DNA of 64,000 bases, taken from Candidatus Bathyarchaeota archaeon. Lineage in GTDB: Archaea > Thermoproteota > Bathyarchaeia > Bathyarchaeales > Bathycorpusculaceae. Below are positions 1-64,000 of this stretch, piece by piece. The stretch covers positions 512,001 to 576,000 of the forward strand of contig CAWEPZ010000011.1 of NCBI GenBank assembly GCA_963811105.1, written 5' to 3'. Position 1 is the first letter of the stretch. Each line of letters opens with the position of its first letter. A program made the position numbers and the translations under genes. Under the pieces are notes generated by a model. It ran no database searches. It was given only the letters and a program-made list of their open reading frames with translations, and was not told where the DNA came from.

Positions 1-639
1 ATTGTATCGCCACTGCTATCATTGAAATATCAAGATGCATTATTTGCCTTCGACATAATCCAGTTTATGCTATTACCCTTAGCGTCTTACATGCTGTACA
101 AACTCTTGGATAATAAGCACGTTGCAATCACTCTCGTGGTTATGGCTATTGCGTTGCTACTTCCATTCCCAACCGTAAAATGGGGTTTATCGCCAAGCTA
201 CTATTGGCAGTGGGGTGAAGGACAAGCCAAAGTATTCGTTACCTTTTTGCTTATCCTCAGCTTTTATCTAGGCAAACAGGGCAAGCCTATCCTGTCGGGT
301 ATTGCATTGGCTTTTGGGTTCTTTGACCCAAGGTTCGGATTACTGGCAATGCCGTTATTTGTAATGTACAACCGCAAAAACCTAAAAACTGCAGCAGTAA
401 GTGCAATTGGCTCTTTAGCAGTGTCAAATTTGATGCTGCTATACCCGGGGATGGCACCTAATTTCTTAAACATGGTTTTTGCTTCAGCCGTAACCACGCC
501 TCTCTATTATTACTCCCTAATACCGCTCTTTACTCTATTGGCTTTGATTGTAGTTAACTTTAAAGAAGTGGTGGCTTCCATTGATTATAAAGGAACATTT
601 GCCAGTTTTACTGGTGTAGCAAAAAAGCAAGAAAACTAA
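1..639 (+). CDS. Polytopic membrane protein, GT87-like glycosyltransferase C-terminal part (5'-partial)
   Basis: Frame open from base 1; many hydrophobic segments and a 'WQWGEGQAK' motif resembling the GQ motif of GT87 enzymes. Confidence 0.5.
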   Translation: MVSPLLSLKYQDALFAFDIIQFMLLPLASYMLYKLLDNKHVAITLVVMAIALLLPFPTVKWGLSPSYYWQWGEGQAKVFVTFLLILSFYLGKQGKPILSGIALAFGFFDPRFGLLAMPLFVMYNRKNLKTAAVSAIGSLAVSNLMLLYPGMAPNFLNMVFASAVTTPLYYYSLIPLFTLLALIVVNFKEVVASIDYKGTFASFTGVAKKQEN

Positions 640-972
640 CCCATCCAATTACTTGATCGATGTTTTGAAAACATTATGACTGCACGGGATCAATATCGCT
701 CCGGGAAATTATAGCGCCAAATGCAAGCCAGTAATTGAGCCCAATCTTATCCAAAACGTCAATTGCCGCCTCATTAGCACCAAAAAATATAGGAAGCACT
801 GCTAAGATCAAGCCCAAAAATTTTCAGTAAGATCTGCAGTTTTTTTCCGAAATCCATAAGTTTATTTCTGTCGAGAGAAACGCTTAACCAAATCTTTGAA
901 TAACTTTTATTATTAAGAGTACTGAATATAAAAGTTGCATACCAAAAAGTTTTGCATTTTTGAGGCGTCTAT

Positions 973-2184
973 TTGAAGCGGTACCTAATCATAACGTTAG
1001 CATTTATTGTTGCCGTAGTGTTGGTTTTGGCTTCATTTGAGTTACTCTTGCCCTATCTTGATCATAAAAGCGAGAGCCAGCAGTTTAAGCAGTCGGGCTT
1101 TCATGTAGGTGTTTCTTTCTGCGGCAATACAACGGCACAAGCAAAACTATTGGTTGATAAAGTGAAGGGCTACACGAATCTTTTTGTTGTGCAGTCTGGT
1201 CCCGTGAGCATAAATGAGACCGCTATGAATGAAATAGTTGATTACGCCGTTGCCTCAGGTTTGGATGTAATTGTCTATTTCGGATTCTTTAATCATAAGT
1301 ATCCATGGCAGGTTCCTTGGCTTGATTATGCGAAGCAACAATGGGGCGACCATTTTTTAGGAATCTATTTGAATGACGAACCGGGAGGACAAACCATTGA
1401 CAACAACTGGATTAGCATCTTTGTACAATTAAAAATTCATAATGCCTCAGAATATTTCCAACATGAACCAGAGATTAATCTTGCCTTGACCAGTTCCCTT
1501 CTCATAGATAACAATTCTGCAGCTTACCACTTCGTCAACGACGTTAAAACCGGTTTAGGCCTAAATGAGCTGCAAAGCCGCTCCATTCACTCTTTCACCT
1601 CTGACTATGCGCTCTACTGGTTTGACTATTTAGGCGGGTATGACACGATTTTTGCGGAGTTCGGCTCCAACCAAAGCAGCACCCAGGCTATGGCTTTGGC
1701 TCGAGGTGCGGCGCGGCTACAAAACAAAACGTGGGGAACCATAATTACTTGGACATATAATCAACCTCCTTACATTGAAAATAGCACAGCAATTTATGAC
1801 GACCTAATTTCGGGTTACCTTGGGGGAGCAAAATATGAAGTAATTTTTGATTACCCACAAATTGATGACAACCCTTATGGCATTTTAACAGACCAACATT
1901 TTTTGGCTTTAGAGACGTTCTGGAATGACATACAGACACTTAAGGTTAACAATGTGCCTGAAGCCGCTTTGGTTCTTCCACACAATTACGGCTGGGCCAT
2001 GCGGGGTCTGGAAGACCCAATTTGGGGTGTGTGGAAACCTGATAGCACTTCAGATCAGATTTGGAATATTTCCCATAGGCTTATCTCCGAATACGGCTTG
2101 AATTTAGATATGATTTATGATGACCAACAGTTCCCATTTCAAGGAAAATACCAACAGATCTACTACTGGAACCAAACTACGTAA
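973..2184 (+). CDS. Membrane-anchored/secreted hypothetical protein (possible glycoside-hydrolase-like TIM barrel)
   Basis: 403 aa, N-terminal TM/signal segment, 'YLNDEPGG' motif, aromatic-rich. Confidence 0.6.
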   Translation: MKRYLIITLAFIVAVVLVLASFELLLPYLDHKSESQQFKQSGFHVGVSFCGNTTAQAKLLVDKVKGYTNLFVVQSGPVSINETAMNEIVDYAVASGLDVIVYFGFFNHKYPWQVPWLDYAKQQWGDHFLGIYLNDEPGGQTIDNNWISIFVQLKIHNASEYFQHEPEINLALTSSLLIDNNSAAYHFVNDVKTGLGLNELQSRSIHSFTSDYALYWFDYLGGYDTIFAEFGSNQSSTQAMALARGAARLQNKTWGTIITWTYNQPPYIENSTAIYDDLISGYLGGAKYEVIFDYPQIDDNPYGILTDQHFLALETFWNDIQTLKVNNVPEAALVLPHNYGWAMRGLEDPIWGVWKPDSTSDQIWNISHRLISEYGLNLDMIYDDQQFPFQGKYQQIYYWNQTT

Positions 2185-2255
2185 CATTATAGACCGAATG
2201 GAACAGCTTTATTAGCTGGTCTACCATAGGTGAATAAGCTAATTGGTGATTATTT

Positions 2256-2525
2256 TTGACCCAAACAGTCTACGGAAGAATAGTGAATTACAGAACAGGC
2301 CCAAAATCACAAACATCGAAAGAGTGCTTAATTGAATTTCAAAAGGTAAATTCTGCATCAATGGTTAGCCAACTTTTAGGGCAAAAAGTCACTTGGAAAA
2401 AAGGCAATTGCACAATTGTTGGAAAAATTATGGGTCCACATGGTAAAAATGGCATGGCTAGAGTAAAATTCACTCGGGGTGTTCCAGGCCAAGCAATAGG
2501 AACAATTGTTGAAACAATAGGTTAG
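2256..2525 (+). CDS. rpl35ae: 50S ribosomal protein L35Ae
   Basis: GRIVNYRTGPKSQ...GKIMGPHGKNG.ARVKF...PGQAIG pattern; GGTGA SD before TTG. Confidence 0.92.
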   Translation: MTQTVYGRIVNYRTGPKSQTSKECLIEFQKVNSASMVSQLLGQKVTWKKGNCTIVGKIMGPHGKNGMARVKFTRGVPGQAIGTIVETIG

Positions 2526-2646
2526 TTTTGTTTCAGGATTAAACATCATCGGATTTCTTGATGAAGCAAAAAAGAAGTTTAATTTTCTTAATGTGTTTTT
2601 TCGTTCTTTAATCCATTGCGGATTTTATTTTTGGCGTGCTACTTTG

Positions 2647-2817
2647 TTATAGTTCGCCTAGGTCTTCTGTTTCATAAACGTAGTCTTGTAAGCAAACTTT
2701 GCCTTCTTTCACATGTACTCTGTAGTCAGCTTCGCAAATCGGGCAAGCTACGATCTCGCCGTCTTTAACACCGTCCTTCTTGAATGTATTTCCACATTCT
2801 GAGCATTTTAAGATAAT
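2647..2817 (-). CDS. LysW-like zinc-ribbon small protein (56 aa, no canonical start; ATT proposed)
   Basis: Manual translation IILKCSECGNTFKKDGVKDGEIVACPICEADYRVHVKEGKVCLQDYVYETEDLGEL*; CxxC..GEIVxCPxC and an acidic EDxGE tail; GAGGCG SD-like motif 6 nt upstream; missing from ORF track. Confidence 0.75.
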   Translation of the reverse strand: MILKCSECGNTFKKDGVKDGEIVACPICEADYRVHVKEGKVCLQDYVYETEDLGEL

Positions 2818-2835
2818 ATTTTTCGCCTCTATTTC

Positions 2836-3141
2836 CTACATTTTTAGGTAGTTATGGTCTCTGAGCCAATCTGATTGGTTTTTTCTGTAGCGCCAAAAGA
2901 TGTCTCCTCTGGTGTCTGATTGAAAATCCCAAGGTGATACTAAAACGACATCTCCTTCCCTTATCCATACGCGTCTTTTTAGTTTGCCTCTGACTCGGCA
3001 TAATCGTTCTTTGCCGTCTTGGCATTTAACCGTGATTCTTTCGGCGCCAAGCATCTTAATTGCTACGCCTAAAACGTCATTTGAGGAAGGCAAAACCATG
3101 CTGTCGAGGTTACCTTCATTTGTAATTTTCCTTTTGCCCAT
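2836..3141 (-). CDS. eif1a: Translation initiation factor aIF-1A
   Basis: MLGAERITVKCQDGKERLCRVRGKLKRRVWIREGDVVLVSPWDFQ signature; start moved to the ATG after the GAGG SD. Confidence 0.95.
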   Translation of the reverse strand: MGKRKITNEGNLDSMVLPSSNDVLGVAIKMLGAERITVKCQDGKERLCRVRGKLKRRVWIREGDVVLVSPWDFQSDTRGDIFWRYRKNQSDWLRDHNYLKM

Positions 3142-3154
3142 TTTTTTAACCCTC

Positions 3155-3240
3155 ATTTGGCTTGCGCCAAATTAATAATCAGAATAGTTTGAGAAAAAGC
3201 AAAAGCGCCCAGTGAATCTGACTCTTCCTCAAAAGATTCT
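3155..3240 (-). promoter_or_regulatory. Structured 5' leader of aIF-1A (GNRA-capped hairpin plus longer imperfect stem)
   Basis: ATTTGGC-GCAA-GCCAAAT (3172-3155) directly before the SD; AGAAT..TTTGAGGA/TTCTCAAA..ATTCT pairing upstream. Confidence 0.45.
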
Positions 3241-3503
3241 AACCGTTAAAACATTATGGCTGTACCGACTATATTAATACAACAACTAAAAAAGACTTTA
3301 TTTTCAAGCATTTTTTTGATTTTACCTTGTTTTTAAACCGATTGGCGGAAAAAAATCTATTTTCAAAAGAACTTTTTTGTATCCATGAGTTTATAAGGGC
3401 GCAGACACAGTCGTTGTTGAAGAGTTTCTTTTATTCTTCGGGTAATCCTATCTGAGTAAATGATTCTTTTCAAAAAATCTAAACGATGAAGAGGTAAATA
3501 GCT

Positions 3504-3638
3504 TTGTGTATGTTAAGAGCAGGTCTAGTCAAAAACTGTCGAAGATGCAAGTCTTCGGTAAGACTAAATTGTGTCTATAGAAAGAAAATAAAACAGAAAA
3601 TGTTTACTGATAATAAGAAAAAGGGCGAAAAAGCTTAA
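3504..3638 (+). CDS. Small basic Cys-containing protein (44 aa)
   Basis: GAGGT SD then TTG; MCMLRAGLVKNCRRCKSSVRLNCVYRKKIKQKMFTDNKKKGEKA*; TTTATAAG TATA-like box near 3390. Confidence 0.45.
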   Translation: MCMLRAGLVKNCRRCKSSVRLNCVYRKKIKQKMFTDNKKKGEKA

Positions 3639-3808
3639 GGTTAACAAACATTTCCTGAGCTTACACTTCTTTTCTCTACTCATTTCCGGTTAAGGCACTA
3701 TGATGCAATCAACGATAGCCTCAAGCTTTTTCAGAAATGGAGATGGATTTGATAGAGAAAAATAGTAATTCTTCAAATTGAAAATCGTATTTTTGAGGTT
3801 GAAGGTAA

Positions 3809-4051
3809 ATAAGGTTAATTAAAGGTTGGAAAAAAATCAGCAATGAAGGCGGCTATGTTAACGAAAATACAGGGCAAACCCTAATTGTAACAAAAAAAGA
3901 GTTTACTGTACATTACCATGTATTGCTCTTTGTTGGAGAGCAGACAACCGAAAAAGAAGGCAAGGCAGTATCGCCAGTGTTTGAAACTAAAGTCAAAGCA
4001 GAAACTTTTGGCATTAACTGGATGGAAAAACACCCGAATGGAATTACATAA
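3809..4051 (+). CDS. Hypothetical 80-aa protein with near-cognate start (ATA/ATT)
   Basis: Stop-bounded frame IRLIKGWKKISNEGGYVNENTGQTLIV...WMEKHPNGIT*; protein-like composition; GAGG/GAAGGT upstream; no ATG/GTG/TTG near the 5' end. Confidence 0.6.
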   Translation: MRLIKGWKKISNEGGYVNENTGQTLIVTKKEFTVHYHVLLFVGEQTTEKEGKAVSPVFETKVKAETFGINWMEKHPNGIT

Positions 4052-4081
4052 CCAAAGTAATTTTGGAGTCTAGCGAAGTAA

Positions 4082-4200
4082 GGTTGGCTTAAGTACAGAC
4101 AAAAAATTCGGGAAGAGGGAGGGGGGAATCGTTTTGTCTGTACTTAAGTTAACCCTTGTTTCGATTCACGCTATAGATTAGATTGAATCTTTTTGCGTGC
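4082..4200. ncRNA. Candidate structured RNA (long stem with polypurine/polypyrimidine loop plus second hairpin)
   Basis: Perfect 17-bp IR CTTAAGTACAGACAAAA (4088-4104)/(4132-4148) around GGGAAGAGGGAGGGGGG; second hairpin CACGC..AGATT..AATCT..GCGTG at ~4167-4199. Confidence 0.45.
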
Positions 4201-4395
4201 TTATTACACTATTAGGCGTCTTGAATGATAAATAATGATGTGACTGTGCATCCACAGTTACAAAGTTTGAATGGTGAATTCTTATTAAAGCTACAATTAT
4301 GTAACCTATTAATCCTCAAATCAGTTTGAACTAAACTTCATTAACTTTAGCAAAAAAAGTTAATGCATTTATAAGCAGCTTTAGGGTTTATAAAC

Positions 4396-4575
4396 ATGGG
4401 AGAATTAGAGTTTTTTACATTTGCAGCGAAGGTGATATTACTGCTAAACTACAAAAATCTTTTCAGAGAATCTTATAAATGCAGAATTTGTACGGCCCAT
4501 TTTGCTAGTCCAGAAGAATTAAGGATCCACAGAATTGTTAACCATAAGGGCCACATGCTAACCATCAAACGTTAA
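4396..4575 (+). CDS. Single C2H2 zinc-finger protein (up to 59 aa)
   Basis: YKCRICTAHFASPEELRIHRIVNH fits C-x2-C-x3-F-x5-L-x2-H-x4-H exactly; true start may be GTG4432 or CTG4441. Confidence 0.75.
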   Translation: MGELEFFTFAAKVILLLNYKNLFRESYKCRICTAHFASPEELRIHRIVNHKGHMLTIKR

Positions 4576-4596
4576 AATGCACAACTTTTTAATTAA

Positions 4597-4836
4597 TTAT
4601 TTAATTATTTCGCCAATCGCGGCTTTTTCTCCAACTTGTGTTAACTTTATTTTCACACAATCTCTTGGCTTGGCTTTTGGCACCATTATGATGTATCCTT
4701 GAATTTTTGACATTCCGTCTCCACTCGGACCTACGTCGGTGATATTTACTAATAATTCTTCTCCTAACTCGAAGGGACATTGCTTCCCGACGTGTTTAAT
4801 CTTGAAATGTCCCCCTCGTACTCTTCTATGAACCAT
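4597..4836 (-). CDS. Single TRAM-domain protein (archaeal RNA chaperone/cold-shock type)
   Basis: GEELLVNITDVGPSGDGMSKIQGYIIMVPKAKPRDCVKIKLTQV. Confidence 0.85.
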   Translation of the reverse strand: MVHRRVRGGHFKIKHVGKQCPFELGEELLVNITDVGPSGDGMSKIQGYIIMVPKAKPRDCVKIKLTQVGEKAAIGEIIK

Positions 4837-4973
4837 GCAAAAACCTTACCTTATTTTGTGTGGTAGATAGAGATGAGGGCTTAAATCTTCCGCAGCCTAT
4901 TATTCTTTTTCATTGGTTTTATTTAGAAAGATTAGTCGAAAGACACCTAAAGGAGTATTCATTTAGTTCTTGT

Positions 4974-5462
4974 TTAGTTTTTCATCAGCCTAAATTCGAT
5001 TTTGCCACATTGTGGACATATGTAAACTATTACATGCAATTCTTCTCCAAGCTTACCTGAGTCCCCAACAAATTTGGGATTCAATCCTTCCCACTCATTA
5101 ATGTTAAACTTGGTTTTTGCTTGTGACATTTCGATGTAACATTCAGAGCAAGTAACTTGGGCGTTTCTATCTTTGTATTTTTCAGGTTTTTTATCATCTC
5201 TAAGCACGTTTTCAGCCTCAGCTTTTTTAGCCTCAATTGCTGGGGAATCAGGTTCAATATTTCCTAAAAATTTGCATGGTGTCACACATTCTCGTCTTGA
5301 CGAGCAAAGGTAGCAACACGTCATCTTCTCGTCATTTTGGCATCGAAGCAACCTACTTGCCTTCGCTTTTTCACTTTCAGAAACAGCGGAACACAATTTC
5401 TCAATTGTTAAGTATTCACAACTATTCGCTAAATCCGACAAATTGCTTTCTTCCTGCTTCAC
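4974..5462 (-). CDS. Cys-rich hypothetical protein with C-terminal zinc ribbon
   Basis: Multiple Cys clusters; CSEC...CPQCGKIEF. Confidence 0.7.
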   Translation of the reverse strand: MKQEESNLSDLANSCEYLTIEKLCSAVSESEKAKASRLLRCQNDEKMTCCYLCSSRRECVTPCKFLGNIEPDSPAIEAKKAEAENVLRDDKKPEKYKDRNAQVTCSECYIEMSQAKTKFNINEWEGLNPKFVGDSGKLGEELHVIVYICPQCGKIEFRLMKN

Positions 5463-5564
5463 AATCCAAATTGCAGTTTCTGCCTATGTGTTTTTTGGTC
5501 AAAGTGCAAAAAACAATGCCGGAATTCAAGTTAATCGAGCACGGTATCAAGTACAATGGCAGAC

Positions 5565-5605
5565 TGGCAGGGATCTAATCTCGAGCCCGCTTTAGACTTC
5601 ACCCT
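5565..5605 (-). repeat. Degenerate tRNA-3'-end mimic (att-like)
   Basis: TGGCAGGGATCTAATCTCGAGCCCGCTTTAGAC resembles the copies at 8080 and 14221. Confidence 0.4.
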
Positions 5606-5733
5606 CAAATCCCTTTTTGTCTTAGAATTATGTGAATACTTTCAAAGAGGTTAACAGGGAAAAAAACCTAAACTAATAATAGAATGACAATCTGAACAGC
5701 TGAATGTTTGAAATAAAAAAAAGGTTATGAAAT

Positions 5734-6030
5734 TCATCGATTGAGTTTTCTTAAGATCAGCAGTCCAATTATTGCGATTGCAATGATAATTGCTATTACT
5801 CCAGCGATTACAGTTGTCACTACGGTGTTGTTGACTGCATCTAAGTTTGCAGGTGCTGTTGTCGGTGAAGCTGAAGCGCTTCGACTACGCCTACTGCGGT
5901 TTCTGCCCATGAACTGCCATAAGATTCATCGCCAGCGAAGGCAGCGGTAACGACGTATTTCCCTGGTATGTCTGGCTTCCAAAGATAATTAAATGTTCCA
6001 CTCATGTCACTTGTAACAGTAGCAATATGT
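5734..6030 (-). pseudogene. C-terminal remnant of a large surface protein (Ig-like segment plus TM anchor), frameshifted
   Basis: TSDMSGTFNYLWKPDIPGKYVVTAAFAGDESYGSSWAET, then shifted frame ..VIAGVIAIIIAIAIIGLLILRK; no N-terminus. Confidence 0.65.
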
Positions 6031-6365
6031 TTTGAGTTTTGAAAAATATTACGGCTTAACCGACACACCAAGTAGGCATTTCATGTATGGATAGTTATGA
6101 TGTTCTTATCCCTCTACCCATTCTGGTTCATTCTATGCTTCGAAACCGGAAAGAAATACAACTTTCCACCGAAGTTCTTCACACTCTTCATTATAGGAGT
6201 CTTGCTGTTGACAATACTTTCAATCATGCAATCGCAAATCCCAGTTTGAAGACGCCGACAATAGCCACATCTATCATGGCTCCGCCTAAAGTTTGGTCAA
6301 TTGAAAAAACTAAGTCGAATCCAGATAGGCTTAAGTCTCCATGTGATTTATCAGAATTTGATCCA

Positions 6366-7388
6366 TTATTTGAAACTCTGTTCAATTTCTCTTCTAGTCT
6401 TGGAGCCTAACTTAATTGGGGCATCCTGTAACCATGGGATATACTCCCATTTCCAAATCATGTTGTTTGCATCATGCTCAGCCATCGCGTGGTTCGATGT
6501 GTTTACAAACACAACAGGATGTTTGCTGTCTACAAAATAGTATTTGACAGGATGTTCGGGCGCCGGTGGAGGAGTTTTGTCTCCGTGAATTGAATCTGAA
6601 TTCATTGCCTCCTCATAACTGTATATCCCTTCGAAGGTAAACCAGTCACTTGCCGGATCCTTCCTGACAAGAATTTTAAATGACTCAAGATCCATCACCC
6701 TACCATAAATTAATCGTCGCAAGCCTGTGTAAATAGAATTCAAGATCCCGTGCTGACGAAGTCTTTCATTGTTAAAAAGAAGGGAGACCTCCATTTCATA
6801 AGATCCGTCTTGGTTGATAGGTCCTTTTGCACAGTGGACTTCGCGAATGAAGTTTTTTAAGGCGTCAACGCTCGGCTGATATATAACTGGTATCATCCTG
6901 TCGTCTTGCACATCCAATTGTACATCGAAAATATTATTTTGGCTCTTCGATGGATGGTCCAACTCATTTACTATCTCAAGGTACAAGCCGTAAATTATTG
7001 AATTTGTGATTTCGACTCCTTCTATTGCCCACTCCCAGATCCAATGTTTATCATCAAGCTGAAAGACCCATCGATTCTTTGGGCCTTCTTTTTTATTTGG
7101 AATATTATTTCTCGCAGTGTACATCTCGGTTTTGGGTTCTGAAGGTTTTCCCGAAATCTCAAAGCCCAGCATGTACCGAAGCATAACTTCTTTTTGCATG
7201 AAACTGCTAAGTATTGTTTGGGTGCTTCTGATAACAATCAAAGACTTATTGTCTAGAGTTCTTGCATAACTAACCGTGCAATTATCTGAGTCCCAAAACT
7301 CTTCCTTACCAGTCCAAGAAAACCTGCCAAAGTAATCAACCTGCCATTTCTTTTCTTTAACGGTGAACCAAACCGGCTTTGAAATCAT
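6366..7388 (-). CDS. Hypothetical protein
   Basis: Long ORF; likely start at MISKPVWF; 'VFVNTSNHAM' motif; function not recognised. Confidence 0.7.
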   Translation of the reverse strand: MISKPVWFTVKEKKWQVDYFGRFSWTGKEEFWDSDNCTVSYARTLDNKSLIVIRSTQTILSSFMQKEVMLRYMLGFEISGKPSEPKTEMYTARNNIPNKKEGPKNRWVFQLDDKHWIWEWAIEGVEITNSIIYGLYLEIVNELDHPSKSQNNIFDVQLDVQDDRMIPVIYQPSVDALKNFIREVHCAKGPINQDGSYEMEVSLLFNNERLRQHGILNSIYTGLRRLIYGRVMDLESFKILVRKDPASDWFTFEGIYSYEEAMNSDSIHGDKTPPPAPEHPVKYYFVDSKHPVVFVNTSNHAMAEHDANNMIWKWEYIPWLQDAPIKLGSKTRREIEQSFK

Positions 7389-8079
7389 TATTATCCTAAG
7401 TAATGTTAAAGCTTGAACTATTTGATGCTTCTTCTTCGAGCCTAATATTAGTTCCAAAAATTGAATTAAATGTCGATATGGTAGGGCTTTTGAGACGTGC
7501 CTCGTATAAACAAGGTGCAATTTCTAAAACTAAATTGAGTTTTCACATATCTTGCAAGTAATTATTTTATTCACGATAAGTAGCCAATCGGATAAAGCAA
7601 AAGTAACATGTTGCATCCACTATCAAATCATTTCGAAATGTTTTTTCATCTTCAAATCCAATATTATGGCTGTCTTTTCGTGCCAACCTGAAGGATCAAC
7701 AAGAGCTTCAGTTTTGTGATTATTGCTTAATCTTTCTAGCCACCCATTTTGCAGGACTTTGTAAAAAGAAAAAGATAGCTCCGAACTCTCCATGTCAGGA
7801 TATCGAAGCTTTACAGAATTAATCATCCTGCATTGAGGTCTATTAAAAAAAGAAGCCATCTAACCAGCATTCCCGGTCAACCGCTGAGGCACCAAATATG
7901 TTTACTTGACTGACTGAGATTCTCCTCCAACCACACTTATCTGTTAGGAGAATTGCCATTTGCATCTTTAATGCCGTTTGCAGTCCAAATTCAGGCTGCT
8001 CTCTTTCGAGGTTAGGATGCACGGAGTAGAAAGTCTCATTTCAAGCTTAATTTTAAAAAATTAGGTGGAATTGTGTGCC

Positions 8080-8116
8080 TGGCGGGGATAGCTATGAGCC
8101 CTCGTTTGAACCCTCG
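8080..8116 (-). repeat. tRNA-Arg 3'-end mimic (att-like cassette boundary)
   Basis: 8085-8116 matches 14225-14256 at 31/32 nt; last 12 nt TTTGAACCCTCG are identical to the tRNA-Arg T-arm (18167-18178). Confidence 0.8.
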
Positions 8117-8275
8117 CGTGGTTTATGCCAATAGCAAAGATGAAAAGCAGAACAAAGCTAATTATCCGAAGTAATTGAAGAGTCATAGTTTAGATATCAC
8201 TTGTAAACCCTTGCGCTTGGTATCAAGCTGCCTTAATTTTTATAGTTGAGAATTAACTTGTAATGGGGGAAGCAT

Positions 8276-9370
8276 TTGCCCAAGCAGACAGCTTTTGATT
8301 CGGATGAGGTTCTGGAAAAGGAGAAACAGGCTCATGAAGTAATAAAAGCGTGCCGAACAGATCGAGGTTTCAACGCTAGCACCCATCTTTATCATCAGCT
8401 TTGGCTAAGAGACCTTGTTTACTCGGAAGATGTCCTGCTACAACTTGGGTACCAAAAAGATGTTGAAAATCACTTGTCCGAATTTGTAACGCTGCAGCGC
8501 AGTAGCGGCCAGATCCCGACCGTTATTGATTACAGTGTAAGCAAAGTGATTCGTCAAAGATATCAGCGCTGCTCAGCTGATGCGGAAATTTTGTTTGTCA
8601 TTGGGATGCAAAAGCTCGTAGCTGTTGGGTGTGACGAGTTTCTTGATGAAAATTTGGAATCGGTGAAATTGTGCCTTCCCTTTATCGAGAATAAGCTGGA
8701 TCCGCATAGGCTTATTCCCGGCATGGATTGGAGGGATGCAATGCCAGTTTATGTAGGCAAGTACCTTTTAGCAAACCAGATGCTGTTGGCTGAAATGTAC
8801 GAATTGCAGGGAAACTTGTCGGCGTCAAATTTGGTTAAGGAAAACGTGAACAAGCTATTTTATTGTGGAGATTTAGGTTGGTATGCGGACAGCATTCATT
8901 GGAGGGGAAATGAGCTAAAACTAGATCGCCATTTTGACTGTCTTGGCAACGCTTTAGCAATCCTCAATGGAACAGCTTCGAAAAAAGTTTCACAAGACAT
9001 ACTTAGGGGGTTTAATGTTGCAAAAACGCCTTTCGGCTACAGAAACATCATGCCATACTACGTGTTCAACAGAGAGAAGGCACTGGCAACATGGTACAAG
9101 ACATGCCGAGTACCGTTTGCCGTATTCCTCAGAAACCGGATTGGCAAATACCAAAACTCAGCGATTTGGCCTTTTGTCGAGATAAGAGTGATTGATGCAC
9201 TAAAAAAATTGCAGACAGAAAATGAAGCTGAAGCAGCAGCTAACATAATGATTAAACGCAAAGAATTCAACGAGTTCTACGATCCAACAACTGGCACGCC
9301 TGAAGGAAGCGAAGGGCAGCTCTGGACAGCAGCCGCAACACTTTTGGTAATTAATTATTTCAGGTCTTGA
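8276..9370 (+). CDS. (alpha/alpha)6 glycoside hydrolase (amylo-alpha-1,6-glucosidase/invertase-like)
   Basis: WLRD, DWRD, YQNSAIWPFV and EFYDPTTGTPEGSEGQLWTAA motifs. Confidence 0.75.
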   Translation: MPKQTAFDSDEVLEKEKQAHEVIKACRTDRGFNASTHLYHQLWLRDLVYSEDVLLQLGYQKDVENHLSEFVTLQRSSGQIPTVIDYSVSKVIRQRYQRCSADAEILFVIGMQKLVAVGCDEFLDENLESVKLCLPFIENKLDPHRLIPGMDWRDAMPVYVGKYLLANQMLLAEMYELQGNLSASNLVKENVNKLFYCGDLGWYADSIHWRGNELKLDRHFDCLGNALAILNGTASKKVSQDILRGFNVAKTPFGYRNIMPYYVFNREKALATWYKTCRVPFAVFLRNRIGKYQNSAIWPFVEIRVIDALKKLQTENEAEAAANIMIKRKEFNEFYDPTTGTPEGSEGQLWTAAATLLVINYFRS

Positions 9371-9611
9371 AAACAATGGAACATTGATTCTATAACTTAT
9401 TTGTTATCGAAGTTTTACTCGTGTTATAACTTTGAGGTTTGCCATTTGAAAACTCAATCTGTAGCGGCTTTGATTCAGAAACTGAAAGTAAAGTAAAAAC
9501 TTCATTAATTCGTTAAAATATTAGTACATAAGCTATTTTCTATTTTTTTTCCTTCGTCGTTATTATAGCAATCGAGGTTTTCGGTTGAATAATTGACAAA
9601 TTATGTTTAAA

Positions 9612-9638
9612 GCGGGCGGGGAAAATTATGGACCCTCG
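9612..9638 (-). repeat. Direct repeat of tRNA-Arg 3' end (att-like)
   Basis: GCGGGCGGGGA-N9-ACCCTCG with the same spacing as 18152-18178. Confidence 0.75.
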
Positions 9639-9644
9639 GGTATG

Positions 9645-9763
9645 GGGTCGTACTGGACTCAACCCCCACGGTATGAATTCCTAACTCAAATCCTATTGAA
9701 TAATACTTATCTTGGTAGATTTTGGCCATGTTTGAAGGTGCCCGTCGCCATAGTACTCAAAAG
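9645..9763 (+). repeat. Dispersed repeat R1 (cassette-end sequence)
   Basis: Homologous to 54320-54344 + 56161-56248 (split by an IS); both lie just right of an att-like site. Confidence 0.65.
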
Positions 9764-9861
9764 TAAATATTATTTACCATAATCATGTGACTACACAAAC
9801 ATAGTAACATATTATTGTTTGTTTGAAACGCTTAACTTTTGATTTGCAAGAGGGCTATCAA

Positions 9862-11025
9862 ATGAAGGCTGAACCTTTTGAAATCAACATTTCGCAAGCA
9901 GTACTTGATGACCTTAGAGAACGCTTAACGCGTACACGATGGCCAGACGAGGTCACGAACGCAGGGTGGGATTATGGCACAAGTTTAAGTTATCTTAAAG
10001 AGTTCGTTAATTACTGGCAAAACGAATTTGACTGGCGCAAACAAGAGAAAGAGCTAAACAAATTTCCACAATTTAAGGCCGAAATTGATGACTTAAGCCT
10101 TCACTTTGTTCACGTTCGGGGTAGAGGACAAAATTCACTGCCTCTAATTCTTTTTCACGGTTGGCCTGATTCGTTCTATCGCTACTACAAAGTTATTCCG
10201 ATGTTGACTGACCCAGAAACGTTTGGAGGCGATTCAGCAGACTCTTTCGATGTTATTGTACCATCGCTTCCAGGGTTTGGATTCTCTGATCGCCCAAACA
10301 GTCGGGGCTACCGGCTTGCAGATTCAACCGAGAAATGGGCGAAGTTAATGAGTAAGGTGCTTGGTTACCAGAAATACGGAGTAGTCGGAGGAGACACTGG
10401 TAGTACGGTTGCTCAATTATTAACTCTGGCGCACCAGGAGGCAGTAGTTGGTGTTCATCTAACAGACTGGGGGCGCTGGCAAACCACAAACGAATCATAT
10501 CCAAATCTTACTCCGGCTGAGCAACAATACATTGGAGCATCACAGGGGTGGTTCTTTCAGGAAGGTGCATATGCACTCCTCCAATCCTCGAAACCCCAGA
10601 CGCTTGCCAATGCTTTAAACGACTCACCAGCTGGTTTGGCCTCCTGGATCTTAGAGAAGTTCTATAAATGGAGCGACTGCCAAGGAGATTTGAGTCGAAG
10701 CTATAACAAAGATGAACTAATCACAAACATAATGATCTACTGGGTCACCCAAACAATCAACTCATCATTTCGCCCTTACTACGAAGAAGCCCATAATCCT
10801 TCACTTGCCTTTGGAAAACGAATCGATCTGCCAGTAGGAATGTCGCTATTCCCCAAAGATCTTCCTCAGGGGCCTATGATGCCGCGCTCCTTGTCTGAGA
10901 GGGTCTTAAACATCCAACATTGGACGGAGATGCCGCGCGGCGGCCATTTTGCTGCTCTAGAAGAGCCAGATTTGTTCGTGAAAGATGTGCGAGATTTCTT
11001 CAGTAAAATTCTTTCGGAGTCATAA
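9862..11025 (+). CDS. Epoxide hydrolase (EHN N-terminal domain plus alpha/beta hydrolase)
   Basis: HGWP oxyanion motif, PSLPGFGFS, GGDTG nucleophile elbow, GGHFAALEEP. Confidence 0.92.
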   Translation: MKAEPFEINISQAVLDDLRERLTRTRWPDEVTNAGWDYGTSLSYLKEFVNYWQNEFDWRKQEKELNKFPQFKAEIDDLSLHFVHVRGRGQNSLPLILFHGWPDSFYRYYKVIPMLTDPETFGGDSADSFDVIVPSLPGFGFSDRPNSRGYRLADSTEKWAKLMSKVLGYQKYGVVGGDTGSTVAQLLTLAHQEAVVGVHLTDWGRWQTTNESYPNLTPAEQQYIGASQGWFFQEGAYALLQSSKPQTLANALNDSPAGLASWILEKFYKWSDCQGDLSRSYNKDELITNIMIYWVTQTINSSFRPYYEEAHNPSLAFGKRIDLPVGMSLFPKDLPQGPMMPRSLSERVLNIQHWTEMPRGGHFAALEEPDLFVKDVRDFFSKILSES

Positions 11026-11188
11026 ACTTCTTGCTAAAGCCATTTCTTAGATTGTTGGCAGGAGAAGAAACGATAGGTGAGCAAGTTTTAGTTTCAAACC
11101 CATCCTTCCAACAGACTGTGTGAAAACTATGTTAGGTTTTCGATAGAATGATAGTTTTATATGTATAATTGAGTGATATTAGCTATAT

Positions 11189-11374
11189 ATGCCTAAGAAA
11201 ATAGTTTTTGAGCCAGCAACAGAAATCAAAGTCACCGGAATAATAGGCTTCCTAAAAAGAAAAGTAACAGCCTACGGAACAGGCGCCAAAGTCACCTGCC
11301 CAAAAGAATACCTCGGCAAAACAGTCTACATAGTCATAGTAGATGAACCTGCCGAAGGAGACGAACAGCAATGA
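11189..11374 (+). CDS. DUF2080-like transposase-associated small protein
   Basis: RKVTAYGTGAKVTCPKEYLGKTVYIVI; overlaps the transposase start (ATGA). Confidence 0.8.
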   Translation: MPKKIVFEPATEIKVTGIIGFLKRKVTAYGTGAKVTCPKEYLGKTVYIVIVDEPAEGDEQQ

Positions 11375-12834
11375 GCGAACACGTTGACGGAACACACCGA
11401 GACCAAACCATACTCTTCCCAGACACCCTCGACAAATACGTTGATGCAGAAAACCCAGTCAGGTTCATTGACGCCTTCATAGACAGCCTCAATCTAGAGA
11501 AGCTCGGCTTCAAACACTCAATTCTTGCTGACACAGGAAGACCATCTTACAATCCTTCAGACCTTCTAAAACTCTACACATATGGCTATCTGAACCAGAT
11601 CCGGTCCAGCAGAAAATTTGAAAGAGAATGCTACCGCAACGTCGAGGTAATGTGGTTAATGAAGAAGCTCGCTCCAGACCACAAAACCATTGCCGACTTC
11701 AGAAAAGACAACGTCGACTGTATAAAGCCTGTATTCAAAGAATTCGTCTACCTATGCCGATCACTCGACCTCTATGGTGCTCAGCTCATTGCCATAGATG
11801 GCAGCAAATTCAAGGCTGTAAACTCGAAGAGCAACAATTTCAACGAGAACACAGTTGCGTTGAGACTTAAACGGACCGAGGAGAAGATAGCAGAATACCT
11901 CAGGCTGATGGATGAGAATGACAAAGCCGACTCAGGCAAAAATGATAGCCTCAAAGTCAATGACCTTAAAGAAAGGATAGGCCGGCTTGAAGAGAAAAAG
12001 CAGCAGTACGAGCATGCTCAGAACCAGATGAAGGCGACAGGGCAGAAGGAGGTTTCGCTTGTGGATCCAGATAGCCGTTTGATGCGAGTCGACAGCCAAA
12101 GGCTGGATGTTTGCTATAATGTCCAAACGTCTGTGGATGCCAAGAAGCATCTCATTGTGGATTATGACGTGATAAACAATTCAACTGATCACCATCAATT
12201 AGTCAACGATGCTAAAGCAGCAAAGCAGACTCTTGGAGTTGAAAGATTGGAGGTAACGACCGACAAAGGGTTCTATGTTATGAAGGATTTGAAAGATTGT
12301 GAGGCTGAAGGCATAACTGTGTTTATGCCCATTCCTGCAGTTGTGAATCCGCATAAGCGTTTTGGGGTGCCGGAGCCTGGATTCTATACTGACAGGTTCG
12401 TGTATGACTCGGTTAGGGACGTTTATGTTTGTCCTGCTGGTGAGGATCTGGGGTTTTGGAAGTGCCTTCATAAGGGTAAACCGGAGCGAGGCAGAGTTTA
12501 CAAGACGCTTTGTTGCGAGGTGTGTGGTTTTAGGAGCAAGTGCACTAGGAATAAGCGTGGCAGGATTATTTTTAGGGGGGAATTCGAGGACGCTGTTGAA
12601 CGGCTCAGATCACGGTTGGGAACTTCTGAGGGAAAAGAGAAGTTGCACCGTAGAAGGGAGATAGTGGAGCATCCTTTTGGATCCATGAAGCGGGCTTTCA
12701 ATCAGGGTTATTTGCTCTTGAAGGGGCTTAGGAAGGTTAAAGGAGAGGTTGGGTTTACGATGTTGGCTTACAACATGCGAAGGGCTATCAACATTCTTGG
12801 GGTTGGCGTGTTAATGGCTTTAGTAAAAGCATGA
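11371..12834 (+). CDS. IS1182-family DDE transposase
   Basis: GRPSYNP..LLKLY.YGY..SSRK, IDGSKFKA, TDKGF, CPAG, VEHPFG motifs. Confidence 0.93.
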   Translation: MSEHVDGTHRDQTILFPDTLDKYVDAENPVRFIDAFIDSLNLEKLGFKHSILADTGRPSYNPSDLLKLYTYGYLNQIRSSRKFERECYRNVEVMWLMKKLAPDHKTIADFRKDNVDCIKPVFKEFVYLCRSLDLYGAQLIAIDGSKFKAVNSKSNNFNENTVALRLKRTEEKIAEYLRLMDENDKADSGKNDSLKVNDLKERIGRLEEKKQQYEHAQNQMKATGQKEVSLVDPDSRLMRVDSQRLDVCYNVQTSVDAKKHLIVDYDVINNSTDHHQLVNDAKAAKQTLGVERLEVTTDKGFYVMKDLKDCEAEGITVFMPIPAVVNPHKRFGVPEPGFYTDRFVYDSVRDVYVCPAGEDLGFWKCLHKGKPERGRVYKTLCCEVCGFRSKCTRNKRGRIIFRGEFEDAVERLRSRLGTSEGKEKLHRRREIVEHPFGSMKRAFNQGYLLLKGLRKVKGEVGFTMLAYNMRRAINILGVGVLMALVKA

Positions 12835-13133
12835 AAAAAGGCAAGACGAAAGCAACTATCAATTACAGACGAGTTTGAAGGTCAAGTATAATTCTTTCTA
12901 ATCCTAAGTTTTTACACAGTCTGCCAAGGGTGCAAATCCCAGCGGTCCGTTAAGTGAGAACTTGAAGATGAACCGCAAAGGACAGTGACGAAACACATAG
13001 AGGAATTAGCCTTCCTTGCCAAAATTATGATGGTGTCATAAGGAGCTTCGAAGGCTACACTATTGAATCAATCTTTGATTCAATTCAAGAAATAAATAAA
13101 GGAGCTTACTTGGTTACTAAGACCTTAGCCCTC

Positions 13134-13640
13134 TTATTCCCCGAGTACTGTGAATGCATAGTATAGATGAATAGCTAGAAGAATAAACAGGGTTGCTGCA
13201 AAGATTAAATGGATTTTAGAAGCCCATTTCCACTTCAAGGCTCGTCTCAACACAAGGGGATTAAGGCTTGCTGTAACCCAAGCTATTGCAGCAACAGAGA
13301 ATCCCAGAACTCCATGCATACTTCTAACAAAAGCAATGTTTCGAATTACTAAGCCGAAAATGAATTCTCCAGTCAGATACGCGGCCATTGTAACGACTAC
13401 CAACTTATGAATCGGCAAAGGCTTAACGCCAGCAATGCGCCCAAAGCGACCTGAAACCAAGAACCCTGCAGCTAGCGTTGCCATGACCAGAAGAAAACTT
13501 ATTCCGCCTAAAGAGCAATGAAATTCAAACCCTCCTTCTCCACCACCATTGTCCTCTGCCTGAGCCTGCACTCCAGTTATTGCTATCGAAACAAAGAGAA
13601 TTGACAATAAAATGACTAATATTAAGGGGGTTAGTTTCAA
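13134..13640 (-). CDS. Four-TM membrane protein with His residues (cytochrome b561-like?)
   Basis: Signal peptide plus 4 TM helices each containing His. Confidence 0.6.
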   Translation of the reverse strand: MKLTPLILVILLSILFVSIAITGVQAQAEDNGGGEGGFEFHCSLGGISFLLVMATLAAGFLVSGRFGRIAGVKPLPIHKLVVVTMAAYLTGEFIFGLVIRNIAFVRSMHGVLGFSVAAIAWVTASLNPLVLRRALKWKWASKIHLIFAATLFILLAIHLYYAFTVLGE

Positions 13641-13793
13641 CTGGAGAACCTTCCAATGATTTTTTCTAAACCCACATCAAAGTACAGAACATATAAAAGT
13701 ATGTGACTGCAACCCGACAACAATAGCTTAGAAGCAAGCTGCAGGCAATTAGTTGCCAACTGCTAGCTCGTAAGGGTTCTTATGGCTTGGTGA

Positions 13794-13919
13794 CAAAGCC
13801 AAGGCTTCGGCTTAGCTGTAATTAAGCGCATGACTGAATCGTTAGGCGGCACTGTCTCTTTTGAGAGCCAAGAGGGCAAAGGAACAACTTTTACAATACG
13901 TTTGCCGCCAAAGAGATAA
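13794..13919 (+). pseudogene. Histidine kinase C-terminal (HATPase) fragment
   Basis: QGFGLAVIKRMTESLGGTVSFESQEGKGTTFTIRLPPKR*, nearly identical to the tails of the other kinases in the window. Confidence 0.85.
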
Positions 13920-14220
13920 ACCGTAAATGTGCATTCAAGTAGGAAAGCCTTCTGAATAAAATCATGTAACATCATGAAATCACTCTTTTCTTTTCATCGG
14001 AATTCTTGGAGGCTCGAACTTGCAATGACGAGGGCTCTATCGGACCCGGCCCTGAAAGAGTCTGAATCATAGTCTTTATGTCATTCATGATTAAACTTAG
14101 TTGCAATTATATTCAGCAGTTGATGAGTGAGAGGATTCAAACCAAACAATTTTCCTGAAATATCCTATTATTATGTCAGAAAACCAAAATTAGCCTTTTG
14201 TTGTGGTGGTATTGTTAAAA

Positions 14221-14256
14221 GCGCGGGATAGCTTTGAGCCCTCGTTTGAACCCTCG
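14221..14256 (-). repeat. tRNA-Arg 3'-end mimic (att-like cassette boundary)
   Basis: See 8080 copy; GTTTGAACCCTCG is the exact reverse complement of 18054-18066. Confidence 0.8.
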
Positions 14257-14582
14257 GGTCGTAATGGCGTTGAAGACCGCACTCCCAACTTTTGGGTGAA
14301 GGGGGCGAAAACTGAAACAAATTGGAGATAACGCTCGCCCAAATATGTGGCGCAGTAGATATAGCTTTAACCTTAAAAAACTACCTCTTTGGTTAGTTAC
14401 CCTCTGCTCGCCGGATCTATGATTGACGATGTAGAAAAGAAAAAGAGCGTGCGGATTCCTTCTTGCAGGTTTAACTATTTTTCACTACTGAGCCGTGCTT
14501 GCACCCGCGCGCACACGCACCTTTAGGTTTTTTGAGCAGCTTTGCCATCTGCATGACTTGGGTAGACGAGAACGGTCCAGTA

Positions 14583-14711
14583 TTAATTTTTTCTCTTATT
14601 CCATCTGCGGTTACCAGGTGGTCCTATAAGAAAATAACCTATTAAAATAAGAGCAATGGTTACAACGATAATTATTACAATTGTTACTTCAGTCGTTACT
14701 CTCACCTCCAT
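14583..14711 (-). CDS. Small single-TM peptide (42 aa), copy 1
   Basis: MEVRVTTEVTIVIIIVVTIALILIGYFLIGPPGNRRWNKRKN*; paralog at 56773-56898 with conservative changes. Confidence 0.7.
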   Translation of the reverse strand: MEVRVTTEVTIVIIIVVTIALILIGYFLIGPPGNRRWNKRKN

Positions 14712-14749
14712 TTTTAGTGTCTAAGTCTAAACACTTCCATTTAGCGCGA

Positions 14750-14931
14750 GCGTAATTTTTTTCGGTGTTTAGTGCTTCAACCTGGAACTTTTTTGGCAAT
14801 GACGAAAAGGATGATTCATTAACGACTTTTTTGCCATCCACTTCTATCTTGATGTATTTTAGAAACGCGCTCGCATTAACAATAATGGTGTGTTTTTCAT
14901 TTTCTCCTATTTCAAACTTAGCTTTTGTCAT
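14750..14931 (-). pseudogene. Truncated hypothetical beta-rich protein
   Basis: MTKAKFEIGENEKHTIIVN...IEVDGKKVV then runs into unrelated sequence; more deleted at the paralogous locus ~56925-56980. Confidence 0.45.
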
Positions 14932-14978
14932 TTACAAATACCTCTCATATGTGCTTTTCATTTCTTGGCGAAGAGCCT

Positions 14979-15722
14979 TTACTTCCATTTTGTCAATATT
15001 TCCTCCCTTTGGAAAGTCTTGGTGCTGACAAAGAAAAGCGCCACATCAACAGCTAAAATTATACCTGAAATTATGAGCAGGCTGTTTACGTCAAGGGTTA
15101 TTATGCTTGTCTCGCTGAGAAGGTATATGCCCAGAAGGGGGAAGAGGATAAAAACTCCAAAACTGTTAGCGCTGCGCACATCATTAACTCTCGATGAAAC
15201 AATAACGGCAAACAGAACACTCATAACAACGGCAGCCGGCATCAGAACTAACAGCAAAGTGGCGATGTTCCAGTTTGGAAAATAATAGGTGCCAAGCGTA
15301 TGGAAAGTAGCTTCATCAATGCCCACCATGAAAACTGCTGCCGCCGCATACATTGCGACTAAAGTTGGAATAATTGCGGAGATGGCTTTTCCAAGCAATA
15401 TTTCTCCATCAGTAAGGGGAGTGGCTAAAAGCGGTTCTAGGCTTTTCTCTACTTTCTCCCCCACTATACTGTAGGAGGCAATTCCCAAGGGAACGTAGGC
15501 TGCTCCTATGACTAAAAAGAAGGAAAAGGAGGTAAGCAAATTTGGAAGCACAGTCGGCGCTGCGAGTCCGTGGTTCCCCCTTATTGTTAAATATTCCAGT
15601 ATCACGGGAAACAGGACCGAGATAACAACCGGGAAAATAATGATAGAGGTCCAGACGTTTTTTACTCGCCTAAATATCTTGAAATCCCTAGCTGCAACAA
15701 TCCACGCCTTTGAGAGCCGCAT
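14979..15722 (-). CDS. ABC-2 type transporter permease
   Basis: SIVGEKVEKSLEPLLATPLTDGEILLGK; 6 TM. Confidence 0.92.
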   Translation of the reverse strand: MRLSKAWIVAARDFKIFRRVKNVWTSIIIFPVVISVLFPVILEYLTIRGNHGLAAPTVLPNLLTSFSFFLVIGAAYVPLGIASYSIVGEKVEKSLEPLLATPLTDGEILLGKAISAIIPTLVAMYAAAAVFMVGIDEATFHTLGTYYFPNWNIATLLLVLMPAAVVMSVLFAVIVSSRVNDVRSANSFGVFILFPLLGIYLLSETSIITLDVNSLLIISGIILAVDVALFFVSTKTFQREEILTKWK

Positions 15723-15724
15723 AT

Positions 15725-16642
15725 TTATTTCCTCACAAGTTTTAGATAGGTTTCTTCCAAAGTTGAGCCTACCACATTGATTGATTTGACATGACCGCCC
15801 GCCAGCACTATAGCCTCTATAACAGGTGAATTTTCCTTGTCTGGGTTTTCCACGTCGAACGTTATTGTGTCGCCGCTGGTGGACAGGTTTTTGAGTGCCA
15901 GTTTTTTCAATGCCCCCAAAACTGCATCGTTCACTTGCTGCTCTAATCCAATAACTGTCTTTTTGCCGCTAACGGACCTTTCAAGTTCCTGCGGAGTCCC
16001 AATTGCCCTAAGACTCGTATGCATTATTGCTACCTTGTCGCAGATTCTCTGCGCCTCGTCGAGGTTGTGGGTGTTTAGAAAGATTGTTTTCTTCTCTTTT
16101 TTTAGTTGAAGAATGAACTCTCGGACTGTTTTTGAAGCCTCAGGATCTAGATTCGCGGTAGGTTCGTCCATGAAAATGACTTGCGGTTCATGAATTAGGG
16201 CGCGGGCTATGGCGAGTTTTTGTTTCATGCCCTTGGAAAAAGTTCCTGCCAAAACGTTTCTCTTATCCCAAAGCCCCAACATCTCAAGAAAACGCTGGAT
16301 GTTCTCTTTTCTTTGGGTTTCCGGACAATCGTATATCTTTGCAAAAAAGTCTAGGTTGTCGTAGGCTGTCAGATTTTCAGATAATCCAACGTTATCAGAG
16401 ACAAACCCGATGATTTTGCGGATTTTAATTGAGTCTTCCTTTTTTCCTATGTCATAGCCGCCTACGCTTGCGTTCCCACTAGTTTTGGATATTAGGCAAC
16501 AAAGCATTCTGACAGTCGTAGTTTTCCCTGCGCCGTTCGGACCAAGAAAACCGAAGACTTCGCCATCGTTAACATGAAGAGTGAGATTGTCTACGGCTGT
16601 TAGATCCCCAAACTTTTTTGTAAGGCCCTCAGTATCTATCAA
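15725..16642 (-). CDS. ABC transporter ATP-binding protein
   Basis: GPNGAGKT, FSKGMKQK, MDEPT, THN motifs. Confidence 0.95.
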   Translation of the reverse strand: MIDTEGLTKKFGDLTAVDNLTLHVNDGEVFGFLGPNGAGKTTTVRMLCCLISKTSGNASVGGYDIGKKEDSIKIRKIIGFVSDNVGLSENLTAYDNLDFFAKIYDCPETQRKENIQRFLEMLGLWDKRNVLAGTFSKGMKQKLAIARALIHEPQVIFMDEPTANLDPEASKTVREFILQLKKEKKTIFLNTHNLDEAQRICDKVAIMHTSLRAIGTPQELERSVSGKKTVIGLEQQVNDAVLGALKKLALKNLSTSGDTITFDVENPDKENSPVIEAIVLAGGHVKSINVVGSTLEETYLKLVRK

Positions 16643-16717
16643 TGCGATTACCCCTTGGACTAACGCAGCCCATTGTTTGTTAGTAAGAGGCTGGTGTTTT
16701 ATAAATAAGGTTCCACG

Positions 16718-16734
16718 GGTACAAAATTTGTACC
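16718..16734. promoter_or_regulatory. Palindromic operator candidate between divergent ABC and regulator operons
   Basis: GGTACAAA-A-TTTGTACC next to TTTATAAA. Confidence 0.5.
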
Positions 16735-16793
16735 GGGAAGATAAAAGTCAAAAGAGCCGTAGCACTCAGATATAGCAATTAAGGAGCTAAAGT

Positions 16794-17465
16794 ATGGTCG
16801 AGGACATTTCACCAGAGCATATTAAGCGGGTCGCAGAAAAAGCCCTAGTTATAGAACAGTACATAATAGAGAGAGCTTGGGGACTCTGTTATGCTGCAGT
16901 CGCCGCTGAAATTGTCCTTATAACTTTTCTGCCCTCGATTATCCTATTCCTTGGGGTTTCAGCTGGCTATTTTCTTGTTGTTGCGATCGTGGTTAACACA
17001 GCGGTGAGCATTGTGGGCGCTGCCATGATTGCCTGGATTTTCAAGAAGGCTTATAACTCCATGCTCGTACGCAGGGAAATTATGGATTCAATATGGACTA
17101 AATTGCTGAGGCCTTCGTGGATAGCGTTAGTTTGGACAGCCTACTATTTGCCGGTTCTTGCCGCAATTTTCTTGCTGCGCCACGAGTTTTTGGTTTTTAG
17201 ATTCGGACTTTTGGCCACAACAGTGATTCCGTTATTCTTTGCGTTTAAAGGTTCGTTCCCTGAGCGACTACCACGAGAAAGTATAGCTGTTGTGTCGGCA
17301 TTAACTATTTACACGTTAGGGGGTTTTGTTGTTTCTCTCATAAAAGCCAATGCGGGCTTTTACCTGATTCTTTGGGTAATCTTTCTTGTAATTCTTGTCT
17401 GGGCTTCTGCATATGCACGCAGACGGAAACCTCCCATCTCTTTGGAGGAACCCCAAAATTGGTAA
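16794..17465 (+). CDS. Membrane protein (about 6 TM)
   Basis: GGAG SD; hydrophobic; overlaps the downstream wHTH gene. Confidence 0.75.
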   Translation: MVEDISPEHIKRVAEKALVIEQYIIERAWGLCYAAVAAEIVLITFLPSIILFLGVSAGYFLVVAIVVNTAVSIVGAAMIAWIFKKAYNSMLVRREIMDSIWTKLLRPSWIALVWTAYYLPVLAAIFLLRHEFLVFRFGLLATTVIPLFFAFKGSFPERLPRESIAVVSALTIYTLGGFVVSLIKANAGFYLILWVIFLVILVWASAYARRRKPPISLEEPQNW

Positions 17466-17800
17466 CTGACGAACAACCCAACTTCAAAATCCCCATCACA
17501 GACACGATTAAATCATTAAACGAGCAGCTAAACGACCCTACCTTCAAATCATCAACCAGAATACTGATTTTGATCCTGCTTGCAATGAACAAGAAGTTGA
17601 CTTCTGTGGAGTTGCGTTCTTTCGTAGGGTTGGGAAAGGGTAGTTTGGAAAATCATTTGTCAAAGCTGGAGGCGGCTGGCTTAATCAGAGTTCGGTCGGT
17701 TAAGTCTTGGGGTGGCATGCACCAGGTTGTGGAGATAACTGAAAAGGGTCTGGAAGATTGCAGGTCGATACTTAAAAAAATTCACAGCTTGAATATATAG
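17459..17800 (+). CDS. Winged-helix transcriptional regulator (ArsR/MarR-like)
   Basis: RILILILL..LT..ELR..GLGKGSLENHLSKLEAAGLI..VEITEKG; TTG start after GGAGG. Confidence 0.85.
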   Translation: MVTDEQPNFKIPITDTIKSLNEQLNDPTFKSSTRILILILLAMNKKLTSVELRSFVGLGKGSLENHLSKLEAAGLIRVRSVKSWGGMHQVVEITEKGLEDCRSILKKIHSLNI

Positions 17801-18053
17801 AAATGGGATGTCAAAAAATAGTTTTAGTCCATATTCATTACCAATACGAGCAACAAGATTCCTGAGGCCAACATATAGGAATAAATTGAGAAAAATCCCA
17901 TGACTAAAAAGAAGACGCCAAAGAACAAAACGCTTCTAGCCTTGTTATCATACGTAAAATTTAGTCAGAAAAAGGGTGAGTGAAGAATCACCTTTGCGTA
18001 TTGATTCCCGTCCCAATAGCTTCACTTGCACTGGGTAATTTTGCGTGTTTACC

Positions 18054-18066
18054 CGAGGGTTCAAAC
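18054..18066 (+). repeat. Inverted 13-bp T-arm motif downstream of tRNA-Arg
   Basis: CGAGGGTTCAAAC; related GAGGATTCAAAC at ~14131 in a homologous context (both followed ~30 nt later by GTCAGAAA). Confidence 0.65.
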
Positions 18067-18149
18067 GCTGAATTGAAAATGTAACCGATAACGAGAGTCA
18101 GAAAGCAGTAATTCTGATAGAAATAGCTTTATTTGCAGAAATAAGGCCG

Positions 18150-18281
18150 TGGCGGGCGGGGAGGGATTTGAACCCTCGACCCCCAACTTAGGAGGCTGGT
18201 GCTCTCTGCGGGGAAATATCAGAACAAAGCGGTAATCCCCTCTTTGCGAGAATTTTCCTATCCGTACTGAGCTACTCGCCC
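18150..18281 (-). tRNA. tRNA-Arg(CCT) with non-canonical 54-nt D-loop intron (about 18206-18259)
   Basis: Spliced: GGGCGAG TA GCTC AGTACGGATA GAGC A CCAGC CTCCTAA GTTGG GGGTC GAGGG TTCAAAT CCCTC CCCGCCC G CCA; relaxed bulge-helix-bulge at the junctions. Confidence 0.9.
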
Positions 18282-18337
18282 ACGACAAAGCTAAGTTTGG
18301 CTAGCTAAACAAATACCTATCGACCAACTTTTTAAAA

Positions 18338-19195
18338 TTGAGAAGGTAGCCATTTTCTTCGAAGGAAAAGGAAAACAGCCTAGTACAATAGATTCATTCC
18401 TTAGGATTGCGGTTTTAGCTAGAAAAGCAAACTTGGACAATCCTCAAGAAGTAGAATTAGCAATCGCCAGACTAAGGAAGACTCACCTGAGTACCAAGAA
18501 ACTAGCCAACGTACCTGTTTCAAACACATACAAAGCAAAGTTGTGCTTCACATATCAACACTATACTAAATTCTATAAGATATTCTGGGAAGTGCCTCAG
18601 TATGTAGAGGAAGAGCGAAGCATCTAGCGACCGTCAGACGAAAAATGCCAGAACTAGTAGCATTTGCAAGAGGCGCCTTATCGCTGATGACTGACATTAG
18701 CGTTCGAACAGGATTAAGACCAATCGAAGTTCAAGGCTACGATGGATTAAGAGTGAAGGATATTCACTTTGACCAAAGTACAATTACAGCCTTAAGCATT
18801 AAAGGATGCAATGCCAGACGACAATGCAAATAACTGAAGAGTTAACAGCTAAACTTAGAACGTACATAACCATTCGCAATCTTCGAGAAAATGATTACCT
18901 GTTCAAAGGAGACGCTCGAAGATATGGGGAGCACTTCCGAAGAGCGAAACTAATTAGCCAAAAAACTCCAAGACCCAACGATTAAAAACATACTGCTTTA
19001 CGATTTGAGGCATCACTATATCGCACAACAATTAAGAAAAATACAAAATGTCGAATTTGTACGCCAAATAATAGGGCACAAACGTTTGGATACCGCACAA
19101 AAATAATTTCACCTTCTTGCAAATACAAACGGAGAACGGATAGTGGAAGGCACAACGGACAAAGAACGAGCAAGCACTGAACAAACGAGGAAATG
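18338..19195 (+). pseudogene. Tyrosine recombinase/integrase pseudogene
   Basis: TGLRPIEV, LRVKDIHF, YDLRHHY and IIGHKRLDTAQK* motifs spread over several frames with stops. Confidence 0.88.
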
Positions 19196-19397
19196 AGAGT
19201 TTTATATCAGTTTGAATAGCTCCGCTACTATATGGTAGCTTACAGCAAAACAAGTTAATAATTTTCACGAACGTTTAATAATTATAAACCTTGATACTTA
19301 AGTTGGGATTCTCACGAAAGAAGATATCAGGCTTACTAAGAAAACCTTTGAAAACAATAGTAAAGATGTTAACGATAAAGCCGAAAGATTTCCCGAC

Positions 19398-20384
19398 TTG
19401 TATGAAGATTTTGATGAAGCGTTCATTGCGACTGATTGGGATTTGACTATTATACACTGGAACAAGGCTGCCGAAAGGATTACAACCGTTAAAGCCAAAG
19501 ATGCTCTAGGAAAGAAGATTTACGATGTCCTACCTGAAATGACTACAGTTGACGTTACACCTTACTTAACTTTGCTTCAACAAAGAAAGCACGCACGTTT
19601 TATGATGAACACAATTAGCAGAGAAACTCAAAAACCATCGATATTTGAGATTTCAATGTATCCTTCTGAACAAGGAATCATAGTAGTCGTTGAAGACAAG
19701 ACTGAGGAAGAAAAAACAAAGAGGCTATCCGCTATTGGTGCAACTGCTGGCATGGTTGGTCATGACATCCGCAATCCACTACAAGCAATTATTGGAGATA
19801 TTTTCTTGCTTAAGCAAAATCTCTTATCAATTCCAGAATCAGAAACAAGAAAAGAAGTTGCTGAGAGTTTAGACAACATAGAGACAAATGTTAATTATAT
19901 TAACAAGATTGTGGCTGACTTGCAAGACTATTCTCGTTCAATAAATCCAGAGTATTCAGAATTTAACTTAAAGGATCCGATTAATAGCATTTTACAATCG
20001 GTTAATCGCCAAAATAATCTAGATATTTCATTGAATATCGAGCCCTCGTTTAATATCACTTCAGACCGCTCAATAATTAGGCGCATCTTGACCAATCTAA
20101 TTGTTAATGCGATTCAAGCCATGCCAAATGGAGGCAAACTGATACTAAACAGCAACAGAAAGGACAATAATATACTGATTACGGTAGAAGATACTGGCAT
20201 TGGGATTCCTGAGGATATTAAGCCTAAGCTGTTCTCACCTATGGTAACAACCAAGGCGAAAGGTCAAGGACTAGGTTTAGCGGTTGTTAAGCGCCTTGTT
20301 GAAGCATTGAATGGAACTATTACTTTTGAAAGCCAAGAAGGAAAGGGAACAAAATTCATTATTGCGTTGCCGACTAGTAATTAA
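19398..20384 (+). CDS. PAS-domain sensor histidine kinase
   Basis: PAS (WNKAAERIT), HDIRNPL, N/G1/G2 boxes; frame open upstream to 19302 (possible ATT19308 start). Confidence 0.93.
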   Translation: MYEDFDEAFIATDWDLTIIHWNKAAERITTVKAKDALGKKIYDVLPEMTTVDVTPYLTLLQQRKHARFMMNTISRETQKPSIFEISMYPSEQGIIVVVEDKTEEEKTKRLSAIGATAGMVGHDIRNPLQAIIGDIFLLKQNLLSIPESETRKEVAESLDNIETNVNYINKIVADLQDYSRSINPEYSEFNLKDPINSILQSVNRQNNLDISLNIEPSFNITSDRSIIRRILTNLIVNAIQAMPNGGKLILNSNRKDNNILITVEDTGIGIPEDIKPKLFSPMVTTKAKGQGLGLAVVKRLVEALNGTITFESQEGKGTKFIIALPTSN

Positions 20385-20495
20385 CCGCTTTCTCAAGAAA
20401 TAAAAGACCTAAAATATCATAACTAGACAGCGACAATAGAAATATAGTGATTAAGAATGCGTGGAACACACAAGAGTAAAAAATTACAAAGCCTA

Positions 20496-20528
20496 AGGCT
20501 GGGCTCTATCCTATTGAGCTACTCGCCT
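20496..20528 (-). repeat. Intron-less copy of the tRNA-Arg 5' half (att-like)
   Basis: AGGCGAGTAGCTCAATAGGATAGAGCCCAGCCT versus mature GGGCGAGTAGCTCAGTACGGATAGAGCACCAGCCT. Confidence 0.8.
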
Positions 20529-21383
20529 AATCCTTTTTTTAAAATTGTGCTTGGATTTGTCTCTCCTTTGTCAACATTAACTTTTTGACCAATGTGACCC
20601 ACTCTTATCTGAATTGATGGGATGCTCTTCCTTGGGCATTTAATCAAGTTTTTTCTGAATATGACAGAAGGACTGCTGATGATTCTCAAACCCTGACTCA
20701 CCATTCAACCTGCCTTAGTATTGTCTAGCTCTATCATAATTTATTGTTCCACTCTTATTATAGAAAAACTAGATAGAAGATAACTTCATATTTCACATTC
20801 AAACCTTACAAATGTAATCTTCATATTTGCTCCCAAGTTCGAGCTGAGTGGTAGATGAGCTATTTAATGACCATTAAAACAAATCTTGGGAGAGCTGAAG
20901 GAAAGAAAGAATTTTGATTTTTAACCAAGAATAAGAATGATGCGTTAAGAGACAGCTATAATGCTACTATAGCAGTAGGTTGTATATTTTTACTTGCGCC
21001 CTATCATTTTTAATTAGAATATATGGTTCGTTTAACTTTATTTTGAATTCACCCTTATTTTTAGTTACCTTGGTGTAGTTTATGCCGCTTTTGATGTAAA
21101 GAGATTGATAGTTAATAATCAAAAGAGAGAAGCTGGTGTTTTGGTTGTTATTTTGATAATAGTGGTAATGGTTGCGTTACTGTTTACAATGCTAAGCCCG
21201 CTCTTCTGGGTTATTGAATAAGTTTGGTGTTTATAGCTAAAACTCTATACAATACAGCAATAAAACACAAACCTTTTGAAATATGTTCTAAATATGCAAA
21301 TCAGCTTAGATACATCATTTAGAATAGGCCGCTAATAACTAGTTTTGAGTACAAAAAGAAAACAAAAATTTTAAAGCATACTT

Positions 21384-21761
21384 ATGAGGAAATTGGCATT
21401 GATGACAATATTAGATAGCTTATTACAAATTGTCGTGGGATTGCTAGTTTTTATTCTTCCATATCCCATTTTCATAATGGGAATAGCGGTCTTTTTTTTG
21501 CAATCAATTCATAGATTAACCATAGGAATTTTATTAGTTGTCTTTGGAATCATGGGAGTTTGCTTTTGGACATCTCTTCTGGATTCTTATTCCAAAACAT
21601 TTGGCGCATATTCTTCTATTATATTGAGTGATATGAGTTCTTCCAAGTTACCCCTCACAATAGGAGTATTAAGCATAGTTTTAGGGGCCTTTTCCATAAT
21701 TCGTAGAAAGCATTACAGTGGATATTCTATCCCTAAAGCTAAAGATGAGCAATCAAATTGA
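21384..21761 (+). CDS. Hypothetical membrane protein
   Basis: 3 hydrophobic segments. Confidence 0.6.
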   Translation: MRKLALMTILDSLLQIVVGLLVFILPYPIFIMGIAVFFLQSIHRLTIGILLVVFGIMGVCFWTSLLDSYSKTFGAYSSIILSDMSSSKLPLTIGVLSIVLGAFSIIRRKHYSGYSIPKAKDEQSN

Positions 21762-21922
21762 GTCAATATTCAAACTCTTGGCGCTGATATACAGATAAAT
21801 ACAACCGGTCTTATTGCCTATTTTAGAGAAGTATTTTCCGGTAGTTTCATCTTAAGTATGTAATCGTCATGTAAAAAGAAACAAAAATCAAAAGCTGTTT
21901 TATGGCTTAAATTTCTTGTAAA

Positions 21923-22066
21923 TTACATATACAATGATTGATTTATAGTAACTTTGAAGTTATGGTGACATTTTTTACAATTGTAATCTTCAATGATAAA
22001 ACAATGATTTTTCAGAACCCTTGAAGGTCGATCAACTTCTTTGCCACAACTAGGACAATGAGCCAT
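21923..22066 (-). CDS. Small zinc-ribbon protein (47 aa), paralog 1
   Basis: MAHCPSCGKEVDRPSRVLKNHCFIIEDYNCKKCHHNFKVTINQSLYM*; paralog at 62592-62762. Confidence 0.8.
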   Translation of the reverse strand: MAHCPSCGKEVDRPSRVLKNHCFIIEDYNCKKCHHNFKVTINQSLYM

Positions 22067-22202
22067 ACGCATCAATCGTTTTCTTAGATAAATATGAATA
22101 TGAACATTATGAACCTAGAATAAGTAAAAAAATGATCATAACCGCAAACAACCTTAGATTGATATTTTAAGCCCTTCAACAATAAATTAGAAGCGAACAA
22201 AT

Positions 22203-22403
22203 ATGGCCAAAAAAACTAATTTGGCGCCTGAATTACGTCGTCGAAAACGAACAATCGGCATAATTGCAGTAGTTCTACTGTTGATTTTCACCATTTTGGC
22301 ACTCTTACAATACATTTCGCTTATACAGTGGCTTATAGCCGATTTGGTTGTTGGTTTGGTAGCCAACTTATTGTTAAAAAGAATTGGAAGGGTAATCCTC
22401 TAA
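22203..22403 (+). CDS. Small two-TM membrane protein
   Basis: Basic N-terminus plus 2 TM; TTTTAAG TATA-like box upstream. Confidence 0.65.
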   Translation: MAKKTNLAPELRRRKRTIGIIAVVLLLIFTILALLQYISLIQWLIADLVVGLVANLLLKRIGRVIL

Positions 22404-22578
22404 AACATTATGTCAACGTGAGTGCAAAGCTAGAAAATTAGAAAAGAATTGTTGAAATTTATGAAAACATAATGCAGTGAAATATTTATGTGATACTGCT
22501 AAAGAGCATCAGTGAAAGTTAAATATCGCTTTTCACGTCAATCTCTTAAAACATTCGACAAAAAAACTGGAAGATTTC

Positions 22579-23058
22579 TTGATGAAAATGCCTAAAGATC
22601 CTAGCAAATTCAGTTTTGGAGCGACATCATCAACCGTCACAAGCTTAGGAATAATCTTTGGATTATTGACATCAGGCAACCCTAAAGCAAGTGTAATTGG
22701 GTCTTTGCTTGTAATAGCAGTAGCAGACAACATTGCAGATTCACTTGGCATACACATTTACAGAGAGTCAACCCCTACAAGGCAGGAAAACACTCGAATG
22801 TTCACTATTAGTAACTTCATCACCAGGTTCGGCATTACATTCACTTTTGTCGCGTTATTTGCATTTTTGCCATTAGATTACGCTGCAGTATTTTGTACAG
22901 CAATAGGGCTTGGAATACTGGTTTTTTTAAGCTACCTCATTGGGGTTCAACGAAATACCAGCATCTTGAAAGAAGTCGTTATTCATCTTGGAATTGCGAT
23001 TCCTGTAATAGTTATCAGCCATTTTCTGGGTCAACTGATCTTCAGCATTTTTGGATAG
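22579..23058 (+). CDS. VIT1/CCC1-like membrane protein
   Basis: FSFGATSS..T.LGII.G, IAVADNIADSLGIHIYRES pattern. Confidence 0.7.
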   Translation: MMKMPKDPSKFSFGATSSTVTSLGIIFGLLTSGNPKASVIGSLLVIAVADNIADSLGIHIYRESTPTRQENTRMFTISNFITRFGITFTFVALFAFLPLDYAAVFCTAIGLGILVFLSYLIGVQRNTSILKEVVIHLGIAIPVIVISHFLGQLIFSIFG

Positions 23059-23310
23059 CTCCGCCTCCCTGTTTCTTTTTATTAATGATTTTGAGGCAGA
23101 AAAGCAAACCGCCTCGCTCATTAGCTGGTAAAATCTTATAACTAATTATTATCTTAGAACTCTCTAAGATCCCACTTTCAGCACGTCGAAAAACACTGCT
23201 TTCATCCCCAGCTCAGCCTGCAAGCGTAACCTATGGGAGTTACTAAGAATTATAGCAGAAAATTAATATCTGACGGCTGTGCACACTTAAGGAAATGTTG
23301 GTAAAGTAAA

Positions 23311-23523
23311 ATGAGTTTTGGACCGAAAGTCTTTAGTGGCATTCAAGAAGTGTTGGTTTTGGCGTTGATGCTTGTGTCTGTTTTTGCACTCTTCTATGTT
23401 AACATAGACATAACCTACAAAGTTGGCATTGCAGTAATGGCCTTCGCAGTCATCTTCCTAAGCACGTTAGCAACTCAAATTCTAAGGCAACAAAAAGAAA
23501 CAAAAAAAGTCACAGCAGCTTAA
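23311..23523 (+). CDS. Small two-TM membrane protein
   Basis: 2 TM plus basic tail. Confidence 0.65.
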   Translation: MSFGPKVFSGIQEVLVLALMLVSVFALFYVNIDITYKVGIAVMAFAVIFLSTLATQILRQQKETKKVTAA

Positions 23524-23578
23524 AATTACCTTTTTCACTTTCAGCGTACCCTCCCCTGTTCCACAATGTCGTTTCGAC

Positions 23579-23597
23579 AATGCCTTAAAAAGGCATT
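23579..23597. promoter_or_regulatory. Palindromic operator candidate upstream of the RadA-like gene
   Basis: AATGCCTT-AAA-AAGGCATT enclosing a TTAAAAA TATA-like box. Confidence 0.5.
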
Positions 23598-23639
23598 ACG
23601 ACGTAGTTGCCAACGTTCATGAACAGGAGAGAAAATAGA

Positions 23640-24359
23640 ATGACCCAAAACTTAATCGCCAAACCTACAATGGCTCAACCACTACTTTCTTTAAACATGC
23701 TAGGCGTAGACGAGCTTTTTCCAGGATTTGCACCAGGCGACTTCGCCGTGCTTTATGGATCACCGTCAGTTAACTCGTTAACTTCATTACTCTGTATCCG
23801 AGCACAGTTGCCAGCGCAGCTTGGCGGCTTACGAAGCAACGTTGTCTTTATTGATGGCGGAAACACGTTTAGACTCTACAAAATAGCCCGTTTAGCCCAA
23901 CTTCATCAGCTTAATCCAAAAGAAGTGCTTGAACGCATCTTTATTTCAAGAGCATTTACCGCTTACCAGTTAACTTCACTCATTCTAGATAAGCTGGAAG
24001 AAACCATAAAGAACTACAATGCCAAACTCGTAGTGATTTCAGACATAACAGGATTCTTTTTAGATAAAGACATTCCCAACGAAGAAGCCCAACGAGTATA
24101 CAGCCAAATAATCAGTTACCTCTCCAGCTTTGCTAAAAAACACCAGATAATTCTAATTACAACGTATCTTCCCTACTCTGATAGCCGAAGAAACAGTTTA
24201 CTTCAAGAAATCACCTGCGCCAGAGCAAACATCGTGTTGTCCTTCAGCAAAACCACATACACACGAGAAGTAACCCTAGAAAAGCATCCACATTTCGTTT
24301 TAGGCACAGCTGAACTTCCATCTGAAAACTTAACTTTAACTGATTTTATGGGCGCTTAA
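23640..24359 (+). CDS. Inactive RadA/Rad51-like protein (PolB2-operon type)
   Basis: GVDELFPG, VVFIDGGNTF, ERIFISRAFTAYQL, LVVISD; Walker A degenerate (GSPSVNS); ATG after GGAG. Confidence 0.8.
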   Translation: MTQNLIAKPTMAQPLLSLNMLGVDELFPGFAPGDFAVLYGSPSVNSLTSLLCIRAQLPAQLGGLRSNVVFIDGGNTFRLYKIARLAQLHQLNPKEVLERIFISRAFTAYQLTSLILDKLEETIKNYNAKLVVISDITGFFLDKDIPNEEAQRVYSQIISYLSSFAKKHQIILITTYLPYSDSRRNSLLQEITCARANIVLSFSKTTYTREVTLEKHPHFVLGTAELPSENLTLTDFMGA

Positions 24360-24360
24360 C

Positions 24361-24634
24361 GTTGGTAAAACAGTTGAATCATACCACATGTCAATTGTAG
24401 ATGAAATACGCTGTTGGAGTGGTTTCGTAAAAGTCCTGCGTAAAGAAGACAGGGGAAGCCTTTGACATACTCATCGATGCATGCAGAAGCTAAACGTCAG
24501 CTGGAAGTAACACCACTCAGCCGCTACCTTTTTGAACCGATGATAATGTCAATTCTTGTCTCTCAGCAAATCCACTCGCAAAGGCTACAAAAGGAAATGG
24601 ATGACCTCAAACAAAAACAGCGCAGTGACCTCTA
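24361..24634 (+). pseudogene. PolB2-associated small helical protein (arCOG07300-like), disrupted
   Basis: GKTVESYHM..DEIRCWSGFVKVLRKEDR/EAFDILIDACRS*..FEPMIMSILVSQQ with frameshifts and a stop. Confidence 0.7.
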
Positions 24635-24891
24635 ACTTTTCATGCAATGAGTTTGAGCTTAGAAAAAGAGATCTTAGCCCCAATTTGCTATGAAAATCGT
24701 TGGAATTCCAAAGGGATTTTCATGTCGCTTCTATCGACGTTTACGTCATAAGTTTTATCAGTAAAAATGCATTACGGTGCAACATTAGATACTCCCTTAA
24801 ATAGCAATGATTGAATTCTGGAGTTGATTGGTAACCCTACACCATTTCACTAGGAAAAGCGCGCGAAGACCCTAATTTATAAAGATGCAGC

Positions 24892-25287
24892 TTAGGAGCC
24901 TGATTTTGGCGGCATCATGCCGGCTAACAATTCGGTCAGAGGCGGTGTACTTATCGGTTCATCTTCCACGATCTTCCCGTCAACGAGACGGTAATAGGTG
25001 ATAACTCGGGCAGAGACCTTTTTCCCGCCGGAGAGGGTGAAGTTCATGTTGCCCCGAAAAACGACCGAATCGCCCTCAGCTACTAGATCAGCGATTTCAA
25101 AATCACGTGCCGGCGCAGAGGCCTTCAGACTGGAAATCACAGCCTTAAAACCTTCGCGATTGGTGACGCCCATACTCGGATTCATATAGTCAGGCGCAAG
25201 CAATACGTCGATAATGTCAATATTGCCGCCGCCCAACACCTCTTTGATGAATCTGAGGACGATGGCTTTGTTCTCATCGGTGGTCAT
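24892..25287 (-). CDS. SnoaL-like/ester cyclase family protein
   Basis: ENKAIVLRFIKEV..GNID...LVAEGDSVV...YRLVDGKIVE. Confidence 0.85.
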   Translation of the reverse strand: MTTDENKAIVLRFIKEVLGGGNIDIIDVLLAPDYMNPSMGVTNREGFKAVISSLKASAPARDFEIADLVAEGDSVVFRGNMNFTLSGGKKVSARVITYYRLVDGKIVEDEPISTPPLTELLAGMMPPKSGS

Positions 25288-25394
25288 TTCAAAAATTCTC
25301 CTATACTGTGAGATGGTAGCGCAGCCAATATAACTTTATTGGCCCACATTTCGTTACGAAACAGTGACCCTTACCAGTAAAAAGATGCTAAATG

Positions 25395-25418
25395 TGAGCC
25401 CGGAGCGGATTTACCCCC
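25395..25418 (-). repeat. Degenerate tRNA-Ser(GGA) 3'-end mimic
   Basis: Minus strand GGGGGTAAATCCGCTCCGGGCTCA versus tRNA GGGGGTTCAAATCCCCCTCCCGGCGCCA. Confidence 0.45.
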
Positions 25419-25535
25419 AAAAGGTCTAAGTCCCCTTCCTAAAATTCTAATATTTTACTCTCTTATCTAAACACGTTGTAGAAAAGACACCAAAGAGTCA
25501 ACTAAGCGCTTTGCTAAAGTTTTCGTCGTCTGATC

Positions 25536-27080
25536 CTATTGCTTTTTTTCTTCAAGGGCTTTTTGGTCGAGATAGTATTTTCCGTTGATTTCCACGAAGA
25601 TTTTTGTTTGTTCTTTTCGTCTTTCCATGATTCTTACAAATATTCGTGACAAACCCAGTTCTTTAGCTGTCATTGCAGTTTGGGGGCTAATGGCTCCTTT
25701 CTCTTGAAATTTTTGGATGATTTCCTGGATTTTCTCATCTCTCCAACCTTGTGGCTCTGCTGGTTCTTGTGGGTTGGGTGGAGGAGGAGGGGTTGGAGCA
25801 AGGATTGGCGCAGATTGTATTGGAATTTGGGGATGTTGTTGTTGGGCTACTAGGCCGTTTGTTTTACCTTCATTGTCAGGGGCATTTCCACTGTTGGTTA
25901 TTTTTGGTGCTTCAGAGGGTGATGCAGCAGCCTTATGTTGACGTTTGCGCAAAAAGAGAATTACGAGGATCAGTACTAGAACAACAACTATTATCACTAT
26001 TAGCCAGTCAATCATACTAAAACTGGGTGAGCCTGAGCTTGGGGTAGGCGAAGCAGAGGTAGTTGTGCTTGTTGAAGAAGATGTAGTTGGATTAACGGAA
26101 GGGGAGGTTTCTGAGCTACCTGATATTACTTTTACCGTATTGCCGGCGTTGATGAGGGCAAAAATTTCGCCTCTGCCAAGGTCGTAAACTAAATTATTAA
26201 CATTTATGGAGGCTTCATCAACTATGGCATTGTTGCTCTCAGAAATAATGATAAGATGCTGGACTGGCACGATTATTTCGCCTCTAGGAGGATTATAAGC
26301 TAGGCTTTGGGGATCCCCTCCGTAGACGCCCAGTGAAATTTCTTTTACCACCGAGTTAGTTTGGTCTGATATTACGGAAACCGCTGCGGCATTATAATCA
26401 GCTACGAAAATCTCGCCCTTACCGGAAGCATAAGCTAAACCTTCAACGGCGTTTCCTCCCATATCAATGGTTGCAACCACTGTATTGTCGCTGTCTCTTA
26501 TCACCGAGATACTTGGGGAGCCCGAATTGGATACGAATATTTCGTTTTTGCCAGAATCATATGCTATGCCAGTAGGTGAGTCTCCTACAGTTATTGTTGC
26601 AACCACGGTGTTAGTGCTGTCTGATATTACAGATACAGAGTGGGAATCGGCATTGCACACAAACACTTCACCTTTAGAAGAATCATAAGCTACTCCACGG
26701 GGGTTACTTCCCACAGTCACGGTTGCGACAACACTGTTAGTGCTGTCTGAAATTATTGAAACTGTGTTGTCACCAGAATTAGCGACGAAAATCTCACCCT
26801 TCCCTGAATCATAATCTATTTCTCGAGGATATCGCCCGACGGGTATAGTTGCAACAACAGCATTGGTGATATCCGAAATAACAGAAACATTGCCGTCACC
26901 AAGATTGCATACAAAAATCTCGCCCTTGCCCGAATCATAAGCTACACCGTTAGGAAATTGTCCCACGGTTATCGTGGCAGATACCGCAAGTGTTGATCTA
27001 GCGTTAACCAGATTGACCGCTGACAAAGCAAAAATCATAATGAATAATAAGACTAAACGTTTCGAAACTTTAACTTTCAT
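25536..27080 (-). CDS. YVTN/YncE beta-propeller surface protein with TM and cytoplasmic C-terminal domain
   Basis: About 7 repeats of VGxxPxGVAYDSGKGEIFVxNxGDxxVSVISDxTNxVVATI; signal peptide from MKVKVSK; S/T linker, TM, Pro-rich linker. Confidence 0.88.
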   Translation of the reverse strand: MKVKVSKRLVLLFIMIFALSAVNLVNARSTLAVSATITVGQFPNGVAYDSGKGEIFVCNLGDGNVSVISDITNAVVATIPVGRYPREIDYDSGKGEIFVANSGDNTVSIISDSTNSVVATVTVGSNPRGVAYDSSKGEVFVCNADSHSVSVISDSTNTVVATITVGDSPTGIAYDSGKNEIFVSNSGSPSISVIRDSDNTVVATIDMGGNAVEGLAYASGKGEIFVADYNAAAVSVISDQTNSVVKEISLGVYGGDPQSLAYNPPRGEIIVPVQHLIIISESNNAIVDEASINVNNLVYDLGRGEIFALINAGNTVKVISGSSETSPSVNPTTSSSTSTTTSASPTPSSGSPSFSMIDWLIVIIVVVLVLILVILFLRKRQHKAAASPSEAPKITNSGNAPDNEGKTNGLVAQQQHPQIPIQSAPILAPTPPPPPNPQEPAEPQGWRDEKIQEIIQKFQEKGAISPQTAMTAKELGLSRIFVRIMERRKEQTKIFVEINGKYYLDQKALEEKKQ

Positions 27081-27520
27081 AGACAGCTCCCTTCCCCTTC
27101 GTTCTGAATCGGGAAGTTTCAAAATAGATTTAAAGCTTTCGTTTGCCCGCTTGGGGTACCCGTCAACGAGTTGATTCTGTATGACCATATCTACAAATTG
27201 ACATTTGCCTGCAAACAGAATGTCCATACCCCGATTAGCTCTTTAGTTTGGAAATATCTTCTGAAACATCGTCCTTAATTTTGTATGAATTGTTCCATTT
27301 GGTTTTTCCAGTGCTGTTGAGATTATGCATTTGGAGATGCTATTCATTTTGTCGGCGAATTCGCCAGTGGGATGGAAGAATGCCGAACCGGTTTAGGGTT
27401 CAAAGAAGTGTTGCATATGATTGTCTTGATCCTGTAGTAGTTAAACTGGCATATAAAAATGGGCTTGTGGAGCATTATTCTGGCAAAGTGTTAAGTACGT
27501 TCTCTACAAAATAAGTTGCT

Positions 27521-29236
27521 ATGTCAAGCAAGCGGAAACTTGAGGCTGCGCCTGAAAAGGCTTTTCCAAAAACTGCGTCTGGAATCCGAGGATTAGACGA
27601 GATTACTTTTGGTGGATTACCAAAAGGGCGTCCTACATTGATTGCGGGAGGTCCAGGAAGCGGCAAGACATTGATGTCTATGGAGTTTCTTGTCCGAGGG
27701 GCTATGGATTATGAAGAGCCTGGCGTTTTCATGGCCTTCGAGGAAACTACCGAAGAACTATCCCAAAACGTCGCCTCTTTGGGTTTTGACTTAAATGAAC
27801 TAATTGCAGAAAAAAAAATTTTAGTAGATTACGTTAGAGTTGAACGAAGCGAAATTGAAGAAACAGGTGAATACGACCTCGAAGGTCTATTTGTTCGCCT
27901 TAATTACGCAATCGAAAGCATTGGCGCCAAACGAGTCGTACTCGACACTATTGAATCCTTGTTCGCAGGCTTAGGTAACGAAGCTATTTTACGTGCCGAA
28001 CTTCGCAGATTGTTCCGTTGGCTAAAAGACAAAGGCGTAACAGCGATAATTACTGCCGAGCGTGGTGAAGCCACTCTTACCCGCTATGGATTAGAAGAGT
28101 ATGTTTCCGACTGTGTAATTGTTCTTGATCATAGAGTTCAGAACCAGATTTCTACAAGGCGCTTACGAATTGTAAAGTATCGAGGCTCAGTTCACGGCAC
28201 AAATGAGTATCCTTTCTTGATTGATGAAAAGGGCATTTCAATATTGCCAATCACTTCACTGACACTAAATTACCAAATTTCTACCAAACGTGTTTCAAGC
28301 GGCATCGCTAGATTAGACGGGATGCTTGAGGGAAAAGGCTTCTACCAAGGCAGCACCGTATTGGTTTCAGGCACTGCAGGAACAGGCAAAACCAGCATTG
28401 CATCGAGCTTTGCCTATGCAACCTGTCAAAGAGAGGAGCGATGCCTTTATTTTGCCTTTGAGGAGCCACCAAACCAAATAATGCGAAACATGAAATCAAT
28501 AGGCATAGACCTTCAACCATTTGTCCAAAAAGGATTGCTAAAGTTCCACGCAGTACGCTCTACATTTTATGGTTTAGAAACGCATTTGGTGCAAATGCAA
28601 AAATTGACAGATGAATTCAAACCTGCCTCTGTAATCGTGGATCCAATTACTAATCTTATTAATGCGGGAGATCAAAACGACGTAAAATCTATGCTGACAC
28701 GTCTAATTGACTATTTGAAATCCAAGCAAATTACAACGGTATTCACGAACTTGACTCATCTAGCTGGTCTTGAGTCTACAGAATCTGAGGTTTCGTCAAT
28801 AATGGATACGTGGATCCTGCTAAGAGATATTGAACTAGGTGGAGAACGTAACCGAGGAGTTTATGTCCTGAAATCCCGAGGCATGGCTCACTCTAACCAG
28901 ATACGTGAGTTCCTTATAACGAGCAAAGGCGTCGACATAATAGATGTTTACACAGGATCGGCAGGCGTGCTTACAGGTTCGGCAAGGCTTGCTCAGGAAA
29001 TAAAGGATCAGGCTGCAGAAGATTCACGTAGAGAAGAAATTGAAAAGCTTCAACGTGACCTAGAACGCAAACGCAAGCTAATGGAAGCTCAGGTTACTGC
29101 TCTGGCAGCAGAATATACAGCTCAAGAGGAAGAAGTGAAGCAACTCCTCAACCAAGAAAAACGCCATGAAAATGCGATAGATGAAAATAGGAAAGAAATG
29201 GGCCGCATGCGCAAAGCAGACAAAAAAAAAATTTAG
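27521..29236 (+). CDS. kaiC: Circadian clock protein KaiC (double domain, KaiC2-like, C-terminal coiled coil)
   Basis: GGPGSGKT and GTAGTGKT Walker A motifs, FEE, VKYRGSxH, VLKSRGMAHS; SS at the phosphosite position. Confidence 0.95.
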   Translation: MSSKRKLEAAPEKAFPKTASGIRGLDEITFGGLPKGRPTLIAGGPGSGKTLMSMEFLVRGAMDYEEPGVFMAFEETTEELSQNVASLGFDLNELIAEKKILVDYVRVERSEIEETGEYDLEGLFVRLNYAIESIGAKRVVLDTIESLFAGLGNEAILRAELRRLFRWLKDKGVTAIITAERGEATLTRYGLEEYVSDCVIVLDHRVQNQISTRRLRIVKYRGSVHGTNEYPFLIDEKGISILPITSLTLNYQISTKRVSSGIARLDGMLEGKGFYQGSTVLVSGTAGTGKTSIASSFAYATCQREERCLYFAFEEPPNQIMRNMKSIGIDLQPFVQKGLLKFHAVRSTFYGLETHLVQMQKLTDEFKPASVIVDPITNLINAGDQNDVKSMLTRLIDYLKSKQITTVFTNLTHLAGLESTESEVSSIMDTWILLRDIELGGERNRGVYVLKSRGMAHSNQIREFLITSKGVDIIDVYTGSAGVLTGSARLAQEIKDQAAEDSRREEIEKLQRDLERKRKLMEAQVTALAAEYTAQEEEVKQLLNQEKRHENAIDENRKEMGRMRKADKKKI

Positions 29237-29262
29237 ACTATTGATCGGGAAAATGAAAGTTA

Positions 29263-29589
29263 ATGAGCCAAAAAGATGAATCTCCAAAAGAAACAGGAAA
29301 CAAATCAGACACTTGGGAACTACGGCTTTATGTTGCTGGACAAACCCCGAATTCTATGAAAGCCTTGGCTAATTTAAAGAAACTTTGTGAGGAATATCTC
29401 AAATCCAAATACACAATAGAAGTTATTGACCTTTGCAAAACGCCTCAGCTAGCTGCAGGCGACCAAATATTAGCTATACCTACGCTAGTGCGAAAGCTTC
29501 CCGAACCCATCAAAAAGATAATTGGCGATCTATCAAACACAGAACGTGTACTTGTTGGGCTTGATATACGTTCAAAATCGCAGGCTTAA
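29263..29589 (+). CDS. kaiB: Circadian clock protein KaiB
   Basis: [15 protein letters not shown]...EVIDL...[29 protein letters not shown]. Confidence 0.95.
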
Positions 29590-29628
29590 AATATTCAAAA
29601 AATACTCTTAAAAGAGAGGAACATTTTC

Positions 29629-29982
29629 TTGAAGGAAACCAAAGAAAATAGCTCGTCAAGCGAAATCGAAAAGTCATTGCAAGCAACTGGTGCCGAAAAA
29701 TACGTTCTTCGTTTGTACGTTACAGGCATAACTCCAAGATCAATTAATGCTATTGAGAACACAAGGAAAATCTGCGAAGAAAACCTCCGAGGAAGATACG
29801 AGCTTGAAGTTATTGACATTTATCAACAACCGCAAGAAGCAAAGAAAGAACAAATACTCGCTGCCCCAACGCTTATCAAAAAGTTACCGTTACCTTTGAG
29901 AAAATTCATCGGCGACATGTCAAACAAAGAAAAAATGCTTATTGGATTAAATGTGGTTCCTAAGAAAGATAAGAATGAATAA
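29629..29982 (+). CDS. kaiB: Second KaiB paralog
   Basis: YVLRLYVTGITPRS..A...LEVIDIYQQP...QILAAPTLIKKLPLPLRKFIGDMS. Confidence 0.93.
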   Translation: MKETKENSSSSEIEKSLQATGAEKYVLRLYVTGITPRSINAIENTRKICEENLRGRYELEVIDIYQQPQEAKKEQILAAPTLIKKLPLPLRKFIGDMSNKEKMLIGLNVVPKKDKNE

Positions 29983-29994
29983 GACGGTTTATCG

Positions 29995-32088
29995 ATGCAA
30001 AAGAAAGCTCACGAAGATTTGGTAGCAGAGGTTCATGAGCTACGAATTCAACTGGAAGAAGCTCAGGAAACTCTCAATGCCATTAGGCGAGGAGAAGTCG
30101 ACGGATTAGTCGTTTCCACTCATAAAGGCGAGCAGGTTTATACCATAAGTGGCGCTGACAGACCTTACCGAGTTCTAATTGAAGAAATGAGGGAAGGCGC
30201 CGTTATGCTCTCAAGCGATAACACCATTTTATATTGCAACAGTGGCTTTGCAAAAATGATTAAATACCCGATGGAAAAAATCGTTGGCAGCTGCGTTCAA
30301 AACATGGTTTTGTCCACTCATATGACAGATTTCGAGGAACTCTTGGCACAAGGCAGAACTGGCAAAGGCAGCATGACCAAAGAAATTACTCTTCACGCGA
30401 ACGACGATAAACTTGTTCAAACATTAATGTCAATTAACTCTTTTAAAATGGACAACATAGAAACCACTTTTCTCATTACAACCGACCTAACTGAACATAT
30501 GGAAGAAGACCTAAAACGCTACACAAACAAATTAGAAACAGAAATCACTGAACGCAAGAAAGCCGAAGAAACTCTACTCTCTAAGAAACGCGAACTTGCC
30601 TCAATTTACGCCAGTGTTCCCGAAGTTCTGTTTTTCTTGTCCATTAACCCAGGAAACTGTTTTCGTTTCTTATCTGTTTCCAAATCCTTCCTGCAGGTTA
30701 CAGGATTAAACGAAAATCAAGTCGTAGGAAAAAGAGTTCAGGAAGTAATTCCCCAGCCGTCTTTATCGCTCGTTCTCGAGAAGTATGAAGAAGCGATTAG
30801 TGAACGTAAAACGATGAGGTGGCAAGAAGTTACAGATTATCCCGCTGGCAAAAAATACGGTGAGGTTTCTGTGACGCCAATCTATGACTTAAATGGTCAC
30901 TGTACAAACCTCATAGGTTTGGTTTATGATATTACTGAGCGTAAGAAAGCTGAAGAAGCGCTGAAGGCTTCGGAAGAAAAAGCTAACCAACTCATAAAAT
31001 ATGCGCCAAGCGGAATCTATGAGCTTGACTATCGTATTCCTCCCAAGTTCAGAAGCGTCAATGATGCAATGTGCCAAATTCTCGGATACACCAGAGAAGA
31101 ATTGCTTGCTACAAGCCCATTTGCCTTATTAGATGATGAAAGCCAGCGGCGTTTCCGAGAAAGAATCATGAAAATGTTGGCAGGCGAAAAAGTAGATGAA
31201 ACGGTCGAATTCAAAGTAATACCTAAAGATGAGCGAGAAATCTACGCTGTACTGAATACAACATTCACTTACAAGAATGAAAAGCCAGATGGGGCATTGG
31301 TAATTGCACATGATGTTACGGAACGCAAGAAAGTTGAAAGGGCGCTTGAGAAGCGGGCTAAGAATTTAGAAAGCTTAGTTGAAGAACGAACGAAAGCATT
31401 ACGAGATTCTGAGCGTTTAGCAGCTATCGGTGCTACTGCTGGTATGGTTGGACATGATATTCGTAATCCCTTGCAGGCTATAATTAGCGATGTCTACTTA
31501 GCTAAAACTGAGTTAGCTTCTATTTCTGATAGTGAAGAGAAAAAGAATACATTAGAAAGTCTGCAAGAAATTGAAAAGAACGTTGATTACATTAACAAGA
31601 TTGTGGCAGACCTGCAGGACTTTGTCAAGCCTCTTAATCCTCATACAGAGGAAACCGATCTGCAATTAGTTATTCGTGATTTGCTTTCAAAAAATAGTTT
31701 GCCTAAAAATATTAACGTAAGCGTTAAGGTTGATGATGAAGCTCGAAAGATTGTTGCTGACGCCACATTCATAAATCGTATTCTGTATAATTTGGTTACT
31801 AATGCTGTTCAAGCCATGCCTAATGGAGGAGAACTGAAAATACATGCTTCCAAAGAGGCAAATGATGTCATAATGACGGTTAAAGATACAGGCGTTGGCA
31901 TTCCTGAAAAAGCGAAAGGCAAGTTGTTTACGCCACTATTTACTACTAAATCTAAAGGTCAAGGTTTCGGTTTAGCTGTAGTTAAGCGAATGACTGAATC
32001 TTTAGGTGGCACAGTAACATTCGAAAGCGAAGAAGGAAAGGGAACAACTTTCTTCGTTCGTTTGCCCTTCAAGAAGGACAAAACATGA
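29995..32088 (+). CDS. Multi-PAS sensor histidine kinase (kai-cluster type)
   Basis: N-terminal EAQETLNAIRRGEVDGLVV, 3 PAS domains, HDIRNPL, HATPase boxes. Confidence 0.93.
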   Translation: MQKKAHEDLVAEVHELRIQLEEAQETLNAIRRGEVDGLVVSTHKGEQVYTISGADRPYRVLIEEMREGAVMLSSDNTILYCNSGFAKMIKYPMEKIVGSCVQNMVLSTHMTDFEELLAQGRTGKGSMTKEITLHANDDKLVQTLMSINSFKMDNIETTFLITTDLTEHMEEDLKRYTNKLETEITERKKAEETLLSKKRELASIYASVPEVLFFLSINPGNCFRFLSVSKSFLQVTGLNENQVVGKRVQEVIPQPSLSLVLEKYEEAISERKTMRWQEVTDYPAGKKYGEVSVTPIYDLNGHCTNLIGLVYDITERKKAEEALKASEEKANQLIKYAPSGIYELDYRIPPKFRSVNDAMCQILGYTREELLATSPFALLDDESQRRFRERIMKMLAGEKVDETVEFKVIPKDEREIYAVLNTTFTYKNEKPDGALVIAHDVTERKKVERALEKRAKNLESLVEERTKALRDSERLAAIGATAGMVGHDIRNPLQAIISDVYLAKTELASISDSEEKKNTLESLQEIEKNVDYINKIVADLQDFVKPLNPHTEETDLQLVIRDLLSKNSLPKNINVSVKVDDEARKIVADATFINRILYNLVTNAVQAMPNGGELKIHASKEANDVIMTVKDTGVGIPEKAKGKLFTPLFTTKSKGQGFGLAVVKRMTESLGGTVTFESEEGKGTTFFVRLPFKKDKT

Positions 32089-32125
32089 ACGCTAGGTAAA
32101 ATCAGCTTATGTAAAATCAACCTTT

Positions 32126-32247
32126 GGGGAACCGAACTCTAAACATCTATTCAGTAATTGTTATGCGATGGGCTTTTGAGTTCAAGTTCGATTCCCTTCC
32201 CGTTTAGGGTTCAAAGAAGTAGTTTGAATACAAATTACCGTGGATCC
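32126..32247. repeat. Dispersed repeat R2 with internal inverted repeat
   Basis: Homologous to 49218-49339 and partly to 27264-27432; GAAC(C/T)CTAAAC...GTTTAGGGTTC. Confidence 0.75.
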
Positions 32248-32380
32248 CTCTAATTATCGATAAACTTATCGCCCTCCTGCTCTTGCAACATTTCATATAA
32301 AGCAAATCACTAATTTGAATGAACATGGACAATGTATATTCTAGACAAAATAAATTCAAAAACAGCTATAACTGGTAAAA

Positions 32381-32493
32381 TGGCGCCGGGAGGGGGATTT
32401 GAACCCCCGCGGCCCCGAAAGGCCACAAGCTGCTTGGTGCTGCTTTCGCAAGCATCTCCAGGCTTGCTCCCTGCCTGGCTAGGATACCCCGGC
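32381..32493 (-). tRNA. tRNA-Ser(GGA) with canonical 24-nt intron (32432-32455)
   Basis: GCCGGGG acceptor stem, CAAGC-CTGGAG|intron|A-GCTTG, long variable arm, GGGGG TTCAAAT CCCCC, encoded CCA. Confidence 0.93.
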
Positions 32494-32679
32494 ACAACCA
32501 CAAGTTGATTTGCACTTCAGTTGATGGGTACCTTTTCTCTGGCTTAAGCATAATTTAAATCTTTATTGTATATCGTTCTTATTGCTACACTAAACCGAAA
32601 AATTGCCATTCTTTTTGCGCAAATTCCCAAAGTTTTAAAACTTTGAATATGAAGTAATGTAAGTCGACCGTGTTTAAGT

Positions 32680-33738
32680 TTGACATTAAAATATCATTAC
32701 ATGCAGCTTCCTCGTGAGGTCATCGTTGGAAAAGGAACCTTGCAACACATCCCTGAAGTAACGAAAAGGTTGGGTCTAAAGGGCAAAGCATTGGTAATGT
32801 CAGACTCAAAATGTTATGACATAGCTGGAAGAGCTGTGTCTGATTTTTTAACAGAGTCAGGTCTATCGGTCAATTTTCTTCTCGTTAAGACCATGACTCT
32901 AAAAGATGTGTTGGACATTGAAGATCAAATAAAAGAGCTAAAACCACAAGTACTTTTCGGTGTAGGCGGCGGAACCATAATTGATGCTGCCAAAATAAGT
33001 TCAGGAAGCCAAAATATCCCATTCATCAGCGTGCCTACAACTGTCTCCCATGACGGAATCGCAAGCCCTTTAGCTTCAATTAAAGGTTCAGACAAACCTT
33101 ACTCAGTACTTGCACAAGCACCCCTCGCGATAATTGCTGACACAGATATAATTGCTCAAGCCCCATGGCGTTTTGTAATAAGTGGCTGCGGAGACGTCAT
33201 AGCAAAATTCACATCCGTCAAAGACTGGAAACTAGCACATTTAGAAGTCAACGAGTACTACGGCGAGTATGCAGCAAGCCTAGCTTTAATGAGCGCAAAA
33301 CTAGTCATTGAAAACTCCAAGCTAATCGTTTCTCACAAAGATGAAGGCTTACATGTTCTTCTTGAAGCTCTGATAAGCTGCGGAGTCGCCATGAGCATTG
33401 CCGGAAGCAGCCGACCATGCAGCGGTTCAGAACATCTATTTAGCCATGCATTAGATCTTGTAAGCACTAACCATGCCATGCACGGGGAACAATGCGGGGT
33501 AGGCTCAATAATAACGGCTTACCTTTTCAAATCAGATTGGAAAAAAATAAGGAGTACACTCAAACAGATGGGTGCTCCAACAACCGCCAGCGAATTAGGG
33601 GTCAAAGACTCTGACATCGTTAAAGCATTGGAATTAGCGGCAAAAATAAGACCCGAACGCTATACAATCCTTCACAAGCTAAATCTTAATCCTGATGTTT
33701 GCGAGAAAACCGCGAAGACAACAGGCGTAATCAGTTAG
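32680..33738 (+). CDS. egsA: NAD(P)-dependent glycerol-1-phosphate dehydrogenase
   Basis: GVGGGTIIDAAK, PTTVSHDGIASP, GSSRPCSGSEHLFSHALD, HGEQCG. Confidence 0.96.
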   Translation: MTLKYHYMQLPREVIVGKGTLQHIPEVTKRLGLKGKALVMSDSKCYDIAGRAVSDFLTESGLSVNFLLVKTMTLKDVLDIEDQIKELKPQVLFGVGGGTIIDAAKISSGSQNIPFISVPTTVSHDGIASPLASIKGSDKPYSVLAQAPLAIIADTDIIAQAPWRFVISGCGDVIAKFTSVKDWKLAHLEVNEYYGEYAASLALMSAKLVIENSKLIVSHKDEGLHVLLEALISCGVAMSIAGSSRPCSGSEHLFSHALDLVSTNHAMHGEQCGVGSIITAYLFKSDWKKIRSTLKQMGAPTTASELGVKDSDIVKALELAAKIRPERYTILHKLNLNPDVCEKTAKTTGVIS

Positions 33739-33929
33739 CTAAAAAACTAAACCCAATCAAATTGCAGATATTATCTCATAGTTTTCGGGATCAATCCTAC
33801 AAAATAGAATGCTAAGTTACCAAGCTACGCCGAAAGTACCTTCTAAAATCCTAAAATCCTACAATGTTACAGTCAATACCGGCATGCAATCAATACGACA
33901 ATTACTTAAGTTCTTAAATTTCCAATGGT

Positions 33930-34286
33930 TGATTTAGGCAACTGGTTTCCCTCAGGGTCTTCCCCGCATCTAACCAACTAACATTGGGTACCTGCTTAGC
34001 AGATATGACTTTACCCCCAGTTTTAGAATTTTATCCAAGTAATCACTAATCGGATTCGACTGCAAAATAGCTAATGGGTTTTACTTCAGATTCCACCTTC
34101 TTAATCAGGCCACCATTCACTCTTAGCCCCAACGGCATGCTGTCGAATCAATAGAAACGGTTAGTACACCCTAATAGTCCAAAGGTACAGGATACTGAAT
34201 CACTTTCCAGTCGAAAACTTCACAGAATTCCTTAATTTATCTACATCTCGTGCTGGGATATCAAATTGGACTAACATATGGTCCAT
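33930..34286 (-). pseudogene. VOC/glyoxalase-family pseudogene
   Basis: MDHMLVQFDIPARDVDKL..VFDWK..NGGL..GGKVISAK..DPEGN with frameshifts and stops. Confidence 0.7.
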
Positions 34287-34442
34287 CCTCTTTCTTACGC
34301 TTCCATTCAATAGTCAAATGAAAAAGAATAGAAACCGTTATCCTTACAATAATAGATACTTGAACGAAATCTATTTCTATTCTCAGCGACAAACAAAATT
34401 GAAAATGGAATTAAAGAGAAACAAAAAATTTGCAAACCCAAT

Positions 34443-35186
34443 CTACGGGGCGTTAGTTTTTGTTTCAGGTGCTGGCGTTATTACTGCAGGTGTTGGTTTG
34501 GGTTCAGCTTTGAAGGTCTCGACGAATCTAGTCTCTGCTATGTTAGGGATGAATTTCTGGATGTCCATTGCAATGCCGCGTTTTGCGATTTGGATGCCTT
34601 CAACATAGAATGTGTCTTCGGGCATGTCAATTGTTAGGTTACAGTCCTGTATAGTTAGTTTGAACTTGTTTTCTTCTACTACTGGTACTCTTCGGTGAAC
34701 AAGAGAGCCAATTTTTTCTTCGTTCTTTTCAAGTTTTCTTGTTACAGTGACATCGTAAACCAAGGTTCTTCCGGCTAATGGAGGGTTAAAGTCCAAAAGT
34801 ACCCTTCCTGCACCGACTGATCGCACAACTGCCATTTTGCCTTGATATTCAATTCGTGCGCCAATAGCGGGATTAATTTCTTTTGCAAGTAATTGTTTGA
34901 GAGGTACACGCTTTATTTTCTCTGGGTCTCTTTGGCCAAAACCTTTTTCAGGAGAAATTTCAACTGTTGCGAGCGTATTTATTTCCATTGTTATTAAACT
35001 GTCATCTAAGGCTTTGAGAACCCAGCCTTCTCCTATAACAACTAGTTTAGGTTCATATAGCTCTCCTTCTTTGTGGAGATGCTCTTTTTTTGATACATCT
35101 TCGTATGTTGTATCGAAAACTTCGTTTGTTTCTTTAACTTTTGATGTATAATTGATTAATATGAAATCTCCTTTTTGTAGGGTCAT
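34443..35186 (-). CDS. Long-type FKBP peptidyl-prolyl isomerase
   Basis: GDFILINYT..VFDTT..GFGQRDP..LDFNPPLAGRTL plus archaeal C-terminal domain. Confidence 0.92.
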   Translation of the reverse strand: MTLQKGDFILINYTSKVKETNEVFDTTYEDVSKKEHLHKEGELYEPKLVVIGEGWVLKALDDSLITMEINTLATVEISPEKGFGQRDPEKIKRVPLKQLLAKEINPAIGARIEYQGKMAVVRSVGAGRVLLDFNPPLAGRTLVYDVTVTRKLEKNEEKIGSLVHRRVPVVEENKFKLTIQDCNLTIDMPEDTFYVEGIQIAKRGIAMDIQKFIPNIAETRFVETFKAEPKPTPAVITPAPETKTNAP

Positions 35187-35349
35187 CTCGAATCAACCTT
35201 TGCCTTAACGGCGATGTTTAAAATTCAAACGCGAATAAAAACTTTTTCTACTAGAAAACAGTAAGTGCAAAATGGTCAACTAAAAAGTCATAAACTGAAT
35301 AATTGACCAAGCTGAGAAGAAAATGAATTGGAGTGTTTTGGAATAATTT

Positions 35350-35862
35350 CTAAAGGTTAAGTTTTTGATAGTATTTCTCCAAAAACGCTACTTCGGTGAG
35401 TGGCTTCCTGTCTTCTTAGCCAATTACTTTCTTATCTGGACAGCCGAATCCGACTACAGTCGTGATGCTTAGGTTTGCTCGGTAGAGCGTAGTCTTTTTC
35501 ATCGCCGATGTATCAACATCTATGTATATGCCTGAGGGGGTACGCCAAAGCTCCAAGCGTCAAAAAGCATACTTTGAACGGCTCTTACAGATCTATCATG
35601 TGGAAGAAGTACTTAGGATTAGTCAGGATTATAACTGCAAAATTTGACTTTGCAACCCAATTGGCCTGGTACACTGTCAGATGAAAGTTTTTTTGATATT
35701 TTCTTTATCTTGAACCGATACGAACCGCCAATGCTGAATATTATTGAGGCTTCCGGTTAGGCGGGCGGCCTCAAAAATTTTCTTTTTAATTTCAACTGAA
35801 ACAGATTTTGAACTGAAGGAGCGAGACTCAGTTTTTGTCACAATCAACTTATGGGCATTATT
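35350..35862 (-). pseudogene. Nitroreductase-family pseudogene
   Basis: RSFSSKSVSVEIKKKIFEAARLTGSLNNIQHWRFVSVQDKE followed by frameshifts; ends approximate. Confidence 0.7.
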
Positions 35863-35957
35863 ACAAGGTATCCAGACACACTCTTTTGATGAAGGCTCAA
35901 AACAATTCTGGCTACCACTATTTTGTTTTTGAATTAAATAAATTTAACCGTGATGGC

Positions 35958-36305
35958 TTACCGGTATCTATTTTTGAAAATGCTGATAAACATGTAAACA
36001 ACAGCTACAGCATTTGCTACTGCACTTATTCCATTGAGCAAACGTGCTTCAGGGAAATAAATAACATTGAACGCATTAAAAGAGAAAGCGTAGATAAGTG
36101 AGAAAGTGGCAATTGCAGCGCCAAATTTTTTCATGAGCAGCAAACCAACAGTTGAAATAATCCAAAGTGCGAGTAGGATTGAATTATTGAGATCGGCCGA
36201 ATCGTTGAAAACAGTGACTTCCAGTGCCATAAAAACAGTGTTTATGACCATCCATGCAACAATCGCAAATATTGCTAATGTCTTTTTTGGTTTAGTTTCA
36301 GACAT
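35958..36305 (-). CDS. Four-TM hypothetical membrane protein
   Basis: Hydrophobic ORF. Confidence 0.7.
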   Translation of the reverse strand: MSETKPKKTLAIFAIVAWMVINTVFMALEVTVFNDSADLNNSILLALWIISTVGLLLMKKFGAAIATFSLIYAFSFNAFNVIYFPEARLLNGISAVANAVAVVYMFISIFKNRYR

Positions 36306-36416
36306 AGCTAATTTTTGTATACTGTTTTAGGATTTAACTTTTTAGTAAAATCTCTTGGAAAATCTTTCGGGATAAAATTAAACAATAAATAAAAGTCTAA
36401 CAAATAGGTATTCCAA

Positions 36417-36923
36417 GTGAATGCTATGCGGTTTGAGTGTTGTGGCTGCAAGAAATCTTTTTCCGGTTCAGGATTAATTGTGAATATAAATAGTAATGAG
36501 CAGATGTATTGTGCGAATTGTTTCTGGAAGGTTCGGGCTGAATACGATAAGAAGAAGACCTGTGAAGACTGTGGCTACTTTGAAAAGGAATCCTGCGAGA
36601 AAACTGGAAAAAATTTGACTCCCGCAAAGGTTGGATTTAACGAGTATTTTGTCGAAGCAGAAACTTGCAAAGACTTCACCATCGAGAAAAAAGGCAGTCC
36701 GAAAAAGAAAGACAAAGAAGTAACTCAGACGCAAAAAGAAGCAGCCGCTCTCGCCAAGAACCTCTCGGAAAAAGGACAAACTCTAACATATTACTGTTGC
36801 CACTGTGGAGCACCTCTAAAAATCGGTGGAAAAACATCAGAAATCCAGAAAACCTGCCCCAGATGCCGCGGTGACCTCGAAATTATCAATCTAGCAAAAT
36901 TAATCAAACAACACCATTCTTAA
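36417..36923 (+). CDS. Cys-rich multi-zinc-site hypothetical protein
   Basis: Five CxxC pairs. Confidence 0.75.
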   Translation: MNAMRFECCGCKKSFSGSGLIVNINSNEQMYCANCFWKVRAEYDKKKTCEDCGYFEKESCEKTGKNLTPAKVGFNEYFVEAETCKDFTIEKKGSPKKKDKEVTQTQKEAAALAKNLSEKGQTLTYYCCHCGAPLKIGGKTSEIQKTCPRCRGDLEIINLAKLIKQHHS

Positions 36924-36970
36924 AGCCTCGAAGTTGCAAACGGAATTGGCGATCTCTCTGGGCTTGAAAC

Positions 36971-37888
36971 TTATAGCATTATATCCTTATGATCAATTAA
37001 TTCTTTAGCTGTAATTAGTTTAATGTCAATTCTGTTCATCCGTGCCCTACTAACTGCAGCGTACGCTTCACTGTTGAAGCCAAAAGCAACCATAACGCCA
37101 CTTCGAGTCTTTGCCTGTGTAAGCGCATTCATAAAACCATCAACCTGCAATCTATCCACACTATCCGACTGCTTAATTGCAACCGGAACATTATCACCAG
37201 TGAATCCGTCAATTCCCTTTCTTGAATCTAAGACTGAACCTGCATGACCTCTAATCCTCTGAAACACCCAATCTTGATATTCATAAGAAGAGAAAAGCCG
37301 AACCTTTTGCTCTGAAATCCTCGTCTTCTTAAGCATCATGAATCCACCTATGGAGCCAAGCGCAACCACAACTATACCGACTACAGGAAATGCAACAGAA
37401 CCATAATCAAACCCTTTGCCGGAATTATTGCCGCTTGTATGTCCAGCTCCGCCTGAACTGGGGATAGTAGGTTGGGTTCCAGTTCCTGTGCCGGTTGAAC
37501 CTGTGATAGGCTCTGCAGCGAATGTAATCATGCAAGCATAGTAAGGCTCAAAAGGTAAGTCAAAGCTAAGTGTTATCCACACGGTTTGACCCGGACCTAT
37601 AAGTGTTCTATCTGAAGATTTTGTCTGGGAATCACCTGCTTTAGCGCTAAGAGTAAGAACAGCTGTTGCGACACCATAAACATCGACAGCCTCATTATTT
37701 TTGAATTCTCCAGTCACGTTTGTTGTGTGTGCATCTCCGCCTGCGTTGATTTGGACTCTAGTAACATTTGGCTGAACTGATTCCGCATTTACGAAGCATG
37801 ACTGACTTGCTATTGCAACTACGCTTAAAATTGAAAGAACAAGAAAAAGTATCAACAAACTGTTTACAATCTTACCTTTTTTCGCCAT
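36971..37888 (-). CDS. Membrane-anchored protein with extracellular Ig-like domain and cytoplasmic Mrr-like nuclease fold
   Basis: Signal/TM, beta-rich domain, G/T linker, TM, then YEYQDWV..GIDG..VAIKQS..VD.F..G.MVAFGF..A..IKLIT. Confidence 0.7.
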   Translation of the reverse strand: MAKKGKIVNSLLILFLVLSILSVVAIASQSCFVNAESVQPNVTRVQINAGGDAHTTNVTGEFKNNEAVDVYGVATAVLTLSAKAGDSQTKSSDRTLIGPGQTVWITLSFDLPFEPYYACMITFAAEPITGSTGTGTGTQPTIPSSGGAGHTSGNNSGKGFDYGSVAFPVVGIVVVALGSIGGFMMLKKTRISEQKVRLFSSYEYQDWVFQRIRGHAGSVLDSRKGIDGFTGDNVPVAIKQSDSVDRLQVDGFMNALTQAKTRSGVMVAFGFNSEAYAAVSRARMNRIDIKLITAKELIDHKDIML

Positions 37889-38100
37889 TTCGTCCAACCT
37901 CAAGTTTCAGCGACAACTCTAATGCACCTCTGATGTCATGGTTCGGTATCTATAACCTCAGGGGCTTAGTTAGTCAAACGCTGTCTATGGTACACTTAAT
38001 TATTAAAAACTTTGCATAAACTCAGAAAGATAATTATTTAAGTTAAGCTGAGCGGAAAATCTTTTTTGCTTAATCGCATTAGAACTTTGTAGCGGAATTT

Positions 38101-38586
38101 TTGGTAAACGTGATTGAAAAAACCAGAGGCGTTTTAGTCAGCAAGACCGCTTTTGGTGGTTTGTTTTTTGTTGTTTTCTTGACAACTTGGGATCTGCCAT
38201 TGTTGTGCCTTACTTTTTTTTATGTGCTTACCGTGGGTGGCTCAGCGTTCCTATACGGAGTGCTTCTAGCATCTTACAGCCTCATGTCTTTTGTTTTCAC
38301 ACCTTTTGTTGCCAGGTTGAGCGACCGTTATGGAAGAAGAAAAATCCTACTCGCCGGGTTAGAAATATCCAGCTTAAGCTACTTCATATTCGGCTCAGCG
38401 CACGTTATTTGGCTGCTATTTGCAGGTATAATGCTTTCTGGAACCACACCTGCTAACATCAATGTTGCTCAAGCTTATGTTGCGGATGTCACTACCCAAC
38501 GCAGATTACGTTACCTCGGGGTCTTGGCGCGGCGTTGTTTCAGCTGCAATTTCAGTCGCCCCTGTGCCTTTGGTTTTAAGTTCTAA
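38101..38586 (+). pseudogene. Truncated MFS (TetA-like) transporter
   Basis: LSDRYGRRKILL and AQAYVADVT motifs; only the N-terminal third is present. Confidence 0.8.
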
Positions 38587-38631
38587 AAAGTTCATAGCAT
38601 TAATTAGCAGAAAAAGGATTGTAGCTTGACG

Positions 38632-38670
38632 TTTACGCATACGCTTAAATTCCACCTGAAAAACCCGAGA
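38632..38670 (-). repeat. Degenerate cassette end of the tRNA-Ser(GCT) array
   Basis: TTTACGCATACGCTTAAATTCCACC..CCCGAGA versus TTTACACCCACGTTTAAATTCCACGCGAGA at 46416-46445. Confidence 0.5.
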
Positions 38671-38706
38671 AACTCAATTCTAATTCGATTTTTGACCAGC
38701 AAGTTT

Positions 38707-38744
38707 ATATGAATACTATTTCATATGAATTATAATTCATATGA
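38707..38744. promoter_or_regulatory. Two overlapping ArsR/SmtB-type operators
   Basis: ATATGAA-TACTAT-TTCATAT (38707-38726) and perfect palindrome ATATGAATTATAATTCATAT (38723-38742), overlapping the TATA box. Confidence 0.8.
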
Positions 38745-38768
38745 TTCGCAATACCAAGATGGAAAGAA

Positions 38769-39089
38769 GTGAAAAAAAGCCTAACAAAAATCTGTTATCG
38801 ATTCTTCATCAACCTAGCAAATCCCACAAGACTCGCAGCACTCGAACAGCTTATGCAGAAACCCATGAGCGTAAACGAACTCGCAACAGCCCTCGGACAA
38901 GAACAAAGCATGATCTCACACAACCTCAAACCATTACTCCAATGTAACCTCATCGCTATCAAAAGGCAAGGCAAAAAACACATTTACACAGTCAACGAAG
39001 AAACTATGCGCCCCATCTTTGGAGCCATCGAAAATCACGCGCAAAAATTCTGCCCAACAGGAGGAAAATGCCTGAAAGGAGAGAATTAA
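38769..39089 (+). CDS. ArsR/SmtB-family transcriptional repressor
   Basis: LANPTRL..L...PMSVNELA...QSMISHNLKPL...RQGK..IY; C-terminal Cys pair. Confidence 0.92.
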   Translation: MKKSLTKICYRFFINLANPTRLAALEQLMQKPMSVNELATALGQEQSMISHNLKPLLQCNLIAIKRQGKKHIYTVNEETMRPIFGAIENHAQKFCPTGGKCLKGEN

Positions 39090-39090
39090 C

Positions 39091-39744
39091 ATGATAAAAA
39101 GAAAAATCGTGAACATAAATGAAAATCTCTGTAATGGATGCGGCAACTGCATCCCTAAATGCGCAGAAGGCGCCCTCCAAATAGTAAACGACAAGGCAAA
39201 AATCATCAAAGAAACCTATTGCGATGGCTTAGGCGCTTGCTTGGGGCAATGCCCTCAAGGAGCAATAACTATAACAGAACGTGAAGCAGAATCCTTCGAC
39301 GAAAACGAAGTGCACGAACATTTCAAGAGAAAACCAAACCCCACGTCGCCAACAGACATTAAAGCTAACTTGACACAACAAAAGCCCCAGTGGCCCGTAA
39401 AACTAAACCTTGTCCCAACCAAGGCTCCATTTTTCGAAAATGCCAACCTACTACTCGCTGCTGACTGCGCACCTATTGCACTCAAAAACTTCCACGACAC
39501 ATTGATGTCTGGAAAGCGAGTCATTATAGGCTGCCCAAAATTCGACGATGCGAAAGCATACGCCCAGAAACTGACCGAGATCCTAAAACAAAACAACATC
39601 GCATCCGTGGCCGTTGTTCATATGGAAGTGCCCTGTTGTACTGGCTTAAAATGGGCTATAAAAAAGGCGCTTGAATTATCAGGTAAACAAATTCCACTTA
39701 GAGAATATGAAATAAAAATAGGAGGCGAAATAGTTGAGCTCTAA
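39091..39744 (+). CDS. 4Fe-4S dicluster protein with C-terminal Cys domain
   Basis: CNGCGNCIPKC, CDGLGACLGQCP, QWPVKL, AADC, GCPKFD, MEVPCC. Confidence 0.88.
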   Translation: MIKRKIVNINENLCNGCGNCIPKCAEGALQIVNDKAKIIKETYCDGLGACLGQCPQGAITITEREAESFDENEVHEHFKRKPNPTSPTDIKANLTQQKPQWPVKLNLVPTKAPFFENANLLLAADCAPIALKNFHDTLMSGKRVIIGCPKFDDAKAYAQKLTEILKQNNIASVAVVHMEVPCCTGLKWAIKKALELSGKQIPLREYEIKIGGEIVEL

Positions 39745-39988
39745 AGATAAGCCCATGGAAAAGAATCCTCAAACATGTCCAGGACTACGAGACCTGCTTC
39801 AGCCTAAACCGGCTTATATTAAATGTCATGTTTGCGGCGGCGATCTAGAAATTTGGAGTGATGAAGACAAAACATTATGTCCAGAATGCGGAGCCGAATG
39901 GAAACGCCCCGACAAGACAGCCGCATGCTTAGAATATTGTCAGTACGCCGACAAATGCCGAGGTATAATCGAATCGAAAAAAACCTAA
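39734..39988 (+). CDS. Small Cys-rich zinc-ribbon protein
   Basis: CPG..CHVCG..EIWSDE..CPECG..CLEYCQYADKC. Confidence 0.8.
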   Translation: MSSKDKPMEKNPQTCPGLRDLLQPKPAYIKCHVCGGDLEIWSDEDKTLCPECGAEWKRPDKTAACLEYCQYADKCRGIIESKKT

Positions 39989-39991
39989 AAG

Positions 39992-40486
39992 TTGGAGATG
40001 AATCTTTTGATAAGAGTTTTTGTTATCTATGACACGAAATACGGCAACACAAAACTTGTCGCGGAGACCATTGTCGAGGGAATGAAAGAAATTGAGGACA
40101 TTGAAGCCTCCATTGGCTACATCAAGGAAATTGACATTGGAAAAGTGGCTGATTATGACGCAATAGTGTTAGGCGCGCCAAATCACATGAGTAGACCATC
40201 TCACACTATGAAGAAGTTTGTTAATACGTTGGCTAAGCTTGATCTGAAAGCAAATTTTGCGTCTGTTTTCGGTACTTACTCAGGAAGAATAAGAACTCCA
40301 GACAGAGCGGTGAAAAATCTGGAAAAAACGGTAGAAGAGAAGTTGCCTCACCTAAAACTGATTTCACCAAGTCTATCAATAAGAGTGAATGGAATTCCAG
40401 GTCCTTTGGCAGAAGGAGAACTACCTAAGTGCAAAGACTTCGGCAGAAGAATTGCAAATAACCTGAAGGTTTCTTTGAAAATATAA
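39992..40486 (+). CDS. Flavodoxin-like protein
   Basis: YDTKYGNTK FMN loop, DAIVLGAPNH. Confidence 0.88.
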   Translation: MEMNLLIRVFVIYDTKYGNTKLVAETIVEGMKEIEDIEASIGYIKEIDIGKVADYDAIVLGAPNHMSRPSHTMKKFVNTLAKLDLKANFASVFGTYSGRIRTPDRAVKNLEKTVEEKLPHLKLISPSLSIRVNGIPGPLAEGELPKCKDFGRRIANNLKVSLKI

Positions 40487-40749
40487 AAACTTGTTTTAGG
40501 TCAACTGGCGAATCGGATTACTTAATGATGGTTGCTCCATCTGGAAGCTTTCCTAATATTGCTATGTACCCTTCAGATTCGTTGACCCAGCAAGACTTTG
40601 TCATTCGGTTTGATCAAAAGTTTTTGTGGTATCGTTCTCGTTGACATGAAGATCTCAATTGATATTACTTAACTTGGCGAAGTCATAAATGTTAGGACCA
40701 TGCTATTCCTGTTTTAGGTTGCAATTAAGTCGTGATGGATTCATACACT

Positions 40750-40795
40750 AGACCTTAGCGGCAAACCATTATTTCAGACCATAATTTGGGCATAC
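40750..40795 (+). repeat. Cassette-end sequence A (degenerate copy)
   Basis: CCTTAGCGGCAAACCATTATTTCAGACCATAATTTGGGCATA aligns with ~47357-47398 and ~44426-44466. Confidence 0.6.
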
Positions 40796-40871
40796 GGCAA
40801 ACGGGCTTACAAAAATTAGTCGATGAAAAGTCATTCAGCATGTTAAATATAAGGATAAACTGTATAGCAGT

Positions 40872-43800
40872 GTGATGTCTTTGGCAAACAAAACGAATGT
40901 TAAGAATGATAAGGGTCAGATTGATTTTGCAGTAGTTGGTATCGGTGCTTCAGCCGGTGGGTTAGAAGCCTTTAGGGTTTTGCTCGAAGGTTTGCCAGTG
41001 GATACAGGTTTGTCTTTTGTTGTTATCCAGCATCTGGCAGCTGGTCAGGAAAGCATGCTGACCGATATTCTTTCAAGATTTACCAAAATTCCTGTCCAAT
41101 TAGTCAAAGATGGGCTGCAAGTTGAACCAGATCATGTTTACGTTATTCCGCCAGGAGCAACTATGACCATTGAAAAGAAGGTTCTCAAGCTTACCACGAA
41201 GGGTAAGTCTATGAAACCTATTGACACTTTTTTTGTTTCCTTAGCTGAAGACTTGAAAAGCCAAAGCATAGGAATCGTACTTTCAGGCACAGGCTCTGAC
41301 GGAACTGAAGGCCTAAAAGCAATCAAAGCACATGGAGGAATAACTTTCGCGCAAACTCCGGATTCAGCACAGTATGGTGACATGCCCCAAAATGCAATCT
41401 CAGCAGAAGCCACAGATTTTGTTCTCTCTCCAGACAAGATTGCAATAGAACTACAAAAAATCGCTAAGAACCCTCACCTATCACGAAGTGAAATAGCAGC
41501 AAAAGACGAAACAAGACCAAAGGAAGAAAAATCAAAGAAAGAAACAGGCCTAAACGCAATATTTACCATGCTAAAATCCTACTGCAATGTTGATTTTTCA
41601 CACTACAAAGAAACGGTCGTAAACCGACGTGTCACACGCCGAATGGTAATTAACCACATAGAGAAAATGGACCATTACACAAAGTTCCTGTCGGCGCATC
41701 CCAATGAGTTGGAAGCATTACATGGTGACATGCTAATAGGAGTAACAAGTTTCTTTAGAGAAACTGAAACATTTGTTGCACTCAAAGAAACAGTGTTTCC
41801 CTGTTTAGTGAAAAACCGCCAACAAAAAGAGCCTATCCGAGTTTGGATTCCAGCCTGCTCAACTGGAGAAGAAGCATATTCATTCGCCATTGCAATCCAG
41901 GAATACCTTGAAGAAAACGCCGTGACTGATTTTCAAGTTCAAATTTTCGGCACTGATGTAAACGAAAAAAACATTGAAAAAGCAAGACAAGGAATCTACC
42001 CAACAACAATAGAAACAAACGTCAATGAAAAACGACTAAAACATTTCTTCAAAAGCTCTAACGGCAACTATCAAATCTCCAAAACCATTCGAGATAAGTG
42101 CATATTTGCAAAGCAGGACATAACGGCTGACCCGCCATTTTCAAATATGGATCTTATCATTTGCCGCAACATGCTCATCTACTTTGATGAATACCTCCAA
42201 GAAAAAGTAGTGCCTACGCTACATTATGCCTTAAAAATGGGTGGTTTTCTTGTCATAGGACAATCTGAAAGCATTGGGAAATTCACTCAGTTATTTGAAC
42301 ATGTAAACAAAGGGGGCGCTATCTACATGAAAAAGAGAGCTCAGCCCAGTGCTACTTTTGGTCTGCAAGCATCAACTCCCAATTTGAAGCGCAATGAAGG
42401 CAAAGAAAGCAATAAGAAAGACGCCCTTTCGATTCTGAAAGATGAGGTCGACCGTTTGCTGGTCACTGAGTATGTCCCTGCAGCATTACTGGTTAATTCC
42501 GATTTAGATGTTCTTATTTTTCGAGGAAATATTGCACCATATGTTTTACCTGAATCAGGATTGGCAAGTTTGAATCTGGCAAAGATTATTCGCAAAGAGT
42601 TACGGTCTGAAGTACAAACAATAATCTACAGAGCAAGAAAAGAGGACAAACTTGTCAAAGAAAATGCTGTTCGGTTTGAATATGCTGGAGAAGAGAAAAC
42701 AATCAACGTCCAGGTTCTGCCGATGCATGTTGAACAATATGAGGCGCCATTTTTCCTTCTATTGTTCGAAGATGTCAGCTCAGCCGCAGCGCTCTTGCGC
42801 CAAAGGATGGAGTTAAATATCACTCCTGAAGGTCGGGAAAATCTTAAGGACCGACAAAATAGAGAACTCGGGGAGGAACTTGACTCAACTAAACAAACTT
42901 TGCAGCGAATTATTGAAACTCAAGAGGCAACAAATGAGGAACTGAGAACCACCATGGAGGAAGCGCAATCGAGCAATGAGGAACTGCAAAGCACAAACGA
43001 AGAGTTGGAAACAGCAAAGGAAGAACTTCAGTCGAGCAACGAAGAGTTAAAGACGTTAAATGATGAAGTAAAGAACAGAAATCAAGCACTTGCCCAGTTG
43101 AACGATGACTTAGCCAATTTGAACAGGAACGTAGATACAGCCATCGTTATAATCGATAAGAGTCTAAAAATTAGGCTGTTTTCGCCTTCAGCTCAGAAAA
43201 TCCTGAATCTTTCGCCATCGACAATTGGACTACCAATAACGAGTATCAAATTGAGCGTGGTAGTTGAGGATTTGAGAGAAACAATTTCGGAAGTTATTTC
43301 TAAACTAAGCGGCGTTACGAAAGAAGTGCAGGATACTCAAGGCCATTATTTTGATTTGCTAATTCGGCCTTACATAACGCAAGATGATAGGATAGATGGT
43401 GCGGTCTTAGCCTTTGTCGATATTGATGACAGGAAAAAACTTGAAAAGGCTCTACATCTAGCAGCTATAGGCGAGACTGCTGGCATGGTTGGCCATGATA
43501 TACGTAATCCATTACAGGCCATTACCGGTGACATCTACTTGGCTAAAACTGAGTTGGCTTCAACACCCGAGAGCGATGAAAAAAGGAATGCGCTAGAAAG
43601 TCTGACTGAGATTGAGAAGAACATTGATTACATTAACAAGATTGTGGCTGACCTTCAAGACTACGCGAAGACAATGGATCCTACTGCTCAAGAAACAAAC
43701 TTGGAAAATCTATGCAAGGAGTTATTGTTCGGGAAGAAGATACCTAAGAATATCAAAGTTTCGTGCAACGTCGAGAAGACTGCTAAAACAATCATGGTTG

Positions 43801-44138
43801 ACAATTCTTTATTGAAGCGCATTCTTGGCAATCTGGTTACTAATGCAGTTCAAGCTATGCCTAACGGCGGAGAACTAACCATAAGAGCGCGCCAAGAAGC
43901 AGGCGACAATGTCATTACAGTTCAAGATACGGGCATCGGCATACCTGACAAAGTCAAGCCAAAACTTTTCACTCCATTCTTCACGACTAAGTCGAAAGGT
44001 CAAGGATTAGGATTAGCGGTGGTCAAGCGTATGACTGAAGCGTTAAGCGGAACGGTAACATTTGAAAGCGTAGAAGGGAATGGGACAACTTTTATTGTAC
44101 GTTTTCCACCTCAAAAAGGTAAATGGACATTCAAATAA
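40872..44138 (+). CDS. CheB methylesterase-CheR methyltransferase-coiled coil-PAS-histidine kinase hybrid
   Basis: GASAGG, IQHL, SGTGSDG (CheB); VTSFFRE, CSTGEEAYS, ICRNMLIYF (CheR); EELQSTNEEL repeats; HDIRNPL. Confidence 0.94.
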   Translation: MMSLANKTNVKNDKGQIDFAVVGIGASAGGLEAFRVLLEGLPVDTGLSFVVIQHLAAGQESMLTDILSRFTKIPVQLVKDGLQVEPDHVYVIPPGATMTIEKKVLKLTTKGKSMKPIDTFFVSLAEDLKSQSIGIVLSGTGSDGTEGLKAIKAHGGITFAQTPDSAQYGDMPQNAISAEATDFVLSPDKIAIELQKIAKNPHLSRSEIAAKDETRPKEEKSKKETGLNAIFTMLKSYCNVDFSHYKETVVNRRVTRRMVINHIEKMDHYTKFLSAHPNELEALHGDMLIGVTSFFRETETFVALKETVFPCLVKNRQQKEPIRVWIPACSTGEEAYSFAIAIQEYLEENAVTDFQVQIFGTDVNEKNIEKARQGIYPTTIETNVNEKRLKHFFKSSNGNYQISKTIRDKCIFAKQDITADPPFSNMDLIICRNMLIYFDEYLQEKVVPTLHYALKMGGFLVIGQSESIGKFTQLFEHVNKGGAIYMKKRAQPSATFGLQASTPNLKRNEGKESNKKDALSILKDEVDRLLVTEYVPAALLVNSDLDVLIFRGNIAPYVLPESGLASLNLAKIIRKELRSEVQTIIYRARKEDKLVKENAVRFEYAGEEKTINVQVLPMHVEQYEAPFFLLLFEDVSSAAALLRQRMELNITPEGRENLKDRQNRELGEELDSTKQTLQRIIETQEATNEELRTTMEEAQSSNEELQSTNEELETAKEELQSSNEELKTLNDEVKNRNQALAQLNDDLANLNRNVDTAIVIIDKSLKIRLFSPSAQKILNLSPSTIGLPITSIKLSVVVEDLRETISEVISKLSGVTKEVQDTQGHYFDLLIRPYITQDDRIDGAVLAFVDIDDRKKLEKALHLAAIGETAGMVGHDIRNPLQAITGDIYLAKTELASTPESDEKRNALESLTEIEKNIDYINKIVADLQDYAKTMDPTAQETNLENLCKELLFGKKIPKNIKVSCNVEKTAKTIMVDNSLLKRILGNLVTNAVQAMPNGGELTIRARQEAGDNVITVQDTGIGIPDKVKPKLFTPFFTTKSKGQGLGLAVVKRMTEALSGTVTFESVEGNGTTFIVRFPPQKGKWTFK

Positions 44139-44299
44139 AGACTTTTTTTTCTTTTTGAGCAGAGAATAGAGTTTCAAAATGCAGTTCAACAAATTCGCTT
44201 CTTTACCTTTTCTGTTTTAAGGCTTCTTTGTCGATTTTCTCTAGAACACGATTTGAAAGGGCGATGCATGCTGGGTGTTTGCGTGCCTAAAGCCCGAGC

Positions 44300-44552
44300 C
44301 CCTACCGGACTCAGCCACAAATCGGCACTTGAGACCTTAAGTCCATTTCGTTTAGAACCCTTAAGATGCCGTTTCATCTTAATTTTATTGCTCAACTAGT
44401 TCGCATGTAATTTAAACACAATATATTAGGCGGTAAGCCATAATTTCGGGGAATAATATGGGCATATTTATTAAAATAAGTGCAATAATAGACTGAATTT
44501 GGAAATGGCACGGGATGTCAGATTTAAGTTCACGTTTAAATTTCACCCGAGA
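44300..44552 (-). repeat. Cassette junction: end sequence A plus tRNA-Ser(GCT) 3'-end mimic (44506-44552)
   Basis: About 200 bp homologous to 47244-47439, then TGGCACGGGATGTCAGATTTAAGTTCACGTTTAAATTTCAC. Confidence 0.85.
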
Positions 44553-44673
44553 AAGCCTATGAATAACGGAACAAAACAAGGGAGCTTATTCAATTAGAAG
44601 GGCGTTTGAAAACTCCGCTAAGACGCGTGTCAGATTACTAACTTTGGAGATGTATGTAGCCCGATCTCTGCAA

Positions 44674-45978
44674 TTAGCAATGTGTTTGTTTGGTCTGAAA
44701 TGGTGTAGAGGTAGATGTAAATGTTGAAACAAGCCACGCTGAAACCGCCAAGCAAGACGCGGCTGCTATGAACGTTGTATAGAATCCGAGATAAAACGAG
44801 AAGAATCCCGAAACCAAGGATCCAACCATCGTAGCGACAGCAACCAGGGCACTATAGACTCCCAGAGAAGAACCCTGATTTGTCTGTCCGAGCGCGTTAA
44901 ATACCATGGTGTTCGATGAAGTGAAATATATCGAATAGGCAACTCCGGCGGCAAGAGGATAAAGAATTAGCACAGGAGCGAGGAACCATACTCCGGCTAT
45001 AAGATATACGGAAACACCCAACAGCCCGTAGCAAGTTGATCTTAAGATAAGACTTGTGACGGTTGCCTTAGCAGGCGATTTCTTCTCGGAGTAGGGACCC
45101 GCGTACTTAAACGAAACCATCTGAACTACCATGCCGATTGTCGTGGCTAAAAAAATTAGCAGGTTTGAAGCATGTTTTGCATGCAAAGAGGGAACGATTG
45201 AAGTGTTGAAGATTCCCGAACCCAGATAGAACGCAAAGATGGAGAGATAGAGAAGCGGCACATGTTTGGTAAGTTCACATTTTAAGGATGTGAACACTCT
45301 CCTGAAATCGTTTAGCCTTGGAATCTTTAAGAAGAGATAAGGTATGACTTTAAGTCGATGAAAGAAGCTGGATCTGGTCAAAGTTATCATTTTGCGCTCA
45401 AAAATAACTTTTGGCTCTCTTATCATTAGAACAGAAAGACCAGCAGAAATCAGCGATAGAATTGCTAAAGCCACTACGATGTAGGTTAACGGAAAAAACA
45501 GAGTCCAAACCAAGCAGGTAATCAGCCCAATAGCGTTGCCGATGCTCGAAATCATGGATAGTCTTGCAAAAGCGGTTGCCCACTTTTGTTTACGCTCCGT
45601 CTCCATTATGAGAAGATTCAAAGGCGTTGTAGACGCAGTCGTTGCAAAAGAGAATAAGGCATATAATAAAGAGATAGAGTAAAATGTTCTTGCCACCAAA
45701 AATAATCCGAAAACTCCTGCCGTTGCCAAGTAACTTATAATAATAATCGGTCTTCTTTTGTGTTCTCGATCAACAGCAAAACCCCAAAATATTGCAGCAG
45801 GAATGCTGACCATATTATATAGCGTAATCGCGAGGCCCACTTCAATAACTGTTCCATGCATGTTTAATATAAGAAGCTGAATAATGGTCGGAACAGGTCC
45901 CAAGGCAATGCTGATTGGCAATACCGAATTTATCCAAGCGACACGATTTGTCCTCTTTGCGACAACCAGATTGTTCAT
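44674..45978 (-). CDS. MFS transporter
   Basis: 12 TM; WGFAVDREHKRR loop motif. Confidence 0.88.
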   Translation of the reverse strand: MNNLVVAKRTNRVAWINSVLPISIALGPVPTIIQLLILNMHGTVIEVGLAITLYNMVSIPAAIFWGFAVDREHKRRPIIIISYLATAGVFGLFLVARTFYSISLLYALFSFATTASTTPLNLLIMETERKQKWATAFARLSMISSIGNAIGLITCLVWTLFFPLTYIVVALAILSLISAGLSVLMIREPKVIFERKMITLTRSSFFHRLKVIPYLFLKIPRLNDFRRVFTSLKCELTKHVPLLYLSIFAFYLGSGIFNTSIVPSLHAKHASNLLIFLATTIGMVVQMVSFKYAGPYSEKKSPAKATVTSLILRSTCYGLLGVSVYLIAGVWFLAPVLILYPLAAGVAYSIYFTSSNTMVFNALGQTNQGSSLGVYSALVAVATMVGSLVSGFFSFYLGFYTTFIAAASCLAVSAWLVSTFTSTSTPFQTKQTHC

Positions 45979-46329
45979 GGCACGAGAATCAACCTCAGGG
46001 GTTCCGGTTGGTTCTTGGAAAGTTAAACCTCCTTTTTGAGTTCAAAATGTGTCTCTTCTTTTCCGGCGGCAGTCAATCAGCTCTCCTTTTTAACGACTAT
46101 CGTATGGCATATTTTAAAATTAACTGAACTCCGAATGACGTTTAACATAGAAGATGAGCGCCGCAATCTTTTCAAGACCCAAAGCCCCACAAGTTGAGTT
46201 AAAATCTTACTAAAACTAATTACATTCATGACCTTAATCAATACGAACCTCCACCGACTCCGCTCTCACCGGAATAAATCTTTCACACGCTCACAAGTAG
46301 TTTGAATACTAGACTTTATGTGGAGACCT

Positions 46330-46445
46330 GTAATTTCTGACAGCAATTTGAGCAGAATGTTTTAAAACAGCTTCAATAAAAACTTAAAATGGAAATAATG
46401 GCGCGGGATGTTAGATTTACACCCACGTTTAAATTCCACGCGAGA
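46330..46445 (-). repeat. Cassette junction: end sequence A plus tRNA-Ser(GCT) 3'-end mimic (46399-46441)
   Basis: 46399-46427 matches tRNA 47440-47468 at 25/29 nt; TTAAATTCCACGC is the exact reverse complement of 47336-47348. Confidence 0.88.
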
Positions 46446-46634
46446 AATGTTTGAAATTATGAACAAGTCAATGCTTTTTTCAAGCCCAAAAGAGTGCGAG
46501 TCCCCGAGCTAAAGTTGACTGATTAAGGCGTTTTTTACAAACTCTGACATGGGTTTGAGCTGCCGTCCTAGAAAAACTGATTAACAGTATCTTCAAAAAA
46601 CTCTAAAACACAACGCTTCTTGGAAGGAAAATGT

Positions 46635-47003
46635 TCAAGGTTTTTCGTATTTAGATTCTTCAATTCTCTTCTTTTCCAGTTCTTCGGTTGTTAATTGTTG
46701 TTCTTTTTGCCGTTCTTGTTGTTTCTCTTTTGGCGGCCAAGTGATCGGGTCCTTCACATAAGTTTTCATGAGACTTATTTTGCCGCAGGCCGGACATTTC
46801 AATTGTTTGAGTGGTCCTATATGAAAGCCAGATAAACTATGTGAAGCGTCAAAGACATTGCCGCATTTTGAGCATTTAGCTCGCATGGAGCCGGGAGTTC
46901 TCATCATGTAAAGACGAACAGCCACAGCCACAACAACTACTATTATTACTACAATGATTCCCACGTACGGTCCGCCGATTGATACACCGATTAATTGTCC
47001 CAT
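46635..47003 (-). CDS. Membrane-anchored zinc-ribbon protein
   Basis: TM plus CSKC..HIGP..LKCPAC. Confidence 0.75.
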   Translation of the reverse strand: MGQLIGVSIGGPYVGIIVVIIVVVVAVAVRLYMMRTPGSMRAKCSKCGNVFDASHSLSGFHIGPLKQLKCPACGKISLMKTYVKDPITWPPKEKQQERQKEQQLTTEELEKKRIEESKYEKP

Positions 47004-47439
47004 TCAAATACGCCATTTCTCTATTTTGAGAATTTATGTTTCGATAAATACATTTGCTTCAGAAACAAGTATTTTAGCTTCTCAGATCGGACTATAGGCA
47101 AATTTGGTTTCTCAATTTTGCTGATCAAAAAATAGTGTTTCAAAGATAAGCTCGACCTATTTACCTGATAACTTTTTCTCTTGGAGGCTTCTTTTCCATT
47201 TTGCAGTTTGAAGTGGGCTTAATTCTGAATGAGGTTTGGTCTCTCTACCGGGTTCAGCCCCAAATCGGCTTAAGCCGTAGTACATTTCGCTGAGAACCTA
47301 AACATCATTCCATTCTAATTTGGAAAAACTAATTGGCGTGGAATTTAAGCACTATACCTTGGGCGGTAAGCCATAATTTCAAATAACAATTTGAGCATAA
47401 TTATTGAAAATAGGTTCATAAATAGGCTGAATTTGGAAA

Positions 47440-47526
47440 TGGCGCGGGATGTGGGATTTGAACCCACGCGGCCTTTCGACCACAGACTTAGCAGGCCTGC
47501 CCCCTACCAGGCTAGGGCAATCCCGC
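47440..47526 (-). tRNA. tRNA-Ser(GCT)
   Basis: GCGGGAT/ATCCCGC acceptor stem, CAGGC-CTGCTAA-GTCTG, variable arm GGTC-GAAA-GGCC, encoded CCA. Confidence 0.96.
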
Positions 47527-47913
47527 AATGGTGTCCCTGTCTACTTTATTCCTTTGACAAGCAGCTTTTCTTATTTGCCATGTGGTCAACTTATGCTGCG
47601 TTCAGTAGAAGAGTGATGATTGGCTATTTTTGTCTTTTGTTATGATTTTATCTCTGTGGGAACACTGGGAAATGCTACTCTAATAGAACGAGATATTGTA
47701 AAAAAAAGAGAAACAGCGGTATAAATACGAATTAGCCAGTGGAGGGTCCGCTGGGACTCGCCTAATTATTTAAGCGAATCCTTATTTTCTAAACTACAAG
47801 ACAATGGTGAGTCTATATTTGCCAGGTTGAGGATTTGAACCCTATGGCAAGTGGAGAAATCTCCCGCACATCCTTTTTTCTTTCCTAAAAATGGTTGGTT
47901 AGATTAAACTACG

Positions 47914-48612
47914 CTAACTACTGCCTACTAACTCTAGCTTTTCTAGCCATATCTCAAACCCTACCTCTTCATCGATAATTTTACACCCTTTAAATTTGGA
48001 TTTTTTGATGATGTCTTGGATTTCGGTTCGAGTGTAAGCCGATTTCGCTAACCCTTTGAAAGTTTGCTTGGTAAAGTATGAGTCGAACAAGTTCAATTTC
48101 ATGCGATCAACAAATTCGTTCAGTTTGTCTTCGGGAACATCCTTATTCATATCGATAATCAGCGCCTTACCGCTTGCCTTTAAAACCCTAAATATTTCGT
48201 CTAAGACCTTAATTGGGTCTGGAAAGTTTTTGAAAGCAGAAGTACAGACTGCAAAATTAAATGTTCCATCCAGAAAAGGCATTTCAGCAGCATCACCCTG
48301 ACGGAAATCGACCTTTACTCTTGCTTCCGTAGCTTTGTTTTGCGCGATTTCCACAAAGGTTTTGCTTATGTCTAATCCAGTTATGTTATAGTTACCAAGC
48401 TTTGCAAGTTCAACCGACAAGTATCCTGGACCTGGAGCTACTTCAAGCACATTACTGCTCGGTGAAGTGTTGTCGCTCACAAGTTTAGCCCATGATTTGT
48501 ATTCTCCAATCATGTGCTTTTGAATCCTGTTATACTGTTTGGCTATAACGCCCTCCATTGCTATGCCCTTGTAGGCTTTTCTTTTTTTAGACGAAGGAGA
48601 ATTTGTTTTCAT
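47914..48612 (-). CDS. Class I SAM-dependent methyltransferase
   Basis: VLEVAPGPG, GLDIS, GDAAEMPF, RVLK..G. Confidence 0.9.
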   Translation of the reverse strand: MKTNSPSSKKRKAYKGIAMEGVIAKQYNRIQKHMIGEYKSWAKLVSDNTSPSSNVLEVAPGPGYLSVELAKLGNYNITGLDISKTFVEIAQNKATEARVKVDFRQGDAAEMPFLDGTFNFAVCTSAFKNFPDPIKVLDEIFRVLKASGKALIIDMNKDVPEDKLNEFVDRMKLNLFDSYFTKQTFKGLAKSAYTRTEIQDIIKKSKFKGCKIIDEEVGFEIWLEKLELVGSS

Positions 48613-48613
48613 G

Positions 48614-49015
48614 CTATTTCTCACTCTTTGTCTGCTGTAATTCAAGCGTCGCTTCGTAGTTCTTCAATGAAACAAGAGCACCGAGAACTATGTATAGGGC
48701 AGTGACGCCTACTGGCAGTCCACCACCCACCTCAAGACTCGGTTGAGTGCTCACTGCTACCCGAAGAATGACACCTAATGCTCCCAAAATTGAAGCTCCT
48801 GCGTAACTCCAAACCTTTTTTCTTCGACAATTGTAGATAAAAACTATACTCAGGATAGTAATTGGAGTAATGAAGGCTACTGATAGAAGTCTCATTTCAG
48901 TTGTGCCCGTTGCGAAAGTAGCTAAGAAGGCAAGAATGATTGCTACAAGAAATAACTCTAGTAAACCAACTGCAGTTTTCATGTTGATGCTTAGCGATTC
49001 ATTAACAATCTTCAA
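48614..49015 (-). CDS. Four-TM hypothetical membrane protein
   Basis: Hydrophobic ORF adjacent to the methyltransferase. Confidence 0.7.
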   Translation of the reverse strand: MKIVNESLSINMKTAVGLLELFLVAIILAFLATFATGTTEMRLLSVAFITPITILSIVFIYNCRRKKVWSYAGASILGALGVILRVAVSTQPSLEVGGGLPVGVTALYIVLGALVSLKNYEATLELQQTKSEK

Positions 49016-49217
49016 AGTTATTCACCGCCTGCATCAACTAGTTGTTGAATACATACTCATTAAAGTTCAGTATAACTGATATTCAAAAAAACCTGAAGTG
49101 GAACTTCAACCCCTGATAATTTGGACAGGACATGAGTTTTGAACCCCTTCATTCTGCCTTGAGTCTGAATAGTATGACTATTTGAACCTGCGACAGAGTA
49201 GAGTAAAGCGCCATAGT

Positions 49218-49339
49218 GGGGAACCGAACCCTAAACATCCATATTAGTAATTGTACTGGGGATGGGCTCTTAAGTTGAGGGCCGATTCCATTCCCCGTTT
49301 AGGCTTCAAGGAAGTGGTTTGCATACATATTACCGATCC
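49218..49339. repeat. Dispersed repeat R2 copy
   Basis: Aligns over about 120 bp with 32126-32247. Confidence 0.75.
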
Positions 49340-49389
49340 TCCAGTTGCCAAACGAGCTTATAAAATTGAGGGGCAGCACACACGTTTAA

Positions 49390-49821
49390 TCATTTCATTC
49401 TTTCCCATATCAAGTATCCGCTTTGTTGTTTACCGCCAAGAATCATGGGCGGTGTGCTTAGTACCAGTTTATCTCCTTCAAACTTGAAGAACCGTACCTG
49501 ATCTTTTCCTATCCAATTCGGATAGAAGCTAACCTCTACGTGATGTATGACCCTAACTTCAGCGACCTCGTACTTGCCACAATAAGAGATGTAGGAACCA
49601 TATGCGGCAACTATTTCTTCTGTAGTGCCGCCCATTATATCCATTGACGAAAAACTCCTTCTATTCGAAGCCATTAATGCTACTGCCATGTATCCCCCAT
49701 CGTTATACATGATATAGCCGACGGGATTTTTTCCCAAAGGGTAGGTCACTTGGTCTCCTGACCGATTTTCGTAGGACACGAGCTTCCAAGTTCCTATGAA
49801 TCTTTCAGACATAAATTCCAC
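49390..49821 (-). CDS. Lipocalin-like domain protein
   Basis: GTWKLVS..PLG..P.G.IMY..GYM..Y.G.Y..HHV..S.YPNWIG..Q.R. Confidence 0.88.
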   Translation of the reverse strand: MEFMSERFIGTWKLVSYENRSGDQVTYPLGKNPVGYIMYNDGGYMAVALMASNRRSFSSMDIMGGTTEEIVAAYGSYISYCGKYEVAEVRVIHHVEVSFYPNWIGKDQVRFFKFEGDKLVLSTPPMILGGKQQSGYLIWERMK

Positions 49822-49872
49822 TTTGGCTAGAATAAGCCTTTTCTATGTAAAAATCTTTTGTTGATAGCGCGC

Positions 49873-50970
49873 TGGTTTGTCCCGAAATTCCTAACGTTTA
49901 TGTTTGAGTTGGGGTCTCGTATTTTTTGAGAAACGTCCAAGCTTAGGAGGTGAGTCCTAGCGGGACAAGATGAACACGAGACCCTAGAAGTCTTTTTTCG
50001 AAACGTGGACTTAAGCTTTGCCAAGACTATGGTTTGCAGTAGCTTTCACAGTAATGGTCCGGGAAGACCTCCAAGAAATCCTTTGGGCATTCTCAAGACA
50101 TTCCTTGTCATGCGTATGAAAGGCGTTCGCAGTCTCAGGGAAATGACAAGGCTCTTAGATGTTGACAAGAGGTTGAGAAAAATATGCCTGCTTAAATCAG
50201 GCGAAGCAGCCTATTCCAGAAGTGTTCTAAGCAGGTTTACGCGAAAAGTTGGAGAAGACAACATCAATAAGATAATCGACGAGAAAGTGGTCGAGCTCTT
50301 AAAGTGCAACGGTACCCATGAGGTTGACGTTGTCTTGGATGCATCCTTCATCAAAGCCTGGAGCACTAGGGATCCAATGGATAATCAAACAGGATATTCT
50401 GACAAAGAAGCAAGGGTTGGGAGAACAGGCCGAAGCTATGCCTTAGGCTATAAGATTCATTTATCGATTGATTCAGAGACTATGCTTCCGTTGTCTTGTT
50501 TGTTTGCTTCAGCTAATCAGAATGAGAGGAGGCATTCCTTAACTATTCTTGAGAGGGCAAAGCTGGTTCTGAAGAATTCAGGAGTCAAGCTGAGAAATCT
50601 AATTGCCGACAGTCAATACAGTGATGGCAAAATTAGATCTGCAGTTGACAAAGCGGTGATTCCTTATCCATCGAACCAGAAGCCGGGTGATAAAGACCTT
50701 TTGCGTGTGGATAAGAAGTTTAGGACTTTTGGCCCTGAGGATCAGAAGAGGGAGTATCATAAGCGACCGCCAATTGAAGCAGTGAATAGCTTCTTAAAGA
50801 CTCAGTTTGGAATGGCGACGAATAAGGTTAGAGGTTTAAAACAAGTTACAGTCTACGCGTTGCTTAGCATATTTTGCTTGGTTCTTAACAGGGAAGCTGC
50901 TCAAAACATTGGAAGATTCGATAAAGCGGTTTCACCAACTTACTTCAACACTTAATATTGGGACAAGGCA
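49873..50970 (+). mobile_element. Insertion sequence (IS5/IS4-like DDE), about 1.1 kb
   Basis: Imperfect TIR TGGTTTGTCCCGAAATT / TGCCTTGTCCCAATATT; GCGCGC on both flanks. Confidence 0.75.
50005..50955 (+). CDS. DDE transposase
   Basis: GRPP, VLDAS, GYKIHL, IADSQY, Y(2)R(3)E(6)K-like YHKRPPIEAVNSFLK; frame open to 49954 behind GGAGGTGA. Confidence 0.88.
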   Translation: MDLSFAKTMVCSSFHSNGPGRPPRNPLGILKTFLVMRMKGVRSLREMTRLLDVDKRLRKICLLKSGEAAYSRSVLSRFTRKVGEDNINKIIDEKVVELLKCNGTHEVDVVLDASFIKAWSTRDPMDNQTGYSDKEARVGRTGRSYALGYKIHLSIDSETMLPLSCLFASANQNERRHSLTILERAKLVLKNSGVKLRNLIADSQYSDGKIRSAVDKAVIPYPSNQKPGDKDLLRVDKKFRTFGPEDQKREYHKRPPIEAVNSFLKTQFGMATNKVRGLKQVTVYALLSIFCLVLNREAAQNIGRFDKAVSPTYFNT

Positions 50971-51135
50971 GCGCGCGACTGTTTGGCGCTTGTCTTGCTC
51001 AAGATCGATTTGTATCCTCATCGAGTCAGAAGACACGTGATGATTTGTTTTTTTTTAATCAATCCTAATATCTGGATCGAGCCGTGCTTGAACCCAAACA
51101 TTAGCTCAATTTACTCGTTTTATAGGGGCGCGCGC

Positions 51136-51420
51136 TTATTCTTTGAAAGTTTCTATTTGTTCTAAGAAATAAACTTCTGGCTTTCCTATTACTCCTGCTT
51201 TCTCCATAATTTCGCGCAAATCTGCTGATTCCGTAAACTTTCTGGCGTTGTCGAGTGTATCCCACTCAAGGATGACCACGATCTCGTATGGGTTCTGCGA
51301 ATTGCGATAGAGGCTACCGCCTTTCGACCCGCTCTTTTTCCGCGTCGACCCATGTTTGTCGAACAGAGGTTTCCACTTCGCGTAGTCCTTGACAGTCTGC
51401 TTGACTAAAATAAAGGGCAT
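51136..51420 (-). CDS. Small dimeric alpha/beta barrel (ABM/cyclase-like) protein
   Basis: VKDYAKWKPLFD...R...NP.EIVVILEW...A.KF..S.DLRE.MEKAGV. Confidence 0.8.
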   Translation of the reverse strand: MPFILVKQTVKDYAKWKPLFDKHGSTRKKSGSKGGSLYRNSQNPYEIVVILEWDTLDNARKFTESADLREIMEKAGVIGKPEVYFLEQIETFKE

Positions 51421-51536
51421 ATAGATCTCCTATAATCAATGTCTTAGAGCGCGGATATAATGTTTTGTGACTCATGATAGCGATAACGTGGGGTAAAAGA
51501 TTTGAACGCCCGCTCTAACCTCAATCCATTGAGCGC

Positions 51537-51932
51537 TTATTTCATTGCGTATACTTTAAAGCTGGTTACGTTAGTCATCAGATTGGCTGTTCCTTCAGCC
51601 CAGCCTTTTGCAGAGTTTAACCAGGCAAGTTTTTTTGATCCTGTCATGTAACTAATCTGTGCTTGAAAGCCTCCCTGTTTTCCTGTACCCTTGCCCTGGA
51701 ACATAACAACGTCACCTTCCTTAGTAAATTCCATTGCGTGCCAATCAAATTCATTCGAACCATCTTGCTTTAAAAGTATATCGACCGTTTCTATGTGCTT
51801 TCCTGAATACTTGCCTTTAACTTCTCCTTCGGCATTAAATTGGAATTTTGCCCCGTTTTCCGAGAATTCTTTAATGATCCTAGACGTTGCTTTCTCAGTT
51901 ATTTCAAATAACAATTCACCTTTTTCCATCAA
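51537..51932 (-). CDS. Hypothetical beta-barrel protein
   Basis: GAGGT SD; TGSKKLAWLN C-terminal motif. Confidence 0.7.
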   Translation of the reverse strand: MMEKGELLFEITEKATSRIIKEFSENGAKFQFNAEGEVKGKYSGKHIETVDILLKQDGSNEFDWHAMEFTKEGDVVMFQGKGTGKQGGFQAQISYMTGSKKLAWLNSAKGWAEGTANLMTNVTSFKVYAMK

Positions 51933-52182
51933 AATACCTCGAAGACGTTTACCAATTCAAATTATTATCTTTATGTGATTAAAAGATGAACAAACAAATT
52001 TTGCGGAAGTCATCTTGTATAAGACATTACGTCACAATTTGAGTTCAACGTGCATTATGGTCCTACGGGATCTATTGCAAGCCTTCAACCGCTTTTGTTG
52101 CAGGTGAACTTGAAAGGGGTCGTTTAAGACATTAAGCGAATCCGATGGCGGGCCCGCTGCGCGCGCTGCCAATCGATCGCCT

Positions 52183-52914
52183 TCATTTCCATTTTGTAAG
52201 TATCTCTTCCCTGCTGAAAGTGGCTTTGCTCAAAAAATAAAGCGTCACATCGATAGTCAGCACAACCGCCGAGAAAATCAGAAGGTTACCGATGCTAAAC
52301 GAAAAGATTCCCTGCGCTCCCAAAAAGAAGATGACAACAAACGGGATAAACATGAGTCCCGCAATCTGGTTTGCGCCTCGAACGTCACTTACCCGCGATG
52401 ATGCAATCACTGCCACTTCAATGCTGAGGACTGCCGCAAGGGGAGCGAGAAGCAACAGCATAATGCCTGCGTTCCAATTTGGAAAATAATAGTAGCCCAA
52501 TCCTGCATTGAGCAAGATGTAGTCTGTTGCCGCCATAAAAATTGATGCTGCTACCCAAATGGAAGCAATGGGCAGTACGAAGGATGCGATACCTTTTCCG
52601 AGAAGAATCTCACCGTCAGTTGTTGGCGTCGCAAGCAACGGCTCCAGCGTCTTCTCTATTTTCTCGCCCACTATGCTGTACGCTGCAATCGTGCTGGGAA
52701 GTACAGTGGCTAAAATAATGAAGAGGTAAATAATCGATTCTGTGCCAAGCGAAATTGACCCTGGGATTCCATGGGCTGTTAGATTCTTGACCTCAAGCGA
52801 GAAAGCAACCGCAATGAGTAGAGGAAGCCCGATATTATAGAAGATGATGCTTCTTTTTCTGCTGATTACCTTCAACTCTTTACGAGCTATCTTCCACGGT
52901 ATCCAGCTCGTCAT
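52183..52914 (-). CDS. ABC-2 type transporter permease
   Basis: SIVGEKIEKTLEPLLATPTTDGEILLGK. Confidence 0.92.
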   Translation of the reverse strand: MTSWIPWKIARKELKVISRKRSIIFYNIGLPLLIAVAFSLEVKNLTAHGIPGSISLGTESIIYLFIILATVLPSTIAAYSIVGEKIEKTLEPLLATPTTDGEILLGKGIASFVLPIASIWVAASIFMAATDYILLNAGLGYYYFPNWNAGIMLLLLAPLAAVLSIEVAVIASSRVSDVRGANQIAGLMFIPFVVIFFLGAQGIFSFSIGNLLIFSAVVLTIDVTLYFLSKATFSREEILTKWK

Positions 52915-53837
52915 TGTGCGTTCTCCCTCACAAGTTTCATGTAAGCTTCTTCCAGTGAACTGCTGGTCACAGTGACTGTTTCAATGCGTCCTCCAGCTGA
53001 GACAACTGCGTCGACAATGTCAGGATTCTCCTCCCCAGGATCCAAAACATCAAAAGTCAACTTGTTATCCTTTCTAACTAGATTCTTCACCTTTAATTTC
53101 TTGAGGGAATCCAAAACCGCTTCGCTCACCTGTCTCATCTCAATCACTGTTTTCCTTCCATGAACAGATTGTTCGAGTTCTTCGGGCGTACCCAAAGCCA
53201 TCAGCTTTGTGTTCAAGATAGCAATCCTATCACAGATTCTTTGCGCTTCCTCGAGGTTGTGTGTGTTGAGGAAAATAGTCTTCTTCTCCTTCTTCAGTTG
53301 GAGAATGAATTCCCTGACGGATTTTGAAGCTTCGGGATCGAGATTTGCAGTCGGTTCATCCATGAAAACTATTTTTGGGTCATGGATCATAGAGCGTGCT
53401 ATGGCAAGCTTCTGCTTCATTCCCTTGGAAAAAGTTCCCACCAGGACGTTTCTCTTCTCCCAGAGGTCAAGCAACTTGAGGAAGTACTCGTTGCTCTCTT
53501 TTCGCTGGGAATCAGTCCGCTTGTAGAGTGTTCCGTAGTAATCCAAGTTCTCATAGGCAGTGAGGGACTCGTAGAGTCCCACGTTGTCCGGAACGAGACC
53601 TATTATCTTCCTGATTTTCAGAGCGGTTTCTTCGTTGCCGATCTCGTAACCACCAATTTTGGCTTTGCCGCTTGTCTTGGATATCAGGCAGCATAGCATT
53701 CTGATAGTGGTTGTCTTTCCTGCGCCATTAGGTCCAAGAAGTCCAAAGACTTCGCCCTCGTCTACTCTTAGGGTTAAATTGTCAACGGCAGTCAGGTCCC
53801 CGAACTTTCTTGTAAGATTCTCAGTTTCAATCATCAT
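52911..53837 (-). CDS. ABC transporter ATP-binding protein
   Basis: Walker A/B and signature motifs intact. Confidence 0.94.
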   Translation of the reverse strand: MMIETENLTRKFGDLTAVDNLTLRVDEGEVFGLLGPNGAGKTTTIRMLCCLISKTSGKAKIGGYEIGNEETALKIRKIIGLVPDNVGLYESLTAYENLDYYGTLYKRTDSQRKESNEYFLKLLDLWEKRNVLVGTFSKGMKQKLAIARSMIHDPKIVFMDEPTANLDPEASKSVREFILQLKKEKKTIFLNTHNLEEAQRICDRIAILNTKLMALGTPEELEQSVHGRKTVIEMRQVSEAVLDSLKKLKVKNLVRKDNKLTFDVLDPGEENPDIVDAVVSAGGRIETVTVTSSSLEEAYMKLVRENAQ

Positions 53838-54251
53838 CGATCAGCCTTATTGAGCCTCATTCTCCTTTTTTACTAGAAAAACTCCATCAGCATTTGAAAT
53901 ATCATGTGTCACAGCCTGCTCCACATAAACAATCTTCAAAAATCACCAAAAAAACAAACGTTAACCAACTAATAAAGTTGTTTTGGTTAATGCCTCATAG
54001 AAACTTGGTGCTTTTGTTTGCTAATCGAGATGTTTCCTCAAAACGCACGCTTATACAGTTTTAGTTTAAATTAAGAATATTTGGAATTAGCTCGCGCGCT
54101 CCTTAACTGCTTGCCTTATTTGTTCTAAAACAGTTTGAACGCTCTTCTGAGGCTTGCCTTCCAAGTATTATCTCATTACCCTCCTTGCAGAGCGCATATA
54201 ATGTTGTAATTTATGGCCAATATAGCAAAATAACCTCAAATTTAGGTTATT

Positions 54252-54292
54252 TGGTGCCGAGGGCTAGATTGACACCGTCGTTTGAGCCGTCG
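54252..54292 (-). repeat. tRNA-3'-end mimic of a tRNA not present in this window
   Basis: TGGTGCCGAGGGC-TAGATTGAC-ACCGTCG-TTTGAGCCGTCG: same double-T-arm architecture as the Arg/Ser mimics. Confidence 0.65.
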
Positions 54293-54421
54293 TTATAACA
54301 TTATCTAAAAACACGAGTAGGTCGTACCGGGCTTAACCCGTAATCAGACTGTGTGAAAACTATGTTAGGTTTTCGATAGAATGATAGTTTTATATGTATA
54401 ATTGAGTGATATTAGCTATAT

Positions 54422-54607
54422 ATGCCTAAGAAAATAGTTTTTGAGCCAGCAACAGAAATCAAAGTCACCGGAATAATAGGCTTCCTAAAAAGAAAAGTAA
54501 CAGCCTACGGAACAGGCGCCAAAGTCACCTGCCCAAAAGAATACCTCGGCAAAACAGTCTACATAGTCATAGTAGATGAACCTGCCGAAGGAGACGAACA
54601 GCAATGA
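54422..54607 (+). CDS. DUF2080-like transposase-associated small protein
   Basis: Identical to 11189-11374. Confidence 0.8.
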   Translation: MPKKIVFEPATEIKVTGIIGFLKRKVTAYGTGAKVTCPKEYLGKTVYIVIVDEPAEGDEQQ

Positions 54608-56067
54608 GCGAACACGTTGACGGAACACACCGAGACCAAACCATACTCTTCCCAGACACCCTCGACAAATACGTTGATGCAGAAAACCCAGTCAGGTTCA
54701 TTGACGCCTTCATAGACAGCCTCAATCTAGAGAAGCTCGGCTTCAAACACTCAATTCTTGCTGACACAGGAAGACCATCTTACAATCCTTCAGACCTTCT
54801 AAAACTCTACACATATGGCTATCTGAACCAGATCCGGTCCAGCAGAAAATTTGAAAGAGAATGCTACCGCAACGTCGAGGTAATGTGGTTAATGAAGAAG
54901 CTCGCTCCAGACCACAAAACCATTGCCGACTTCAGAAAAGACAACGTCGACTGTATAAAGCCTGTATTCAAAGAATTCGTCTACCTATGCCGATCACTCG
55001 ACCTCTATGGTGCTCAGCTCATTGCCATAGATGGCAGCAAATTCAAGGCTGTAAACTCGAAGAGCAACAATTTCAACGAGAACACAGTTGCGTTGAGACT
55101 TAAACGGACCGAGGAGAAGATAGCAGAATACCTCAGGCTGATGGATGAGAATGACAAAGCCGACTCAGGCAAAAATGATAGCCTCAAAGTCAATGACCTT
55201 AAAGAAAGGATAGGCCGGCTTGAAGAGAAAAAGCAGCAGTACGAGCATGCTCAGAACCAGATGAAGGCGACAGGGCAGAAGGAGGTTTCGCTTGTGGATC
55301 CAGATAGCCGTTTGATGCGAGTCGACAGCCAAAGGCTGGATGTTTGCTATAATGTCCAAACGTCTGTGGATGCCAAGAAGCATCTCATTGTGGATTATGA
55401 CGTGATAAACAATTCAACTGATCACCATCAATTAGTCAACGATGCTAAAGCAGCAAAGCAGACTCTTGGAGTTGAAAGATTGGAGGTAACGACCGACAAA
55501 GGGTTCTATGTTATGAAGGATTTGAAAGATTGTGAGGCTGAAGGCATAACTGTGTTTATGCCCATTCCTGCAGTTGTGAATCCGCATAAGCGTTTTGGGG
55601 TGCCGGAGCCTGGATTCTATACTGACAGGTTCGTGTATGACTCGGTTAGGGACGTTTATGTTTGTCCTGCTGGTGAGGATCTGGGGTTTTGGAAGTGCCT
55701 TCATAAGGGTAAACCGGAGCGAGGCAGAGTTTACAAGACGCTTTGTTGCGAGGTGTGTGGTTTTAGGAGCAAGTGCACTAGGAATAAGCGTGGCAGGATT
55801 ATTTTTAGGGGGGAATTCGAGGACGCTGTTGAACGGCTCAGATCACGGTTGGGAACTTCTGAGGGAAAAGAGAAGTTGCACCGTAGAAGGGAGATAGTGG
55901 AGCATCCTTTTGGATCCATGAAGCGGGCTTTCAATCAGGGTTATTTGCTCTTGAAGGGGCTTAGGAAGGTTAAAGGAGAGGTTGGGTTTACGATGTTGGC
56001 TTACAACATGCGAAGGGCTATCAACATTCTTGGGGTTGGCGTGTTAATGGCTTTAGTAAAAGCATGA
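54604..56067 (+). CDS. IS1182-family DDE transposase
   Basis: Identical to 11371-12834. Confidence 0.93.
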   Translation: MSEHVDGTHRDQTILFPDTLDKYVDAENPVRFIDAFIDSLNLEKLGFKHSILADTGRPSYNPSDLLKLYTYGYLNQIRSSRKFERECYRNVEVMWLMKKLAPDHKTIADFRKDNVDCIKPVFKEFVYLCRSLDLYGAQLIAIDGSKFKAVNSKSNNFNENTVALRLKRTEEKIAEYLRLMDENDKADSGKNDSLKVNDLKERIGRLEEKKQQYEHAQNQMKATGQKEVSLVDPDSRLMRVDSQRLDVCYNVQTSVDAKKHLIVDYDVINNSTDHHQLVNDAKAAKQTLGVERLEVTTDKGFYVMKDLKDCEAEGITVFMPIPAVVNPHKRFGVPEPGFYTDRFVYDSVRDVYVCPAGEDLGFWKCLHKGKPERGRVYKTLCCEVCGFRSKCTRNKRGRIIFRGEFEDAVERLRSRLGTSEGKEKLHRRREIVEHPFGSMKRAFNQGYLLLKGLRKVKGEVGFTMLAYNMRRAINILGVGVLMALVKA

Positions 56068-56383
56068 AAAAAGGCAAGACGAAAGCAACTATCAATTACA
56101 GACGAGTTTGAAGGTCAAGTATAATTCTTTCTAATCCTAAGTTTTTACACAGTCTGTAATCGGTATGAGTCCCTAAATTGAACTTTGAATAAGACTAATC
56201 TTTTCGATTTTTGACCAAATGTAGGTGCCCCTCCCCATACCCAAAAGTGTTTAAAACATTTTATTAACACTTGACTTCTGATTTTTCTTCAGGAGCTGAG
56301 TGAGGATCCTATCCCCATTTTACCACTAAAAAGACGCTCACATGAATTATTTTGGGCTCTACGGTGCGTCGCTTGTACTGTTT

Positions 56384-56569
56384 TTAAGTCTTTTTCTTGC
56401 TTGGCTTATAAAGAATTCTGGCAATAGGCAATACCACTCCAAAGACGGGTAATACGAGCGCATCTTGGATGCCTTTTGCAAAAAAAAAGACGATGCCCAA
56501 AACTATTAGTACGGTTCCAAACGCAAGGAGTCTCCCCTTATTTGTCTGATAATATTTACTCGGATCCAA
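56384..56569 (-). CDS. Small two-TM membrane protein
   Basis: GGAGGTG SD before TTG; 2 TM. Confidence 0.65.
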   Translation of the reverse strand: MDPSKYYQTNKGRLLAFGTVLIVLGIVFFFAKGIQDALVLPVFGVVLPIARILYKPSKKKT

Positions 56570-56772
56570 TGTTCCACCTCCACCCTCTTCGCTTCCAACT
56601 TTGCTACTTCCACTTTGGCCCGTGCTGCCTTGTTCCGATATTTACGGCTGAAAGATTACGGGTTAGTTAGCTAAACTTTTAATCTTTTGCGCTGGCGATG
56701 CAGTTTCAGGTTTTTGAGCACCTTTGCCACCTACAGTGACTTTGGTAGACGAGAAGACTCAGTATTTTTTTC

Positions 56773-56898
56773 TCATTTCTTTCTATTCCATCTGCGGTTA
56801 CCAGGGGGTCCTATAAGAAAATAACCTATCAACATGATAACAATAGTTACAACGACAATTATCACAACTGCTACTTCAGACGTTACGCTCACCTCCAT
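56773..56898 (-). CDS. Small single-TM peptide (41 aa), copy 2
   Basis: MEVSVTSEVAVVIIVVVTIVIMLIGYFLIGPPGNRRWNRKK*. Confidence 0.7.
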   Translation of the reverse strand: MEVSVTSEVAVVIIVVVTIVIMLIGYFLIGPPGNRRWNRKK

Positions 56899-57034
56899 TT
56901 TTAGTATCTAAGTCTAAATATTTCTGCAATGACGAAAAGTGTGATACATTAATGATTTTTTTGCCATTCATTTCTTTCATTTACAGCGACCTCTCATGAA
57001 TTGTGCTTTTCACTTCTCCACAGATAAAGAGTCT

Positions 57035-57778
57035 TTACTTCCATTTTGTTAGTATTTCATCCCTTCGGAAAGTTGCTGTACTAACATAGAACAGCGCCAC
57101 ATCAACCGCTAAGAGAATGCCCGAAATTATGAGCAAGCCGTTTACGTCAAGAGTTATTACGCTTGTCTCGCTGAGAAGGTATATACCCAGTAGGGGGAAG
57201 AGAATAAAAATTCCAAAACTGTTAGCGCTGCGCACATCATTAACTCGCGATGAAACAATGACGCTGAACAGAACACTCAAAACAATGGCGACTGGCATCA
57301 GAACCAGGAGCAAAGTGGCAATGTTCCAGTTTGGAAAATAATAGTAGCCAAGCGTACTGAAAGTAACCACATCAATACCCACCATGAAAACAGCTGCAGC
57401 CGCATACATTGCTATTAAAGTCGGAATAACTGCGGAAATGGCTTTTCCAAGCAAAATTTCTCCATCATTAAGGGGCGTAGATAGAAGCGGTTCCAAACTC
57501 TTCTCCACTTTCTCCCCCACAATACTGTAGGAGGCAATCCCTAAGGGAACGTACGCTGCTCCAATAACTAAAAAGAAGGAAAAAGAGTTAAGCAAATTTG
57601 GAAGCACACTAGGCGCTGCGAGTCCAGGGCTCCCCCTTAATGCTAAATACTCCAGTATCACCGGAAACAGGACCGAGATGACAACGGGAAAGATGATGAT
57701 TGAAGTCCAGACGTTTTTTACCCGCCTAAATATCTTGAAGTCCCTAGCTGCTACAATCCACGCCTTTGAAAGTCGCAT
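57035..57778 (-). CDS. ABC-2 type transporter permease (close paralog of 14979-15722)
   Basis: Nearly identical protein. Confidence 0.92.
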   Translation of the reverse strand: MRLSKAWIVAARDFKIFRRVKNVWTSIIIFPVVISVLFPVILEYLALRGSPGLAAPSVLPNLLNSFSFFLVIGAAYVPLGIASYSIVGEKVEKSLEPLLSTPLNDGEILLGKAISAVIPTLIAMYAAAAVFMVGIDVVTFSTLGYYYFPNWNIATLLLVLMPVAIVLSVLFSVIVSSRVNDVRSANSFGIFILFPLLGIYLLSETSVITLDVNGLLIISGILLAVDVALFYVSTATFRRDEILTKWK

Positions 57779-57780
57779 AT

Positions 57781-58699
57781 TTATTTCCTCACAAGTTTTA
57801 GGTAGGTATCTTCCAAAGTTGAGCCCACTACATTGATTGATTTGACATGACCGCCTGCCAGCACTACAGCCCCTACGGCAGGCGAATTTTCCTTGTCTGG
57901 GTCTTCCACACTAAATGTTACTTTGTCACCGTCGATGGACAGGTTTTTGAGCGGAAGTTTTTTCAGTGCTCCCAAAACGGCATCGTTTATTTGTTGTTCC
58001 AATCCGATAACTGTCTTCTTGCCGCTAACGGACCTTTCAAGTTCCTGCGGAGTGCCTATTGCCCTAAGGCTCGTATTCATTATTGCTACCCTGTCGCAGA
58101 TTTTCTGCGCCTCGTCGAGGTTGTGGGTGTTTAGAAAGATTGTCTTTTTCTCTTTTTTTAGTTGAAGAATGAAATCTCGCACTGTTTTTGCAGCCTCAGG
58201 ATCTAGATTTGCTGTAGGCTCGTCCATGAAAAGTACTTGCGGGTCATGAATTAGGGCCCGGGCTATGGCGAGTTTTTGTTTCATCCCCTTCGAGAAAGTT
58301 CCTGCTAAAACGTTTCTCTTATCCCAAAGCCCTAACATCTCAAGGAAACGCTGGACGTTCTCTTTCCTATGAGCCGCGGTGCAATCACATATTTTTCCGT
58401 AAAAGTCTAGGTTATCGTATGCTGTTAGATGTTCAGATAACCCAACGTTATCTGGAACTAGCCCAATGATTTTTTCTAATTTTTAAATCGTCTGCCTTGT
58501 TGCCTATTTCATATCCGCTTATTGTTGCTGTTCCGCTTGTTTTAGAAATTAGACAGCAAAGCATCCTTACAGTTGTTGTTTTTCCTGCGCCATTGGGTCC
58601 GAGGAAGCCAAAAACTTCGCCATCGTCAACATGAAGGGTAAGGTTGTCTACGGCTGTTAGATCTCCGAATTTTTTTGTGAGGTTTTCTGTGTCAATCAA
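57781..58699 (-). pseudogene. ABC ATP-binding protein with a single frameshift
   Basis: One extra A in an A6 run near 58470 (AGAAAAAATCATT) splits the gene into two ORFs. Confidence 0.85.
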
Positions 58700-58871
58700 T
58701 TAGAAATCACCTTTGGCAGATTATTCGGATGTCTTATTATGTCTGGGGTGAATGCTTGTATTTAAGGCTAAATGTTATAAATAGGTTCAAGGCAAATTTG
58801 GACCCCAAAATTTTTAATGTTGCTGAGGAGTCAATGAAATTAAGCACTTATTTGTTGGCGAGGCAAAATTT

Positions 58872-59135
58872 TTGACAACTTCTATTGTTGAATGTCCGCA
58901 TTGCCATTATAGGTTCAATTACGAGTTTATTCCCGGAGCGTCTTTTGCCGCTATACGTCTTGGTCCGAAAAGAATATTCAAATGTCCTAACTGCAAGGAG
59001 CTTCATAACGTTAGAATTTCTCATTTCGGAACAGACCCATCGCTTCCGACTCATGGCGATAACTCTGAAACGTCAATAGGCGGTAAAATATGGGCATTGC
59101 TACTTGGTTCATTAAATTCTTCCTTTTTATTTTAG
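58872..59135 (+). CDS. Zinc-ribbon protein, probably 3'-truncated
   Basis: CPHC..IRLGP..FKCPNC (related to 46635-47003); TM appears cut short. Confidence 0.6.
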   Translation: MTTSIVECPHCHYRFNYEFIPGASFAAIRLGPKRIFKCPNCKELHNVRISHFGTDPSLPTHGDNSETSIGGKIWALLLGSLNSSFLF

Positions 59136-59189
59136 CGAGCTTTGAAGCCAAAACAACTTTAAGTTTCTTGTCTTGATAATTATCTATTA

Positions 59190-59546
59190 GTGGTCATCTT
59201 GGTTAACGCTCAAAATAGTTGCAATGCTGAAGCGGCTCAGAAAATTCTCCGTCAAATTCCCTATGCTCAGGGCTTCCACTTCTTTATGCCAGACGGCCAT
59301 TATTCAGGTGAAACAGCAATGTCCCTTGGTTCATTCTTAAGAGATTTGGGAAGCATTGATGAACAATCGATAAAATTCCACTTTGATCGCGGTGACTATC
59401 AGAAGTGGTTAAGAACGACAGTCGGCGATGAGGAACTCGCCCTAACAATTGACAAATTGGACAAAAATATTCCAGAAGAAAATCTCCGAGAAAAGTTGGC
59501 GGACATAGTGCAAAAAAGAATTTCAGAATTGCAGTCAACGCATTAA
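59190..59546 (+). CDS. DUF5752-like protein
   Basis: GFHFF...A.SL..F...L..I...SI.FH..RGD...W....GD.ELA. Confidence 0.8.
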   Translation: MVILVNAQNSCNAEAAQKILRQIPYAQGFHFFMPDGHYSGETAMSLGSFLRDLGSIDEQSIKFHFDRGDYQKWLRTTVGDEELALTIDKLDKNIPEENLREKLADIVQKRISELQSTH

Positions 59547-59548
59547 AT

Positions 59549-60913
59549 TATCTTGGTTGCTTTGCTGGTTTACCTACTGCGGGTCTTCGCCATATTCTTG
59601 CACCCGACAATTCCAGCATTAGTTTTGCTTCGAATACTGATTTGGCTCGGCATTGGATTGTTGCTTTACGCGTTACTGTTAATCGTGATTGGACCTGGGA
59701 TGGTTTAGCATCAACTGGCGTTTCTGTGGTTCGTCAGGGAGTCGGTGAGGTAGGACGAATTGAGCCTCGTTTCACAATTAATTCTGATGCTCTCATTCAT
59801 CCAGATCGAAATGGAACCGATCTAATCTTTTTTGATATTGTTGATCCTAAGCCAGCGCCTGGTGGTTTTCCAGCGGAATTGACCTTGAATTACACTTTGA
59901 CTGCAAAGTTTGTTTCTCCGCCTGCGCAGTCTGATCCTCCGCTTACCGTGAGTGTCTTGCTGCCTGTGACTACACCGCCCGCTCAAGTCCCGCGTTTAGT
60001 ATCGGCGGGAATAGCCTTATCACCTTATGTGCGTTCTGCCGATTATTCTAGTACCAATGAGCGTCGCCGTGTGCTTTGGCTTGAATTTGACCGCCCCTTA
60101 GATAATCCTAGAGATCTTTACTTCTGTCGTGTTCTTGCTTATGCTCCGGATCCTCTGCTTATGAGTGGGCTGAACGATCAGAATGAGACTGCTGAACCTC
60201 CATTGCCAGTTGACCCTGAGCCCATTCGCAGTGTCGTGCCTGGTCAGTCTGACGATCGTGCAGGTTTCACCGCTATGCAGCCGTTGATATCTTCGGATTC
60301 TCCTGTACACTATATGGTGCCGCTTCCGCCGGGTTTGCCTGAGGATGCACCTGAAATGTTTGGCTTCTTTACGTATGAGTTTCGTGTGGGTCATAATCAG
60401 GGTTGGAGTACTGCACAAGGTCGTTTTGGATCTGCATTACGTGTCACGGGCGTGCAGCATCCTGCGCCGCTGCTAACTTGTATGATTGTGCAAAGTAAGG
60501 CTGGTATTGTGGCTAGTGCTCCGTATGCCAATCCAGTTAAGGATGGTCGTAGTGTGCGTCGTTTTCCGCCAGCAACAGAAATTTATGTGATGCTCTACGC
60601 TCAGGTTCGTCAAAGCGACAATTTAGACTTTCGAAATGTGCTTTTGAGTAATAAGCGTGCGCAGTTTCGTGGAAAACCGCTTGAAGATCGTTTTGCGCCT
60701 GATGCGTTTTATGCTGATGCCACTTGGTCTGCGGCTGAGATTAAGATGATGCTCATTGCCTTAACGTTGGATCCTGATACTCCTCTTAGCTGTTTGGCTG
60801 TGGAGACATTGCCTAATGGATTGCCGATTTCTGATCCGCTTGGTGCTGGTCTAGGTCAGGAACGTTTTCTGCGTACGTCGGCGTTGGTTCCTGTTCCAGC
60901 AATTTGCACTTAA
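59549..60913 (+). pseudogene. C-terminal fragment of a large foreign (bacterial-like) protein
   Basis: Frame open upstream of the listed start with no SD or promoter; higher GC, Pro-rich; abuts the previous gene's stop. Confidence 0.5.
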
Positions 60914-61607
60914 CCAGACGATGTCCTTCTGAAGAGTTAGATAGTGACATTGCAGTTTTCATTGGTCGCGTTGTTCTTAGGTTATTTAAACTGTAGTGGC
61001 CAGTGGATACTGTTAAGTTAAGTTACCTTACAGGCTTATGATTATAATCAGGGCTGCGGTTTTGGTGTTTCCTGGTGCTGGAAAATTATTAATAGTATGA
61101 AAGTCTACTATAAAATAGCAAAATATCCATGCGTTTTACGCATCTTCATATCCTTTTTAGATACTAAAAAAAACCGACACGTGTCGGAAACACACTCCTG
61201 CCTGATTGTGAAAATCTGACAGGGACTCTATGGCATTCTCTCTTTTCAAGGTCAAATTGAATAGATAATAGAAAAATAAGCAAAATTCATTGAGATTGAA
61301 AATCCAACAATAATTAATTAGCTTCAATTATTAAACATAATCGCAAGTGTAAAAAAAGTGAGATTTAATTTTGTATCTCAAAACCTAATTCCAGAGCTAT
61401 ATGTCTTGGAAGATAAGTGGTCTTCAGACATTTTCACCAGTAAGAATATTTTACTTTCATACCATTATTGTTTTTTGCAAAAACTGTTCTTTTGTCCAAA
61501 GACACTTGTGAGAACGCTTAACAAGGATACAAATCAATCTCACTTATCAAGCCCCCCCTTATTGTATAAATCGTGCGCACAACAGGCGCATATTTAACAA
61601 CTTTAAT

Positions 61608-61897
61608 TCATTTTGATTTACTCAAGCAATATTGCCAAGTTTGACAATTTCTACCAAAATAAGTAGACCTTCGTCTACCGGATTCAAATGACAAAACTAA
61701 CTTATCAAAGGTAGATGATGATGGCGTGTTTTTTTCACCCTCATCATCAACTACTAATCCTAAGCGAGATGTTTTCATCCGTACATAAGTGAAGGTTTTG
61801 CCCAGAATCTTTGCAATAGAACGCATAGACTTTTTTCTGTTAACAGTGGTCGAAGTAGCTTTTCATCTTCAAATGTCTAAGGTTTACCCTTCGCCAT
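61608..61897 (-). pseudogene. Myb-like HTH protein remnant of mobile-element type
   Basis: MAKGKP*TFEDEKLLR.../MRSIAKILGKT..YVRMK.SRLGL with a stop and a frameshift. Confidence 0.6.
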
Positions 61898-62138
61898 TAA
61901 GTTTATGCAAACTCCAGGTGTCTTAACTAAAAAATAACTTTGCGATTACAGCAGAACTTATTCACAAACCCCAAAATAAATAGGACATTTAGATCTGACG
62001 ACTCAGCTGCTCAGCTCTCTCGGTCCGGCTGCAGACTTCTCGAGCGGTTGCTTTTCCGCTGATGAGTCTGTTCCACCTGTTAAGAATCAAGCTTTTTTTC
62101 CCACAAATAGCCCGATAATAATTCCGGTTAAGCCTGTT

Positions 62139-62330
62139 TTGCTGCTTATTTCTATTCCTAGGATTGGTTTTTTGTCTGCTTTGATGTTGTATGCGGAGAT
62201 TTGTGATATTAAGCGGTTTAGTAATCCTTAGAAGTTGGCGCGTTGTGCTGGGTTGGTTCCTAGGTTTAGTCAGTCTGGTGAGCGTTCTTTTGCTGGACGG
62301 GAGGATAGGGGTGATACTTGGCTTGCGTAG
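62139..62330 (+). pseudogene. IS110-family transposase C-terminal fragment
   Basis: LISIPRIGFLSALMLYAEICDIKRFSNP*KLARCAGLVPRFSQSG. Confidence 0.85.
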
Positions 62331-62591
62331 GGAGACCCTTCGAAGGGAACTATAATCGGGCAGGGCAATCCCGCACAAAGATATTCTGTTTTTCTAAGTC
62401 TGATTGAAACTTCTCCATTTGTTTCAATCTCTCTTTGGACACCTTGAATAGTTTCAGCAAATCCATTATGCTGTATTTCAATTAAACATTTCTGGGAATT
62501 AAAATTAGTGGGTTTGCCAATTGCCATGCTTCAGTCAGGAGAAACTTTAGGCTGCAAAAACAAAGGGAAATGCCTAGAGTCATGAAGACAG

Positions 62592-62762
62592 TTAAGAAAT
62601 GATGTGGGGCTCAGGTTCCAAATAGTATATTGAATGATTTATTGTAACTTTGAAATTATGGTGACATTTCTTGCAATCGTAGGCTTGAATAGTAAAACTA
62701 TAGTTTTTCAGTTCTCTTGAAGGTTTGTCAACTTCTCTGCCACAATTAGGACAATGTGTCAT
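62592..62762 (-). CDS. Small zinc-ribbon protein (56 aa), paralog 2
   Basis: MTHCPNCGREVDKPSRELKNYSFTIQAYDCKKCHHNFKVTINHSIYYLEPEPHIIS*. Confidence 0.8.
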   Translation of the reverse strand: MTHCPNCGREVDKPSRELKNYSFTIQAYDCKKCHHNFKVTINHSIYYLEPEPHIIS

Positions 62763-63139
62763 TTATCTATCAATTTAATTCCTTACCTAAATTGGGAATA
62801 TGAATATTATGAACACAGAATATGTATTAATAATACTATAATCCTCAACGTTATAGCTTAAAGCAGATTCTAAAATAGTTGATAGAACCAATGTTACAAT
62901 GCTAATCCATGACTTATTATTTCTTAAAGGCTTTTTTTCTTATAAGGCAATAATTCCTTCCTAACCAGAGCCTAAAAACCTTCACCCTTACTCATGCCTC
63001 AAGTGGAAAACCCGGCCCCGGTCAATCATTAGTGATTACTAAGAAGTCTATACCTTCTAACCACAACATTTGGGGAAGACGCAACAATCTGAAAGGGAAA
63101 TAGAGAAATATCTCCAATTCCAACACTTATTATAGGTAT

Positions 63140-63589
63140 TTGTTGGGGAAGTCAAAAATGGTTCAGAAGTTATCTAAGTCTGATATTGCGTTTATTCAGC
63201 TGCTACCCGTATGCCGATTAGCAACAGTAACTGAAGAGTGTGAACCAGTGGTGAGGCCTGTTTGGCCCGTATTTGACAAGTTAAACATTTACATTGCAAC
63301 TGATCCTGACACTCCCAAGTTGGAACATATCGAGGCAAATCCGCAGGTTTCTTTAGTTTTTGATGATTACGACCGAGACAATTGGTCAAACATCAAAGGC
63401 GTCCGCATCCAAGGCGAAGCTGAAGTTCTATGGGAGGGCGAAGAATATCGTTATGCACACACGCTTCTGAAAGAAAAATATCCTGAATACGCAAGTCCCG
63501 AGGGCAGTTGGAAGGAAGGAGACGTGCCCATAATCAAAATTACGTTAACCTCTTTCACTAAGTGGTCACAAGGCAAATTACCCAAATAA
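63140..63589 (+). CDS. Pyridoxamine 5'-phosphate oxidase-like (PPOX/F420-binding) protein
   Basis: RLATV...P.V.PVW...K...I..NPQVSLV.DDY...W...GVRIQG.A...L..KYP.Y. Confidence 0.88.
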   Translation: MLGKSKMVQKLSKSDIAFIQLLPVCRLATVTEECEPVVRPVWPVFDKLNIYIATDPDTPKLEHIEANPQVSLVFDDYDRDNWSNIKGVRIQGEAEVLWEGEEYRYAHTLLKEKYPEYASPEGSWKEGDVPIIKITLTSFTKWSQGKLPK

Positions 63590-64000
63590 AGATTTCAAAA
63601 AATTGTCTTTTAGCTAAGAAACGTCTTGTGAATGATACATTAAACCTTAGCCATCTTTGGCTTTTTTCAGAAGCAATTATTAGTCGATGAAAGTATTCAT
63701 AATTTCAGAAGAGTAATGCATTTAGCTCTGAATTTCTTGGCTCATACTTCCGCTCTTAACATAATATCTGTCTAAAAAACATAGACAAACCTTAAAGACA
63801 AAATTGACTTTCGTTAACTTATATTGACTCATTTTAACTTTTTTTGATTTTTTTCGATTCAATCTGGAATAAAACACACCCTACTCTGGAACAGTAAACA
63901 ATATAGACGCTACTTACTGCAAGAACTGCGGCAAGCAACTTCAATAAAGCAAGATGCAATCAGACAAACTATCATTGCACTTTAAGGCCAAAAAAAGCTC

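Follow-up and report, generated by a model that had tools for sequence, protein, structure and literature searches.

The question raised by this locus is how a patchwork of genes came to lie downstream of a tRNA-Arg(CCT) gene. The window analysed, a stretch of 64,000 nucleotides from Candidatus Bathyarchaeota archaeon, carries four blocks of DNA separated by partial copies of the tRNA 3' end. The sequence-only reading had compared the array with an integron, the tRNA serving as attI for integrase-free cassettes mobilised in trans.

A tRNA-Arg gene with a D-arm intron

The tRNA gene and its parts lie as follows.
18150..18281, minus strand: tRNA-Arg(CCT) gene, identified by an intron-mode call, intron-less orthologues and contig joints that skip 54 nt
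~18206-18259: non-canonical 54-nt intron in the D-arm of tRNA-Arg(CCT); contigs of relatives skip 54 nt at ~18204-18259
18150-~18205: tRNA-Arg 3' exon, att for the downstream array
~18258-18281: tRNA-Arg 5' exon, att for an upstream element

This tRNA-Arg received no call from default ARAGORN and was not detected by Rfam at the gathering threshold. Its 3' part (18161-18209) was matched with 24.7 bits by Rfam at an E-value threshold, and the ARAGORN intron mode called 18150-18281 with the intron wrongly placed. Natural intron-less orthologues, called as tRNA-Arg(CCT) and identical in the 56-nt 3' exon, are present in G056, G001, G012 and G072.

Partial copies of the tRNA 3' end divide the array

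Copies of the tRNA 3' end, on the same strand as the tRNA, are found at 14221, 9612, 8078 and, weakly, 5565. Reported earlier from inspection of the sequence, they were confirmed by a repeat search and a genome scan as att-like scars of the tRNA 3' end.
14221..14262, plus strand: composite att mimic, GCGCGGGATAGCTTTGAGCCCTCGTTTGAACCCTCGGGT, where block 2 meets the ABC block; it holds the left arm of an inverted repeat (14243-14259)
9612..9638, plus strand: att mimic in decay, matching the tRNA 3' end at 21/27 positions and separating the GH block from block 2
8078..8122, plus strand: composite att mimic that shares 92% identity with the 14225 copy and separates block 1 from the GH block
5565..5595, plus strand: distal limit of the array, a weak att mimic in advanced decay
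18051..18067, plus strand: inverted T-arm motif, right arm of the inverted repeat, 98 nt before the tRNA 3' end and part of a conserved module

The repeat search yielded two families, each on one strand: D1 (8078, 9612 and 18152; 27 nt, 74-78%) and D3 (8085-8122 and 14225-14262; 92%). The motif TTGAACCCTCG, with at most one mismatch, occurs 8 times against 0.9 expected. When the whole 3.49-Mb genome was scanned without gaps, the sites at 9612 (21/27) and 8078 (20/27) ranked within the top 26 of ~7 million positions; the other positions of this set resemble real tRNA 3' ends by sequence, only some having been checked as tRNA genes. The mimics have an Arg-specific acceptor stretch in common, and the composite motif of the 14221 type was recovered in 21 of 120 genomes, the control count being 0. 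The 5565 copy is weak within the window; a clearer mimic of ~50 nt occupies the same position in G020 (L021:229-290), and left-flank similarity near the 5565 copy stops at 5500. An orthologous, better preserved copy of the 9612 mimic is found in G009. Age and decay mark three of the window junctions. In 10 of 20 relatives the locus contains more partial copies of this 3' end on the same strand (19-53 nt, 94-100%), and G012 has three additional att cores.

The proximal ABC block is bracketed by a perfect inverted repeat (14243-14259 and 18051-18067), described earlier as 13 bp long; it is real and perfect, and its length is 17 nt. The homologous flanks announced at ~14131 proved to be only ~40% identical when aligned. 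In 7 copies, of which 6 are independent, the att core is preceded at 97-98 nt by an inverted T-arm, and in this module the T-arm and the att core are near-invariant and their spacing is conserved while the spacer has diverged, a pattern that suggests selection on a site. Among 18 metagenome contigs with a composite mimic, one has an integrase within 2 kb, which counts against the reading favoured below.

The blocks carry cargo genes and no integrase

5565-8078, 8078-9612, 9612-14221 and 14221-18150: four blocks (block 1, GH block, block 2, ABC block), bounded by att mimics and the tRNA
6366..7520, minus strand: 384-aa protein with no Pfam family, main gene of block 1
8276..9370, plus strand: glycoside hydrolase (GH), weakly GH100 / MGH1-like, of the GH block
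9823..11025, plus strand: epoxide hydrolase (EHN + alpha/beta hydrolase), cargo of block 2
11109..12924, plus strand: IS element of 1816 bp with 17-nt terminal inverted repeats (94% complementary), inside block 2
11371-12834, plus strand: DDE transposase of the IS
13800..13919 (approximate), plus strand: C-terminal fragment of a histidine kinase (end of HATPase_c), inside block 2
14515..18077, mixed strands: ABC block, a unit of recent exchange between species
14979-15722, minus strand: ABC-2 permease
15725-16642, minus strand: ABC ATPase
16794-17465, plus strand: 223-aa protein of unknown kind, ABC block
17372-17800, plus strand: wHTH regulator, ABC block

At the position of block 1, G020 carries a PIN-domain (VapC-like) gene and a small upstream ORF. 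The gene of block 2 previously taken for a membrane protein is the transposase of the IS, which has 100% identical copies at C9:144483 and at 54345-56156 of the window and an empty site in a contig joint (11108->12925); this IS was inserted secondarily and has no connection with the att sites. The kinase fragment, a sign of decay or truncation, has its homologue in the terminal part of the G012 kinase that lies nearest the tRNA. Block 2, with its IS insertion and truncated kinase, is thus eroded.

A tblastn search with 13 integrase queries (E<=0.1) detected no integrase trace in the four window blocks, and no replication or virion genes were found in them; we therefore infer, rather than see, that they are decayed elements. 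The earlier statement that no block encodes a recombinase holds for integrases and their fragments, but the DDE transposase of block 2 is a recombinase in a loose sense. In G019 (29 kb) and G115 the arrays contain ordinary cargo only, which also weighs against the favoured reading.

Relatives differ at the att sites, and one block has been exchanged

Comparison of relatives bore out the prediction that differences between species would break at these motifs (G020, G001 and contigs L115 and L123). In G020 and G001 the glycoside hydrolase directly adjoins the tRNA, so that ~9612-18150 of the window is missing there. Metagenome contig L115 runs from the glycoside hydrolase through a single hybrid att, in which the left flank belonging to the 9612 mimic of the window is joined to the right part of the 14225 mimic, into an ABC-type block; the contig represents an empty site for block 2 (9.6-14.2 kb in the window). 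An indel between att copies, as between L115 and the window, could also come from recombination between short repeats. The similarity of L123 to the window stops at 8081, and loose contig ends lie at 8079, 8114, 14227, 14246 and 14304. Some relatives have very small single-gene blocks between long, near-perfect repeats, such as those of 0.68 and 1.16 kb between 32-56-nt repeats in G046. No circular or excision junctions were seen in assembled contigs, and no free element with this att was found in viral contigs.

The ABC block is 97.5% identical to its counterpart in G012 and 98.1% to that in G059, against a baseline for these two species of 65-79% over 18 kb of neighbouring DNA (one 477-nt stretch reaches 88%). 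Given this baseline, it is unlikely that the block follows the species tree and owes its 98% identity to conservation. It adjoins the tRNA in G059 and in the window's genome (G000), and in G012 it lies 10 kb away, between two composite mimics; none of the copies contains an integrase. The proximal ABC block is recent and was exchanged between species, so that at least one block has moved between them as a unit devoid of integrase. With G059 its similarity extends across the tRNA 3' exon. On the left the exchanged unit ends at ~14505-14515, not at an att, and the adjacent 14279-14505 is 94% identical to an att-less copy in G016:C4, indicating that homologous recombination also shapes these blocks.

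Integrase-bearing elements occupy the same tRNA in relatives

The sequence-only reading had held that ordinary decayed tandem islands would be betrayed by relatives in which blocks are elements with their own integrase, and integrase-bearing elements are indeed found at this tRNA in G054, G016, G017, G078 and contig L118. The 8.1-kb element of G054 has a PF16795 integrase whose int(C) begins at the distal 45-nt att and whose int(N), 63 codons from an ATG start, runs into the tRNA in the same frame: it is a split, SSV-type 'suicidal' integrase. The integrase of G016 is classical, a PF00589 protein adjoining the tRNA in a 5.4-kb element with a 31-nt repeat. Within the genus, PF16795 was recovered from 48 of 120 genomes, and 3 of the 30 loci fetched (G054, G017 and G078) adjoin a tRNA-Arg att of at least 45 nt. 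On L118 the integrase ends 30 nt upstream of a composite mimic of the 8078 type, and the first block of G060 opens with a 42-aa integrase remnant. The window's genome itself shows this architecture at other tRNA genes: a perfect 47-nt repeat at tRNA-Thr(GGT), whose distal att carries a PF16795-like int(C), and three partial repeats with a broken integrase at tRNA-Ser(CGA). Excision by split integrases requires a complete integrase from another element, according to the part of review PMC8371274 drawn on here.

Serial integration as the likely origin, and its alternatives

We consider it likely that the locus is a tRNA-anchored flexible island that grew by serial integration and at present consists of CIME-like blocks with flanking att sites and no integrase, some of which probably move in trans. 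Elements whose att is the 3' part of tRNA-Arg(CCT) would have inserted repeatedly into the tRNA, each insertion pushing older DNA outward and leaving a partial copy of the tRNA 3' end; the blocks would have arrived by site-specific recombination. All four window blocks would have lost their integrase or never had one. The proximal ABC block is one of a family of blocks sharing the conserved att module (inverted T-arm motif, ~97 nt, att core, opposite arm), and such integrase-less blocks probably move with integrases supplied in trans, the helpers being co-resident or incoming elements of SSV-type or classical kind. Counting against this reading, the window's genome has no second copy of the tRNA-Arg 3' exon, so that no cognate attP-bearing integrase is evident there.

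The island might instead be purely fossil, its blocks being dead stumps of once autonomous elements, none of them mobilised any longer, and the 98% identity of the ABC block arising not by site-specific but by homologous recombination anchored on the tRNA and conserved flanks. The decay of the att copies at 5565, 8078 and 9612, the erosion of block 2 and the absence from the genome of a helper integrase bearing this att fit such a history, as does the want of junctions in assembled contigs. The ABC block speaks on both sides: it is a mosaic whose left breakpoint is not at an att and whose similarity to G059 runs on through the 3' exon, yet it occupies different positions in the array (foremost in G000 and G059, at a distance of 10 kb in G012), always between att sites. 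Conservation of the inverted T-arm and of its spacing to the att while the spacer diverges counts against such a history, and deletion from a much larger element that spared both att would be an awkward route to small blocks like those of G046. We judge a purely fossil island unlikely.

A third reading gives the host a dedicated, integron-like capture system, in which the tRNA is attI and the divergent neighbouring integrase is the resident recombinase that shuffles integrase-free cassettes. The features concerned lie on the 5' side of the tRNA.
18295..19175, plus strand: tyrosine integrase pseudogene, which begins at the tRNA 5' exon and has a frameshift near 18642 and 5 TAA stops
19398..20384, plus strand: PAS histidine kinase, cargo of the upstream (5'-side) element
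20494..20530, plus strand: decayed copy of the intron-less tRNA 5' half, far att of a 2.25-kb element

The pseudogene is 47-61% identical in amino acids to a 340-aa integrase of G067, the only intact copy, which matches PF00589 and not PF16795, has the tRNA 5' exon and not the 3' end inside its ORF, and is separated from the tRNA by 850 nt, with 5'-half att repeats of its own on either side. N-terminal remnants are found at the same place in G012, G050, G068 and G076 (tblastn; fragments of 40-86 aa) and, by eye, in G020. The local integrase is a dead remnant of another element type that uses the tRNA 5' half as att, and its 2.25-kb element spans 18258 to 20530, on the other side of the tRNA.

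The array does resemble an integron in that recombinase-less units, which vary between species at att-like sites and in part share a conserved att-associated module, stand by a fixed attachment point that an integrase-like gene abuts and reads away from, with remnants of that gene in several species. However, the array lacks a functional resident integrase, attC-type sites and a common promoter: the integrase is dead here and fragmentary in four relatives, it uses the 5' exon as att while the repeats of the array copy the 3' end, and the junctions are direct copies of the tRNA end. The blocks are multi-gene and of mixed orientation, with genes on both strands and their own regulators, which leaves no integron-type expression logic, and the integrase-bearing elements of relatives use the same site as the array. 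This reading is very improbable and largely refuted by these observations, and the assignment of the neighbouring integrase as recombinase of the array fails together with the integron analogy.

That the repeats are chance or generic tRNA-like similarity and the blocks ordinary chromosomal genes has practically no standing despite the weakness of the 5565 copy alone and the synteny of the glycoside hydrolase gene in several species, being refuted by the motif enrichment, the top genome-wide rank of the mimics and their shared acceptor stretch, the count of 21/120 against 0 in the control, and the breaks in similarity at the sites.

Relation to known systems

Serial integration with movement in trans has its closest parallel in CIMEs, which the part of PMC5704250 drawn on here describes as attL/attR-flanked units without integration genes, movable with or by a functional element; they accrete in tandem at a tRNA 3' end in Streptococcus ICE/IME systems since newly arriving elements insert at whichever att keeps the end of the gene. 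The window blocks are likewise att-flanked, devoid of integration genes and stacked at a tRNA 3' end. They differ in their archaeal host, in likely helpers that are SSV-type split integrases and not ICE integrases, in having no conjugation genes, their mobilisation being one that we infer, and in the conserved bipartite att module of part of the blocks, which that part of PMC5704250 does not mention for CIMEs.

The Prochlorococcus tycheposon islands, as far as described in the part of 10.1101/2020.12.28.424599 used here, are tRNA-adjacent, with partial tRNA copies separating successive integrations of which the newer push the older outward, and hold scattered partial tRNAs, fragmented integrases and DNA that is mostly cargo and not a recognisable element. 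The tRNA anchoring and the partial tRNA copies between blocks make 'tycheposon-like island' a fair description of the locus, but tycheposons are defined by their own integrase and replication module, both absent from the window blocks, and belong to another domain of life and other integrase families.

SSV-type integrases of Sulfolobales, Thermococcales and other archaea have their att inside the gene, so that integration into a tRNA splits them into int(N) and int(C) (described in parts of PMC8371274 and PMC7253208). Elements of this type are represented by G054 at the same tRNA-Arg and by the tRNA-Thr of the window's genome, whereas the four window blocks have neither int(N) nor int(C); the host here is a member of Bathyarchaeia, and 'Bathyarchaeota' is not named in the part of review PMC8371274 drawn on. 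The local dead integrase is of PF00589 and not PF16795, yet shares the att-in-ORF layout, as judged through its G067 homologue.

On the favoured reading, the patchwork island is the footprint of repeated site-specific integration and a route by which genes are gained or swapped in these archaea, and such swapping at tRNA-Arg occurs although the blocks no longer carry an integrase of their own.

The array is anchored at an intron-bearing tRNA-Arg(CCT) gene

The window is part of contig C11 of its own genome, G000, an assembly of 3.49 Mb in 15 contigs, and encodes the archaeal markers eIF-1A and L35Ae. Near 18 kb no tRNA was reported by ARAGORN with default settings or by Rfam at the gathering threshold. 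Reading of the sequence revealed a tRNA with an interrupted D-arm at 18150-18281 on the minus strand; its 3' part was matched by Rfam at an E-value threshold (24.7 bits), and ARAGORN in intron mode placed a tRNA at exactly 18150-18281, but forced the intron into the anticodon loop and misnamed the gene. As the intron-less genes with an identical 56-nt 3' exon in four relatives of the same genus (genomes G056, G001, G012 and G072) are called tRNA-Arg(CCT) by ARAGORN, and as relatives' contigs aligned to the window skip 54 nt at ~18204-18259, the array is anchored at a tRNA-Arg(CCT) gene interrupted by a non-canonical intron of 54 nt.

Across the genus this intron is polymorphic. G001, G012, G056 and G072 (locus stretches L062, L063, L060 and L071) lack it; in the window it occupies 54 nt at 18206-18259; and in G020, G067 and G059 (L057, L058 and L072) its length and sequence are different. 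It lies at the border of the two tRNA halves that serve as att; copies of the 3' half are never longer than 56 nt, the length of the complete 3' exon, and copies of the 5' half (window 20494-20530; G067) have the intron-less form. An intron splitting an integration target is worth a look. Elsewhere in the window, a tRNA-Ser(GGA) with a 24-nt intron (32381-32493, minus strand) was predicted by ARAGORN in intron mode and missed by both the default run and Rfam at the gathering threshold.

Copies of the tRNA 3' end delimit four blocks

Worn same-strand copies of the tRNA-Arg 3' end, hereafter mimics, lie at 5565, 8078, 9612 and 14221 and divide the DNA downstream of the tRNA into four blocks.

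Blocks of the array and their contents
14221-18150 (ABC block): ABC-2 permease, ABC ATPase, 223-aa unknown, wHTH regulator
9612-14221 (block 2): epoxide hydrolase, insertion sequence (IS), 168-aa unknown, histidine-kinase C-terminal stump
8078-9612 (GH block): glycoside hydrolase
5565-8078 (block 1): 384-aa unknown

A repeat search of the window returned the copies at 8078 and 9612 (27 nt, 74-78%) as well as a 38-nt pair, 8085-8122 / 14225-14262, with 92% identity. The T-arm word TTGAACCCTCG, with at most one mismatch, occurs 8 times against 0.9 expected. In a ranking of all ~7 million genome positions by identity to the 27 nt of the tRNA end, without gaps, the 9612 (21/27) and 8078 (20/27) copies fell within the best 26; the remainder resemble genuine tRNA 3' ends in sequence, and some of them were checked as tRNA genes. 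The 14221 copy carries an indel, visible in the alignment, and the 5565 copy is weak, its position corresponding to a clearer mimic of ~50 nt in G020. The observation made in the sequence-only reading is confirmed and strengthened. The inverted repeat around the ABC block, described there as 13 bp, is perfect as claimed but is 17 nt long (14243-14259 / 18051-18067), and the homologous flanks proposed at ~14131 dissolved on alignment into ~40% identity, with only a short GAGAGGATTCAAACC string remaining.

In the array itself, window 5565-18150, tblastn with 13 queries (E<=0.1) detected no similarity to integrases, and Pfam no integrase family. The ~170-nt module that follows the 14225 mimic was considered as the start of an int(C) and rejected, being open for only 36 codons and matching no integrase. 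The "membrane protein" assigned to block 2 proved to be the DDE transposase of its IS, which has 100% identical copies at C9:144483 and at window 54345-56156 and whose empty site is preserved in a contig joining 11108 to 12925. In the same block, the epoxide hydrolase region (9823-11025) has a G+C content of 0.44-0.46 against ~0.39-0.42 around it and no match among the matches listed from 40 relatives; it is probably foreign cargo.

The integrase beside the tRNA belongs to a separate element

On the other side of the tRNA, window 18295-19175 shares 47-61% protein identity with an intact 340-aa integrase of G067, and is disrupted by a frameshift near 18642 and five TAA stops. Its frame begins at the tRNA 5' exon; in G067, amino acids 9-17 of the integrase are encoded by an intron-less-form copy of the tRNA 5' exon, with a second copy 2.3 kb further. 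A repeat of the tRNA 5' exon, sought in the window with at most 3 mismatches over 24 nt, returned the tRNA itself only; a decayed copy matching the 5' half, at 20494-20530, was detected solely through comparison with the intron-less orthologues. With this far repeat, the dead integrase and a PAS kinase (19398-20384) make up an element of their own, 2.25 kb long, on the 5' side. As this integrase uses the other half of the tRNA, it is not the recombinase of the array: the integron-like proposal that the neighbouring integrase drives the array fails on a pseudogene whose att is the tRNA 5' half, the array repeats being copies of the 3' end.

N-terminal remnants of the integrase occur at the same position in G012, G050, G068 and G076 (tblastn) and in G020 (by eye); apart from G067, the homologues at this place in relatives are fragments of 40-86 aa. 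A search of the genome collection with the G067 integrase found, besides the query's own locus, a single fragment at 49%. In G012 (L063, 14990-15320), the entire intron-less tRNA is spanned in antisense by a single open frame that continues into the integrase N-terminal remnant (…VAGGEGFEPSTPNLGGWCSIRTELLAQ…IPIDQLFKIEKVA…); the unrelated integrase of G054 reads the 3' att in this same frame.

Differences between genomes break at the att sites

The sequence-only reading predicted that differences between genomes would break at these motifs, and they do, as seen in G020, G001, G009, the metagenome contigs L115 and L123, and loose contig ends. In G020 the glycoside hydrolase gene is followed by ~190 nt and then by the tRNA itself, and G001 has the same arrangement; window ~9612-18150 is therefore an insertion relative to these genomes. 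The 9612 mimic and its left flank are shared with G009, where they are better preserved. In L115 the glycoside hydrolase leads into the left flank of the 9612 mimic, which extends as far as GCGGGCGGGGA and is continued by the right part of the 14225 composite mimic (the type found at 8078 and 14225) and then by an ABC-type block. A single hybrid att occupies the place of the window's attL, block 2 and attR. L123 is 88% identical to window 8302-8081 and its likeness ends at the mimic. Assembled contigs from sequencing runs, the best of which shared 0.28 of the words, were aligned to the window and have loose ends at 8079, 8114, 14227, 14246 and 14304. A joint 7889->10806 was too weak for use, resting on one contig with a 45-nt side and a likeness under 95. 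At the position of block 1, G020 carries a PIN-domain (VapC-like) gene and a small upstream ORF between two mimics.

The ABC block has been exchanged between species

The block shares 97.5% identity with G012 (window 14515-18077) and 98.1% with G059 (14515-18205), whereas 18 kb of neighbouring window DNA finds best matches of 65-79% in these genomes, save one 477-nt stretch at 88%. In G012 the block is flanked by two composite mimics at a distance of 10 kb from the tRNA, which it adjoins in G000 and G059. At its far end in G059 a decayed mimic (…GGCAGGAATATTTGAACCCTCACC…) was recognized by eye. Judged from these sequence identities, the ABC block moved recently between species. The left breakpoint of the unit, at ~14505-14515, has no att, and window 14279-14505 has a 94% identical counterpart in G016:C4 with no att sites; homologous recombination therefore also contributes.

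A paralogue of the block, 85% identical, is present at window 56391-58700 beside the IS copy at 54345-56156, with no Arg-type att nearby, and the copies of 78-89% identity at other loci likewise have no Arg-type att. In four of eight relatives' loci with such homologues, another tRNA gene (Met, Val, Leu, Val) is located within ~1.8 kb of the block, which suggests that other tRNA sites, too, often receive the ABC block as cargo.

Relatives carry integrase-bearing elements at the same tRNA

Integrase-bearing elements at this tRNA in relatives, whose existence had been named as a test, are present in G054 and G016. The G054 element spans 8.1 kb; its PF16795 integrase starts at the distal 45-nt att, and at the tRNA-proximal end a 63-codon ORF (MKVTCPICN...) runs, in frame with it, into the tRNA. 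The SSV-type layout has the att inside the ORF, with int(N) at one end of the integrated element and int(C) at the other, in one frame through the att; the G054 integrase conforms to it and is a genuinely split SSV-type "suicidal" integrase. In the 5.4-kb element of G016 the integrase matches PF00589 and adjoins the tRNA; the repeat there is 31 nt long. Traces of further integrases are seen in G060, where a 6-kb block opens with a 42-aa integrase remnant, and in L118, where an integrase ends 30 nt before an 8078-type mimic. The G067 integrase, the intact homologue of the window's dead one, matches PF00589 only (33 bits) and that of G054 PF16795. The two halves of one tRNA serve two different integrase types.

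PF16795 was found in 48 of 120 genomes of the genus and, among 14 control genomes, only in Sulfolobus; a tRNA-Arg att of at least 45 nt adjoins three of the 30 PF16795 loci fetched. Att-in-gene "suicidal" integrases, known mainly from hyperthermophiles, are thus common in this genus. In viral contigs, neither a relative of the G054 integrase nor an exact match to the tRNA-Arg att or the composite mimic was found.

The architecture recurs at two other tRNA genes of G000. At C11:1099846-1107320, 47 nt from the 3' part of tRNA-Thr(GGT) are perfectly repeated 7.4 kb downstream. A PF16795-like int(C) begins at this repeat and shares 44% identity with that of G054; the whole has the look of an SSV-type element that integrated recently. 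At C11:1292052-1302593, three partial repeats of the 3' end (28-41 nt) occur 4.2, 6.4 and 9.7 kb beyond an intron-bearing tRNA-Ser(CGA), and a G016-like integrase with a frameshift lies at the far end of what is a second such array in this genome.

The tRNA-Arg gene is a genus-wide hotspot

The tRNA-Arg 3' exon was matched in 54 of 61 genomes searched, many with extra partial copies nearby. Within stretches of ~19 kb, at least one further same-strand partial copy (19-53 nt, 94-100%) was present in 10 of 20 relatives, and G012 has three further att cores. Array content is almost wholly different between species. The G019 array, 29 kb long, is bounded by the tRNA on one side and by a core DEAD-helicase gene on the other; a DEAD-helicase gene is also on the far side of the array in G020 and G059. 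The cargo includes UbiA prenyltransferases, an oligopeptide ABC transporter, PALP enzymes, MFS and EamA transporters and histidine kinases, as well as HicB (G046), AbiV (G060) and a PIN-domain protein (G020). In the G115 array (L077, G115:C14, 6690-14373), one block contains a cbb3-type oxidase cluster (COX1, FixO/cytochrome c and a cytochrome c assembly protein), respiratory cargo within the tRNA-Arg array of a Bathyarchaeia genome.

A conserved att module recurs among relatives

The composite mimic GGGATAGCTNTGAGCCCTCGTTTGAACCCTCG, with at most 3 mismatches, was found in 21 of 120 genomes, the reversed control giving 0. Array DNA was examined in seven of these besides the window's own genome (G012, G019, G063, G070, G076, G115 and G120), and in six the composite mimic is on the tRNA strand, at most 30 kb from a tRNA-Arg 3' copy of at least 45 nt. 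An inverted T-arm motif, CCCGAGGGTTCAAACG, precedes the att core TGGCGGGCGGGGA by 97-98 nt in the window, in G059, three times in G012, in G115 and in G070; one of the three G012 copies precedes the real tRNA. In six independent copies of this module both motifs and their spacing are near-invariant and the intervening ~70 nt diverged. As motifs and spacing were kept while the spacer diverged, this pattern suggests that the inverted T-arm and att core form a putative functional site, which may act in recombination or binding. Aligned upstream of the window junctions 5565, 8078, 9612 and 14221, the module is not conserved (~40% identity).

Relation to known systems

CIMEs (cis-mobilizable elements), and accretion, are defined in the available part of PMC5704250. 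The window blocks retain attL and attR and are missing their own integration and transfer genes, as are the ABC block copies in G012 and G059. A CIME would moreover derive by decay from an autonomous element and be mobilised by a functional one, a point on which the cross-species identity of 97.5-98%, the empty site of L115 and the integrase remnant of G060 bear indirectly. Arrays built by tyrosine-recombinase elements through re-use of a site are described in PMC6563490, as far as its accessible text goes.

Tycheposons, in the portion of the preprint available (bioRxiv 10.1101/2020.12.28.424599), form islands beside tRNA genes, in which partial tRNAs separate successive elements and degenerate remnants occur. 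Full and partial tRNA copies flank the window blocks as they do tycheposons; however, a tycheposon has its own site-specific integrase and a replication module, and the window blocks have neither, no primase, helicase or polymerase family being found by Pfam among array ORFs of at least 80 aa. In an SSV-type element the att is inside the integrase ORF and the integrase is of family PF16795; the G067 integrase holds the tRNA 5' exon and matches PF00589 only. The four window blocks contain no int fragments, and no ATG-started int(N) runs into the tRNA.

An integron has a functional IntI-type tyrosine recombinase at attI and attC-ended, mostly promoterless, co-oriented cassettes behind Pc. In contrast, the integrase of the window is dead, and the array has direct tRNA 3'-end copies at the junctions, genes on both strands and a wHTH regulator inside the ABC block. 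The 17-bp inverted repeat was weighed as a TIR transposon and ruled out, as the sequence past its right arm does not extend the tRNA-like target.

Interpretation and significance

The array is best explained by repeated site-specific integration at a tRNA hotspot, which left behind blocks that are flanked by att but have no integrase; at least one block family still passes between species, with integrases probably supplied in trans. For PF16795 suicidal integrases of archaea, excision after integration requires a complete integrase from another element, according to the available part of PMC8371274; Bathyarchaeota are unmentioned in that part of this review of archaeal tyrosine recombinases. 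In the accessible portions of the literature on Bathyarchaeia integrases, tRNAs and mobile elements, including PMC10848311, no such arrays were found described.

More tentatively, and with considerable doubt, the composite-mimic blocks might constitute a dedicated non-autonomous cassette family with a conserved module, moved at tRNA-Arg by SSV-type or G016-type integrases in trans. Such a cassette would be ordered as inverted T-arm motif, ~97 nt, att core and opposite arm, and integrases of either type, acting in trans, would capture, reorder and exchange cassettes among Bathyarchaeia species. If the module proves functional for trans-acting integrases, cassettes could be exchanged without a resident integrase; if the whole proposal is true, this would be an archaeal functional counterpart of integron cassettes, with the tRNA as docking site.

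Bathyarchaeia are abundant uncultured archaea of sediment and soil and, to our knowledge, little is known about gene exchange among them. The comparison of this locus with 27 relatives' loci and 18 metagenome contigs reveals one tRNA gene as a genus-wide docking site, at which metabolic, transport, sensor, toxin-antitoxin and defence genes are gained, lost and passed between species as att-flanked blocks.
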